From positions 1 to 64,000 of the forward strand of contig CAUYUJ010000081.1 of NCBI GenBank assembly GCA_963575745.1: a stretch of 64,000 nucleotides of DNA, read 5' to 3'. This stretch comes from Prorocentrum cordatum. Lineage: Eukaryota. Both the position numbers and the translations under genes were made by a program. The notes under the pieces were generated by a model that was not told the origin of the DNA, did not search any database, and saw nothing but the letters and a program-made list of their open reading frames with translations. Positions within the stretch are counted from its first letter, which is position 1, and each line of letters begins with the position of its first letter. Shown one piece after another: positions 1 to 64,000 of the stretch.

Positions 1-198
1 CGTCCTCCTCCTCCCCCTCCTTCACACCCTCGTTTTCCTCCTCCTCCTCCTCCTCCTACTCCTACTCCTCCTCCTCCTCCTCTTCTTCCTCCTCCTTCTC
101 CTTCTCCCCCTCCTCACCTCCTACACAGCTCCTCATCCCTCCTCTTCCTCCTTCTCCTCCTCCTCCTCCTGCTGCTGCTCCTGCTGCTGCTGCTCCTC
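1..198. repeat. (CCT)n/(GCT)n microsatellite
   Basis: Directly visible trinucleotide tract. Confidence 0.95.
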
Positions 199-202
199 TA
201 TG

Positions 203-414
203 ATGGGGGGCAACGATACGGGGGGACTGGCATAGGGGGGGGTGCATCGACCTGGAATCGGCGATACATCGCCGAAAAAATCGGCGATAGGTCCCCGATA
301 GTGAATCCGCACCTTCCTGGCCGGGGTGGGACTATCATATCCCCATCGGCGATCAATGGGCGATTAGGGATCGATGCATCCCCCATTTTCCTATCCCCCT
401 ATCGTTGCCCCTGA
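203..414. mobile_element. MITE-like palindromic element, family A (~210 bp)
   Basis: Left end GGGGCAACGATACGGGG..TGCATCGA is inverted-complementary to right end TCGATGCA..CCCCTATCGTTGCCCC. Related copies at ~1965-2143, 34550-34680 (inverted), 34870-35063, 37160-37290 (inverted), 49790-49995 and 53270-53484. Confidence 0.75.
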
Positions 415-1089
415 TGTGGGGAACTGCACACGTTCACGCCTGTAGCCGGTTTACCGGCGTTAGCGTTACGTGGGGGGGGGGGGGCGAGGGGGGGTGGTAA
501 CATGCGTTACGTCCGGAAGTAATAAAAGAACAATCACGTGTTGAGAGAAGTGGAGGGGGCAATACAGTCTGGGCAATCCCATGGCCCCGTCCATGATAGC
601 CAAACGCCTCGGCTACATCCATGAGTGACCCTGGGTCGGAGTGCCCTTCAGTGCGCGGTTGAGCGGGGCGCAGAGAGGGAAGATGGGATGCATGCACAAG
701 CGCGCAAGCCGATGCTGTCGCATCGCATTCGGCTGTCGTGGGGTCTGCACCAAAGGTCAATCCAGCAAGTGGTTGCTCTGACGTGTCGTCGAACCCCCGG
801 GGTAGTCCTCCCCCCCTCTTCGACGACCCCGACGCTCCTCGGAGATGCTTCAAGTCTTTTCGATGATTCACCGGCTGGGTGGGGGAGGAGGCTGGGGCCC
901 TGGGCAGTGGTAATGCCTGGGCGGGGCGGGGCACGATGGGGCGGAGGTGCGCTGCGATCGACATGGTATGCGAGCGAGAACCAGCATGTTGGGGGGGGTC
1001 CAAGCCCCCCCCCTGTACTGTACGATAGTGACCGTTACCCGGGGGGGGGAGGGGTTTGGCCAGGGCACGGCAGGTTCGGGCCGTGCCGA

Positions 1090-1760
1090 CTTCGGCGTTG
1101 GATCCTGACACCGCGGAGATCGCTCAACCTGGAACGAACGGCCGTTTCCGAAAAAGCAGATCGTTCAACATCAACCGATTCTGGGTCGCCGGTGGTGATC
1201 AAACGCTGAACGCTGGCGGCGGGGTCGCCGCCGATCGACACGACGCGAACCAACCGACGTTAAAAAACAGTCTCTCGGTCCTCCTCGATCGAACCCCTTC
1301 GATGCTCCAGGAGCCCCTTCCCTCGCGTCGACCGCGCTGTTCGCCCCGCCGGCGGAGGCAAGTGGCCCTGCTGGCCCCCAGCTCCCCGACGCCGTGGCTC
1401 TTGCACAATCCAGACCTGCGGGGCAACGATCACATTGTTTGCGAAATAAGCGCCAGCGCCGTGATTCGACAATCAAATATCGAAACGCGCCCCCTCGCCC
1501 CCGAATTTCAAGATTGATGGGGAAGCGGCGGGCCCTTCGCAAAAGCGGGCGGTTACTTCGCAACACAGCGTGCTCCCATCTGGCGCGGCGCGGTCGTCCG
1601 CCAACTTTGACATGCGGGTGTCGGAACGCCCGTTCGGTACTTTTTCTGGCGGGCGTGTATTTCGCAACTGGCGGTAGGTGGGGACGAGCACATGTCAAAG
1701 TCATTTCAAAGGAACGTCCCTCCCTCCATCTGAGCACGGAATATTGGCATGATACTGCTA
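1090..1760 (-). pseudogene. Possible degenerate tyrosine-recombinase (DIRS/Crypton-like) fragment
   Basis: Minus-strand pieces such as 'TAVRSRLSDLRGVRI' resemble the catalytic-Arg box (LRxSD) of tyrosine recombinases. Frameshifted and weak. Confidence 0.25.
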
Positions 1761-2149
1761 CCAAGCCGCTAGGAATACAGCAAGGATAGCGCACACGGAC
1801 AAAACTCAGCTATGTTTGAATACGCGTGAAAGTCGCCAGCTCCCCAACTAGTGGGAAAAAGGCGCTCCTCAACGCAAGAGCTGGCCAGGGGTGACGAGGA
1901 GGAGGAGGAGGCGGAGGAGGAGGAGGAGGAAGTGGAAGAGGAGGAGGGGGGGAGACTGACTCCGGGGGGAAACGTCGACCTGGAATGGGAGATGCGTCGC
2001 CGATAGATCGGCGATAGGCCCGAGGTGGCGAGTCCGCACGGTACTGGGCGGGGTGGGCTATCGGGCCCCTGTCGGCAATGGATGGCCGATTGGGGGTCGG
2101 TGCGCCATCCCATGAGCCCTATACCCCCCTGACGTTGCCCCTGAAGACC

Positions 2150-2285
2150 GCCAACACATTGAGCAAGCGTAATGCGCGATGTGTTCGCCGTCTTCGGCCT
2201 GGCCAGGGCCCTCGCGGGGCCCCTGGACCGCTGGCAGAACGGTGCGGGACGGAAGGCCGACCCTGCTAGGGAAAGGGACCCTCCC
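2150..2285. repeat. Dispersed repeat, family C (second copy at ~6320-6450)
   Basis: Both copies share AATGCGCGATGTG..GGGCCCTCGCGGGGCCCCTGGACC.CTGGCAGAACGGT. Confidence 0.85.
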
Positions 2286-2851
2286 TTCCCCCCTCGAGAC
2301 GGATCAATACATTGGATCTCGCCACCCTGTGCTCGCTTGAAAAGGCCTCTCAGCCACCGCCCTGTTTACCGACGCCCCGTTTGCAGGGCTTGGTCTTGGG
2401 GCTCGAGGGCTGAGGTTTTTGGACGCTGCCCCCTCGGGAGCGCTCTCGTCGCCACTGCTGGGCCCCCCTTCGACACTCGTCGGAGGAGCGCATCTCAAGA
2501 CAGGCCCTGGGCCCGAGGTTTGGCGGAACCCACAAGCCCCCCCCCTCGCGCCTGGATCGGCGGGCCCCTAGGTGGCGACATCCGAGCCTTCCCCCGCCAA
2601 CCATCGACCGTCCCGAATCGATCCGACTGCGCTTCGTGCTCGCCGCACTCCGAACCCCCGCCGCCCCTCGAGTTGCCAGGACCGTGGCTTGGCGAGGGCA
2701 GGGCTCGGACTCCGCCGCCGAGACCTCCTCCCGCGGCGGCGCGGGAGGAGGGAGGAGGGAGGAGGGAGGAGGGAGGATGGAAGGGGAGAGGGAGAGGCAG
2801 CTGCCGCCGTGTTCGCGCCCTGCGGCGCATCGCTGCGCCGGCCGCCAGGGA

Positions 2852-2860
2852 AAATAATAG

Positions 2861-2902
<42 letters not shown>

Positions 2903-3021
2903 AAAAAATAAAAATAAAGAAAAAAAAAAAAGAAAAAAAGAAAAAAAATAAAGTAGAAACAAAGCAATAAAAAAAAAAAAAAAAAAAAATAAAAAAAAAT
3001 AAAAAAAAAAAAGAAAAAAAA
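2852..3021 (+). repeat. ~170-bp A-rich tract
   Basis: Nearly pure A with scattered G/T, inside GC-rich flanks. Confidence 0.95.
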
Positions 3022-3265
3022 GCTCCGCCGGGGCGCGCGTCCTCCGTGGCCGACGGAGCCGCGGCCGCGCCGGCAAGCCGGCTGGCCGCCCGCCGAGCGC
3101 CATCCGCCCGCATCGCTCGTCGACACTGCCGACCCACACTCGTCCCGCCAGCCGCCCAAACACAACCAAGTTTTGTATGCTTTTTACCTAACAGCAGTAG
3201 ACTGATAGGTTTCTAAGGTCCTAATGAAGCACATCATGACGCCGCAGGGGTGTCGGGCGGGACCC

Positions 3266-3391
3266 GGGGCGGCTGCCGTCGAAGCCCAACTCGCCTGGGA
3301 CATCCTCGCAAAATCGCTCTTGGCGCTGGGGCGGCTGCCGTCGAAGCCCAAATCGCCTGGGACATCCTCGCAAAATCGCTCTTGGCGCTGC
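3266..3391. repeat. Two tandem copies of a ~62-bp unit
   Basis: GGGGCGGCTGCCGTCGAAGCCCAA..GCTCTTGGCGCTG occurs twice in tandem. Confidence 0.9.
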
Positions 3392-3392
3392 T

Positions 3393-3860
3393 AGAACTCC
3401 ATTCCCGGCGTACATTTTGGATGCCCGGAGCCAACTGTAGGCCACTTCGTGGTCTTCGAGTTCCCAGAACACCATTCCCGGGCCAGATTTTGGATGCCCG
3501 GAGCCAACTGTAGGCCACTTCGTGGTCTTCGAGTTCCCAGAACTCCATTCCTGGGCATGATTTTGAATGCCCGGAGCCAACTGTAGGCCACTTCGTGGTC
3601 TTCGAGTTCCCAGAACTCCATTCCTGGGCATGATTTTGAATGCCCCGAGCCAACTGTAGGCCACTTCGTGGTCTTCGAGTTCCCAGAACTCCATTCACGG
3701 GCCACATTTTGAATGCCCGGAGCCAACTGTAGGCCGCTTCGTGGTCTTCGAGTTCCCAGAACTCCATTCCTGGGCATGATTTTGAATGCCCGGAGCCAAC
3801 TGTAGGCCACTTCGTGTTCTTCGAGTTCCCAGAACTCCATTCCCAGACCACACTTTGAAT
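3393..3860. repeat. 73-bp minisatellite, ~6.4 copies
   Basis: AGAAC(T/A)CCATTC recurs at 3393, 3466, 3539, 3612, 3685, 3758 and 3831. Confidence 0.95.
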
Positions 3861-5358
3861 GCTGAGGCAGGCTGATGCTGAGGCTGAGGCAGGCTGAGGC
3901 TGAAGGCAGACTGAGGCTGAGGCCGAGGCTGAAGGCAGACTGAGGCTGAGGCTGAAGCAGGCTGAGGCTGAGGCTGAGGCAGGCTGAGGCTGAGGCTGAG
4001 GCAGGCTGATGCTCAGGCAGGCTGAGGCTGAGGCTGAGGCTGATGCAGGCTGAGGCTGAGGCACGCTGAGGAGGCCGAGGCTGAAGGCAGGTAGGCTGAT
4101 GCTGAGGCAGGCTGAGGCTGAGGCTGAGGCTGATGCAGGCTGAGGCTGAGGCAGGCTGAGGCTGAGGCCAAGGCTGAAGGCAGACTGAGGCTGAGGCTGA
4201 AGCAGGCTGAGGCTGAGGCTGAGGCAGGCTGAGGCTGATGCAGGCTGATGCTGAGGCAGGCTGAGGCTGAGGCTGAGGCTGATGCAGGCTGAGGCTGAGG
4301 CAGCCTGAGGCTGAGGCTGAGGCTGAAGGCAGACTGAGGCTGAGGCTGAAGCAGGCTGAGGCTGAGGCTGAGGCAGGCTGAGGCTGAGGCTGATGCAGGC
4401 TGATGCTGAGGCAGGCTGAGGCTGAGGCTGAGGCTGATGCAGGCTGAGGCTGAGGCAGCCTGAGGCTGAGACCGAGGCTGAAGGCAGACTGAGGCTGAGG
4501 CTGAAGCAGGCTGAGGCTGAGGCTGAGGCAGGCTGAGGCTGAGGCAGGCTGATGCTGAGGCAGGCTGAGGCTGAGGCTGAGGCTCATGCAGGCCGAGGCT
4601 GAGGCAGGCGAAGGCTGAGGCCGAGGCTGAAGGCAGACTGATGCTGAGGCTGAAGCAGGCTGAGGCTGAGGCTGAGGCAGGCTGAGGCTGAGGCTGATGC
4701 AGGCTGATGCTGAGGCAGGCTGAGGCTGAGGCTGAGGCTGATGCAGGCTGAGGCTGCGGCAGCCTGAGGCTGAGGCCGAGGCTGAAGGCAGACTGAGGCT
4801 GAGGCTGAAGCAGGCTGAGGCTGAGGCTGAGGCAGGGTGAGGCTGAGGCTGAGGCAGGCTGATGCTGAGGCAGGCTGAGGCTGAGGCTGAGGCTGATGCA
4901 GGCTGAGGCTGAGGCAGGCTGAGGCCGAGGCTGAAGGCAGACTGAGGCTGAGGCTGAAGCAGGCTGAGGCTGAGGCTGAGGCAGGCTGAGGCTGAGGCTG
5001 AGGCAGGCTGATGCTGAGGCAGGCTGAGGCTGAGGCTGAGGCTGATGCAGGCTGAGGCTGAGGAAGGCTGAGGCTGAGGCCGAGGCTGAAGGCAGACTGA
5101 GGCTGAGGCTGAAGCAGGCTGAGGCTGAGGCTGAGGCTGGCTGAGGATGAGGCTGAGGCAGGCTGATGCTGAGGCAGGCTGAGGCTGAGGCTGAGGCTGA
5201 TGCAGGCTGAGGCTGAGGCAGGCTGAGGCAGGCTGAGGCTGAGGCCGAGGCTGAAGGCAGACTGATGTTGAGGCTGAAGCAGGCTGAGGCTGAGGCTGAG
5301 GCAGGCTGAGGCTGAGGCAGGCTGAGGCTGAGGCTGAGGCAGGCTGAGGCTGAGGCTG
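3861..5358. repeat. (GCTGAG)n-based compound satellite with GCAG/GATGC/GAAGGCAGAC variants
   Basis: Directly visible. The SASASA/QPQPQP ORFs over it are artefacts. Confidence 0.97.
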
Positions 5359-6954
5359 TGACTGCGACTGCTGTTGCCACTGCGACTGCCATCGCGAATG
5401 CGACTACGACTGCGAGAACAGCAGAATTCTACAACAGGATTCTCATCTGAATCTTAAGGGGAATGCTTCCAAATATGCTCCTACACATCGCTGTTAGGTT
5501 GCTTTGCCGGGATAATCGCGGCAGCGCCCGTGACCGGCCCCTCCCCCCCCGTTCAAGTTGCGCTTCTTGGGCAAGCCAAGCGGCGCCGGTGCGACTCATG
5601 ACACGAATGGCCCCCTTCGGGGATCTTCCGACCCGGGTGAATCCAGACCTGGGTCAGTCAGGCCTTGCAGGATCCTGCAAGGATCCTGCAAAACATCCTG
5701 CACCCAAACCCGGGTCAATGCGAGCCAGGCCCTGCAGGATCCTTCAAGATCGTGCGCTCTGGCTGACACCCGTTTGGATTGACCCCCTCCCCCCCCCCGC
5801 TTCGGGGATGGACAAAACCCCCTTCAGTAAAACGTGGTTCAGTGAAAGCGGCCTCGGGCCCAAACCTGGCGGGCGCGAGCCTGGAAAATGACGGCCGCGG
5901 CGCCCCCTCGAGAACCGAACACGCGCAATTCACTAATCGACGCGCCAGGGTGGGGGTTTTGTCTAACCCCGACCGTCACGCCCGTGATCGCCGGGGGAGA
6001 AAACAAGGGTCTCCATCCGACGACGCGCTGCCCTCCAGCGCGCGGCCCAAGCGGCCCCGACTTCCCCGGGGGCTTCTCTCCTCGTCCCGCATTCCACTTC
6101 TCTGCGGGCCCCGGCCAGGGGCACGACGGCGGGCCCGAGGCGCCGAGCAGGAGGGAGCCTGTCCTGGCTGCAAAACAAAAAAAAGCCTGCCGTCGGAGGA
6201 GGGGCAACGACAGAGGGGACGGTAGGAGGAGGAGGAGGAGGGGGAGGGGGAGGAGGAGGAGGAGGAGGGGCAGGCCTGGCCCCAACGTTGCGACCGGCGA
6301 TGGCGAGAGACTGCCAAGCGCGTTGAGCAAGCCCCTGACAAATGCGCGATGTGCTCGCGGCCTTCAGCCTGGCCGGGGCCCTCGCGGGGCCCCTGGACCA
6401 CTGGCAGAACGGTCCGGGACCGAAAGCCAGCCCTGCTGGGGGAACAGGTCGCCGCGGGTCGCGCCCCTGAATCAGGGGCGCGCAAACATGGATTAACGAT
6501 CCATGGGTTTGGCGCGCGGTCGCCAAATCCATGGATCGGGGGAGGTGCCCTCCCCAAAGTGCGGCCGGTGCCGCCTCGTTCGGACCCGTCGCGAATGCAC
6601 GCCCCCTTGATCCGTGTTTGCGACCGCCTGACTGAAGGTCTGGGTCGCCGCGGGTGGCGCCCCCGTTCGTCCCGCCTGCGGCGCCGCGGCCGCGGCGGGC
6701 TGCGCTGCGGCGGCGGGGCGGGGCTCGCCGCGGGCGGCCGCGGCGGCCCGGCGCTCCTGCGGCGCGCAGGGTCGTCGCCGCCGTCGTGCGGGCCTCCGTG
6801 GGGCAGTCGCAGCCGCCGCCGAGCGGGCGCTGCCGCTGGTCGGGCGCCCTGCAGCCGCTCGCCGTCGCCCCTGGTTGCCACTCGTCCCCGCCGTCGCCAC
6901 TCGTCGCCCCCGCCGCCGTAGCCGCTGCCACTGTCGTCGTCGTCATCGTCGGCA

Positions 6955-7003
<49 letters not shown>

Positions 7004-9530
7004 TGGTTCGCCTCGCGGATCGGCGACGCTGGCAATGACGAACTAATTACGTGAGGACCCGATCGTCGTGTCCGCCGCTCCGCATTGCGATGGGGAGGAG
7101 GATTGGAGAATGCCAAGCCTCAAGAGGCTCCGACTATCCCCCAAGAAGCCTACAAGGTGAAGGATCATTGGAGAACGAGGCAAGACTGCGGACAACACAG
7201 GAGGGTGTTGAAGACTCAGCCAGGGTGCTGGACTGGAACGTGTCTTAAGCTCAGCCTCCTTCCTGCCGTGCTGCTGCGCCTACGCGGTCGCGGGGGGTTC
7301 GCTGCATGCAGCTGGGCACACGAAGGGTCCGCGCAGACTCAGGAGCTCAAGAGGGATAGGGACAACCCAAGCTCACCCCTGCTGAGCCAAGGAACGCCAC
7401 GGAAACCGATCGAAGGCTGGCGAGCGCCCTGGAGCGCCAGTGAGTCACAAGGGAGCCGGCGGCCCCCACTGCTAAGGCTCTTGCGGGCTTGTCACGGGGA
7501 ATTGATGGTGTAGAGATCCTCTCAGTTCTCTTGACCAGTGAGCCGCAATTTCTGAGCAATTACTTTGTTGGACCCCCTCTCGCCACCCTGGCATTCTCGC
7601 CTCGGCGCTGGCTAGATTCTCTTCGAAAGCGAAGCTCGCGCTAGAGCATCTAGGGCTTCCACAATACGCGCGTCGTGCAGGCAGACCCCAGGTGGGCAGG
7701 CCGGGCGGGCGAGACGCTGAAGCGAGCGGGCGTGCTTCCAGGCAAGCGAACGGGCGGGCACTGACGGGCGGACACTAACGTTAGGTCGGGCATCTACAGG
7801 CGGATCTTTGGACGGAAAAAATAGTTCGCCGACCCCTTGGGGATCATCGGCGTGTGAGATGCTTCCCCCTCCCCAAACCCCTCGCCCCGGAGCCCAGTCC
7901 GGTCGATTTGGAGGGGGGGGGGGGGGCGTCCGGCTGGAGCTCACCAGGCCGGGGGGTCCGGCCCTTCCTGGGCTCCTTTTGGGGGTCCACGGCAGCTCCT
8001 GGGGCCACCCAAAAGGCCCCCAAGACGGTCCAAAAGGGTCGCCGCTCCCCCCCTTTCCTCGGGCCTCCGTCCTCAAGCACGCCAACCAAACCGAAATGCA
8101 CCAGTCCATCCGCAGCGAAACTTAGCAACGTTGTCATTGAGTCGAAGAGAATCCCCTTCCCCTTGATCCCCCCCCGGCGGAGAGGGAGGGGAGGTGTGGG
8201 TGGGGGCGGAGGGGTCCCAAGGGGGGTCGGGGGGGGCCCTGGGGGGTGGTCCCAGGTCAGAACGCCACCCTCCCAGTCCGCCCTTTCCGTCCCATTTCCG
8301 CCGGGGGCCGAGGCCCCCAGGGTCGGCGGCACCGGCCGTGAGGCCCTAGCAATGATAAGAAGAAGAGCCCTACAGCGGCGGGGAACGCCTGCGAGGGTGA
8401 GCTGACCAGCAACGACTGATTTGCGGATCGGCATATCGGCCCATGGCAGCGTTCTTGTGACAGCACGTTGCAATGGCGGCTACGGGGCGGCAGTGTCTAC
8501 GACGCCGATGGTGTCGATGACAATGATGATGTTTCACCTCAGTGCTTCGCGCGCGCGCGCCTGGAGGCTTCGCCTCCCGCGCGTCCCGCGCCCGCTCCTT
8601 CTGCGCGCGGCATAGGCACCTCAAGCGCTCCGCCCTGCTCGCATGGGCCCGCGGAGCGGCGCGGTGCAAGCGGCGCAGGGGAACTGGGCGGGGCTCCGGC
8701 CTCGTCCGCAGAGCGTCGTCCACGCGTGCCTTTACGTCGAGCCGGGCCACCTCGCGTGGGCGCTGATCATCCAAGCGAAGAGATGCGCGCGCAGCTCCCC
8801 TGGCCGTTCGAATCTGAAGTAGGACCGACGCAATCGGGAAACCGCGCATCGTGGCCATCTGCAGCGCGCCGCGCGCGCGTTCCAATCGCTGCCCGCCGCT
8901 TGTCCAAGTGCTCCTCAGACGTGCGCGCAAGCTGGATGGAGGTCCCGCGTGCGCACGCCCACCTCGATAGCGTGGTCGGCGCTTGTGATGTCGTGAACGC
9001 CGCCCGCGTTAACCTGGCAGTCGCGCGCTCCAGCGTCAAGAGCGCCTTCCGCCAGCGGCGCAGCTGACGCAGTCCTGCTTCTCGAGGGCGCCGCGGAATT
9101 GCGCGGGCAGCGATTCTGCAGGCCGCTATGATCGCCTGGCGGACATGAGTGGCGGTCGCCACTTTGCCCCCGCGCATCTTGCACCAGCGAGCCGATCTCC
9201 CTGTCGAGGCTGCCGAGAGTCTCCAGGCGCCCCCCTGCCTGCCCGCTCGCGGCGCCGCCCCGTGCCAGACCGCCGTGGGCCTCGGCCTTCTGGGCGGCGT
9301 CCCTCGCTGCGTTCGCAGACGGGAAACTGCCGTCGCTATTATGCGCCTTCGCCGCGACGCCCGTCAGGGCCACGCCCGCCAGGCAGCCGGCGCGCGTCGC
9401 CCCGCGCTGGAGCGGCGGCGGGCGGGGGCGCGAGGAACCGGCCGCCGCGCGGCATCGCGAGGAGCGGGCGGCCGCCGCGGCCCCGCGCAGGCCGGCGCCG
9501 TCGCTCGGCGCGGCATGCGCGAGAGCTCCG

Positions 9531-9551
9531 CTTGAGCCGAAACTGCCGCGG
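9531..9551 (-). other. Relict dinoflagellate spliced leader (DinoSL)-like sequence
   Basis: Minus strand CCGCGGCAGTTTCGGCTCAAG versus CCGTAGCCATTTTGGCTCAAG: 16/21 identity with the 3' GGCTCAAG intact. Confidence 0.5.
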
Positions 9552-10299
9552 CCCCGGTCGCGCCCCCGCTCTGCCCGCCGCAACTGCGCCGCGCGCCCCC
9601 GGGCTGCGCCGTCGCGGCAACGGCGCTCCACCAGGCCGCCACGCGCTGCGTTTTTGCCGCGGGTGGCGCGCGCCGCAGTTGCCGAATAGACGTTGCCACC
9701 TCCACGAGAACAGATTCCCCTTTTTAATTTTCCGCGACAGTATGACTAATGCGGGTCCGCAAAAACATGATGGAACGCCCCTGGGCGCCGTAGTTGTCGT
9801 GGTTCTACGCTCCGCACGGCGCGCGCGATGCGCGAACTGCGCGCGCGACGTTCCCCCGCGGGCGCGCCGCGGTGCCAGGGGGGGGCGACAGCTCTTCCTG
9901 CCCCCGAGCCGCTCAAGACCCGGCAGGTCCACGAAGCAGCGCGCAGCGCAGGAACACTGAGAGATGGAAGAAAACGCATAGGCAACTGCTATTGTCTGAG
10001 AGCGGCACCCATGGCGGTGCTGATCATGATGCTGATGATGCCAGCCCCAGTGATGACTTCTGGCTGGGCGCCAGACGCCGTCGCGCCGCTTGCAGGAGGT
10101 CCGCCTCCGGGCGGTCGAATTCAGCTTGCCCCAGCGCGCCGCAGTCCAGCGAGTCGAATCCTTCGCTGGTTTCGAGTGGATCCCCTTGTCTGCTGCAAGC
10201 TGCGCCCTCTTTGCGGCGGGCTCCTCGGCCGAGGGGGCGACGGCGGCGCTGGCGCCGGGGCCGGGGGCCAGTCGCGCGGGGGGCGGCGCCCGCGCGCCG

Positions 10300-11701
10300 C
10301 CGGCCGGGAGTCTGCCTGCTGGGCGGCCCAGGAGGCCCTTGCCCTCCAGGCACACGCGGGCAGAGCAGTGGAGGCACGCCCGCTTGACCCGCCTAGAGGC
10401 ACTCCAGCGGGAACTCGACCGCGAGCCAGGGGTACGCGTTGCGCTCTCGCATCCGGTTCGTCTCACCCGTGGCCTCCTTGTTGTGCCTCTTCAGCATCAC
10501 CTCGGTGATGCTGATGCTCATCACGAAGACCTGGGCGTCTTCTTCGAACGCCGCGTTCCCGTCGCGCTGCCTCGGCGCCGCCATTTGGCGTCGCGACTTT
10601 CACTGTCGCCCTCGAGCAAGTCTTTCAAGAATGCCCATGGCATCTACTCTTGCGCTTTCGAGCAGAATTCAAATATCGTTGAGACAGACTTCCTCGGCGG
10701 CGAGCATGTCCTCCAGCTTGTAGGAGCCGCTGTCCGAACGCTCTCGCACCTCGAGGGGGCCTCGCAAGCCCTTCAAGAGAAATTCCTTGCCACCGCCCGG
10801 CGGGCCCAACAAGCAAACGCTTCTCTGCTTGGCGCGGCGTGTCCTCAAGGCACTCAACACTTCCCACTGGGAAGTGCCGTTGGGTCTGTTGACCGCGAAT
10901 ACATACTTATTTTATCAGGCCGTAGAAACGGCGTGCTGAAAGGACGCGAGCAAGTCTTCTGCGAGACGAGCTCCTCCAATATCTGCTCGCGACTCAGGCT
11001 TGCACGCGGCAGTTTCTCTCTAGACGTCGTGGCCTGGAGTACCCTCCCAAAAAAACATCTGGGACTCGATATCCATGAGGTACGACACAAACCCTCTGTC
11101 GAGTGCTTCGTCGAGCCCGGTGGCCTTCGCCCAAACTGATCGTTAGTGCGTATGCCGAAGTAGACGCAAGCGTCGTGGGCGGCTGGGGGGGTTCTCCAAA
11201 CCTGCCGGTCGAAACCGTCGCCCTGCATCTGGCGAAGCACCGCCTGCGCCACTGGCGTTGGCGTTCCGGCGTTGTGCCATTGCTCGCGCTCCTGGTCCGA
11301 GCCATTACCGGCTTGTGTTCCAGAGGCACCGTGCCGTAGATCGCCCCTTCCTGCCACGTCTTGATGTTCCGCCCGAACCCGACGTGGATCTTTGATGCTG
11401 CAGGAGCCTCTTAGCCACATCCAACCACCTGTATTGCTGGGAGCACCGCGCTAGGAGGTTCATGTGTGGGCGCCCGTCGGCGTCAGGCTCTTGGAAGCAA
11501 ATCGTCTCGACGACATCCAAGCCGCACTGGACATGTGCAGCCGCGCAAGCCTGTCTAAAGATAGCCCGTGTGAAGTCCAACGGCGTCTTGATCCATTGCC
11601 GCGCCACCGTGGCCTCTGCTAGGAAAGCAAAGCTAGTACGCGTACTGACCATGGTTGCCCTGCCCGCGCTGCGGGGGGCCGTCCAAGGCAAGGGCAGCCA
11701 T
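10300..11701 (-). pseudogene. rep: Degenerate rolling-circle Rep (HUH endonuclease + SF3 helicase), CRESS-virus-like endogenous element or transposon
   Basis: Motifs occur in the expected order across frameshifts: MAALALD..GQYAY*LCFP (motif I-like); ETICFQEPDADGRPHMNLLAR (motif II, ~11458-11490); GAIYGTVPLEHKP (motif III Tyr, 11336-11338); VCLLGPPGGGKEFLLK (Walker A, 10786-10806); EEVCLND (Walker B); WAFLKDLLEG; QVFVMS (motif C-like); RMRER (Arg finger-like); CLHC. Confidence 0.8.
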
Positions 11702-11715
11702 AGTCTGGCAGCCAA

Positions 11716-11738
11716 CTTGAGCCGACGTGGCTTGCGGA
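11716..11738 (-). other. Relict DinoSL directly upstream of the Rep ATG
   Basis: TCCGCAAGCCACGTCGGCTCAAG versus TCCGTAGCCATTTTGGCTCAAG (18/22 plus one insertion). It ends 14 nt before the ATG at 11701. Confidence 0.6.
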
Positions 11739-12479
11739 ACGGCGCAGACATAAGGAATGGCCATAATAAGCTCTGAAACAAACAGCCGATAAGTAAAGTT
11801 CCAAATCGCACAGTGGACTGGACGGAACGCGCGAAGGCTCGGAGCGAACAACCCTGGACACAATTAAACTCACAGACGCCTTGAGCCCCACTTCAATGTC
11901 GGCCCCTCCAGTGTCAAAGGACGCCGTCGCATGCTCTGGGGGGGGTGCGACTTGGCAGTTCCATGCTGACCGACGTTGCAAAGAGGGCGCCAACAAATAC
12001 TTCGCACTCATTGGCATCCGATCCCACGCACTCAGATGCGCAAGTACCGCAGGTTCTTTGTCAGACGACTTTGCGCGCTGGCCTCTGGCACTGCGTGGAT
12101 CCTTCAATTTTGGACAGTAACAACTTCTCGGAAATCCAGACACTCTGGACCACTGGCGCCGTCCAACCCTGAACGCCCGCGCCGGGGTCGCTGCTGCGTC
12201 GACGAGGCGCGAACCTACCGTAAGATAGATTTGCGGGTTCAATTTTGTCGAGGGCTGTAGTTCTCGCCGTCTGAAGGGCGTGTCTGAATGTCGAGGCTAC
12301 CACCAAATCATCTGTCACACGACGGCTTCCCAGGTCTTCTGCGTTGCACTGTTTGGAACGTGGACCCCGCAACTCTCCAACACCTCTCCAGGGCCAACTC
12401 TTCGTCTCGACCACTTTGTGTGATGGTCCTGGGGTCGAAGAGCAGTCCTCAAAACCCAAAAATAGCGGAACGCATCTGT

Positions 12480-12640
12480 TTGAAGGGGAACTGGAACACA
12501 CAAATAAATACACACAAATAAAACAAATCCCCCATATATTCCCATATATTCTGGGTTTTTGTCTTCCCGCCCAATTCCCATCTTTTCCCATATTTTCTTG
12601 GGGATCGCCGATAAATTGTGTCTGTGTGTTTTTTCCCTCC
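12480..12640. repeat. Dispersed ~160-bp repeat, family B
   Basis: GAAGGGG..ACAAATA..CCCATAT..CTGGGTTTTTGTCTTCCC..TTGTGTCTGTGTG. Other copies at ~28620-28775, 41880-42040, 48680-48838 (inverted) and 50225-50345. Confidence 0.85.
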
Positions 12641-12649
12641 TTATTGTTC

Positions 12650-12786
12650 GAGGCGCTGAAGTGTGGCTCGTCGTCGCCGTCGCCGTCCTCGCCGTGCGGC
12701 GGAGGCTCCTCGACCCGCAGGTTGCAGAGGTGGTCCTCCAGCTCTCCCTCCAGCTGCCTCCGGCCGGGCGACGCTGTCATCTCCTC
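12650..12786 (-). CDS. Candidate exon of minus-strand host gene (EEMTASPGRRQLEGELEDHLCNLRVEEPPPHGEDGDGDDEPHF); 3' end uncertain
   Basis: CAG|G acceptor, high GC3, phase-0 start matching the exon at 13999-14053. Confidence 0.5.
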
Positions 12787-13223
12787 CTGTTTCTGTCGGA
12801 CGACGGCAAGATCAGGATAGAGTCTGGTGAATATGAATCGGGGATCTTTGAGAATCGCTGGGTCTAGGGACCGTGGCTGTCCTAGAGCGTTCCGGCCAGC
12901 CCTGGAGCGATTTATCCTCATCCAACCTGTCTGACTCCTCCTCCTCCCCCTCCTCCCCCTCCTCGTCCTCCTCCTCCTCCTCCTGACAAGGAAAAGACGC
13001 AGCAGGGGGTAGGACGAAGGGGAAGAGCAGGAAAAGTAACGGCAGGGCCAGGCGTTCTGACCAGAATCTCGACCCTCAACTTTCCTCGATCCTCGATCCT
13101 CTTCCTCCTGAGCTTCAAGCGGTTTAGCTGGAGCTCGAGGGGGGCATGTAAACTTGCTCGCTTACCCGCACACGCGTGTGGGTCGCTTGGGTATGCAGAG
13201 AAAAACTCAAGCATCAGAAAGGA

Positions 13224-13668
13224 CTCCTCCTCCTCCTCCTCCTCCTCCTCCTCCTCCTCCTCCTCTTCCTCCCTGCTCTCCTGCTCCCTGCTCCCCTGCT
13301 CTCCTCCTCCTCCTCCTCCTCCTCCTCTCCTCCTCCTCCTCCTCCTCCTCCTCCTCCTCCTCCTCCTCCCCCTTCTCCTCCCCGCCTCCTCCTGCTCCCT
13401 GCTCCCTGCTCCCTGCTCCCCTCCTCCTCCTCTTCTCCTCCTCCTCCCCCTCCTCCCCCTCCTCCTCCTCCTCGTCCTTCTCCTCCCTCCTCCTCCTCCT
13501 CCTCTCCTCCTCCCACATCCTCCTCCTTCTTCTTCTCCTCCTCCTCCTCCTCCTCCTCCTCATCCCTGCTTCCCTGCTCCCTGCTCCTTCCTCCTCCTCC
13601 TCCTCCTCCTCCTCCTCTCCTCCTCCTCCTCCTCCTCTCCTCCTGCTCCTCCTCCGCCTCCTCCTCCT
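13224..13668. repeat. (CCT)n microsatellite with CCCTGCT units
   Basis: Directly visible. Confidence 0.95.
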
Positions 13669-13998
13669 TTCACGTTTCTGAAGACCGTGGGCCCGCGATG
13701 CTCCACTAGATCTCGCTCCCTAAACCTCCTTCTCCTCAATGATCCCACTTGGAGGGTGGGAGTTGGGCCGTTTTCAACCTGGGCCAAGATCGTGTGGGGA
13801 GCTGCCACTGCGCGAGACGGAGGAATCACCCTGCCCGAACTTAGGGATTTTGTTGCCCCCATTTGAGCTGCTCCCCCCAAGGTGGTTGGACTCCAGGGGC
13901 CCCTTCGGAGCGTGCCTTCTCTCGCTCAGCAGACTTGATTGGAAGTCCGTCAGTGCGTTCGAGTTTTCGGAAGTGGATGGCTCACTCTTTCCCCTCAC

Positions 13999-14053
13999 CT
14001 CGGTTTCGCCCGCCTTCCTCTCCGCCGCGCTGCAGAAGTCATGGCGGGACAGG
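13999..14053 (-). CDS. Candidate exon (SLSRHDFCSAAERKAGETE)
   Basis: CCAG acceptor, GAG|GTGAGG donor, phase 2 in / 0 out. Confidence 0.5.
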
Positions 14054-14182
14054 CTGGTGGAGCAAGCGAGCGAGCGACTGGAGTGGTGGAGGATCAGGTC
14101 TGCGTTTCTGCTGCCCTCAGCGTCCTCAACTCCCCTTCTCGTACCCCCCAGGAGCGTTCCATCCTCCTCGCCTTCCTCTCCC

Positions 14183-15450
14183 GGAGTATATGAACCAAGG
14201 TTGGTCTTCGAGAGGCGGGTTATGAGGTGGACTGCAAATGCCCGTGCGGGCACGAGCATGACAGCATGAATCACAGACTGTTCGAATGCTTCCTTTCGGC
14301 GGTAGAGCGAGCTGAGCATTTCAGCTTTGAAGATATCGATGCTCTGAAGAATGCGGACTGGACTCATCTTCAGGCGGGTCTGGACGTCAAGGTGAAATTT
14401 GATGTCAATGCCCCAGCAGGGCGTTGCCTCGAGAATGCGACCTTGTGGGCGTTGGATCCGAACACCACTCTAGCCCAAGCCCTGCAGGGCAACTCGTACC
14501 TAGACGGATCGTGCTTTAAAGTAGGTCCTAAGAGTTATCACCGGGCGGGATGGGCTGTTGTAGTCATTGACCCTGCCACGGGTGAAGACATAGCTGCATA
14601 CGCCGCGGTCAGGTTCGGAAATAATAGCTCGGTCTTGATTGCCGACTACATTGGCACATTCGGGCTGCACGTCCCAGGTCTGTCCCCTAAAGGTTTTCAT
14701 TCTGGCCTCAAATTGCGCATTAAAGGTTGCGCCGGCTGCAGTACGGACATCGACCTGTTTAAAGTCAAGTCGTATCAGAAGCTCTCCGAGTTAGAGCCCC
14801 ACACAGAAGAATGGTGACATGCTTCGGGAAACGCCGAGGCCGATCCGTGGGCGAAGTGGGCGGCCAACGAGCTGTTGCAACCCTCCCCTGCCGACAGTCA
14901 ACAGAGAGAATTGCGTTTCAAGTTGTTGCAGCGATTTCTACACTATGCTTGTAAGGTCTTGCCAAATTGGTCTCCTGTTGCTTCCAAGTCTGGGGGAAAA
15001 GCACTTGCCAAACCTAACAAGTCGAATAATCCTCCTGTTGGGGCTGCGTCCGCCCCTGGCTCCAATCTTGTTCCCCCTCCTCCCCGCCTCCCTGGTGTCA
15101 GGGGGTTGTTTGGTGCATGATTGGACTTGGAGCCTGGGGGGATGGGTTTGAAAGCTGTGCAAGACGAGGGCCCTCTCTGAGGCAAGGAAGGAAGCCAGGC
15201 TCAACGAGAAGTGCACTGGCAATTCCCTCTTAACACCCTCGCTGCTGACAGTCACGGCCACACGCTGGTGGTGGCAGATTTTGAGACAGGCGAGAGCTTC
15301 ATCATTGCTTCTCAGACTGTGGAGCTTATGCGGTCTCGAATCCACGTAATGTGTGCAGCTTTTGTCCCAGGCGCTTTTCGGACGCCCAGAAGCGTGGATC
15401 CAAGTATGCATGTCATGAGATGTGTCAAGGAAGGCACCCCAAGAAGCCAA
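14183..15450 (+). mobile_element. 5'-truncated non-LTR retrotransposon remnant: zinc knuckle + RNase H
   Basis: GYEVDCKCPCGHEHDSMNHRLFEC (CCHC), then YLDGSC, RAGWAVV, KVKSY and, after one stop, GNAEADPWAK. These are the RNase H motifs in order. Confidence 0.8.
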
Positions 15451-15681
15451 GGGTGCAGCTTCGCCCCTTCATCCCCCTGGCCCAGCGCCTGTCAGATTTA
15501 GCCCAGGAGCAGCAGGAGCAGGAGAGGGAGGAGGGTAGGTAGGGCTGTAACGGGGAGCGTGCGCGGGAGGGAAGGTGACCCCCCTGCGCGAGGCCCGATC
15601 TCGCCAACCAGATCTTCCAGGCGCGGCCCGCGCCTGCGCGCGATTGCAGCCAAGACGGCAGAACCTCCTTTTCAGGATGCG

Positions 15682-16763
15682 TGCTGCTGCTGCTGCTGCT
15701 GCTGCTCCTCCCCCTCCTCCTCCTCCTCCTCCTCCTCCTCGTCCTCCTCCTCCTCCTCCTCCTCCTCCTCCTGCTCCTCCTCCTCGGCCCCCTCCACCTC
15801 CTCCTCCTCCTCCTCCTCCTCCTCCTCATCCTCCTCTCTCCTCCTCCTCCTCCTCCTCCTCCTCCGCCTCCCCCTCCCCCCCCTCCTCCTCCTCCTCCTC
15901 CTCCTCCTCCTCCTCCTCCTCCTCCTCCTCCTCCTCCTCCTCCTCCTCCTCCATCTTCCACTCTTCCTCCTCTCTCCTCCCTCCTCCTCTCCTCCTCTCT
16001 TCCTCCTCCTCCCTCCTCCTCCCCCTCCTTCCTCCTCTTCCTTCTCCTCTCCTCCCTCCTTCCTCCTCCTCCCCTCCTCCTCCCCTCCTCCTCACTCCTC
16101 CTCCCCCTCCTCCCCCCCCCCCCCTCCTCCTCCTCCTCCTCCTCCTCCTCCTCCTCCTCCTCCTCCTCCTCCTCCTCCTCCTCCTCCTCCTCCTCCTCCT
16201 CCTCCTCCTCCCCCTCCTCCCCATACACCTCCGCCTCCTCCTCCTCCTCCTCCTCCTCCTCCGCCTCCTCCTCCTCCTCATCATCATCCCGCTCCTCCTG
16301 CTCTCCTGATCTCCTGCTCTCTCCTCCTCCTCCTCCTCCTCCTCGTCGTCCTCCTCCTCCCCTCCTCCTCCTCCTCCTCCTCCCCCGCCTCATCCCCGCC
16401 TCCTCCTCCTCCTCCTACTCCTCCTCCTCCTCCTCCTCCTCCTCCTCCTCCTCTCCCTCCTCCTTACTCCTCCTCGTACTCCTCATCTTACTCCTCCTCA
16501 TACTCCCCCCTCCACCTCCTCCTTCTCCTCCTCCTCCTCCGCCTCCTCCTCGTCTCTCTCCTCCTCCTCTGCCTCGTTCTCCTCCTCCTCCCCCCCCCCT
16601 CCTCCTCCGCATCCTCCTCCTCCTCCTCCTCATCCCCTCCCCTCATCCTTCTCCTCCGCCTCCTCCACCTCCTTCTCCTCCTCCTCCTCCTCCTCCGCCG
16701 TCTCTCATCGCTCCCCCCCATCCTCCGCCTCCTCCTCCTCCGCCTCATCCTCATCCTCGTTAG

Positions 16764-16801
<38 letters not shown>

Positions 16802-16802
16802 G

Positions 16803-16900
<98 letters not shown>

Positions 16901-17315
16901 GCATCATCGTCAGCGTCAGCATCAGCAACAGCATCATCATCACCAGCGTTATCATCATCATCATCAGCAGCGTCAGCATCAGCATCATCATCATCATCAG
17001 CATCAGCGTCATCATCATCACTTCATCATGTCATCATTTCATCAGCATCACCAACAGTACCATCATCATCATCATCATCATCATCAGCATCATCAACATC
17101 ATCAGCAGCGTCAGCATCAGCAGCATCATCACCATCAGCATCATCACCATCATCAGTATCATCAGCATCAGCATCATCAGCGTCAGCATCAGCATCACCA
17201 TCATCATCATCATCAGCATCATCATCAGCATCATCACCATCAGCATCATCATCATCAGCATCATCACCACCACCACCACCACAACCATCATCATCATCAT
17301 CATCATCATCATCGT

Positions 17316-17346
<31 letters not shown>

Positions 17347-17348
17347 AG

Positions 17349-17383
<35 letters not shown>

Positions 17384-17742
17384 CCATCTTCATCTTCATC
17401 TTCATCTTCATCTTCATCTTCATATTCATCTTCATCCTCCTCCCCCTCCTCTTCCTCCCCCTCCTCATCATCCTCCCTGCCCACATCCTCCTCCTGATCC
17501 TCCTCCTGATCCTCCTCCTCCTCCGCCTCCTCCACATTCTTCTCCTCCCCATCCTCCTCATCCGCTCCTCATCCTCCTCTTCCCCGCTCCCGCATCATCC
17601 CTGCTCCCTCCTCCTCCTCCTCCTCCTCCTCCTCCTCCTCCTCCTCCTCCTCCGTCCCCTCCTCCTCCTCCTTCCTCTGCTCCTTCCTCATGCGTCCTCA
17701 GCCTCCTTCTCCTCCTTCTCCTCCTTCTCCTCCTCCTCCTCA

Positions 17743-17825
<83 letters not shown>

Positions 17826-18257
17826 AGCATCATCATCATCATCATCATCAGCATCATCATCATCAGCATCAGCATCAGCATCAGCATCATCATCATCATC
17901 ATCATGATCATCATCAGCATCAGCATCATCAGCAGCATCATCATCATCACCACCACCACCACCATCATCATCATCAGCAGCATCATCATCATCATCAGCA
18001 GCATCAGCATCAGCATCAGCATCAGCATCAGCATCATCATCAGCATGAGCAAGAGCAAGAGCATGAGCATGAGCATGAGCATGATCAGCGTCAGCGTCAT
18101 CAGCATCATCATCATCATCAGCATCATCATCAGCATCATCAGCATCAGCATCAGCATCAGCATCATCATCAACATCATCATCATCAGCAGCATCATTCAT
18201 CATTCATTCATCATCCATCATCATCATCATCATCATCAGCATCAGCATCAGCATCAG

Positions 18258-18311
<54 letters not shown>

Positions 18312-18665
18312 ACTCCCTCCCCCTCCTCATCCTCCTCTCCATCCTCCTCCTCGTCCTCCTCCTCCCCCTCCTCCTCCTCCTCGTCCTCCTCCTGCTCCCT
18401 GCAGCCTACTCCCTGCTCCCTGCTCCCTGCTACACATGCTCCTGCTCCTGCTCCTGCGCCTCCTCCTCCTCCTCCTCCTCCTCCTCCTCCTCCTCCTCGT
18501 CCTCCTCCTCCACCTCCTCTTCCTCCTGTTCCTCCTCCTTCTTCTCCACACCTCCTTCTGCTCCTCCTCCTCCACCTCCTCCTTCTCCTCCCTGCCTCCT
18601 TCTCCTCCTCCTCCTCCTCCTCCTCCTCCTCCTCCTCCTCCTCCTGCTCCCTGTTCCCTGTTCCC
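15682..18665. repeat. ~3-kb compound microsatellite of (CCT)n, (CAT)n, (CAG)n and (CGT)n blocks
   Basis: Directly visible. The 782- and 668-aa ORFs here are artefacts. Confidence 0.97.
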
Positions 18666-18952
18666 TGCTGCTCCTCCCCCTCCCTTGCTCGCCCGGGCTG
18701 CGCTCGGCCTTGGCCCGACCACCTCCGCCGCGGCGGCGGGAGAGGCCCCGTGGAGGACCACCGGCGGCCAGAGGACACGAAGGCCTCGCCCCTCGGACAA
18801 TGGACAACACAGTGGGGGGAAGGCCGAGGACGGGGCCCAGGGCGGGCGTTGGCAAGACTGGGCTTAGTGATGTGTGCTGGGGGAAGCCCCCCCGCGCTAC
18901 TCCAGAAAGGCCTCGCCCCTCGGACAACACAACGGGGGGGGGCAGGCTTAGC

Positions 18953-19104
18953 TCGGGCGTGTCCCCCAACAGGCGGAGCTTGGGCGAAACATAAAAAACA
19001 TACCCCCCAAATGCACCGACATAGCCAAACATAGTCCAGAAATAGTCCCCCGACTATTGTTTGACTAGTTTTGAATATTCCTCCTGTAGAGGGACACGCC
19101 CGAC
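18953..19104. mobile_element. MITE family D (~150 bp; TIR TCGGGCGTGTCCC...GGGACACGCCCGA); second copy at 33581-33730
   Basis: Terminal inverted repeats plus a shared internal ATAG(T/C)CC..GACTAT..CTCCTGTAGA. Confidence 0.75.
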
Positions 19105-19963
19105 TTGCGGGAAGGCCGAGGACGGAGCTCAGGGCGGGCGTTGGCAAGACTGGGTTCAGTGACGTGCGCTGGGGAACGCCCCCCCGCACTCTTCCACTGA
19201 CCGCGTGATAAGTCTTTAGAGCCCGCCCCCCCGAATAATGGAAACTTATTATCGTTTCGATGCCCTTATTGACGGACTGGGCCCACACTAATAGCGGAAA
19301 ATCATTATTCACCCACGGCACCCGCAACAACGACGACGACGGCTGCGACTACGATTGCGACTACGACTATCACGACGACTACTGCGCTCACGAGAGGACA
19401 GAGGAGGAAGAGGAGCAGGAGGAGGAGCAGGACGAGGAGGAGCAGGAGGAGGAAGAGGAGAATGAGGAGGAAGAGGAAGAGGAGGAGGAGCAGGAGGAAG
19501 AGAAGGGACGAATTGTATTTCCCGCCGAGAGAAACAGGGGGGGAGCAAAACTAAAAGACTTACATCGGTTAACCAGAACTGCCGCCACCCGAGGGAACAC
19601 CAGCTACGGCAGACCTGGTTCAATGAGTCTGGTCCGTTATTGGGGCCGCGGGGCCTAATCACTAACCGGCTCCCCTTACCTGGGGTCCTGCCTACGTATG
19701 TCCGATCAGGGAGGGGACACACTGACTTGAAATCGCCAAAAGATCGAGGATAAACCCACGATGGGGATCCCCCACCTTCCTTGGCAGGTTGGGGCACCCA
19801 GGACCTATCGGCACAGAGAACGCTATTCGGGGTCGATGCTTTCCCCCTTAATGGAGGCCTCCCAAAGAAGGCTCCCGAGAGTCGTGCCGAATCAGTGATG
19901 CATCGGCACCGTCGAGATGCAGAAACTTAAGCTCCGGATTGCGCCACTATGCCGATGGATCAA

Positions 19964-20099
19964 CTTGCCATCGCTCGGACATCCATTCCCCGTGTATTTA
20001 TCGGTTTCGTGTGTGTGTGCGTGTTTTTGCTCGATGATCCTGGATGCTCCTCGATGGTCCTCGCCGGAAAGAAAACACACACGCCCGAACGACGCTAAG
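19964..20099. mobile_element. MITE family E, copy 1
   Basis: Imperfect TIRs CTTGCCATCGCTCGGAC...GCCCGAACGACGCTAAG, flanked by TCAA on both sides; homologous to 25768-25897. Confidence 0.8.
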
Positions 20100-20365
20100 T
20101 CAATGATGCAAGACGATCCTCCGCCCCCAGCTGCTCTGGTTTGCGAGGCCTGGACCTGAGGCAGAGCCCCCCCCTGCCCCAGACATTCGGCGGATCCACG
20201 TTTTTCCAGACATGGGCCCCCAAACCTCGATATCGACCACCTACCCGAGGCCGGCTCTTCTTCCCGAAGGGTCTTCTGACGGCCCTGGGGCCCGGACCTG
20301 GCCCAAGAAACCACAATAGAAGAAGAAGAAGAAGAAGAAGAAGAAGAAAAGAAGAAGAATGAATC

Positions 20366-20522
20366 AACATTATCTTCTGGCGCTCCGCGCGGATTTCTTG
20401 GATCCGCGCTGGACCCCCCCCTCCCTGGCGCGCAGAGCGCGCCAGGGGCGGTGCCGGAGCCGCCGCCGAGGGGGTCCAGCGCGGATCCAAGCAATCCGCG
20501 CGGAGCGCCAAAAATTTATGTT
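20366..20522. mobile_element. Hairpin MITE family F with ~50-bp inverted arms
   Basis: TGGCGCTCCGCGCGGATTTCTTGGATCCGCGCTGGACCCC pairs with GGGGTCCAGCGCGGATCCAAGCAATCCGCGCGGAGCGCCA. Related single arms at ~38180-38240 and 42190-42245. Confidence 0.8.
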
Positions 20523-20814
20523 TATGTCGCTTATTCTTCGAACCACTGGACAGAATCCGGCCGCCTCGATCTTATCGAGCCGCCCGCCGGATGCCTGGCG
20601 GGATGACTGTGCCCCGGGTCGTACAACTCGGGCCTCCGGCAGCCCTTCGGGGGGCTGCTCGAGCACCCCCCAGAAACGCCCCCGGCGAGGCGCGGCTGCT
20701 GGAACGCCTCCCTGGGCTGGGCCACGCCGAGGACCGACGAAAACGCCCCGAGCCCTCCAGCCTCGAACCCGCCCTCCCTCGCCCCTTGCAGCAGCTGTGG
20801 GCTCGGCGGCCCGC

Positions 20815-20918
20815 CTTTCGTACGGGTCCTCGTCTGGGGCGCCCGTGCCCGGCGCCCGCGCGCCGCCCTCGAGGCCGAGCTCCCGCGCCAGCTCCGCCTC
20901 GAGGCCTCGCTCCGCCTC
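20815..20918 (-). CDS. Candidate exon (EAERGLEAELARELGLEGGARAPGTGAPDEDPYE)
   Basis: CCAG|G acceptor, AG|GC donor, very high GC3, phase 0 in / 2 out. Confidence 0.55.
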
Positions 20919-21315
20919 CTGGCTGGGCGGCAGCGCCGACCGCCGCCGAGAAGAGGCGACGACGCCGACGCCGACCCCGGCGGCGACGGCGGCGCCGGCG
21001 AAGCCGCCGACGTCGTTAGCGACGACGTCGAAAAAGAACCCAACGGCGGCGGCGGCGGCGGCGGCGGCGGTGACATCGATGGCAGCGGGGGCGGCGACGG
21101 CGGCGGCGACGCCGACAGCGGCGACGAGGCCGACGGGGGCGAGGACGGCGGCGAGGACGAGGGCGGTAACGACGGAAACGGCGGCCGACCGACCGCCAGA
21201 TCGGCAGCCCGACACCTGGGCTGAGAGGCCAAGGGAAAAGCCCCCGAGACCTCGGGGGCCTACGCCAGGAACATCAGTGCGACGGCGGAGGAAAGGTGCC
21301 TGAGGCCCTCAGGCT

Positions 21316-21550
21316 CTCCTCCTCCTCCTCCTCCTCCTCCTTCTCCTCCTCCTCGTCCTCCTCCTCCTCCTCCTCCTCGTTTTCCTCCTCCGCTTCCTCC
21401 TCCTCCTCCACCTCCTCCTCCCCTTCTCCTCCTCCTCCTCCCCCTCCTGCTCCTCCTCCTCCTCTTCCTCCTTCTCCTACTCCTCCTATTCCTCCTCCTC
21501 CTCCACCTCCTCCTCCTCCTCCTCTTCCTCCTCCTCCTCCTCCTCTTCCT
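21316..21550. repeat. (CCT)n microsatellite
   Basis: Directly visible. Confidence 0.95.
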
Positions 21551-23199
21551 CTTGTTGACAACCGACGCCAAGCAAACAAACGTTCGGAGGTCTGCGACGG
21601 TTCTTTTGGGTCGGCGGTGGAACCCCATGCATGGCGCGCGGAACGCGCCGGTGGCGGCGCCACAGGCGCGAGCGGGCGTTCGCTGCAGGACGTCGTTGCC
21701 GCTGTCCTGCGGGCGGAGGCCGCTCGCCGTGGCCGAGCATCCGCGGCGTCACCGTCGACGTGCTCGCGACTGACAGCGCGCCGTGACAGTGGGCCCAGGG
21801 GCCAGGGCTGTTTTTGTCGGCGCGCTGCCGTTGCGCGCGCCGATTGAAAACGCTCGCAGGTCGCGCCCTGGCCATCGCGATCGCTGACATGAAGCGACTC
21901 ATTCAGGCTCGCTGCGACGCGATCGACGCGCCGGGCAGGCGGCGCGACTTCTGTGAACGCTGGGCGTAGGACAAAAGAACGCGCCAGAAGTTCCGCGGCC
22001 AGCGGGCCAATCTGAGGCACGCGATCCCCTCCTGCAGGGGAACTGCCGACGCCGATCGTGTTTCTGGGGGTACCGTGGGTTACGCCGCGCTGAATGCGAC
22101 GTGGCAGTTGCGCACCTGCTGGCACACGTTTAGCAACGGATGCGTGTTTTCAAAGGCGAATTATTCTGCGACTCTGCCATCAAAGTCGTGACCATGTTTG
22201 CCTTTCGTCCATCGCTGCAGCCGGGGAATTGGCGCGTGAAGTCGACCGCGCACTTGCTCCACGAAGTGGCCTTCGCGGGATGGGGGGTAGCCGTCACTCT
22301 GCTGTGCATGCAGGAACAGGGCTTCGGATGCAGCGTGGGGCACGCGGCGAAGAGGCGCGTTTCCATGGTCACGGCGGCACGCTTCTCCCAACCAGTTATC
22401 GCGAACACCCGCGCGCAACCGATGGCGCGGCTGGCGCGACGTCCGCGCGCGCGGACGAAAAAGAACGCGGAGGGGGCAGAGAGGTGTAGGGTCGAAGAGG
22501 AAGCGACGCAACCTGCGTCAGCGGGGGTGTACCCTCTGCTTCGGGAGGCCGCGCGTCCTCTTTCGAATTTGTTGCGAATTGGGAGACAGGCGCGGACATT
22601 CAACGGCGCGTCGTTAACTCCGCTCCGTAAAAAATAAGCATGTGCGATCTTCAAACCTTGGTGGGTGATCGTGGCGCGCCCTCCAACCCCAGTCCTTGGG
22701 ACCGCTGCGGGACCGCCCTGGGACTCGTCAGCACCGGCCGCGGTGCCTCTCGAGGATCCCCCCCAAGAGGCCCAAATCCTTTCAAAAACGAAGGATACTT
22801 GCACTCTCGCCATTTGGCTTCCGACGACCGTCCGAGGCCTCAAGACTGCTCCAAGATGGCCCAAGGAAGACCCGAGAGACGCCCACGAGTGATCCAAGAC
22901 GGCCCCAAGAAACGCCCCATCACGCCCCAGCGTCGTCCCACGAGGGCCCCAAGAGGCGACTTGGGTTCAAAGATGTTGGATTCTCGGGGGCATCCGCGGG
23001 AGGCGGCTGGGTCAGCGCGGCTCTAATATGGCTCCAGATAGGTCAAGACATCGTACGCGATGGTCCAATGTGGCATCTAACATGCCTCCAAATGGCCCCC
23101 AAGACCGCCCGAATACAGCTCCAAGTGCCGACGGAGTCTTCGAAGGCCATCTCCAAGGGAACAGCGCCCAAATCTGTGGGATGATCCTCTGATCGGAGG

Positions 23200-26100
23200 G
23201 GGAGATGATGTTGGGGAGTCTGCTGGGGGGACGGAGATTGCTACCATCAATGTGACACCCTTGACCAGGGCTCGCTTGGAAGAATGTATCCGAGGTGCGG
23301 CTGGATCGCACTTCCTATCTCTACGAGAGATTCGCCAACGAGACGAACGGCCAGATTGGGCGCTCAATATCTTCACAAAGCGTGGCTGGTTTGCAATATG
23401 TTCTCCGCCGCCACCTCCATTGTGTAGGCATGCCGTCCGTCAAGGTGCCTGTGCAATTGCGTGGGGGCCTTCGTGCGTGGGTAAAGTTTCCGTGCTAAGC
23501 TCTTTGGACATCGCATGGTTGGTGTCAAGACGGAGCGAGCTATCCACATTTCAGTTTACGGCCCAGTGGACTCAGATGTTGCCTGGTGGTGTGGGGGGGG
23601 GCGCTTCCTGGAGTACGTGCACAATTTTGCTGTGCAGGGGGTGCCGACGTATCTGGTTGGAGATATGAATTGGCGACCTGCGTACAATGGCTTACTTGGG
23701 CCTGGGTGGTCCCAAACGCCTGCGCTGGCAGCGACAAGTTCGGATGGTACCTCGCCTGCGAAGTGCCTGTGCTATGACCCCCCTGTGCCTGCATTGCCGA
23801 AGTGCATCAGCATGTCTATGGTACCTGGAGTCCATTTCCATGGCCTCGTCAAGCACGAGTTGCAGGGGCCGATCCACCATCGCCCGCAACTTCGTTTACG
23901 CCGCGCCGCCTCCCGGAGTCAGACGGCCGGATGGAGGAGTTGCGGGCCAAGCTTGAGCAGAGAATGCCGAGTCAGACCGACCAGACCCTGCACGACATGG
24001 CCAACGATGGCCTGGCGAAAGTATGGAGCACTGGCACGAGAGGGCGGAGGCCGCCCTGCAGCTGGCGCTGGAGGAGGATTACGACACTATTTCGCGGGCT
24101 GCCGAGAGGCCGAAGGGTTCCGAGGCCTCGACCAGACCGACTTCGCCTGGGTCGCCTGCCGGGTTGGCGGGGACCATTGCGCTGCGACTGCTGCCCAGAC
24201 TACATCGCCATGTGTCCGAGAAGCTCAAAGGTAAGAACGCCCTGAACCCTCAATCGTCGGTGGATGGGAACCCGCGCGAACGGGCGGCTCGCGCTGCGAA
24301 GGGGAGGGGGATCCGGGAGGTCCCGCTGCGCGGAGTCTCGCCCTACAGCGAGACGCTCAACGTGCTGCCTGGAGCCATTTCCAAAGTGCAGGCCAAGGTA
24401 CAGGCCCCGCATGCTCGAGAGTGGAGGAAACGTTTTGCCACGTGGTCGTCCGACGTGCACCGAGTAGCCACGCCCATGTTTCGCGCTGCCTCACCGACGG
24501 CACCGTCCGATGCGAGTGAGATGAGACGAGGTTGAGGAAGGCAGTGGGCTCCAGGTCCTGAATCCCACGACGCTGCTGGCCATTGTACGCGCTGGCAAGA
24601 GTGGGCGGCTAACATGGACTTCCCACAGAGCGACAAGAGTGACAATCGGATTCCTACTTTAGGGTCCTTCGGTTCCAACATGGAGCATTGTCATGAAGTT
24701 CCAAGGCTTGACGGATGGCCGTCAAGGGAGCTCAATCTACTACGACGGTTGTTCCATACAGTTACTGTGGCGCATCACCTCACGGCCCTGTGAGAGCGCC
24801 AGGGGGTGCTGTCCAACGCCGAGCGGGGGCGCAAATTCCCTGGGGGGTCGTGGGCATTCCCAAGAAAGGGACGGAGTTTCGACCCATCAGCATGCGCTCG
24901 GTTCTGGTTCGAGGATGGTTGTCAGCGCTGGCTAAGGGCATGCCGCAGCCACTTGATAATCAGTACGCAGGTCACCAAAAGACCTCTGTTGCCCACGCCA
25001 TCTCGTCGTGGCTCCACGACTGCGAGTCCGCGGGAGCTGGGGCAGAGCTCGACTTGATCGAAGCCTACGATAACATCGACTTCGCGGCTGGTGCCCAACG
25101 TCGCATTTGCAGTGGAGTCCCGCCTGTGGTGACCTTTGCGGCGCTCGCATCTTGGCGGGGGGCGAGGCATTGCCAATTGGCCCAGGCGCTGGCGCCGCCC
25201 GCCTATATGGCCAAAGAGAGAGGATTGCAGGTGATTCAGTTGCCCCGAGTGCGATGATATCGTCATTGGCACCGTGGCAGCCGCATCAGGGAACGCGCTG
25301 CATGGACGATCAATCCATCGCGGCAGCCACAGTTGAAGCTCTCGACGCCGACCTTGCCTTCGCGCAGTCCTGCGACGTGGCAGTACGGTTCGGTGAGAAC
25401 CAAACCGAAAGGCAAAGGTGGGCGCGCTCCGATGCTCCGCTAATGCTGATTGAACACCTTGGGGTTGTGGCCATGCCAGTTGACCCCACTCACCCGATCT
25501 GGCCTCGTGCTGGTTGGGACAAGCTGAATGCCGCCATCCTCGCCCTGTCCTCGCGCCCAGGTACAGCAGCAGTACGGCGGAGGATGGCTATCTAATACAT
25601 TCGCCCCCTGTGGTTGTGGGGATGTCCACTGGCGGCTCCGCCTCCTGAGCTGACCAGCAGGACACCCTTCAGAACGGTCATCAAGACCAAACATATGTGG
25701 TGGTACGACGGGGGATGGTGGGCCCAACTTTCACCCGCCGGTGTCGGGCGCCGTACATGCCTTCAAGCTGGCCATCGCTCGGACGTCCATTCCCTGTGTT
25801 TCTTTCGGTTTCGTGCGTGGTTTTTTGGCAAATGATCAAGGATGCTCCTCGATGGTCCTCGCCGAAAGAAAAATGCACACGTCCGAGCGATGCCAAGTCA
25901 AGGTGATCGTGGGCGAGCGGCTGTGCTGGTCTACATGATTGGAGAACGTTGTGAAGCAACATGCGGCCGTTCTAGGCCTTCGTTTTCTCAGATACGCACA
26001 TGGTCGAAGATGCATCCTGAATGTGGATGAGCATGATGGCCACCGAGTACTGAGGCGTGTGGAAGCGACGGGACGAGAGTTGTGGACGCACCGTCCCAAC

Positions 26101-26500
26101 GAGCCGAGGTACAACAAGCGCATCGAGCACGTGCTGAGGTGTTTTGTACGAGTTCGGTGCCTGACCATGGTCAATGATAAGCGGGCGGACGCACCTGAGA
26201 TCCTGGATGTGGATATTGATGCTGAGCCCCACCCATCTTTCAAGATTTGTGTCAAGCAGTTGTCGGAAGAGCAAAAGGCATCCTTGAATATATTTCGGTC
26301 TGGGGCCGTAGCTTCGGAGACGCGCAGAAGAACGGGATTGCCTTGCAAACACTGCCAGGCCATCAATCCCTCATTTCGACATTTGTGGGCTGAACGCCCG
26401 AAGTACTCACGCTTTCGACGTGCCATTGGCGATCGCCACGGACTGCCTGATCTTTTCTGGACGTCGGCCCCTAGGGTGCTGGCAAAAGTAGATTGGTGAC
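23200..26500 (+). mobile_element. Degenerate LINE ORF: APE endonuclease - reverse transcriptase - C-terminal Zn finger
   Basis: EN: IATINVT, SLREIR, HISVYGP, YLVGDMNW, HFHGLV. RT: VVGIPKKGTEFRPIS, ELDLIEAYDNID, RG[fs]GDSVAP, CMDDQSI (YxDD decayed), EHLGV. C-terminus: CKHCQAINPSFRHLWAE. Multiple frameshifts and stops. Confidence 0.9.
25768..25897. mobile_element. MITE family E, copy 2, inserted in the LINE with a 5-bp TSD (TCAAG)
   Basis: TIRs CTGGCCATCGCTCGGACGT / ACGTCCGAGCGATGCCAAG. TCAAG at 25763-25767 and 25898-25902. Removing the element restores ..HAFK|VIVGERL in frame. Confidence 0.9.
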
Positions 26501-27544
26501 CTTCAGCTGCCACCCCAACCCGATGATGAGGACCACCATGCTGACCGCCGCTTGCGAGCTGGGGATTCTGATTTTGGGGAAGGTCTCGATGAAATGTTAC
26601 ATCCATCACCAAATCGGCAGGCTCTCTGGTTGCTGCTGATCGTGGTCTTGGTGGTGGATAGCGTTGTCAGCTATGGGGCTACTCCAGAATTCGGGCGCTC
26701 CATTCATCATCTTCTTCTCCTTCCTGACTTACAGAAATGCAATGTATTCGGCCTTCTCGCCTTTTTAATTCCGACGGGCTCCTGAGGCCTGAAGAGAAGA
26801 TGGCGAACGAGAGCCTCAAGAGGGGCCGAATGTAGCTCCAAGAACGCCCCAGAGCGCTGAAAGAGCACCAGAATACCCGAAGAGGCGATGGTGCGCTACT
26901 CCAGAAGAGCTCGGCTGATAGAAGGGCCCCTCCTGTCTTAGATCGATGGCTTCCCCTCCTTTGGCCGATGGTCCATATAATGATCCTAAGGTCCCCAAGG
27001 AGGCCCCAAGAAAGCCATAGATATCTAAAGGCCTCTGAAATGACCCAAGTAAGATACGAAGAGGCTCCCATATCGAAAGATCTGGGAAGGCATGCGTGGT
27101 TGACTCCTGGACCTGATCAGGCTGTTCCCGGGCTTCGGTTTGACAGCCGCCCCCTCTTCGTTCCACTGCTTGCCCCGACACTACTCTGATTTAAGGCAAC
27201 TCGCCTGGGCAACGTTTCTAAATGGGCTGGTCGGGATATGCGAACCGTCAAGAAAATCAAGGTGGATCCAGCTGTGGTAGCGAAGGCACCGCAGGGAAAA
27301 CGTCCGAATCCATCCTCGTCCTCCTCGTCTTCCCCGTGCTCCCCTCGCTATTCGTCCACATCGTCCTCCCTCCCCGCCTCGCCCTCCTCGTCCCCCTCCC
27401 GTCCTAGTCCTCCTCCCCCCCCCAACCCCCTTCCTCCTTTTTGTCGTCCTCCTCCTCCCCCTCCTCCTCCTCTCATCTCTCCTCCCTCCCCCTTCCCATC
27501 CTTCCCCCTCCACCTCCTCGACCACCTCCCCCGCGGCCGGGTTC

Positions 27545-27607
27545 CTGTCCGAGCTCATCTGCGGCCCTCAAGGCACGCAGCGGCGAGAAGACGGAGTCGT
27601 CCGTCTC
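27545..27607 (-). CDS. Candidate exon (ETDDSVFSPLRALRAADELGQ)
   Basis: CCAG|G acceptor, CAG|GA donor, 63 nt, phase 0/0. Confidence 0.5.
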
Positions 27608-29094
27608 CTGGCCGGGCCTCTCTCGGACGGACGACACATCATGGGGGGACTGCGTTCACATCCGCAGAAGAACATCGGAGCATACAGCTCGTAAACAAAA
27701 ACATACACTCACGACTGGGCGTCGGAGGCCGATGGCGGCTGCGTCGCAGTATTTGCAAACATGCTCTGTTGTTTTATCGAATAATGTAAAGTCCCTGGCG
27801 AACGAACGTCTCCCTTGCCCTGATCTCCTGACTCGGAGGGACCCGTAAAGATGTCTTGCGACATGGCGATGCTTCCCCGGTTCGACAGTGTAAGGGCGGG
27901 TGGTGATACGCGCGCCCGAGAGACAGGGCGCGCGTACCTTATCCGCTAAGACGCCCGTCGCGCCATGTCTTTACGAGTCACTCGAACCAAACGCGCGCGG
28001 CGGAACGCGCATGGAAGCCTGCTCAGAAGAGAAGCGGAGAGAGCGATGGTAATGAACCCCCGAGGCGGGCACCGTAGCTGCTCCACCCCACGTGCCAGCC
28101 TTCGGTGCACCTCGCCAGGGGGCGCCAACCCCGAAGCAAGTTTCGTGCGCTTCTTCCGTCCGAGCAGTGCTTACCTCCTGCTGCAGAGGTGAAGGCTCGA
28201 CTGCTCGACGCAGCCCCGAATCGAATCAAACCAGGCCCGCGGGCGCCACCCGGTCCCCAGGGCCACGCTGCCCGCATACTGGGGGCGGTCCTCCCACTCG
28301 GTGGCTTCCTGGACTCCACCTTCCATCGTCGCCACGAGAGCGGTCCTGTCGCCGAGTGGCAGTCGACCATCCGCCAGCGTTTCCGCCACGATCTGTCGCT
28401 GGTCCACCAGGAGCTCGTGACGCCCCACGTGTCTCTGCTGCCACGAGCCCCTTCACTGGCCTGGCCCCTGCTGTTCCTCTGCCGGAAGAAGGATGCTTGC
28501 CAGCGGGGCCATCATCCGGTGTATGCGTGCGACCCCTCGTGGCGCCTCCATTCGCCGAGTCTCCTCCGTGACCATGGTCACCTTCGTCACCTTCGGCCCC
28601 GCCACGGTTGCCATAGATGAAGGGGCCCAGGGAAGCACAAACAAATACGCACAAATAACATGAAGTCCCCATATGTTCCAAGATTTTCTAGGCTCTCGTC
28701 TCCACCCCCACTTCCCCTAGTTTCGCATATTCTCCTGGGAGCCGACGGTTAATTGTGTCTGTGTTTCTTTCCCTCCTGGAGTAGTTATGCTTCAGGCAGA
28801 TGCTTGCCATCGCTCGGACGTCCATCCCCCGTGCATGCCTTTTGCTTCGTGTTTTTCTCCAAACCGCCCTGTGGTGCTGGGCCTCGTCTTGAAGAGACAG
28901 CGCACCGCGCTCCTTGCTCACTCCTCCTCTTCCTCCTCCTCCTCCTCCTCCTCCTCCTCCTCCTCTTCCTCCTCCTCCTCCTCCTTCTCTTGACGACGTC
29001 TCCCGCTCACAGCCCGAGTCTCCGCCACGGGCAGTCGAGCGGGCGGCCTCTCCCCGGTGGGGGGGGGGCGGGTCCACCGGCTGCGAGCCGGGGC

Positions 29095-29135
29095 CTCGGA
29101 GGCTGCAACGCGAAGAGCCTCCTCCTTCCACCGGC
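29095..29135 (-). CDS. Candidate exon (GRWKEEALRVAASE)
   Basis: GAG|G acceptor, GAG|GC donor, 41 nt, phase 1/0. Confidence 0.5.
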
Positions 29136-29955
29136 CTCGAGAGGGCCTCGTCCTCGTCCTCCTCCTCCTCCTCCTCCTCCTCTTCCTCCTCGTCCTCCTC
29201 GTCCTCCCCCTCCTCCTCGTCCTCCCCCTCCTCCTCCTCCTCCTCGTCCCTCGTCGTCCTCCTCCTCCTCCTCCTCCTCCTCCACTCCTTGCTGCCCCCG
29301 CTCCCCCCCCACCTTCGCCCCACTGACCTTCACCTACCCAGTCTCGTGGCGGAGGGACGGGCCAAATCGAGCACTCAGTTGGCGCGTCTAGTCCGCCCGC
29401 ACCACTTAGGAACTTTACCCAATATGCAGTGCTCCCATGTGTGTCTCCCTCCTTTGCCTCTCTTTCTCTTTCTTCCCCTGCCAATTGCTTGGGGAGGGGG
29501 GCTACCTCGCGAAATCGAGGTTCCTTTCTGAGCTGACCGCGTCTTGCCCCGAGCCGCCGCGACGCCGCGACCACAAGAAAGTTTGGGCGCGTTGTCCCAT
29601 AAGGCGAAATTGGGAGGGTGCGCCGCTGGATCTCCCAAAGGGTGGGGGGGTTGGGACCCCCCCCCTCCCCTTCCCCGATCCGTCGTCGGGGACCCCCCCC
29701 CCGTCCCCCTTCCCCGATCCGCCGTCGGGGACCCCCCCCCCCTCCCCCCCTTTCCCCGACCCGTCGTCGGGGAACCCCCCCCTCCCCCCCCCCTTTCAAA
29801 AAGAGGGGGGAGGGTCCGAACCCCCCCCCCCCCCTCCCCCCCTTTCGCCACGCCGCCCCCTGACTCCGGACCCGACCCGCCACCCCTACCCCTAGTCCTC
29901 ACCCTAACCCAAACCCCTAATCCTAATCCCAACCACCAACCCCAGCCCCAAAAAG

Positions 29956-31935
29956 TACTCACTACTCATTACTCACTACTGACTACTCGCTTTTCGCTAC
30001 TCACTTCTCACTACCCCCTACTCAGTACTCACGACTCACTACTCACTATCCACTACTCACTACCCACCACCCACTACTCGCTACTCACTACTCCCTACTC
30101 ACTCCTCCCTCCTCCCTACTCACTCCTCACTACTCAATACTCACACTACTGACGAAGCACTACTCACTACTCCCTACTCGCTACTCACTAATCACTACTC
30201 ATTACCCACTACCCACTATCCACTACTCACTACTAACTACCCACAAATCACTACTCCTACCCACTACTCGCTACTATCTACTCACTACTCCCTACACAAT
30301 ACTGAATACACAGTACTCAGTACTCACTACTCGCTACTCCAATACTACGCTACTCAATACTCACTACTCACTCCCAACTACTCACTATTCACTACTCACT
30401 ACTTACTACTCCCTACTCACTAGCTACTATCTACTCACTACTCCCTACACAATACTGAATACACAGTACTCAGTACTCACTACTCGCTACTCCAATACTC
30501 GCTACTCAATACTCACTAGTCACTACATAGTCTCTAGTCACTAGTCACAACTCACTAGTCACTACTCACTACCCACTACCCACGACTCACCAATCGCTAC
30601 TCACTAGCCACTATTCGCTACCCACATCTTACAACTCACTGCTCACTACTCCCTACTCCCTACTCACTACATCGCTACTCCCTACTCGTTACTCACTAAT
30701 CACTACCCACTACTCACTACTGACTGCTCTCTAATCACTACTCACTACTCACTAGGCCCTACTCGCTCCTCACGACTCACTACTCACTATCCACTACTCA
30801 CTACCCACCACCCACTACTCGCTACTCACCACTCCCTACTCACTCCTCCCTCCTCCCTACTCACTCCTCACTACTCAATACTCACACTACTGACGAAGCA
30901 CTACTCACTACTCCCTACTCGCTACTCACTAATCACTACTCATTACCCACTACCCACTATCCACTACTCACTACTAACTACCCACAAATCACTACTCCTA
31001 CCCACTACTCGCTACTATCTACTCACTACTCCCTACACAATACTGAATACACAGTACTCAGTACTCACTACTCGCTACTCCAATACTCGCTACTCAATAC
31101 TCACTACTCACTCCCAACTACTCACTATTCACTACTCACTACCTACTACTCCCTACTCACTAGTCACTACATAGTCTCTAGTCACTAGTCACAACTCACT
31201 AGTCACTACTCACTACCCACTACCCACGACTCACCAATCGCTACTCAGTAGCCACTATTCGCTACCCACATCTTACAACTCACTGCTCACTACTCCCTAC
31301 TCCCTACTCACTACATCGCTACTCCCTACTCGTTACTCACTAATCACTACCCACTACTCACTACTGACTGCTCTCTAATCACTACTCACTACTCACTAGG
31401 CCCTACTCGCTCCTCACTACTCACTACTCGCTACTCCCTACTCGCTACTCACTACACAGTCACTACCCACTATTCTCTATTCATCACTACTCACTACGCA
31501 CCACGTACTATTCAATACTCACCACTCACTACTCACTACTCACTGCTCGCTACTCACTACTCACTACTCACTACTCACTACTCACTACTCACTACTCCCT
31601 GCTCACTACTAACTATTCGCTACTCACTACTCACTACTCACTACGCACTACGCACTACCCACTATTCACTACTCTCTGATCACTACTCGCCACCCACTAC
31701 TCACTACGCACTAACTCACTGCCCACTATTCATTACTCCCTACTCCCTATTCAGTACTCACTACTCGCTACTCGCTACTCACTACTCACTACTCGACACT
31801 CACTACTCACTTATCAGTACACACGACTCACTATTCATTACTCACTACTCCCTACTCCCTACTCGCTCACTACTCACTACGCACTAACTCACTACTCACT
31901 ACTCACCACTCCCTACTCCCAACTCCGTACTCCCT
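29956..31935. repeat. (CACTACT)n heptamer satellite with a ~740-bp higher-order duplication
   Basis: The marker GACGAAGCAC occurs at 30151 and 30892, and the variant pattern after it is repeated. Confidence 0.95.
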
Positions 31936-33769
31936 ACACGGGGGAGGGGGTCCGACCCCCCCCCCCCTTCCAACGCCAAGGGGGGAAAGGGGGGGGGGGG
32001 GGTCGGGAACCCCCTTCCCCCCCTGAAGGGGGGAGAGAGGGGGGGGTTCCGGACCCCCCCCCCCCTTTGAAGGAGGGGAGGGGGGGGGGTTCTGGACCCC
32101 CCCCTCTTTAGTGGATTCAGGGAGATCCACTGGCGCACTTTCCGAAAGTGGCGCCTCTCTCGTTTTGTTGATCGATGGCTTCCAGGCCTCAAGAGGGCCT
32201 CTACAGCCTCCATGAGGACCCAAGAGGGTCTCAATGGTCCCCCCAATTGGCCCCACGAGAGGACCAAGGAAGACCAGAGGTCTCCAAACTGGCCCCGCGA
32301 GACCTGCAAGGCGCTCCCACGGCGAACGATCTGCCAAGGCCTTGAGGGGTACCCATGTCGTCACCGTCGTAAACGTAGTCCTTCCCCAAACCCGCGAAGA
32401 CGGATGTGGCTCATTCCTGAGCTGCATGCTGCTGCACATCCCTGATCAGGGCAACTCGACTGGGGTCTGTTGTTGGATGGGCTGGTGGGGGTACGCGAAG
32501 CATGCAGAATGTACCTCACACACCATGCTCAATGTTTGAATCCGAGCGTGCATACCAAGTCAATGAGTGGTACAATAAGATTGCCAGCGCAAGTGTGACG
32601 AGCATGTCCCCACTTACTGCTGAAGTTCATTGCCTGTTCGCATCGCCTCTCACATGGTAATCCTTTGCAGAGCATAGATAATATGCAGTCCTGTGCCTGC
32701 TCGGCCTCGAGCTGTATTTGCCTAGCGCGGCGGCGTACACACAAATTGACACATGCAATGGATCGTCCTCCAAACTGGGGAGACGAACGTCCCGCATGGG
32801 AATGAACAACAACATCAACGTGCTAATTCCATCGCTTCCCAAAAAAGGCTGACCGACCTGCCGATTCTCATCGCAATTCCGCGCGCGATCATGAGTCTCT
32901 CGCAGTACGGGCTTCCGTGTGCGCGCATGATCACGTGGAGCTGCAATTCCCATGGTGCATGAAACGAGGGTTCAGCGAAAGGGGCTCCAGCGAACCAACT
33001 ACGACACTGACGCAACAGTGGTTTCCCAACGCTTTCTGGCGCCAGAAACCATTGTGCATAACGGGAAGTGTCCTATGGCGATGCCGAAACTAGCTGCAGG
33101 CTGCAGAGTACGCCCCAAGCTTCACACACATGAAGCCACCTCTTTCTCGGAGGAGGGCCGATTCAGATAACGGCGGCCCTCCCGCCAAGCCCAAATCCGC
33201 TCAAAAGCGTTTCCCAAACCGCTCCTGGGGTCCATTCTGCCCCTTTCATCGGACTGGATCCAGGAGACCCGAAATGCATGAACCACGCCAGGCAGGGTCG
33301 ACGCTGCTCTGACTGGCCCTCTCTCTCGCCGGTTTTTTCCGTCCTAGCGAATCGCGCAGAGTGAGAGCGCGACGAGCGTGGTGCGTGCCGTCGGGAAGGA
33401 GAGGGACCCCCCCTCCTCCCACGGAACCTCGCCGAGCACGTCCCGGCCAGGATCTCCACTTTGGGGGGTCCCACGACCGCGCGGTGGCAGACTGCGCGGT
33501 GACCTCGGAGACCCGAGAAGCTTCACCGCACTGTCGGTCACCGCATGGTTTTGAGGCCCTGGAGGCCCCACTGGCCTCAGGTCGGGCATGTCCCCCTAGA
33601 GGCGGATTTCGGAGGAAAAATAGAACACCGTCAAAACAGACTCCAGAATAGCCCAACAAATAACAGAGAAGTCGTACCGGGACTATTTGTTGGTTTTCGG
33701 ATACTCCTCCTGTAGATGGACAGGCCCGACGTAACCCTGGAGGCCCCACTCGCCCACTCAAACGTTTTT

Positions 33770-34270
33770 CGTGCCCCCATGGGGAGCTCCGCCGAAGGCC
33801 CCCACGGCAGGACACACATGGCTACGTATCCGCCCCATGTCGGAGCACCTCTCGCCTCTCATACGTTTCGCGCCCCCATAGGGAAGAGCTCCGCCGAAGG
33901 CCCCAATGGCAAGGTCCGTATGGTTTCCCGCCGAACTTAGGCGCACCCCTCATACGCTCCATGGTCCCAGGGGGAGCTCCGCCGAAGGCCCCAATGGCAA
34001 GGTCGGCATGGTTGTCCGATCCTTTTCGGTGCGCCTCTCGCACGCTTCGCGGAGCAGAAGAAGCTCCACCGAATGCCCCAGTGGTAGGGTCCGCATTGCT
34101 ACCGGCCCCATCTTGGCGCACCCCTCACACGTTTCGTGGCCCATGGGGAGCTTTGATGGCCCTGAATAGCAGGGTCCGCATGGTTACCCGCCCCATTTTG
34201 GAGCACACCTCACACGTTTCGTGGCCCCACAAGGAGTTCCGCCGAACGCAACAGTTGCGAGGTCCTCATG
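33770..34270 (-). repeat. Old, diverged, inverted copies (~5-6) of the 89-bp tandem unit
   Basis: Recurrent GCCCCATAGGGAGCTCCGCCGAAGGCCCCAATGGCAAGGTCCGCATGG-like units are the reverse complement of the 42549-44065 unit. Confidence 0.85.
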
Positions 34271-34761
34271 CTTAGTCGCCCCACTTTGGTGCATACCTAA
34301 CCCCGTCAGTGTGGTCTGCCCCTGTTGGAGTAGCTCTCAGGGGCACCACAGGCCCCTCACAAGATTCTCGTTCACTGAGCAGTCCTGCTCATAGTAGGCC
34401 TCGTTATGAGGAAGGGCTGGGTTCTCCGCCAAGCGAATTTGTCGCAGAATCGGCGGTCGCGCGGGCCGGTCGGGCATAGCAGGGCTGTTGTGCAATGCTG
34501 AATTGTACACACAGAGGCCTCCTAGATGAGGCCAGATTAGACACGACGATGCATCGGCGACGTCGGCGACGCATCGGCGACGCCAGCGCGGACAACATCG
34601 GGCTCCACATCGAACTGCATCCTCGATGCATCGGCGATGCGGCGCGATCCTCCGACCCCATCTACTCCGACCCCATCCAGGAGCCCTAGAACACAGGAGG
34701 GGCGAGGAAGACGCAAGCGGCGGCCGTGGGGGAGAGGAACAGGAATGCTGCTCCCTCAGAC

Positions 34762-34799
34762 CGCGCTGGTCTGGTGGCGGCGTGCTGCGGCGCGGGCTC
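34762..34799 (-). CDS. Candidate exon (RSPRRSTPPPDQRG)
   Basis: GCAG|G acceptor, G|GT donor, 38 nt, phase 2/1. Confidence 0.45.
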
Positions 34800-35838
34800 C
34801 TGCGAAGTGCTGCAAAGCAAGGCGAGGACGCCTCCGCTCCTCCCACGGCATGGAGGAGCAACGACAGTGGGGGTCCGGCACAAGGGGGGGATGCATCGAC
34901 CTGGAATCGGCGACACATCGCCGATGGATTGGCCAGGCCTCCGATCGCGAATCCGCACCCTCCTGGGCAGGTTGGGGACATCGGGCCCCTCTCGGCGAGG
35001 AGTGGGCATTGGGGGTCGATGCATCCCCTCCTACGCCCTATCCCCCCCTATCGTTGCCCCTGAAGCTCGGAAGCCGGGCGACGGCTGGCAAACCCGTGTT
35101 TCCCTTTTCCTCCGGGAAGCGGCCCGTTTACTATTTGGTGCGCCGAGCTCCAGCCCTCGCCCAGCTTCTGAGAGGGTTCCAAAGAGGGGTTTGGGGGAGG
35201 GGGTTTTCCAGAGAGCCCCCTCCCCCCCAGGAGCCTCGGAACCTCGTCAAAAGCGGGGGTGCGAAGCCCCTGGGGGACCCCTCTTGGCAAACCCCCTCCC
35301 CCAAAAAACCCTGACCGTCCAGGCATTTCTTTAGCCCTACCACGATATGTTCCTTGAGCCCAGAAGCGTTCTCAAAACAGAAACAATGCTCTTAGAACAT
35401 AAGCCCGATGTGTTAAAACAAGACGGTCCCAGCCAGAAACGTTCTAAGGAATCATTCGTGCAGACCACATAAAAGGTTCTTAGAACACTGTTTGGTAGGC
35501 CTATAGGCACGCCAGGACGCTTCGCCACTGCTTGACTTTGGACTCCTCCGCCAAGCTTCCTTTGGAGTCCCGAAACGGTGCGGTGACACACCGTGCGGTG
35601 ACCTCGAAATCCCCCAAGACCTCACCGCACGGTCCGTCACCGCACGGTCTTGGGACCCTGGAGGCCCCTGTCGCCCGAGACGTCCTCGGAGAACGACCCG
35701 AGCCCCAAAACCGTGCGGTGACCCCGAATCCCCACCGACTCACCGCGCGGTGTGGCCACCGCCCCGTTTGGGGGCCCCCGACTTTCGCGAGGCGTGCCCG
35801 CCCTATGCCGGGGCGCCGGGCGGCGCGGGGCGGCGTGC

Positions 35839-35921
35839 CGCTCGATCCGCAGCTCGCCGTCCTCGGAGGGCCGCCGCCGCGCCGGGCCGCCGGGGCCCGC
35901 CTCGCCGGCGTCCAGGTCCGC
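35839..35921 (-). CDS. Candidate exon (ADLDAGEAGPGGPARRRPSEDGELRIE)
   Basis: CCAG|G acceptor, CG|GCACG donor, 83 nt, phase 0/2, high GC3. Confidence 0.5.
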
Positions 35922-36420
35922 CTGGGGGCCGGCCCCGGGCCGCCGGCAGGGCCTCGACAGCGCCCAAGGAACAGCGCGCACGCCCACGCCCATAGCGGGG
36001 GGGGGATCGTTGGGAGGAGGGCCGGCTATGGGCATGGGTGCGGGTTGTCGGGCCCCGGGGAACGCCTCCGTTCGTGATGGGCCTGTCTTCCACCACCACC
36101 ACCGTAAGTTGGAGGGGGAAGGAGGTGGAGGACGAGGAGGAGGACGAAGAGGAGGAGGAGGAGGAGGAGGAGGAGGAGGAGGAGGAGGAGGAGGAGGAGG
36201 AGGAAGAGGACCCCCTCCCTCCAACTCATGGCGGTGGTGGTGGTGGAAAACAAGCCCATCGGTTCGAGCGGCGGCCCCCCTCCGACGACGCGCGCCCACA
36301 GCCCTCTGCCACCCCCCTATGGGCGCGGGTGTGCGTTGCTGCTTCGCCATCGAGGAGCATCGGGTCGGGTCGGGCGGGCGGCGGGCCGCGCCTCGACGGG
36401 GGCGCCCCTGGGGGAGATGC

Positions 36421-36521
36421 CTGCATCGTGCCCGGCGGCCGCCAGAGGCCCGAGCTGCTGCGGAGAAGCCACGGCGGCAGGCTGGCGCCGCGCTCGGCAG
36501 CAGTGGGCCCATCTGGGGCCC
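36421..36521 (-). CDS. Candidate exon (GAPDGPTAAERGASLPPWLLRSSSGLWRPPGTMQ)
   Basis: Pyrimidine-rich CCCCAG|G acceptor, CAG|GC donor, 101 nt, phase 1/0. Confidence 0.45.
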
Positions 36522-38532
36522 CTGGGGCAGGCAGAGACGACCCGGCATGCAGAGCCAGCCACGGGGGAGGAGGAGGAGGAGGACGAGGAGGAGGAGGAGG
36601 AGGAGGAGGAGGAAGAGGAGGAGGGGGAGGAGGGGGAGGAGGAGGAGTGGTCGAGAGGTCCGGGGGGGCCACGTCTCGACGGAAAGCTAGAGTCGCCCCG
36701 GATCTCTGCCGCTCTCCACGGCTGTGAGACTACAGCCAAAGAGTGTGCGTGTGTGTGTGTGTGTGCGTCGCGAGGAAATGTGGATCAGACAATAAGCCGC
36801 CCCCTTTGGTCTCCATTGTGCCCACATGCACGAGGAGCGCCAAAGGAAGACCCATGCAATCATCCAAGGATTATCGGGCCCCTTCCGACGCCAAAGACGA
36901 CGATGTTCCAACGTCTCGAATGTGTGAGGGCGGTGCCGTTCAAGAACAGGGCGCCTACTTGGTGGCACCGCCTCTCGTCAGGCGATATGCGATGCTGCTC
37001 ACATCTCCGCTGGTGCGGCTACTGCCCTCGGGCTGACCCTGTAGCGCTTCTCCCCCCCCTCACGTACCCTTTCGGCCTCGGCGGGCCAACGGGCCAGCAG
37101 TGCAACCTGGGGCCGCCCGAGCCGTCGCATTTCCCATGCCTCTTAGACGCAACTGCGACGCATCGGCGATACATCGGCGATACATCGGCGATGCATCGGC
37201 GACGTCGACGTGGAGAAAATCGAGCTCCACATCGACCCGCATCGCCGATGCATCGGCGATGTGGCGCGATCCTCCAACCCCACCTGCTCGGATCCAAGCC
37301 GGGAGGCCTGGGTTCAAGAAGCCTACGGAAGGCCTCTAAGAGACCCCCAGGGCTCGAGGCTGCGCCTCCGCGGATGCTCGCCCTCTGGCCTGCACGCCCG
37401 AGGTCGGTGCGGAAAACATCAGGGCGATGCCTGACAGCAAGTCGTGCCCAAGCGAACAGCGGCCACGCATGGGCAAGTGGCTTCTGGTCTCAAATGGCCA
37501 ACGTCCGAACCGACACCCGGCACCGAACCCTCCTCAACTGGTCCGGAACGACTGCTGGTACTCGCCCCCGTGCGCTCTGTACCAATTTCCATCGCGCAGA
37601 TCTGAGAGCACGCAACTCCGCGCCCAGCGCTGCGCCGCGTGCGGTCGTCCCCGCGCTCTCGCGCCGCCCTCTCTGGGGAGGAGAAGGCAATCCTGTCAAA
37701 CCCTCCCAGTCTAGGGAACGGCAGTGTGTGGCTACACTGGAGGCCAGTCAACAAGAGACCTTCAGCAAGAAACCCAACCCCTGAGACCCCAGGACGTCCA
37801 TTCATTTCTGGTATGGGAACGTCACGCTCTCCATGGCAAAACCATCAAAACCCGAGAAACCCAGGGCACCTTGCTTTTCTCTGGGCAAAGACAACACATG
37901 CTTCTCCCTGGGTGAGACACCCGCCCGGCGCCCCTACCGCTGGATCGAACGTGCGAACCCGCCACCTGGCGGCACAAGGGTTGTCTTCGAGCCCTTGACC
38001 TGCGGGATTCCTGAATCTGGAAAGAGGAAGAGGAGGAGGAGGAGGAGGAGGAGGAGGAGGAGGAGGAGGAGGAGGAGGAGGAGGAGGACGAGGACGAGGA
38101 GGAGCAGGAGTAGCAGATCAGCGCACCAGGGTGCGGGGGCGGGCGGCCGAGCGGTCCTCAGCCGACCACGGAGGTGGAACATGAACATACGGTTTCGTGG
38201 TCCGCGCCGATTTCTTGGATCGGCGCTGGTTGACCCCCATTGGCGCACGGAACTCGCCAACGGTGGCCATGGAGGCGCCGCCCATGGGGGCCAACGCAAA
38301 TCCAAACATCTGCGCGGACCTCCGAACGTCTGTTTTGATTGCGCAAGTGTTTCCTCGAGCTTTGCTCGAGAAGCCCTCCGGCCTGCGGGCCGCAGCCCCT
38401 AACCCAAACCGAAAAGGAAACGCGCCTCTGCGGGCTGCTCCTGGCCGCCTTCGCGTTGCCAGACCGGCGGGCGCGTGCAAGGCAACAGCGCAGTGCAGAG
38501 AGGAGGAAGAGGAGGAGGAGGAGGAGGAGGAG

Positions 38533-38566
<34 letters not shown>

Positions 38567-41500
38567 AGCAATGAGCAATGAGCAGTGCGCGGGGACTTCA
38601 CATGCGCTCCTCAACCACATACTACTAAACTGGCAAAGAACTCTGCGCAACCCAATCAAGCGGAAGCGGGTTATCCTTCAAGAAGCGAGGTGCGGTGACC
38701 CGCCCTGGCTGGACCAACACTGCACGCGAACCGTGGCGAACCCTCAGACGCCGCGCAGGCGTACACGAGGGGACCACATAGGAAACCGACCCACGACTGG
38801 ATCCGCGGCCCTTGTTACTGCCTTTCCCTCGATGTGGAGCCTGCTGAGGAGCCACAACTAAGGGAACAAGGGGAGGACTTGGACTCGCATACGTACGAAA
38901 ACCGCTAACTTTGGTAAAGGTCTGGGATACTGCCTTGAGCCGCAACGAAAGAAAACGCTCACTACCCTGAAAAGCTCCCATACTCAACTGGTGCGTCTCC
39001 CTCACTCCAGAACGGCTCCTTTCACGGCCTCGCACGGTGAGGCTGATCATCTCTCCACCACGCGTCCTCATCGGCCGAGATGCGGAACAAGCCAGTGAAA
39101 CCATCCGCGGCAAGACGAATCGAAGGATCCCATCGGTCACAACTCTGGCACATATCTTTCCCTTTTCCGAACAGGCGGTGGAAACTACACTTCGATTGAC
39201 GGACATCATAGGGCAAGTCCGCGCAGATGCGCAGTGGGTGCTGCGCCTGGTCCCTGGGGCCCACCCAGAGCATGCCCACATGTTGTAAAAGGTATGAACC
39301 CACGGGCCACCAATGCAAACTCGAATTCGATGGAATACCTCTGGCTGGCTGGATGGAGCGCTGGCGTGGCGCCGTCGTTGACGCGGTTACGGAAACGATG
39401 CTGAAGTTGGCGCCAGTGGACCTCGCGAGTCCGCTGTAGGACTAGCCATGGAAGCGTTCCCACAACGCTGAACGTGGGATTGCTGTCGCAGATCTGGTCG
39501 ACACCACGGCCCCGTTTTGGGCCGTTGGCCGTTGGGCTAAGCTCGTGCCGATATCGAAGACCCTCCCCCCAAAAAATACAACCACTGGCAGCCGATGAAT
39601 GACCATCAGCTGCACGCAGTTCTTGAAGTTCCTTGTTCTGACCGTCTCTGTCCCTGTCAACTCATTCACACAGTCATTCACTCCAGCCAGGATGGGAGGA
39701 AGATGAGCACGAGGAGCAAGAGGAGGAGGAGGAGGGGGAGGAGGAGGAGGAGGAGGAGGAGGAGGAGGAGGAGGAGGAGGAGGAGCAGGAGGAGCAGCAT
39801 GAGCGGGAGGAAAAACCCTCGCAGCCCCCACCCCGCCGCCCCGCCCGCCCAGGGGCGGCCTCGAGGACGCAGCCGTCGCGGTCCTCTCGCGGGAGTTGCG
39901 CGCGCGAGCGACAGGCGGGTGCCCCCCCCACCCCCCCGCGCCGCTTTCCAGCTGGCGGGAGGGCGCCCGTCTTCGCTCCCCACGGCGAAGAGAACCCAAA
40001 CATCCGACGTTGGACGCCCGAAATGGACACGGAACCCAACAACAAACGTTGTCCAAAACCAACAGTGGCCGCTCTTGGGCAGGCGGCCTTCCGTACCCAA
40101 TGGGCAACGTCCGCGGCGACACTGGCAGCGAATCCGAGTCAAACTGAACAAAAACTGCCCTCGGTCTTCGTGCCCAGTCTTTCCGTGCCCACTTGGCGGG
40201 TTCCAGACCAACGTCTCAAACAAACATAGTTTTCGTCAGATTCCGGAGGTTTCCCGACGCTTGGCCACGAGAGCGTGCATCTGGAGCACGAGCCCTTCGC
40301 CGAAGTCCCCAGGCCCCGTGGGGGCGTCCAAGACGAAGGGCAGTCCAAGGCGGGGAGCTTTAGCGTGAAGAACACAAGGGCTCCCCTCCTCAACTGCAAG
40401 AGTAGTATCAAACCTCGTGTCAGCTGTACCTGACATGCTCGTGACAGCCCAGCCCTTGGCTGCCCCTGCCTTGTTGGCTTTGAAGCAGTTAGTCGCCGGC
40501 CCAACGGGCGGGAGAAGCCCGGTCAAATCCGTTCAGAGATGGCTTTCCTCCTGGGTGCGGCCTGTCAGGCGCCCCAAAGCGCTCCAAGAGGACCCCAAGA
40601 GTTCCCCAAGACGGTCCAAGAGGGCTCCGAGTCGCCGACCGATCCGTCCAAGACGCCCAAGATGGTTTTCAGACAGCCGAAGACGCCTCCAAGACGCCCG
40701 AAGAAGACTCAAAAAAGCGTCCCAACCGGTGGCTTTCGAAGAATGTGGGCCTTATCGCCTCTTCGGCTTCCCGGCGCTCCAAGACGGCCCAAGATTGCCC
40801 CAAAACGGCCCACTATGCCGTAAACCTGGCACCAAAACGGCCCAAGAGGGCTCCAAGACTGCCCAAGAAGCCTCCCAAACAGCCCAAGAGGCCCCCAAGA
40901 CGGCTCCAACAGGTGGACCATATTGGGGCCGAATGAAGTCCAACATCCTCGCACGAATTAACGCGCCCCCCCCCCCGAAATTCCGTCATAGCCGCAAACG
41001 GACCCCAAACAAACAACGTGTGGCCCAACAGCGTAACTCCATAGGTAACAAGCCCCGCTCCATGGGTGACAAGCCCAACTCACGATGGTGCCACATACCC
41101 ATGACGACCCCCAACAAGCTCTCCAGAAACTACACAAGAACTGCTTCACCTCCAAAACTGCAGACGTAATGCCGCCGGAAAACGACCACCGCCAAGCAAT
41201 GCAACATGGGAAACGACGCGCGGGCAAAAGCCAGCAAGTCCACATTGTGGGCCGGCGGAATGAGCGAAGCGATTCACTGACAGATACCTGCGTGTACGTA
41301 CATGCACGTTTGTTGGTTGATCCTGCTTGCCCTGGTTCGTCGAGCGTGCTGCAAATGCCCCGTCCATCCCCCTGACTCTCCACCCACCCACCAGTGCCCA
41401 CCCGCGTCGTCAGCAAAATCACGACAGAAGGCTCTTCGTCAGGTGAGTCTCGGATTTCAACGGCCCTTACCACGAGCCAAGACTGCCAAAGATGACTCTG

Positions 41501-42354
41501 GATGAAAAGTCCGTCACGCGGAAGTGGTCCATTCATCCCTCCGTGCAGTCAAACTCTTGCTACGAGAACCCTGGACGCGTCCACTACATCCAACATCCCT
41601 CCCGCACCCTCCACCACCCTCCCTGCTGCTTCGGATTACATGAGTATCGTTTAACCGATCCCCATCCCCAGCAGCGTGGCCTGGGCCCCACTGGCCGATT
41701 TACCCCCCTAGATGAGGACATAGGTCGCTCCCTTCGGGTTTCGAGGGGTGCATCGCCAACTGGGGTGGTAATTTGGTGGGGGTCTCGAAGGGGATGGGGT
41801 GGGGATGGGGACTCGATGAGCGATGCCAACGACAGGTTCCTGCGCATGGGGCACGGGGGTCAGGGGGTCCCTCCCAGACTGAAGGGGCCCTGGGACACAC
41901 AAGTACATACACGCACAAATAGAAGGATTCCCCATATCTTCCTATTTTCTGGGTTTTTGTCTTCCCCTCCACTTCCCATATGTTCCAACATTTTCCTGGG
42001 AGTGGACGATTACTTGTGTCTGTGTGGTTCTTCCCCTCCTGACAGACCCCCGGAGGTTGGGGGAGCGGAGCCGCTCGGCCGCCCCCGGAGGGAGCAGCAG
42101 GGCCGGGGGAAGCAGCGGGGAGGGGGAGGAGGAGGGAATGGGGCAGGAGGAGGCGGAGGAAGACAATAATCAGGGGAACAACGAGTGGCATAAACATAAC
42201 AACTCAGAGGTCCGTGCGGGTTTCTCGGATCGGCGCTGGCGCCTGGGGTGGGCGGCAGGAGAAAATTATCCTGGCGAAGGACCCAACCATATGCAGTTGT
42301 GAATGCCGCAATTGTGAATGCCATCTTCGCCTGCGCTCCCTATGTGGCCACGGC

Positions 42355-42552
42355 TTCCCGCCGGAGCCCGACATGCTCAGGGACACGTTCGTGGCCGTCT
42401 TCGCGGGCGCCGACGACGACAAGGACGGCGTCCCTCTCACCGAGGAGCAGAAGCAGGAGAAGGCCTTGAGAGCCATGAGGGAGGAGGTGGCGTTGCACGT
42501 CGACAAGGCGGAGTACGACGCCCATGCGCGGTTGTTGAAGCAGCGCAACTAT
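42355..42552 (+). pseudogene. Coding fragment, possibly the N-terminal (DUF6570-like) region of a Helitron Rep/Hel protein
   Basis: Very high GC3 frame FPPEPDMLRDTFVAVFAGADDDKDGVPLTEEQKQEKALRAMREEVALHVDKAEYDAHARLLKQRNY. The 'VxFxG...LxV....LK..NY' pattern recalls Helitron proteins. Assignment from memory. Confidence 0.45.
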
Positions 42553-44065
42553 GGGGCCACGATCCTCGTGAGGGATGTGCCGCTATGGCCCGGGGCCGCC
42601 ATGCGAACCCTGCCACTGGCGCCTTCGGTGGAGCTCCAGTGGGGCCACGGTCCTCGTGAGCCGAAATGGCCCGAGGCCGCCATGCGAACCCTGCCACTGG
42701 GGCCTTCGGTGGAGCTCCCCATAGGGCCACGATCCTCGTGAGGGGTGTGCCGAAATGGCCCGAGGCCGCCATGCGAACCCTGCCACTGGCGCCTTCGGTG
42801 GAGCTCCCTATGGGGCCACGATCCTCGTGAGGGGTGTGCCGAAATGGCCCGAGGCCGCCATGCGAACCCTGCCACTGGCGCCTTCGTGGAGCTCCCTATG
42901 GGGCCACGATCCTCGTGAGGGGTGTGCCGAAATGGCCCGAGGCCGCCATGCGAACCCTGCCACTGGGGCCTTCGGTGGAGCTCCCTATGGGGCCACGATC
43001 CTCGTGAGGGGTGTGCCGAAATGGCCCGAGGCCGCCATGCGAACCCTGCCACTGGCGCCTTCGGTGGAGCTCCCTATGGGGCCACGATCCTCGTGAGGGG
43101 TGTGCCGAAATGGCCCGAGGCCGCCATGCGAACCCTGCCACTGGCGCCTTCGGTGGAGCTCCCTATGGGGCCACGATCCTGATGAGGGGTGTGCCGAAAT
43201 GGCCCGAGGCCGCCATGCGAACCCTGCCACTGGCGCCTTCGGCGGGGCTCCCTATGGGGCCACGATCCTCGTGAGGGGTGTGCCGAAATGGCCCGAGGCC
43301 GCCATGCGAACCCTGCCACTGGGGCCTTCGGTGGAGCTCCCTATGGGGCCACGATCCTCGTGAGGGGTGTGCCGAAATGGCCCGAGGCCGCCATGCGAAC
43401 CCTGCCACTGGCGCCTTCGGTGGAGCTCCCTATGGGGCCACGATCCTCGTGAGGGGTGTGCCGAAATGGCCCGAGGCCGCCATGCGAACCCTGCCACTGG
43501 CGCCTTCGGTGGAGCTCCCTATGGGGCCACGATCCTCGTGAGGGGTGTGCCGAAATGGCCCGAGGCCGCCATGCGAACCCTGCCACTGGCGCCTTCGGTG
43601 GAGCTCCCTATGGGGCCACGATCCTCGTGAGGGGTGTGCCGAAATGGCCCGAGGCCGCCATGCGAACCCTGCCACTGGGGCCTTCGGTGGAGCTCCCTAT
43701 GTGGCCACGATCCTCGTGAGGGGTGTGCCGAAATGGCCCGAGGCCGCCATGCGAACCCTGCCACTGGCGCCTTCGGCGGGGCTCCCTATGGGGCCACGAT
43801 CCTCGTGAGGGGTGTGCCGAAATGGCCCGAGGCCGCCATGCGAACCCTGCCACTGGCGCCTTCGGTGGAGCTCCCTATGGGGCCACGATCCTCGTGAGGG
43901 GTGTGCCGAAATGGCCCGAGGCCGCCATGCGAACCCTGCCACTGGAGCCTTCGGTGGAGCTCCCTATGGGGCCACGATCTTCGTGAGGGGTGTGCCGAAA
44001 TGGCCCGAGGCCGCCATGCGAACCCTGCCAGTGGGGCCTTCGGTGGAGCTCCCTATGGGGCCACG
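42549..44065 (+). repeat. 89-bp tandem array, ~17 near-identical copies
   Basis: Unit CTATGGGGCCACGATCCTCGTGAGGGGTGTGCCGAAATGGCCCGAGGCCGCCATGCGAACCCTGCCACTGGCGCCTTCGGTGGAGCTCC; no unique spacers. Confidence 0.98.
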
Positions 44066-45688
44066 AAGCGGTGGGTGAAACGCAGGGATGAAGAGGAGGA
44101 AGGGGGCAGCGGGAGGAGTGGACGCGGGGCGCTGTCTCTTCAAAACGAGGACCCAACACCACAGGATGGTTGGGAATAAGGAGCGGCGAAGCACTGGCGA
44201 GCATTGCAGCACTCGTCGCCGCCGAACCGGCCTGCCAAAAAACGGGACCGCGGTGTGGCCGCCGAACCGAAACGGCCAAACAAACCCGACCGACAGATCA
44301 AACTCCTGAGAACTGGCCAGCCGCCGACACCGAAATGCGCCCTCTGCCGAGCCGGCCCGAATCGTATGTACCAAACCAGGCCCTTCCTGGAAGTGTCGAG
44401 CGGTGCGATAGTGACGAGGGCCCGCCTCCATCTGTGTAACTGTTGGACACCAAACCGCAGCATGTGAGACAGCGGCAAGGGCAGCTCCTCCTGCTACCAA
44501 TAAACTTTCAGACGCGCCGAACAAAAAACAAATGGGGGCTCTTCTGGCCACCGGGAGCCTTGGCCACGCATGGGTCCCGCGACCTGGACCGCAAAAGTGG
44601 CCCGAACAAAAACCCGAAGTGGTCCCCAGTAGCTAGATTCTAATATAACAGGGCGGCCCAAGCGCACGTTTGCGTATCTGGTCTTCGATCACCTGGGGCG
44701 GGCGGGGTGTCGGTTGTCGGCTTGTGCCTCGGTGGTGGGTCGGGGCTGGTGGCGGTAGCGATACCGCGGCCCCGTGAGGGGCCGGGGGCGCGAGTGCCGA
44801 AAGATGGCCCCCCGCCTTTCTTTTCTTCCTTTCTTGTCATGCGCTTCGCGATGGGTCGCGTATTTCAACGGGGTCACCCGGGCGATCAACTATGCGTAGT
44901 GCGTCCCCCCCTTGGCGATGTTTCTTTCTTTCGTACGGCCGTTGGTGCAATCCGCACGCGTGCTGGAAAATGGCGAAAGCAATTATGACACCCTGGGGGC
45001 TGGGTGCGCACCATGTAATTGCATGTCGGGATCATTCGAAAGCCCTTGCGCGCGTGCTGGGGGGGGCGCCATGCGTGTCAAATAACACCACGCGGGCCAC
45101 TCGGCGCATCGGCCGCGCGTGCATGGCCGACGCGATGACGTCATCATCGACATCGGCGGGCGCGATCAGCATCGGCGCCGTCATTGGCCTTGCTGTCGTC
45201 GTCGCCACCATCGTCACCATCATCGCTACTGTCATACTCGTGTCTACCGTGGTCGGCGTCGCCATGATACCGCGCCCGCCCAAGTCACCGAGTCGCACTG
45301 CGGTGCCCGCTGGAAGTGCCCAGCGGTCAACGCCACCGCGGCCGCGTCGGTCGCGCCAAATTAGCTGGCCTCTGTGCGCGCGAGCATGCGCGGGCTAGCG
45401 TCGCCGCGCTGATGCACTAGCCAACGCCAAGCACTCATCATAATCGCCGCCGCATGGGTTCTGCAAACCAAATTGCGAGTGGCTAGGAGGTTCGCAACAG
45501 CGTGGCGTTTACCAACTCATGTGGAAAAAAGAAACGATGACACCCTTAAGTTCATGATGGCCCCGAGGGCCGGGTGCGTACCATGTAACAACTTGAGAAC
45601 CTGCCGACGCACGCCTGACTAACCCTGTGCCGTTGATAATCACACCATGTGGATCATATATTTCGGGGTGGGCCCCGGGATGATAATT

Positions 45689-46348
45689 CGCCGACCCACC
45701 GGGCCAGAGGCGCGCTAAGATCCCCGGCGACTGTTTCACAATATTTCTACCTCGCGCGCGCGGGGCGGCCCCTAGGGGTCCCCGGACGCGAAACACCCCG
45801 GCCACATCCCCGGCAGGGTCGGGCCAGAGATGGTTTTCCTCCTGGGCGCCCGAAAGCGATCCAAGAGGACCCCCAAAGGAGCATACGACGGTCCAAGATG
45901 GCTCCGAATCGTCGAACGATCGGTCCGAAACACCCACGATGGCTTCCAGACGTCCCGCGACGCGCACAAGACCCCCGAAGAGGCCACCAAGAGGCCTCCC
46001 AAGAGAGCCCCAAGAAGGCCCGGAGAGGCCCCCAGACGGTCCAAGACGACCCCAAAAGGGGCCCAGCGGCGCCCATGATCGCCAAAGAGGGCTCAAAGAC
46101 GGCCCCAAAAGGGGGAACACGAACCACCAATTCGAGCTTTCCGCCCCAGGAAGCCCCCAGGAGGCCCCAAGAGACCCCCAAGAGAGCCCAGGAGGTTCCC
46201 TGGAGGCCCCACGAGACCCCCAAGAGGCCGAAAAAGAAGCTCCCAAAGGCCCCAAAACGGACCCCAAGAAGCCCCAATAGGCCACGAACGCGTAGGCAAA
46301 CGCCTGCGATGGCACAGTACGGGCTGGCGGAATGAGTGAAGCGATTGA
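45689..46348 (+). mobile_element. ~660-bp non-autonomous element with CCAAGA(G/C)GGCC-type internal repeats, flanked by a possible TSD (ATAATT)
   Basis: ATAATT at 45683-45688 and 46349-46354. The 3' end GGCGGAATGAG.GAAGCGATT is shared with ~41255. Similar internal repeats at ~22830-22960, 40570-40910, 48450-48560 and 63480-63590. Confidence 0.6.
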
Positions 46349-47077
46349 ATAATTTGTGTTTAGAGAATGTATGGATGGGTCTTGACAGACCTTTCAGCTG
46401 ATCTGGAAAAGCCTTCCCCTGGAGTTTGTTAGATGGAATTGGGCGACCACGAATCCTGAAAAAACAAACGATGGAAACATGACGCAGTGGCCACTATTAG
46501 GGGGCTCGCCTGCCAAAAGAAGATGATGATGAGGATAACTCCGGAGAGTTCAACTGTCGGACCTGTCAAGTTACAGATGTAAAGCTGAGAAGTGTCTTGG
46601 TGGTTTCTTCTTGTCGTGGCTGCACACTGGGTGTGATAACCAATGAGGGCGATCGATAAATTCACCTGGGGCGCGTTCGGCGAGAACGGCGATGAGCGGC
46701 GGTAGCTTCTTTTGTTTAATGAATCCTATGCCCACCGAGATATAGCAAACGTGCCGCTAAGGCACCACATGGGGCCACGTACCATGTGAGGGGTTACCAG
46801 GTTACCAGAAGCGATGATGATGACAGAATGCTGATGGTACAAAGGATGCAAATTATGTAATGATTCACTGTACGATTCGTGCTTTCCTTTGCGGTAATGA
46901 TATTCGGCCTCGCCGCTCCGCCGGCCGAATATGAGTACCCCATGGATAACCATGACTCAGGGATTAAGGGGGTGGGTGCTTTCTTATCGTCGGCATGCTG
47001 TTACGCATAGCAGACATCAGGCACCGGGCAGAAGAGGGAAGGGGAGGGCAGAGAGGAAGCCCTGAGTACAACATGAG

Positions 47078-48430
47078 CTATACTAGGTGCTGGGAAATTC
47101 TATCCAATGCCCAATCTAAAGCTGTGGCCTCACACTGGAAGGCCGAGTTCAATTTGGTGACCTTCTCGGCGATGAGCCCGCAGCAACGATATTGCACCCC
47201 AGCAGAAGCATCCTTCTGGGAGCCGTAGACCACCATCCTGGTTGCAGCCAACTGGTTGCCGTCCGAATCCCACGTTTCCCGCAAGCCACCGTCAACGCAA
47301 ACTTTGAATGCCCCACCTGCGCGCGCATGTTCGCAGATTCCCACGGGGTCCAGGGAGCCAACGTGAGCTTTCGAGTACACTGCCAAATTGACAATGTGAT
47401 CAACTGTAGTGTTGGTCGATCCGGGGTCTACGTGCGGGTCGATGTCCATCCGGGGTTTCCAGGGCGACCGATCCGTCTGAAGAGCGGCTCGAACTGGGGT
47501 GCAAGGCCAACGGCCTCGCCGTTGACCACCTGCGCAACGCCCAAACAATCAACCTGGATCCACAAACGTCTTGTTGCGCGCCCCAACAAGCATCGCCAGG
47601 ATGTGGCGGCTGACCCAGGAGAATGGCCGAAACGCGATCGACAGGAGGACGACATGTATGTGGAGCTCGTTCTGGTGGAGGGCAGATATCATGCAGGGCG
47701 GGAGCGTTAACAAAACTTTCGGAACCGCGTCACCATTCGGAGCGGGGGCCGCAACGTCGCCGCGCACAGCGCCACTCCGACCCGCAAATTTTGCAATTGG
47801 TATTCCCATGCAGCACGGTGCCCAAGGCGAGAATGCACGATGCCACTACAGTCCGCCACCAGACTTGGCTCCAGTGCTCCCGTGCTGAAAGTAAAGGGTT
47901 ATGCCCAGATGTTAAAACAGCGCATTGTTCGTCCCAAGCTGCAGCGCGGATAGCGCGCGAGATGCGGTGGGCACAGAACTTGACGCTGGCATCTTCGAAC
48001 CATTTGCGCATAAGATTCGCCGACCTCCGGTTGGAAGATTCAGGGCCCTGGTCTGGTCGCCTGTGCAGGCGAAGCATTTAACGAAGTCGCTTGTACTCCC
48101 ACTGCTGCACTTCTTGCAGGAGGTCGGCCGTGAAGTGCGAAGATTCACATCCAAACACTGCCGAAGTAGCTGGGGACTAGCTCCAAAGCAGATGCGTGGG
48201 ATAACACGGCCGCGCGTTTGGAGGAGGTGACGATACTAACAAAATGTTATATCTCCTGGGGCTTGTCGGAAACGCATGTTTGAAACTTAGCTTCCTTGTT
48301 TGTCAAAGCGTTCGCCAAGGAGGGCACTTTCATCCACGACGTCGTGAACGTGTTGGTGACCTCTGCGTTCGACAGCGAATTCGTAAGTGAAGCTACCGGC
48401 AAAATCCACCTCCATGGAGAATAACATACC
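47078..48430 (-). mobile_element. Degenerate non-LTR retrotransposon 3' region with two RNase H-like segments
   Basis: WVSRHILAM (RWAGH-like), SQVWWRT; then LWIQVDCLGVAQVVNGEA and NTTVDHIVNLA; then VCVDGGLR...VVYG...SAFQCEATALDWAL. Confidence 0.7.
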
Positions 48431-50949
48431 CCCGGGGCAACACACGACGGCCAACGATGGCCCCGAAGTGTCCCTGACAGCCCCGAGACGACCCAAAAGT
48501 GCCCCAAAAAGCCCCCCTGACAACCCAACAGTACCCCAGGATACTACCAATACGTCCCACGAGTGCCACGCGATAGACCCATTGGAGGCCAGAAGAACGG
48601 ACAGATAACGACGTGGAAGAGGGGGGTGAGTGACGACAAGGGAACGGAGGGAGAGGAGAGGCGACGAAGAAGACTCAGGAGGGAGAAAAAACACACAGAC
48701 ACAATTAATCGTCCATTCCTCAGAAAATATGGGGAAATATGGGCAGTGGGGGGGAAGACAAAAACCCAGAAAATATAGGAAAAGATTGGGAATCCTGTTA
48801 TTTGTGTGTATTTATTTGTGTGCCCCAGGGCCCCTTCAAAGACGAAGGAGTACGCCCCGAAACGACGCGGATGAGCGCGTCACTTGCTGCGGCCATTGCA
48901 CGGGTGCGGGCGACGATTTGTCGCGGGGTGCAGCTTTCGGTGGTGCTCGAGAACTAGAAGCGCCGAAAATTGCGCAATCGCGGTGCGCAAGACTTGCCGC
49001 GAACAACTCGGCATAACGAACACGCCGGATCCTCGACGCGCAATCGCAATTCGCATGATTTGTCACGGGCCGACCGGGCTCTCCACATTTGTGACGCGAG
49101 CAGTGAACAAAAAAGGCGAGGCGCAAGGAGGGAAAGGCGAGGGCAAAACCGGAAAGGGTCGGGCGAAAGGCGAACAACCAATCAAGAACGCCCCAACAAG
49201 AAGAAAAGCGTGGCAAGCGCAACCGCTGGACGAACAAAACGGAACGACGCTCCAAAAGATTGGCGCGCCGCCCAGAAGGGAAGGGGGGGGCGGGGGCCCC
49301 TGGCGCCGAGAGGGAACAGACTCGGCGGCATGCCCGAACGCTACAGGAGGCGTCGTCACGCGGAGGCGCTCTGCCCGCACGAACGAGCGTGCAGTCGTAC
49401 AACATCGGCGCAATCACGCCGCACGAAGCATCGCTGCGCGGAGGCGATCCACCCACGCAAGACAGGTGCAGCTAACACGCGACACGGGCGTCACGCGCCG
49501 CCGAAAATCTATGGGAACTATGGGCCCGATGCCCGACGGCATGTTTTACCGCAAACCGACAGCGGCCGCTGATGGGCAGGCGAAGTGCTTGCCAGGGGAG
49601 GCATTTGACTCAAATGGACAACTTCCGCGGCGACACCGACAGCGAATCATGCTCAAACGGAACGCGAACTGCTGTCGGTCTTCGTCACCATTCCTGCGCC
49701 GTTCCGAGAAATCCGCGCGGACCTCCGAGTTTGTATGTTTTTATGCACTTTTTGTTCCCCCTAGTTATGTCTCCCCGGGTTTCCCATGAGAGGGAACGAT
49801 ACGGGGGGACTGGCTCAGAGGGGGAAACATCGACCTGGGATCAGCACATCACCAATAGATCGGCGATAACCCCCCGATGGCGAAACCGCACGGTCATGGG
49901 CGGGGCGGGCTATCAAACTCCTTGCGGCGATGCATGAGCGTTTTGGAGGTCGATGCACTCACCCCGCCTGAACCAATCCCCCCGATCATTGCCCCCGACT
50001 TCCCACCCCTCGACCCGGCAGTCCTCCCCCTCCATCTCCGAGCCGGGCGTGGCGGGAAAAAAAACTGTGACCATGACCGAGACTGAACGCGGAGACATCG
50101 GTGTCGGTCTTCGTCGACGTCCATCTTGGCCATTCGTCAACTCCTAGATCACCCACGCGACTCGGCGACCACTGGCAGGCACCGTGACCAGGACCTGCTT
50201 CGACAAAATCCCGAAACATTGCAGAGGGCCCTAGGACACACAAATAAATAGACACAACTCCCAGGACTCCCCATATTTTCACATATTTTCTGAGTTTTCG
50301 CCTTCCCCCCCTCCACTTTCCATGGTTTCCCCTTCTTTTCTGAAAACATGCTGGTCGTGGTCGTCGTGTTTCTTCCCTCAAAGGCGGGCCCCGCTGCACG
50401 GGAGAGCCCCCCCAGGCGCGGACGGCGGCGGCGGCCCCGCGCGCAGGGGGGGGGGGGGCCGGGGCGGCCCTGCGGGCGCGGGCACCGGGGCGCAGGCGCC
50501 TCCGCCCCCCTCCCGTCCCTCCCCCTGCCCTCCCCGTCCCCGACCCCCAGCTCCCCCTGCCCGTCCTGTTGCCCGTTCGTTCCTCGTTCCTCTCGCCTTC
50601 TCCTCCTCCTCCTCCTCCTCCTCCCCCTGCAAGCTCTGGAGGGGGACGCTCGGTAAGAGCATTCCAACGGCGACAAATGACGGTGTACACAAAGCCTCCC
50701 CCTCTGAACCAAACAGCGCAAATTTAACGGTCACAATTGGCAGAGATGAAACGGACAATGCGGGAGCCAACGTAGGTTGCTCTCCGACACGCACGGGGTC
50801 CTAATATTGAACAACGCCCCTCGGCAAAGATCCAGACGCAAAATATGCCGTCGGAGCGCTAACACTACATCTATACATTACAGATCATGCCCGTGAAACT
50901 GTAATACACTTCTCATGCAAACTTACGTTCGCCGTTGACCAAGTGTGTG

Positions 50950-53230
50950 TTAATACATAGAGTGCCTGTTTACGCGGCTAAGGTATCCCGGCGTAAATGT
51001 GCCGCGTGCATATCACGTGTCTCGTATCAAGTGGCACCCTCACCAGACTCTGTGCAGAATGGGACTGAATGATGGTCTGCACCTCCTATGTTGTAGTAGG
51101 TTAGCCCATAGGTCGGCCCTAACCTAATCCTGGTCTCCTGGAAGTTGCGACCGCGGCAGCGGCATCACTCTGTAAAGCCATACCGCAAACAACTTCAACA
51201 CATTTTAACACTAGCTGCAGACCCAACCCTACATATCCTCCTCTCACAATTCAACAATACTCAACGTTCCCAAAAGATTACGCAATAACGCTCTGAGAGG
51301 CACTTCAGAACATTCTGAAACATTAGCCCCACATAACGACTCCTCCGCTGGTCAACGTGCGCGGCCCGTTACATCTACTAAAATCGGTGCTGGTCCAAAA
51401 CACTATCCCAAACTTAGACCAACCGTGAGACCTAAGGTATGTATACCCCAAATTTGACGGATCCCTTCTGTAGGGTCCGACATCGATCTTGCAAGTTATC
51501 TCGCAAAGAACTGGGAGTATGGACTGCATTGTGCCAACTGGTTCGCTCTTGCCATGAACACCTGGTACTTCCTGACACCCTGCTGAAAACGTGGAGGTTC
51601 ATGCTCGTCGCAAGTGGATTTCTCTCCCCATACCTCTATTTTGACCCGACTTCGAATGAGATCTACCACTGTTACACAGATTTCCGCGTGTCTCTGGTCG
51701 CATTCATACCATAACCCTTCGGTGATCCATTCTAGATCTTTGTTTCTAGGACTAGTATAGAATTCGTGTCGTGAAGTCCTGGTCCTATCCAAAACCTCGC
51801 GCCTTAAGCTCGAGCTCCTCCTTGGTATTTCCCCCAACCCATTAATACCATCATCGCTTCCCGCCGATGCCAAATCGTCGCCATGCATCGTTAATCGCAA
51901 TATCCTGGAATGGCCCGAACACGCGTGCCGAAGCTGACCCACTCTTGAAACCAAGCCATGCAACAATCCTCCCAATTACCTCTGCATATCTCGTTCCTCA
52001 CATAGGTTTTACCATATCCCGCACGTGCCCAACTCGCAATCCACCGGTTGGTACCCCGACACAAACTTCATTCCTGGTTAAATCATACACAAACGTCGAT
52101 AGAAATATCGAACTAACAACTTGATCATGTTCCCGTGCCCGGAATCCGATGCCTTCAACAACTGCCTGAGAGAACAATTTCCGTGCTTCGAGTGGCGCCG
52201 TGTCTGCGAAGATGCTGCTCTACTTTACATTGCGTTTCACGCGCTGCGCTAGTAGCCCCGAACGGAACTCTGGGATAACTTCGTCGCCTTGGTTGATGTC
52301 GACCTATCTCGTTCCAATCGGAGCCTTTACAGTAACGGTTCAACGCACTTCCTCCCTAGGTGTTGGTAAAGCCAATGGTTCGAAACTGCTGCATTTCCTC
52401 CTCTCTAGTTTTCAATGTCAATTCCGATCGTAAGTCTGACCCCGGCGCGTCCTCAGCAAAATGCATGACTGATTTGGCTGGCTGCACTACCCGAGAACAT
52501 GTCCTACATTGCAACAGGCGGCGCAGACGCCGGGGCTTTTGCAATCGTTCTTCGTATTGGCAATTGCTGCATCTCTATCTGCGTGGCTTGACCTCATCCA
52601 TCTGTTGGACATTACCCATCGGTCGGAAGCTGTAGGTAGAACCATGAAGTAAGAAGGCGTGGAAAGTAGATAGGGTCTCCACCCGCCCCCTAAAGAGGAG
52701 GGAAGAGGGAAAGCCACTCGATCATTGAAGTAGGAAGGCGCTGAAAGTAGATTGGAATCTGGGTCTCCAAACGTAACTACTTTGAACGACCGATGGGTAT
52801 CCAGAAGGAGCGATGATACGTTCGCTCCTCCTTTGAATGCTGAAGCCCTGCCTCCCGATAGTCTGGTCTATAGCTCTTTTTCGTCGGATGATCTGCCCTG
52901 TGGCGAAACCCTTCGCGGCCCTGCGCGCGCGTGGTCCGAGGTGGCTCTTAGTCACGTGGCATCGTAGAGCGGATGGTCCCACTGTGTGATCAGAACAATA
53001 TTAGCTGCATGTTGCTCCCATCGTACTTAAGGACGACATCCCAGAAATAGTTTCGAGCACCCAGACAAGTATCGAAACAGTGTCGAACGAGTATCGCCTC
53101 CCAGGGCCCGACACGTGAAAACCCTCCAGTGTCGGTACTTTCTCGGTGGTCGAAAGTCTTTCTGGTGGTCAAGGCTAAACTAGATTGGAACATCATAACT
53201 TTAGCTAAGACGCAAAATTGACCGGACCCC
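50950..53230 (-). mobile_element. Degenerate Ty1/copia pol (RT + RNase H, possibly the end of integrase)
   Basis: KTREEEMQQF; IGTR*VDINQGDEVIPEFRSGLLAQ; FADTAPLEARK; KPM*GTR; TMHGDDLASAG; CDQRHAE; MARANQLAQCSPYSQF; WTSTDFSRC...TSGG; SDAAAAVATSRRPGLG. These are copia motifs in order. No LTRs recognised. Confidence 0.9.
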
Positions 53231-54559
53231 TTCGCGCGCGGCAGCTCGCAACCCCAAGCTCCGATACTGTCCCAGGAGAAACTGGCCAGGCCACCTCCGA
53301 TCGGGGAGATGCGCCTGGAATCCGCGACGCACCGCCGATGCATCACTGACAGGCCGCCGATGGCGAAACCGAGCTTTCCTGGGCTGGGATGGGGGGGGGG
53401 GCGAAGCCCCGATTGGCGATGAATGGGCGACTTGGGATACATGCCTCCCCCCTGGGCAATTCGTTTTCATGCCGTTGCCCCTGAGATGGCGTTGACCACT
53501 TGTCGGCGTCGGACCATAACTCGGACCTCCAGCGGCTGATCGGGACGATTCCGACCCTGGCATACTCAGTACGCTCTCGGCAAGGCACGACTGATGAAAC
53601 CCCCTGGCCTTGCCCCCGAAAGGGGGCCCCGGAACGGGGGCGCTGCGCGTTCGCGCGGGGCGTTCCGACTCTTTTTTTGCGCGACTTTGCGCACCACAAT
53701 GCGTCCGAGCCGCTTCACACACCCCGAGCGAGGAGCTCGAGGGACGACATCCGACTTCTTCGTGCCTTCTCTGAGGCCTCCTCCTCCTCCTCCTCCTCCT
53801 CCTCCTCCTCCCTTCAGGCGAAACGTCGGCACGCCCACCCAGCGCCCAGGGGACGCCCGCCGGGCGATTACAGGCGGCCGCCCATCGGGCGCCGGGCGAG
53901 ACGTCGGCACGCATACGCACCCCAACACTGGCAAGCCCAGCGAAGCACAGCCCGAACTGGGCGTACTGATTCCCGGTGGAGGGCCCCGCGGCTTGCGGGG
54001 GGAGACGGGAGGAGCACTTCTGCACGAAGCGTGGCGCCCACGGGGGTCCAGTCGCTCCCCGGCCCGCCGCCCCGCTCGCGGCAGGAGCGGGGATGTCGGG
54101 TGGGAGGGAGTGCGCGGCACGCAACCAGCTCAAGGCCAGACGGCTGCAAGAAGAAGGGGGGGAAGAGGAAGAAACGGGCAGGCCACAACGGGGAATCCTG
54201 AGGTGGGGACGAGCCCCAGCAAGAACCGATTCCCCGCAAAGGGACCCCGCGGTTCACAAAGGGAGACGAGAGGAGAACTGTTACACCCAGTGTGGCGCCA
54301 AGTGGGGTCCAGCCGTTCCGCGGTCCGCCGCCCGCCCACAAAGGCACCAAGAGCCCAACTCGTGCCCCAGGCCAACGCGGTTGGGGAACCGACGGCCAGA
54401 CGCCGAATACCACCCCCCCGATGTGTGTCAAGTAGTCCGCGGCCTGCAGGGCACTCACTCACGCTAAATAAGACGCGAGCGGACGCGGCCCCAGCGAATT
54501 TCTCCCAGGGTTGGCCTGCGACTGGGTCGTAGGTAACTCCCTCGCCGGGGCCGCCCATG

Positions 54560-56650
54560 CTAAAGCCTGGGGCGCCCATGAGCGATCGCCAAGAGGGGCG
54601 CCCGCCGCCCACTGTCCAATTCGCCCGACGGATAAGGTATTCCTGGCAACGCTGAGCGCAAATGGGTAATCCGCTGGCCACCTGCCAGGAAGCTACCATC
54701 CTCCCGTTCGGCAGCCCGACGCGGGCCAGGCATTCCGAGAAGGGCCAACGGTGCGCCGCTAGTCGGCGCACCGCACTGGACACAAACGGGCCTGTCCGGG
54801 CCCGCCCCCCCCCTTCTTTCGCGCGGCGCGTCGGGGTCGGGCGGGCGGGTTTCGCTCCGCCTCGCGCGCGGCGAGGGCCATGGCCCGTGCGGATAAAGAG
54901 CGCATTAGGCGGCCCCCCGGGCGCGCGCGAGCGCCGCCCCGAGGAAGGGCCCCCTGGACTTCCCCGCGCCGGCGCGCCCCGGAACGCCCCGGGCAGGGTC
55001 GCGAGAGCTTGCCCTATAGGCAGCGCGCGCGTGGAGACGAGCAGCCAACGCTTCTCCCGGCAGAACTTGGCCCTCGATGGGGCCGCCCGAAGATGGCCCC
55101 CAGGCTGGCAGGGGCCCCTGGTGGATGGTCGCCCCCGCGTGTTCAAGCACTTCCTGGATGCGTGGCAAGTCGCGCATCTTCGGATACACGCCTCGGCCGG
55201 CCTGGCCCCCGAACGCCCGCGCCCTCGCCCGGCGGCGGAGGGGGCGGACGCGCGCGCCAGTGACCTCCGCGAAGATATTGTCTTCTTATACCCTTCTGGT
55301 TTGTGCGCCCCCTTGGCTGGTCGCGGATTCGGCCCCCCCCGGCGGTCTGGTGGTCGCAAAACGGAGCGCGGGATATCTCGAACGTCCAAGCGTTCGCCGC
55401 CTCAAGGCCGGGGGCGCGCCGCCCCCTGGTTCGGGCGGCCCCGCGCCGTCCAGCAGCGCCGCGCGAGTCTCCTGGAAGGGTTGGTCAGCGGGGCCTCAGC
55501 CGTCAGGGGCGCAGGGTGCCCGGACGTCGCCCCCCGGCGCAGTTCGGCCATGCTCGCGAGCGCGGCTGCCAGCGGGCCCTGCCCGCGCCCGTGCCCAGCG
55601 GCGACGGCCACCGCGGCGCCCCTCCTGAATGCGACGGGGCAGATCTGCCATGACCGCCTACCACGGCGGGGCAATCGCGGCCGCCGCGGCCGGGTCAAGG
55701 CGCCAGCTGGGGCCGAAGACGCAGAGAACGCCCTCGGCCGCAGCGCGCAGCCCTTCCCGGCAGACCGCTTGCCGCGCGGCCGTCCGAAGGCTCGCCAAAC
55801 CGCGGTCTTGGGGGCGCCCGCAGGGCGCGCCGCGCACGCCAGCGGACGCGCTAGCCGCCGCGCCCAACAAACACCGCTGCTGGAAGTCCACCAGGAGCCG
55901 CCCGATGCGCACAACGCGCCCGGCGGCTGCCCGCGCGCGCGCCCGTGACCGCGCGGCGGCGTCATCGCACGGCCGCGGCGGTGACCCCAAGGTCGCGGAC
56001 GTTGCGCGCCGCCGAGACACCCGGAGTCTGCGCGGCCAACCATCGCAGAAGGTCGGCCGAATTTGCGAACTGGCGGCTTTTGTGGCGAATGAAGCGCCGC
56101 GTCCACGGCGGCCTCGAACTCGGTCGTCACTTGTAACGCCTCGCGGACTGTTTCTGCAAGATCGCCGGCCTCCAGCGCAGGCCCGCGCGCCCAAAACAGA
56201 AAATTATCCACGTAGACCCACTGCTAGAAACGATCGTCAACCACGCGGCGCTGCCAAAACCGCGTGCGCAAAACAAGAACACCGCCAAGGCACAGCCAGG
56301 CATAATGCCACAGGACGGCATCCAAGGGTCGCCGACGGCGCGCCCGACGCGAACCCGCCGCTGCGCTGGGTACGCCGCCGTGGCCAGCGCCACCACCCAT
56401 CGCGGCACGCCAGCGAAGCGCAGGATGCTAGGCGATGCGCCAATCCAGTGCAGGCTTCAGCCGCTTCCAGCTCCAGGGCGAATTCCAAGGCGAGCTCCGC
56501 CGCGCCACGCGGATGTCTGCGTCGCCCCAGCTTTGCAACCACTGCGCGAAGATGCGCGCCCGTCGGGCGGCCCATACATACGCGACACAATATGGACAAC
56601 AACCAGACTGACCGCCGGTCGAGCCCAGCCCCGCCGTCCGGCTTCGGGAG
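54560..56650 (-). pseudogene. Probable tyrosine-recombinase (DIRS/Crypton-like) remnants, very GC-rich
   Basis: Fragments 'LEFALELEAAEACTGLAHRLASC', 'DNFLF', 'YPALRFA' (LRF box-like) and 'GEALAARLHAR' (HxxR-like), in plausible order. Confidence 0.35.
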
Positions 56651-57359
56651 CAGCAGGCTTTCTGGCTCGACGAGCTCACGGGGCCACTCGCCTGTCGCCT
56701 CAGCTTTCTTCGGGGGGGGGAGGTTCTTATATAACTAGGAGGAGTCGGATTGCGGGGGGGGTCGGGCGCGCGGGAGGCGGGCGGAGGCGTCGCCGGCGCC
56801 CCGCGCCCGCGGGGGGCTCCATGTTGGAATTCCCAGGCTGCGCCAAGCGCGCGCTACTTGCCCGCGCGCTCACATTCGCGCAAGCGCATCCTAAGAAACT
56901 ATGATTTGGATCGGAAGCGGGCGACAACGGGCATGGGGCGCCTGTCAAGGCTGCTTCTGGGAAACGATTGCTGCTGGCTCGACACGCGCGATATGCGTGT
57001 AACGACTTTTGGAGGACGGGCGCTGCGCCGTCCAATCCAACGCGGCAATGGCGCGGTCTGGGGCGCGCGGCCGTCGCGGCACACGGCGGTCGACGTGACC
57101 GCGCGGGGCGCGCGATCGGCCGCGCGGTATTTGCGGGCCATTCGGCCGACGCTGCCGGGTCGCCCTCAAACAGCCCGCCAGGAATACGCAAATGCGCATG
57201 GCGCCAGCGCGCCGCCAGAATATAGCCGTGAAAACAACCTGTTCACTCTGAACGCCGACTGCGCGCCTCGCTGAACCAGCGAAGTCGCGCGGAGCGCCCG
57301 CGTCGCGGACCCGCCGCAATGAACTCGCGTGAAAAAGGCCTCTCTCCATGGGTTCTGGC

Positions 57360-57535
57360 ACCGATTCTGGCCTACTTCCCCGTTCTGGCCGATTCTGGTT
57401 CCATCGCCGATTCCTCCATTGATTCCGTATTGATTCCGTGCTGATTCTTTTGATTTCGCTAGAAGCAGGGGTCGCAGTTGTGCCGATTCTGTTTTGATTC
57501 TGTACTGATTCCGCACTGATTCCTTTGATTCCCCT
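57360..57535. repeat. Degenerate GATTC(T/C) short-period repeat
   Basis: GATTCT/GATTCC recurs about every 11-12 bp. Confidence 0.8.
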
Positions 57536-59087
57536 GTGCCCGGGGACCATCAGGCCGCGGCCCGAGCCCCCGCCTCGGCGGCATGGTTTTTCCATGAGCG
57601 CGGACGAGTTTTGACGGGGAGGGGGGCGGGGGGGGGAAAGGGGGGGGATTTTGGGGGCGCATCGGGCGGCCGAGCCGCAGATTTCAGGGCCCAGTGCGCA
57701 CGCCCAACATGGCAGGCGCGGGCGCGCGCGCGAGTTCTCGACCGCCGGCGCCTCTGTAAATTCATACCCCGCCCCGCGCGCGGGAATGGAAACTTGCGTT
57801 GCGGTTTCCCATTGAACGCGCGGCCGTCGCCCCCCATGCTGCTCAGCGCGCAAAGCGCGCGAGCAGCATCGGGGGCTTTGCGTTCGCGCATGAGAAGTGC
57901 GCGGAACCGAACCGAACGGTCGGCGGCGCCCGCTCCAGCGCCGCGCGCAAGGCAATCGCGTCAGCGCGGGGGCCTACAAGGGCTTGGGCCGTCGCCCTGG
58001 GGCGCGAGCACAGCGCGAGGCCCGCGCGGGTCTCTCGCGCCAAACATGCGCAACAACGTCGGCCCGCCCGCCGGCTGGCGCTCGCGGGCGGCGCGACGCC
58101 GGCGCCGACTGCGAGGCCGACTGGGCCCAGAGGATTCCCGAGAGTCCCGGGAAGGGGCAGCGGGCCGCGATGGAATCGGCGCGGTCGTTGGCGCCCCCCC
58201 CGCGCCCGCCCCCCCCTGCAAGCCGACTCCTCCTATATATAACCGTGCAGTTCTGGAGGGGAAGCCGTCCTGCAGCCGTCCAACCCTGGGTTTTCTTTTT
58301 GCGCACCCGCCTGAACAGTCCTGTCGCGAGGTCGGCGGTCAAGGGCACGCGCTCTGGGAAGGGCGGCGGCCCGTCCAGCTTCTGCACCACTCCTCCCCGA
58401 CGCTCGTCCGCGCCCACCTCTGCCAGAGCGCCCGCCAAGGCCCCTCGAAGCAGCGTCGCCGAGCTGGTGGGCTGCCCTGGAGCGCAACCAGCCACGCCCT
58501 GCTGCCCACCGGCAGGCTGGGCGCCCCAGCCACGATGGATGGGTCGGGCACGAGCTCCGCGTCCAAAATCCAAAGCCCCGCCGCCTCGGATCCAACGGCA
58601 CGGCCTGCCCAGCTGGTTCGCCAAGCAGGCCTCGATCAGCCGTCGCCCAGCCGCGCGCCGCCGAGCCCGCGCCGCAGGCAGCGCTGGCCTGCCGCCGATC
58701 CTCCTCTGCGCGATCACGCGTGCACCGCGCCACCCCATCCGCAAGGGTGACTCGAGCCGGGCGAAGGGGCGGATAGCAAAGGGGGGGGAGAATCAGCTCA
58801 CGCAGCTGAATTTCCTGGCGCCTCCCGGCGCTGGAGGCGGCTATGTATCGGCAGATTTCGCCCCCCCCCCCTTTTTGACTACCTACCAGACCACCCCAAC
58901 CCAACCCGAAGACCCGAATTTCGGGTTGGGGGGGGTAAGGGTTCCACACGTGTTTTTTCGATGTTTCCCGACCCCCCCCACTGGAAATCGAGGGTAAATT
59001 TGGGCCTTCGGGTTGGGTCGGGGTGGTTTGGTGGGTGGTGATTTTCCCAATCCCCCCCTTTCGTCCGGCCCGAGTGATGGCCCCCAG

Positions 59088-59756
59088 GGCTGGCGCCCAC
59101 GCCGCGCTGCCCGCCTCGGCGGAGCTCAGTGCTGCCAAAGTCCCTGCGACGGCGACGACCGGTCGAGCCTCGGCCTCCGCGCGCCGCTGTGCGTGCTGGA
59201 GGCCACGGAGCCGTCGCAGCCGGAAACGCACCTCAAATAACAGAAGCTGCCCCGCGCTCCCGTCATCATCGTCGACCTCCTCCTCCTCCTCCCCCTCCTC
59301 GTCCTCCTCCTCCTCCTCCTCCTCCTTTTCCTCCTCCTGTAGACCCCCCCCTTCCTCGTTCTCGCACCCCTCCCGACCTCGCGCCTCCCACCCCCTCCCC
59401 CTCCTGTGCAACCCCCGATCTTGCCTCCTCGCCAGCTCCGTCCTCCCGCCTCGTCCTCCGCTCCCTCCTGCGGCCCTCGCCCTGCTCCTCCTGCTGGCGC
59501 CGGCCAGGTGCCCACCCACGGGCGGCGGGCCCCGTGCCCCCTGCTGCCCGACGGTGGCCTCCAGCCACCCGGCACGGACCTGCAAACTCGCCGGCCCCGC
59601 GGGCGCCCCGGGCGTGGCAGTCCGTCGCTTGGCGCCCCCCCGGCGCGAATCCCTGACATCGGCGGCCGCCGCGCCGAAGAGTCTGCGCTATCACACTGTG
59701 CTTGAGCAGCGCGCCGGAGGGCCGCCTCGATCCTCGCCACCGCAGCGCGTCGCCAG
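59088..59756 (+). CDS. Two candidate exons (59088-59201 and 59508-59756) of a plus-strand gene encoding low-complexity protein
   Basis: CAG|G acceptors, AG|GC and canonical CAG|GTGAGT donors, compatible phases (2/2), separated by a (CCT)n-containing intron. Confidence 0.3.
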
Positions 59757-60011
59757 GTGAGTCCGTCACACGCGGAAACAGGGCTTGCCCAAGACTGCCG
59801 CAGCATGGCCAAACTCTGGCCCTGGACGACTCCTAACGGGATGCCCCCCCCTGTTGGGCCTGAATAACTGCCAGGCTCTACGCAGCTGTCCTCGGGAAAT
59901 TCCGATATGGCCGCAGGTCTAGGCCCACACATGTCCTCAGCAAGCCCCAAAGAAGGTCCCAGGAACCTTCCGAAGAAGTGGCTGACCACGAGACACCAGA
60001 ATACGAACGTC

Positions 60012-60037
60012 TATATATATATATATATATATATATA
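60012..60037. repeat. (TA)n microsatellite
   Basis: Directly visible. Confidence 0.95.
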
Positions 60038-60152
60038 TTCACGTTGTTGTATATTCCCACATCCAAACAATGGTTCTTGTTTTCTCTGCGCACCCCCCGC
60101 GTGGAAACCTCACACACCGCCCCTCTCCTCTTTTCATTACCATCCCACCGCC

Positions 60153-60186
60153 TTCATCATCACCTCATCATCACCTCATCATCACC

Positions 60187-60268
<82 letters not shown>

Positions 60269-60600
60269 AATCATCATCATATCATCATCATCATCAGCAG
60301 CATCATCAGCATCATCAGCATCAGCAGCAACAGCATCATCAGTATTCCCAACATCCGAATTGGGTTTCTTGTTGTATCTGGGCCCCCTCGCATGGGAGAT
60401 GTTACGCCATCTCCTCCCCCTCATCGCCATGATCATCATCGTCATCACCATCATCCTGATCACGCTCGTCACCATCATCACCACCATCATCATAATCATA
60501 ACACTATTGGTGATCACGCAACTCTCATCATCACTAAAACTACCACCATCGCCATCAACGTTATCACCATCATCCCTATCACCATGCCATGATGATCATC
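60153..60600. repeat. (CAT)n microsatellite, degenerating toward the 3' end
   Basis: Directly visible. Confidence 0.9.
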
Positions 60601-60609
60601 GGCATTCGG

Positions 60610-61480
60610 CCGAAGTGAACTGTGACGAAGTCTCGACCAGGAACCCCCTCCCTAAGGGTCCCAAGCGTTATGTTTGAATCCGACGCAAATCATTGGCGTG
60701 CCATAGCAGGCATGGCACTCGAGCGCCGTAGCGAGCTGGGTCTGCGAGATGGGTGAAATGATTAAAGTGTCTTGAGAGGGAACCCCACCCACACGGCCCA
60801 GCGCTCCATGTTCGAATCCGAGGCGGGCCATCGGCGCACCCTAGCAACCACGACATTCGAGCACCCCAAAAGCCTCGTCGTTGAGTGATTTGCGAAGAAG
60901 TCTAGAACGGGAGCCCCCATCCTCACGGCCCACAGCTTACGTTCGAACCTGAACTGGGTCATCGCCGTACCATAGCAGGCATCACACTTGACCACCCCAA
61001 CGAGGCTGGTCTGTCAGTGGATTGTGATGAAATCTCGAACAGGAGCCCCTTTCCCTAAGGGCCCCGCGCTTCAATGTCAAATCCGAGGCAGGTCATCGGC
61101 GCACCGGAGCAGCCATAACAGTTGAGTCTTTTAAACGCCCCAAATTTCCTCGCCTGTAAGTGAGTTATGAAGGAAGTCTCGAGCGGGACCCCCTTCCATA
61201 AGGGCCCCGCGCTTCGCGTTCGATCTGAAGCGGGTCATCGGCGCACCATGGCAGGCTTAGCTCTCGAGCGCCGTAAAGAGCCGAGCATGTGAATGAATGG
61301 TGAAGGTGTCTCGAGCGGCAACCCCCACCCTAACGACCCCGCGCTTCACGTTCAAATCTGAGGCGGGTCATCGGCGCACCGTAGCAGGCATATAACTTGA
61401 GCACCCCAATGAGCCCCGCCTGAAAGTAACTTGCGAGGAAATCTCAAGCGGGACCCCCCGTCTCCCTGGGGCCCGCAGCT
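60610..61480. repeat. Old ~135-bp tandem repeat, ~6.5 diverged copies
   Basis: (G/A)TCTCGAGC.GG..CCCC recurs near 60631, 60769, 60900, 61032, 61176, 61308 and 61441, each followed by ATC(C/T)GAGGCGGGTCATCGGCGCACC-like text. Confidence 0.85.
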
Positions 61481-61954
61481 CGCGTGATTCATCCGAGTGG
61501 TCGTCGGAACCGCCTCTTCGAGCTTGCGTATGGAGGAAATCCTTCCGCCACGTGACCACGGAGCATGCTGATCCTCCGGCCGCCCGCGAGAGATTTCATG
61601 GGGCGCGGGCCTTCCTGGGGCGCGGGCCGCCGGCGTCCTTGCGGGAGGCGTTCACGGAGTTCGAAAAGACAGCGGCGAACTCCAGGGCTGAGGCGGAGCA
61701 GCTCACGGCAGAGCTGTGCCTTGCGCGGCCTCCCGCCTACGTGCGGCCGCGAGCAGTTCAAGGCCTGCGCGGGGTTGTCCCAACGGCTTGCTCCCAACGG
61801 CCTGGCCCGCGGGTTGCCCCAACGGTTTCGGGATCTGGCAATCGGAGAGCACGCCCCTGCCGGCCGCGGCGGCGACGGCGCCAAGGACAACCGACTTGCG
61901 TGCCCAAGCCAGAAGGAAGGAGAGGCGCAAGACACACGAGGAGAGACGCGACCC

Positions 61955-62200
61955 GCAGGGCTCGCAGGGCTCGCAGGTCCCACATGCCCCACAGGTCGAG
62001 CAAGTCCCCCAGGTCCACCAGGTCCCGTGGGCCCCACATGTCCTGCGGGCCGCACGGGGGCCACAGGTCCCACAGGCCCCACAGGTCGCACAGGCCACGC
62101 AGGTCGCACAGGTCCCACAGGTCGCACTTGTCGCCCCGAAGGTCTCAAAGCTCCCACGAATCCGATCGGCCCCATAAATCTCATTGGCCCCACAGGTCGC
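61955..62200. repeat. 9-bp minisatellite (CACAGGTCS)
   Basis: Directly visible; produces a collagen-like GPxGPx pseudo-ORF. Confidence 0.85.
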
Positions 62201-63719
62201 ATCCTGATATCCGGGCATCCTAGCATGATCGCAGTCGCTCGTCGTCGATGATGGCGACCCTCATGCGCAATAAGAAGATCATCATGTTGGGTTGTCCGTC
62301 GGAGTCATATGTTTTGGGACAGCCGATATTTGTGCCACAGGGGGCCTCCCACAAAAAGCCATGCCGCAATCACGAGAGCCGCCGCCCCAATTCGGCCGAA
62401 TCCCAAGACCGACCCAAAATGGCTCCGAACAAACCCAAGGCGGCTTCAGGTACCACGGGCACATGGCACAACATGCAAACGCTACCGCAACCAGGCGGCA
62501 TCACACGCAAAAGGCACCATCCGCAGACGTCACCACACGCACACAGCAAGACAACACCAATTCTACACTCTCGGCCAACCAAGACTTGACACAAAATCGC
62601 TTTCCGCGAATTCCACACAAAATGATGCATGCACGAATCACGCAAAGCATGTCATTGGGCAACTGGTGCACGTGCACTCGATGAGCTTGGTTTCTGCTCC
62701 GAAATTTGACGACATCGATGCGCTCGCCTAATTGTGCGATTCTCCAATACCGTATGTCTGCATTGCGGCACGTACCCTTAGCTTGGGTCGATGGAGTACG
62801 CGGAGCGCCCAATATGAAGTACACAGCTCAAACATTGAAGTGTAATTCGGCTCGGTCCAAGATTGCTCACGAACCTGTGTACATCGACACTTGCACAAGA
62901 TGGTTGAAACACATGTCGGAAGAAACCAAGTATACACATACACCGATCCTGGCCCCACCGATCCGGGGAACAAGATCTGTGTATACGCCCCCCTGGCGTG
63001 GCTCGGAAAGCGTACACACCGATCCTTGGCCCAGGACGGGCCTGGCCAAGATCAATTCAGGCGTACAGTTGGCACCCCCCCGAAGATACTAGTACTGGAT
63101 TGTCGTTTCACAAATCGCAGTGGAAATAGCGGCGGGTCAGTACGCCGCAGACAGGGTGATACGAGTGTGCGGCCAACGGAGTAGATGCACGCGGGCTGCA
63201 GAGACAAATTATTAGACATAATGCAACAATAGGTACTCGCCAAGCATCGGGTGCCGAGAGTCCCATGTAAAAAAAACACGCGGAATGAATCCGACAGCCC
63301 CCCTTGTGGGGCCATTAGGCTGCGTGGGCTAGGCTTCCTGTTCCTCGCTCCAATTCCAGTCTCAAGTCTCCCATGCTGTAATTTTACTTTCTACTTCCTA
63401 ATGTAAACTCTGACTGTCCGCGCAGATGGATGGAACCCCAAACCAGCTTTTGAACAAGCCCCCCAGAGGGGGTCTCAGAATTCCTTGGGGGCCGAGGGCA
63501 CCCAGGAAGCCCGACGGAGGCCCCCCGGGAAGCCCCAGGAGGCCCCCCAGGAGGCCCCAGGAGGCCCCAGGAGGCCCCAGGAAGGCTCAGGGTCTGCAGA
63601 ACCTCGCGTGATACTCACAAACGGCGCGCGAAAGTCCAGGGGCGGCATAACACTGGCGACATCGACGTCGTACCCTTCCAACATCGATCGGTGTTATGGC
63701 GCCGAAACCAAGGGTGACA

Positions 63720-64000
63720 AGGAGCTTGGTCTGGGAACTCCTGGTTGGTTTGGGATGACCCAATTGGTTTGGGAAGACCTTGGGCGTGGTTTGGGAAGAC
63801 CTGGTTGGTTTGGGAAGACCCGGAGGCTTGGGCTAAATTTCGGAAGACCCGGTTTGTTTGGGAAGACCCGGTTGTTTTGGGAAGACCCGGACGGAAGTTT
63901 GGGATGACCCAATTGGTTTGGGAAGGCCCGTTGCTTTAGCAAGACCCGGAAGCTTGGTTCGGGAAGGCCCAGGCGCGTGGTTTGGCAAAACCCGGCTGGC
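63720..64000. repeat. ~20-bp tandem repeat GGTTTGGGAAGACCC..., running off the window
   Basis: Directly visible. Confidence 0.9.

What the first reader, a model, noticed from the sequence alone, without database searches (positions are those of the whole stretch)
10300..11701. Endogenous HUH-endonuclease + SF3-helicase Rep in a dinoflagellate-type nuclear genome
Seen: across frameshifts the minus strand spells rolling-circle motif II (QEPDADGRPHMNLL), a motif III Tyr (IYGTVPLEHK), Walker A GPPGGGK, Walker B-like VCLND, motif C-like VFVMS, an Arg-finger-like RMR and a CxxC. Known: HUH plus SF3 helicase is the architecture of CRESS-DNA virus Reps and parvovirus NS1. Helitrons instead use a Pif1/SF1 helicase, and Replitrons have HUH without a helicase. 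Inference: this is either an endogenised ssDNA virus of dinoflagellates or a capsid-less rolling-circle transposon outside the named classes. No capsid ORF is recognisable next to it. The second His of motif II reads Asn (HMN), which could be decay or a family trait.
Basis: partly seen in the sequence, partly recalled or inferred. Interest (0 to 1): 0.85.

Follow-up and report, generated by a model that had tools for sequence, protein, structure and literature searches.

The report
Dead Rep-helicase plus transposase mobile element
The window holds a decayed copy of a two-gene mobile element, a virus-type replication initiator followed by a Tc1/mariner-type transposase, whose intact relatives are common in marine metagenomes and for which I found no published description.

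Summary
The minus strand 11701->10087 is a pseudogene, with at least 10 frame changes and in-frame stops. It is collinear with an uncharacterised family of about 500-550 aa proteins (best E 2.7e-29; 94 relatives).

There is an N-terminal HUH-type Rep nuclease/origin-binding fold (best matches CRESS and geminivirus Reps, Z 6.3-8.4). It is followed by an oligomerisation domain and SF3 helicase (Z 17.7 to papillomavirus E1, 17.6 to AAV Rep40), a CxxC ribbon and a SHOCT tail.

The same Rep-then-transposase pair recurs in 8 of 21 metagenome loci, in 4.3-5 kb head-to-tail or circular units. These units carry a conserved hairpin and iteron-flanked palindromes but no third conserved ORF and no capsid. 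The two proteins co-diverge.

My reading is an inactivated chromosomal copy of a capsid-less, self-replicating, transposase-integrating element of marine protists, probably dinoflagellates. The architecture is shown. The mechanism is inferred. Eight literature searches found no description.

The parts
10087..11701 (-). Rep pseudogene: HUH-type (H-U-N) nuclease/origin-binding domain, oligomerisation domain, SF3 helicase, CxxC ribbon, NLS-like KRAxL and SHOCT-like tail. It has at least 10 frame changes and at least 2 in-frame stops.
   Evidence: It is collinear with residues 1-526 of P0001. It is closest to P0095, with 61% identity over 482 aligned residues.
11452..11490 (-). Motif II region EPDADGRPHMNLL. 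The family consensus is EPHAxGxPHLNLLV. The nearly invariant His75 reads Asp in the window copy.
   Evidence: The PDB profile search aligns this block with geminivirus Rep motif II.
11312..11341 (-). Motif III region IYGTVPLEHK. It holds the family-invariant Tyr (Y124 of P0001) and Lys (K132).
   Evidence: Y124 lies in helix 118-126 of the model.
10786..10806 (-). Walker A GPPGGGK(E). The family consensus is G-x5-GKS, and the Ser after Lys reads Glu here.
10675..10689 (-). Walker B VCLND. The family consensus is LVFLNDFEYD. A stop follows directly in the window copy.
10516..10530 (-). Motif C region VFVMS. The family consensus is APVFxTAP.
10353..10376 (-). CxxC of a zinc-ribbon-like element. 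C437 and C440 are invariant in the family.
10093..10125 (-). Remnant of the SHOCT-like C-terminal helix (AEFDRPEADLL).
   Evidence: SHOCT matches 38 of 50 family members.
8547..9514 (-). Tc1/mariner-type (DD35E in relatives) transposase pseudogene. There is one frame change near 9170 and a deletion of about 79 residues that removes the second catalytic Asp. The first Asp motif YTDG reads CARG, and DLNPIE reads DQRPRE.
   Evidence: tblastn E 2.2e-38 to the L001 transposase. Segment map against P0223 and L001. Pfam hits on intact relatives.
11890..11902 (-). Degenerate copy (3 mismatches) of the conserved hairpin-arm motif, 190-200 nt upstream of the Rep ATG.
   Evidence: In relatives the motif lies 150-440 nt upstream of Rep. 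This is weak evidence: 15 such hits are in the window against 10.9 expected.
12101..12113 (-). Degenerate copy (2 mismatches) of the same motif, about 400 nt upstream of the Rep ATG. It marks the minimum extent of the element on this side.
   Evidence: 2 hits in the window, 1.1 expected. The support comes only from its position. No hairpin is retained.

Best explanation
Window 12113-8547 (minus strand) is a dead chromosomal copy of a two-gene mobile element.

Gene 1 (11701->10087) encoded a replication initiator. It had an N-terminal Rep-class nuclease/origin-binding domain with a single catalytic Tyr and an H-U-N variant of the HUH metal site. This was followed by an oligomerisation domain, an SF3 helicase, a CxxC ribbon, a basic NLS-like patch and a SHOCT tail.

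Gene 2 (about 9514->8547) encoded a Tc1/mariner-superfamily DD35E transposase.

Shown: both genes are pseudogenes here. Intact pairs in the same order and on the same strand make up 4.3-5 kb head-to-tail or circular units in marine metagenomes. Those units have a conserved hairpin upstream of Rep and an AT-rich palindrome flanked by lineage-specific iteron pairs between Rep and the transposase gene. They have no third conserved gene.

Inferred: Rep multiplies the element as an extrachromosomal replicon or concatemer. It would do so either by nicking at the conserved hairpin (rolling circle or rolling hairpin) or by melting the iteron palindrome as E1 and large T antigen do. The transposase inserts copies into, and perhaps excises them from, the nuclear genome of a protist host, probably a dinoflagellate. 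The window copy was inserted and then decayed.
For: Family and pseudogene status:
- 94 relatives at E<=1e-3 and 76 near-full-length relatives.
- 11 collinear segments with at least 10 frame changes.

SF3 helicase:
- In the model of P0001 (pLDDT 88.9), residues 169-457 match papillomavirus E1 (Z 17.7, rmsd 3.4, 260 aligned), AAV2 Rep40 (Z 17.6) and B19 NS1 (Z 17.2).
- Foldseek's best PDB match is full-length AAV2 Rep68, E 1.4e-11 over about 500 columns.
- BFVD top matches are papillomavirus E1, parvovirus NS1 and CRESS Reps.
- Pfam Parvo_NS1 hits 17 of 50 members and PPV_E1_C hits 16 of 50 at E<=0.1.

HUH fold:
- The N-terminal model has pLDDT 87.6.
- Foldseek top hits are wheat dwarf virus Rep (E 8.6e-4), TYLCV Rep, Vientovirus Rep and the AAV origin-binding domain.
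- An unbiased VIA-align search of 48,161 chains puts HUH Reps at 9 of the top 11 places, with Vientovirus Rep at Z 8.4 and TYLCV Rep at Z 7.4.
- The profile-versus-PDB search aligns motif II to geminivirus Rep.
- Y124, K132, G300, K306 and R415 are invariant. E73, H75, H81 and N83 are at least 90% conserved in 50 sequences.

Transposase:
- HTH_Tnp_Tc3_2 scores above Pfam's cut-off in 3 of 4 intact copies. DDE_3 scores below it in all.
- The YTDG / QDHE / DLNPIE triad is visible.
- The window remnant matches at E 2.2e-38.

Linkage:
- The transposase gene is present in 8 of 21 loci, always on the Rep strand, and also in the window.
- Rep and transposase pairwise identities correlate over 7 loci (r 0.775; 14 of 5040 permutations as high).
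- L001 is the closest locus to the window for both genes.

Constraint: Rep L003-L004 gives dN 0.19 and dS 1.36. Transposase L009-L014 gives dN 0.22 with dS saturated.

No capsid: with both genes masked, 7 loci share only palindrome DNA.

Units: L003 has an exact 141-nt end overlap (unit 5018). L001, L010 and L014 have end repeats of 88-99% identity at periods of 4346, 4987 and 4300/4385.
Against: - No activity has been shown for either protein.
- The strict HUH motif is not met. The second His is Asn.
- No Gemini_AL1, Viral_Rep or RNA_helicase Pfam hit is among the 25 families listed of 28.
- The N-terminal fold Z scores (6.3-8.4) are in the range the tool calls middling.
- Circularity is not proven. 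Non-identical end repeats in L001, L010 and L014 fit chromosomal tandem arrays better than circles. The L012 overlap lies in a 96-nt tandem repeat.
- The element's termini, TIRs and target-site duplication could not be defined. The window retains no significant palindrome.
- In 13 of 21 loci no transposase gene was seen. Most of these contigs are too short to show one. L002 is a Rep-only unit flanked by inverted repeats. L013 and L015 are of the 8.3 kb type, where the transposase gene lies more than 3 kb from Rep.
- The gene order in the window (Rep then transposase) does not fit a simple model in which the Rep-transposase palindrome is the pair of transposon ends.
- Nothing was found in IMG/VR by the pattern scan.
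Confidence: 0.66

Rival explanations
1. The Rep gene is only a passenger or accessory gene of a Tc1/mariner transposon. The element moves purely by cut-and-paste. Rep has been captured from a virus and serves another role, such as end processing, repair or copy-number control. There is no autonomous replication.
For: The palindromes between the genes look like abutted inverted repeats. In L007 both genes are preceded by the same 260-nt sequence, and Rep is flanked by inverted copies. In L002 Rep is flanked by 254-nt or longer inverted repeats. End repeats that are not identical suggest chromosomal tandem copies.
Against: All initiator motifs are kept under purifying selection across lineages that are 45-80% identical: the catalytic Tyr, the metal-site residues, Walker A and B, and the Arg finger. 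A hairpin motif is conserved across lineages whose Reps are only 50-57% identical, as at a nick site. Several relatives have circular or head-to-tail units.
Confidence: 0.15
2. It is an endogenous viral element of a true virus, CRESS-like or parvovirus-like. The capsid gene lies on another segment, is too divergent to see, or is borrowed from a helper virus. The transposase serves as the virus's integrase.
For: The best structural matches are all viral initiators: parvovirus NS1, AAV Rep68, papillomavirus E1 and CRESS Reps. Units are small, and some contigs are circular by end overlap.
Against: With both genes masked, 7 loci share no third conserved ORF. The pattern scan found no relative in 2.9 million IMG/VR contigs. 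About 1.5-2.2 kb per unit is repeat-rich non-coding DNA.
Confidence: 0.12
3. The adjacency of Rep and transposase is coincidental: nested or neighbouring insertions of two unrelated repeats in repeat-rich genomes.
For: The Tc1/mariner family is large, with 248 relatives at E<=1e-5. The genomes concerned are rich in repeats.
Against: The order and strand are the same in 8 of 8 loci that have both genes, and in the window. Spacing is similar at 0.6-1.1 kb. Divergence is congruent. The same locus is the closest relative of the window for both genes.
Confidence: 0.04

Closest known systems
Parvovirus NS1 / AAV Rep68-78 and the HHV-6 U94 type of initiator
   Same: The domain order is the same: a HUH-fold origin-binding nuclease with one catalytic Tyr, then an oligomerisation helix bundle, then an SF3 helicase. 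These are the best full-length structural matches. Pfam Parvo_NS1 hits 17 of 50 members weakly. AAV Rep is known to mediate integration (recalled).
   Different: Sequence identity is only 12-16%. The metal site is H-U-N. The protein has a CxxC ribbon and a SHOCT tail. There is no VP capsid gene. No parvovirus-type terminal hairpins were shown. A DDE transposase gene is linked.
CRESS-DNA virus and geminivirus Reps (Cressdnaviricota) and pCRESS plasmids
   Same: The N-terminal domain alone matches these best: Vientovirus Rep Z 8.4, TYLCV Rep Z 7.4, wheat dwarf virus Rep E 8.6e-4. The motif II block E-x-H-x-x-G-x-P-H-L aligns to geminivirus Rep. A non-His residue at the second HUH position is also known as H-U-Q in CRESS Reps (Replitron paper, Fig. 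1 legend). Units are small, and a hairpin lies upstream of Rep.
   Different: No Pfam hit to Gemini_AL1, Viral_Rep or RNA_helicase was listed. The helicase resembles the parvovirus and papillomavirus type. The protein is larger, at about 520 aa. There is no capsid gene. The conserved motif sits in the hairpin stem, not in a loop nonanucleotide.
Tc1/mariner (IS630-Tc1-mariner) DNA transposons
   Same: Gene 2 has the HTH_Tnp_Tc3_2 domain, above Pfam's cut-off in 3 of 4 copies. It also has a DDE_3-like core with a DD35E spacing and the DLNPIE signature. Inverted repeats are present.
   Different: Classical members carry only the transposase gene between short or IR/DR-type TIRs. Here a 1.6 kb initiator-helicase gene is co-inherited. 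TIRs and a TA duplication were not demonstrated.
Helitrons and Replitrons (eukaryotic Rep-based transposons)
   Same: They are capsid-less eukaryotic mobile elements that encode a HUH-class Rep.
   Different: Helitron Rep has two Tyr residues and is fused to a Pif1 (SF1B) helicase. Replitron Rep has no fused helicase (passages of PMC10288648). Neither carries a DDE transposase. The Replitron paper's main text contains neither 'dinoflagellate' nor 'DDE'.
Self-replicating integrating elements: Polintons/Mavericks, casposons, and Spiroplasma plectroviruses with IS-type transposases (recalled, not from a call)
   Same: The logic is the same: one gene replicates the element and a separate DDE-type or other integrase inserts it.
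   Different: Those elements use a protein-primed polymerase, or are capsid-bearing phages. Here the replication gene is a HUH + SF3 initiator and the integrase is of the Tc1/mariner type, in a eukaryote.

Membership tests
HUH endonuclease superfamily, Rep class (Y1) | The Rep fold: a central antiparallel sheet with flanking helices | tested here: met
   The N-terminal model has pLDDT 87.6. The Foldseek top 10 are all Rep nuclease or origin-binding domains, best E 8.6e-4. In the VIA-align wide search, 9 of the top 11 of 48,161 chains are HUH Reps, with Z 6.3-8.4, rmsd 2.8-4.3 and 92-131 residues aligned. These Z values are middling by the tool's own note.
HUH endonuclease superfamily, Rep class (Y1) | Motif II His-hydrophobic-His metal site on a central strand | tested here: not met
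   The family has P-H-L-N. H81 and N83 are each at least 90% conserved in 50 sequences, and they lie on strand 80-92 of the model. The second His is Asn. This resembles the accepted H-U-Q variant of CRESS Reps, but it is not HUH in the strict sense.
HUH endonuclease superfamily, Rep class (Y1) | Motif III catalytic Tyr on a helix C-terminal to motif II | tested here: met
   Y124 is invariant in 50 of 50 sequences and lies in helix 118-126. Whether it is catalytic cannot be tested here.
HUH endonuclease superfamily, Rep class (Y1) | A match to curated Rep profiles (Gemini_AL1, Viral_Rep, Rep_OBD) | tested here: not met
   No such family is among the 25 listed of 28 for the 50 members at E<=0.1, and none appears for 7 members at E<=1. 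Only weak PDB profile hits were found, at E 0.32 and 1.6, plus ESM Atlas leads at score 0.89.
SF3 helicase (AAA+) | Fold with the preceding oligomerisation bundle | tested here: met
   Residues 169-457 give Z 17.7 to papillomavirus E1, 17.6 to AAV2 Rep40, 17.2 to B19 NS1 and 13.2 to SV40 large T antigen.
SF3 helicase (AAA+) | Walker A, Walker B and Arg finger | tested here: met
   G300 and K306 (G-x5-GKS) are invariant. N342 is invariant and D343 is at least 90% conserved in LNDFE. R415 is invariant. The assignment of R415 as the finger is by position only.
SF3 helicase (AAA+) | Motif C with its sensor Asn | tested here: inconclusive
   The family has APVFxTAP, with T391 invariant and no conserved Asn directly after it.
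SF3 helicase (AAA+) | Pfam profile match above the curated cut-off | tested here: not met
   PPV_E1_C scores 16.1-22.1 bits against a cut-off of 26.5 in 3 of 7 members. Parvo_NS1 hits 17 of 50 and PPV_E1_C 16 of 50 at E<=0.1, with best E 7.8e-6 and 1.1e-5.
CRESS-DNA viruses / Parvoviridae (as viruses) | A linked capsid gene | tested here: not met
   With Rep and the transposase gene masked, tblastx and blastn found no third conserved ORF among 7 loci. There is none in the window.
CRESS-DNA viruses | A circular genome with a stem-loop origin | tested here: inconclusive
   L003 has an exact 141-nt end overlap. A hairpin lies upstream of Rep in L001-L004, L006 and L007. Other loci have non-identical end repeats that fit tandem arrays.
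Tc1/mariner transposons | A transposase with paired HTH and a DDE/D core | tested here: met
   HTH_Tnp_Tc3_2 scores 32.0-36.6 bits against a cut-off of 31.5 in 3 of 4 intact copies. DDE_3 scores below its cut-off (at most 25.6 against 28.6) in 7 of 10 ORFs scanned. YTDG, QDHE and DLNPIE are present, with 35 residues between the last two (my count).
Tc1/mariner transposons | Terminal inverted repeats flanked by a TA target duplication | tested here: inconclusive
   Palindromes and inverted repeats exist, but no element-to-host junction could be defined. None is recognisable in the window.
Helitron | A Rep with two Tyr residues fused to a Pif1/SF1B helicase | tested here: not met
   The helicase is SF3 by fold. 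There is a single invariant Tyr in motif III.
Replitron | A Rep without a fused helicase | tested here: not met
   An SF3 helicase is fused in all 50 aligned members. The definition is taken from passages of PMC10288648.

The most novel reading that the evidence does not exclude
This family is a new class of eukaryotic mobile element, a self-replicating DDE transposon or integrating nuclear plasmid. A viral-type HUH + SF3 initiator amplifies a 4-5 kb capsid-less replicon. It does so at a conserved hairpin and/or at an iteron-flanked, AT-rich palindrome. A co-evolving Tc1/mariner transposase shuttles the replicon between episome and chromosome. The class would be widespread in marine dinoflagellates and abundant in ocean metagenomes. 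It would be the Rep-based counterpart of Polintons and casposons, and a living example of the plasmid-to-transposon-to-virus transitions proposed for small DNA viruses.
Probability: 0.4. Interest if true: 0.9.

Novelty: new variant of a known kind. Interest (0 to 1): 0.78.

Why it matters
Rep-encoding replicons and DDE transposons are two of the oldest kinds of selfish DNA. In eukaryotes they are treated as separate worlds: CRESS viruses, parvoviruses, Helitrons and Replitrons on one side, Tc1/mariner on the other. A conserved, co-evolving pairing of the two in one small capsid-less unit would be a new architecture.

It would give a concrete intermediate for models in which viruses, plasmids and transposons swap replication and integration modules. 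It would also explain how Rep-like sequences enter protist genomes without a virus.

The Rep itself is a divergent family. Pfam does not recognise its nuclease domain, and it has an H-U-N metal site that could be tested directly.

Practically, an element that both replicates and integrates in dinoflagellate nuclei could become a vector lead for organisms that are hard to transform.

The window copy itself is dead. It matters only as the pointer to the family and as evidence of chromosomal integration.

Tried and rejected
- **Profile scans of the window fragments.** Pfam and PHROGs scans found no family beyond weak P-loop hits.
- **Word-indexed search.** The search with the 80-aa Walker fragment against longer proteins gave nothing.
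- **Whole genome.** It is not held, so copy number, intact copies, termini and target duplications in the host could not be examined.
- **Earlier notes of this scan.** Three look-ups returned nothing.
- **Spliced-leader relic.** The search found 0 matches.
- **Rfam on the window.** It found 0 families.
- **IMG/VR scan.** 32 pattern matches, none confirmed.
- **Prokaryote genomes.** There was one 39-residue P-loop match in a gammaproteobacterial MAG. I treat it as not a relative.
- **Repeats and hairpins in the window.** A search of 6500-14000 found only GC-rich noise and low-complexity arrays. DNA folding of the two intergenic stretches gave z -0.96 and +1.37, so no hairpin is retained.
- **Sequencing runs.** No RNA holder was listed. 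Two DNA holders had small shares. The laid contigs cover only parts of the stretch.
- **The 90-210 nt gaps in the L011/L012 transposase gene.** I considered that they are introns. The one junction I examined in detail (of four displayed) shows no clear GT-AG boundaries, so this is left open.
- **dN/dS.** The comparison of transposase L009 with L010 gave pN 0.75, probably a frame error in my coordinates. I dropped it.
- **Mantel test.** L011 was left out as a near-duplicate of L012.
- **Reference phylogeny.** A tree with CRESS, parvovirus, Helitron and Replitron Reps was not made, because no reference sequences were available from the tools.
- **Literature.** Eight answered searches gave no paper describing a Rep + Tc1/mariner element or this Rep family. 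Only listings were seen, except for passages of PMC10288648. No supplements were read.
- **Host gene family.** I rejected the idea that the protein is a cellular gene family. All structural relatives are viral or plasmid initiators, and the gene sits with a transposase gene in repeated units.
Full report
**1. What is in the window**

On the minus strand an ATG at 11701 opens MAALALDGPP... From there to 10087 the three frames together spell a protein of about 525 residues.

Ungapped tblastn with the closest full-length relatives gives 11 collinear segments that cover residues 1-526 of P0001. Identity is 41-86% per segment. Successive segments differ in phase, so there are at least 10 frame changes. 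There is a stop at codon 23 (Trp in relatives), a further stop inside the helicase, and small deletions.

Several invariant or nearly invariant residues are replaced in this copy. His75 reads Asp, the Ser after the Walker Lys reads Glu, and the Phe after LND reads Ile. It is a pseudogene.

Two short contigs of one public run are identical to 10689-10893 and 10924-11083. The latter spans a frame change, so that break is seen in a second data set. The run may be the assembly's own sample. The window has one copy, and no whole genome is held.

**2. The family**

The first ORF fragment alone finds 94 proteins at E<=1e-3 among 1.84 billion representatives, best 2.7e-29. P0001 in turn finds 76 relatives, mostly 480-560 aa, on contigs of 1.1-9.1 kb from ENA, JGI and Logan. 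None carries a name other than 'hypothetical protein'.

Fifty full-length members align with 46% mean column identity. The conserved blocks are:
- GQYVYW
- ETACFxEPHAxGxPHLNLLV
- GVVYGxVASEHK (Y124 and K132 invariant)
- GxxDCGKSF (G300 and K306 invariant)
- LVFLNDFEYD
- FKxFLEGxxVxVxxPK
- APVFxTAP
- ETxQMxxR (R415 invariant)
- CxxC (C437 and C440 invariant)
- a basic KRxR patch
- a C-terminal helix pair that Pfam calls SHOCT in 38 of 50 members

H-L-N in motif II is thus a trait of the family, not decay. A few members end in zinc knuckles instead of SHOCT (3 of 50).

**3. What the protein is**

Sequence profiles barely see it. PPV_E1_C and Parvo_NS1 hits are below Pfam's cut-offs, and no Rep nuclease family is listed. 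A profile search of the PDB puts two geminivirus Rep nuclease domains and papillomavirus E1 among its five weak hits. Motif II aligns block for block with the geminivirus sequence.

Structure prediction settles the architecture. The full-length model has pLDDT 88.9.
- Residues 169-457 superpose on papillomavirus E1 (Z 17.7), AAV2 Rep40 (Z 17.6), B19 NS1 (Z 17.2) and SV40 large T antigen (Z 13.2).
- Foldseek's best PDB hit is full-length AAV2 Rep68 over about 500 columns, E 1.4e-11.
- In BFVD the top hits are papillomavirus E1, many parvovirus NS1 proteins, CRESS Reps and HHV-6 U94.

I folded the N-terminal 170 residues alone from 11 metagenome sequences (pLDDT 87.6).
- Foldseek's first ten matches are all Rep nuclease or origin-binding domains. 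The best is wheat dwarf virus Rep at E 8.6e-4.
- The Foldseek-independent search of 48,161 chains gives HUH Reps at 9 of the top 11 places: Vientovirus Rep Z 8.4, TYLCV Rep 7.4, nanovirus M-Rep 6.8, circovirus Rep 6.7, AAV5 Rep 6.7, RepB 6.5 and MVM NS1 6.4.
- These Z values are modest by the tool's own caution. The consistency of the list, the motif order (strand 19-26, strand 80-92 with H-L-N, helix 118-126 with the invariant Tyr) and the sequence-level motif II match point the same way.
- ESM Atlas neighbours of the N-terminal part also carry Gemini_AL1, Viral_Rep, Rep_OBD or PPV_E1_DBD, at score 0.89. That is a lead only.

The strict HUH signature is replaced by H-U-N.

**4.

Directly downstream on the same strand, about 9514->8547, lies a second pseudogene. 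tblastn with ORFs found next to Rep in related contigs matches it at E 2.2e-38. It has one frame change near 9170 and a deletion of about 79 residues. It has lost the first two catalytic acidic residues: YTDG reads CARG, and the QDHE block is deleted.

The intact relatives are 390-446 aa proteins.
- They carry Pfam HTH_Tnp_Tc3_2, above the curated cut-off in 3 of 4.
- They have a DDE_3-like core, below the cut-off.
- They carry the Tc1 signature DLNPIE, 35 residues after the second Asp.

That makes them Tc1/mariner-superfamily transposases. This family has 248 relatives at E<=1e-5. One is named, from Prorocentrum cordatum, on a 186,694-nt contig. That is the only taxonomic label obtained.

**5. 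The two genes form one element**

A scan of JGI and NCBI metagenome contigs returned 21 loci with a Rep relative. Eight of them also carry the transposase gene: L001, L003, L007, L009, L010, L011, L012 and L014. It is always on the Rep strand and 0.6-1.1 kb from Rep, or 1.6/3.3 kb in the L011/L012 type.

Of the other 13 loci:
- most contigs are too short to show a neighbouring gene;
- L013 and L015 belong to the 8.3 kb type;
- L002 is a Rep-only unit flanked by inverted repeats of 254 nt or more.

Further evidence for linkage:
- Over 7 loci the pairwise identities of Rep and transposase correlate (r 0.775; 14 of 5040 permutations as high). The signal is driven largely by the L009/L010/L014 group.
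- Among loci with both genes, L001 is the closest to the window for Rep (52% against 39-45%) and for the transposase (48% against 33-42%).
- Nine 'longest contig' lengths are identical between the Rep and transposase hit lists, and one more appears. I would expect about two by chance, so this is indirect support.

Both genes are under constraint where I could measure it: Rep dN 0.19 against dS 1.36, and transposase dN 0.22 with dS saturated. With both genes masked, the 7 loci share no further conserved ORF, only palindromic DNA. There is no capsid gene.

**6. Anatomy of the unit**

L003 has an exact 141-nt end overlap (unit 5018 nt). L001, L010 and L014 repeat their ends at 88-99% identity with periods of 4346, 4987 and 4300/4385 nt. 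The first pattern fits a circle. The others fit head-to-tail arrays of slightly different copies.

Two cis features recur.

(a) A long nested hairpin lies 150-440 nt upstream of the Rep ATG.
- Its stem carries a 13-nt motif that is conserved between lineages whose Reps are only 50-57% identical. It is exact in 8 of 21 loci.
- The window keeps only two degenerate copies, at 12101-12113 and 11890-11902. These are not significant on their own.

(b) A palindrome lies between Rep and the transposase gene.
- Its arms are 117-180 nt long and 0-7 nt apart in L001, L003 and L014.
- Its centre is AT-rich. Each arm carries two copies of a short iteron whose sequence differs from lineage to lineage (GGGTNNTTGT type).
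- In L007 the same 260 nt precede both genes.

Which protein reads which site is unknown. The conserved hairpin behaves like a nick site. The variable iterons around an AT-rich centre resemble both an E1 or T-antigen type origin and abutted transposon ends. I could not define the element's termini or a target duplication. The gene order in the window (hairpin remnant, Rep, transposase) argues that the Rep-transposase palindrome was not the integration junction in this copy.

**7. Explanation and rivals**

The best-supported reading is a composite, capsid-less mobile element. Its Rep replicates it and its Tc1/mariner transposase integrates it. The window holds one integrated and decayed copy.

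Shown:
- the architecture of both proteins;
- their linkage and co-divergence;
- the repeated unit, the absence of a third gene, and the pseudogene state here.

Inferred: the replication mode, the role of each cis element, episomal existence and the host.

Rivals:
- Rep is a mere passenger of a cut-and-paste transposon (0.15).
- The element is an endogenous copy of a true virus whose capsid gene is elsewhere (0.12).
- The adjacency is chance (0.04).

**8. Comparison and novelty**

The protein works like parvovirus NS1/Rep68 and CRESS Reps, but it fails membership of their curated families and of the viruses, because there is no capsid. It is not a Helitron (SF3 helicase and one Tyr, not Pif1 and two Tyr). 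It is not a Replitron, whose Rep lacks a helicase by the passages of PMC10288648 that I read. The transposase is an ordinary-looking Tc1/mariner member.

The pairing is what seems new. Eight literature searches of PMC and bioRxiv found no description of it or of this Rep family. Subscription journals and Repbase are not covered, so prior description cannot be excluded.

I rate it a new variant of known kinds. There is a 0.4 chance that it deserves to be called a new class, a Rep-driven self-replicating DDE transposon.

Noticed in passing
L002:1-2988 compared with L003: L002 carries a Rep 99% identical to that of L003, but the transposase half of the unit is replaced by an inverted copy of the 576 nt that follow Rep. 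Rep is therefore flanked by long inverted repeats that end in small palindromes. This may be a non-autonomous or snap-back derivative.
   Followed up: partly
L011:3464-5194 and L012:849-2582: In the 8.3 kb type of unit the transposase reading frame is in five collinear pieces separated by 90-210 nt, in the same way in two contigs. Rep has one frame change at the same place in both. These may be introns, insertions or a shared pseudogene. No clear GT-AG was seen at the one junction examined in detail.
   Followed up: partly
L003:2417-2657, L001:2771-3021, L014:4105-4464, L007:2428-2575, L012:112-195: The palindromes have an AT-rich centre, and each arm carries two short iterons whose sequence is lineage-specific (TAATTG, TAGTTG, TTCTTG, TACTTG and TATCTTG cores). 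This suggests co-evolution with a sequence-specific DNA-binding domain.
   Followed up: partly
P0165 and two other members of alignment A1: A minority of Rep relatives (3 of 50) end in CCHC zinc knuckles instead of the SHOCT tail.
   Followed up: no
window 12142-12200: Many different contigs of two public runs match this short stretch with 4-6 differences and then run on unlike the window. This looks like the edge of a dispersed repeat just beyond the element.
   Followed up: no
window 9988-10111: Summed contig depth is very high in two runs (1734 and 164) over the CATCAT/GATCAG-rich stretch just after the Rep remnant. It is probably a common low-complexity repeat.
   Followed up: no
window 42656-44066, 3861-5358, 29956-31937, 15705-18311: There are large tandem arrays: an 89-nt unit x15.9 at 97% identity, 22/155-nt GCTGAGG-type units over 1.5 kb, a 7-nt TACTCAC unit x282, and CTC/TCA triplet arrays of 1-1.5 kb.
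   Followed up: no
window 12886-13866: Long CTC-rich low-complexity DNA gives open frames of poly-Pro, poly-Ser, poly-Leu and poly-Glu on both strands. It lies where a further upstream part of the element would be, and nothing is recognisable there.
   Followed up: no
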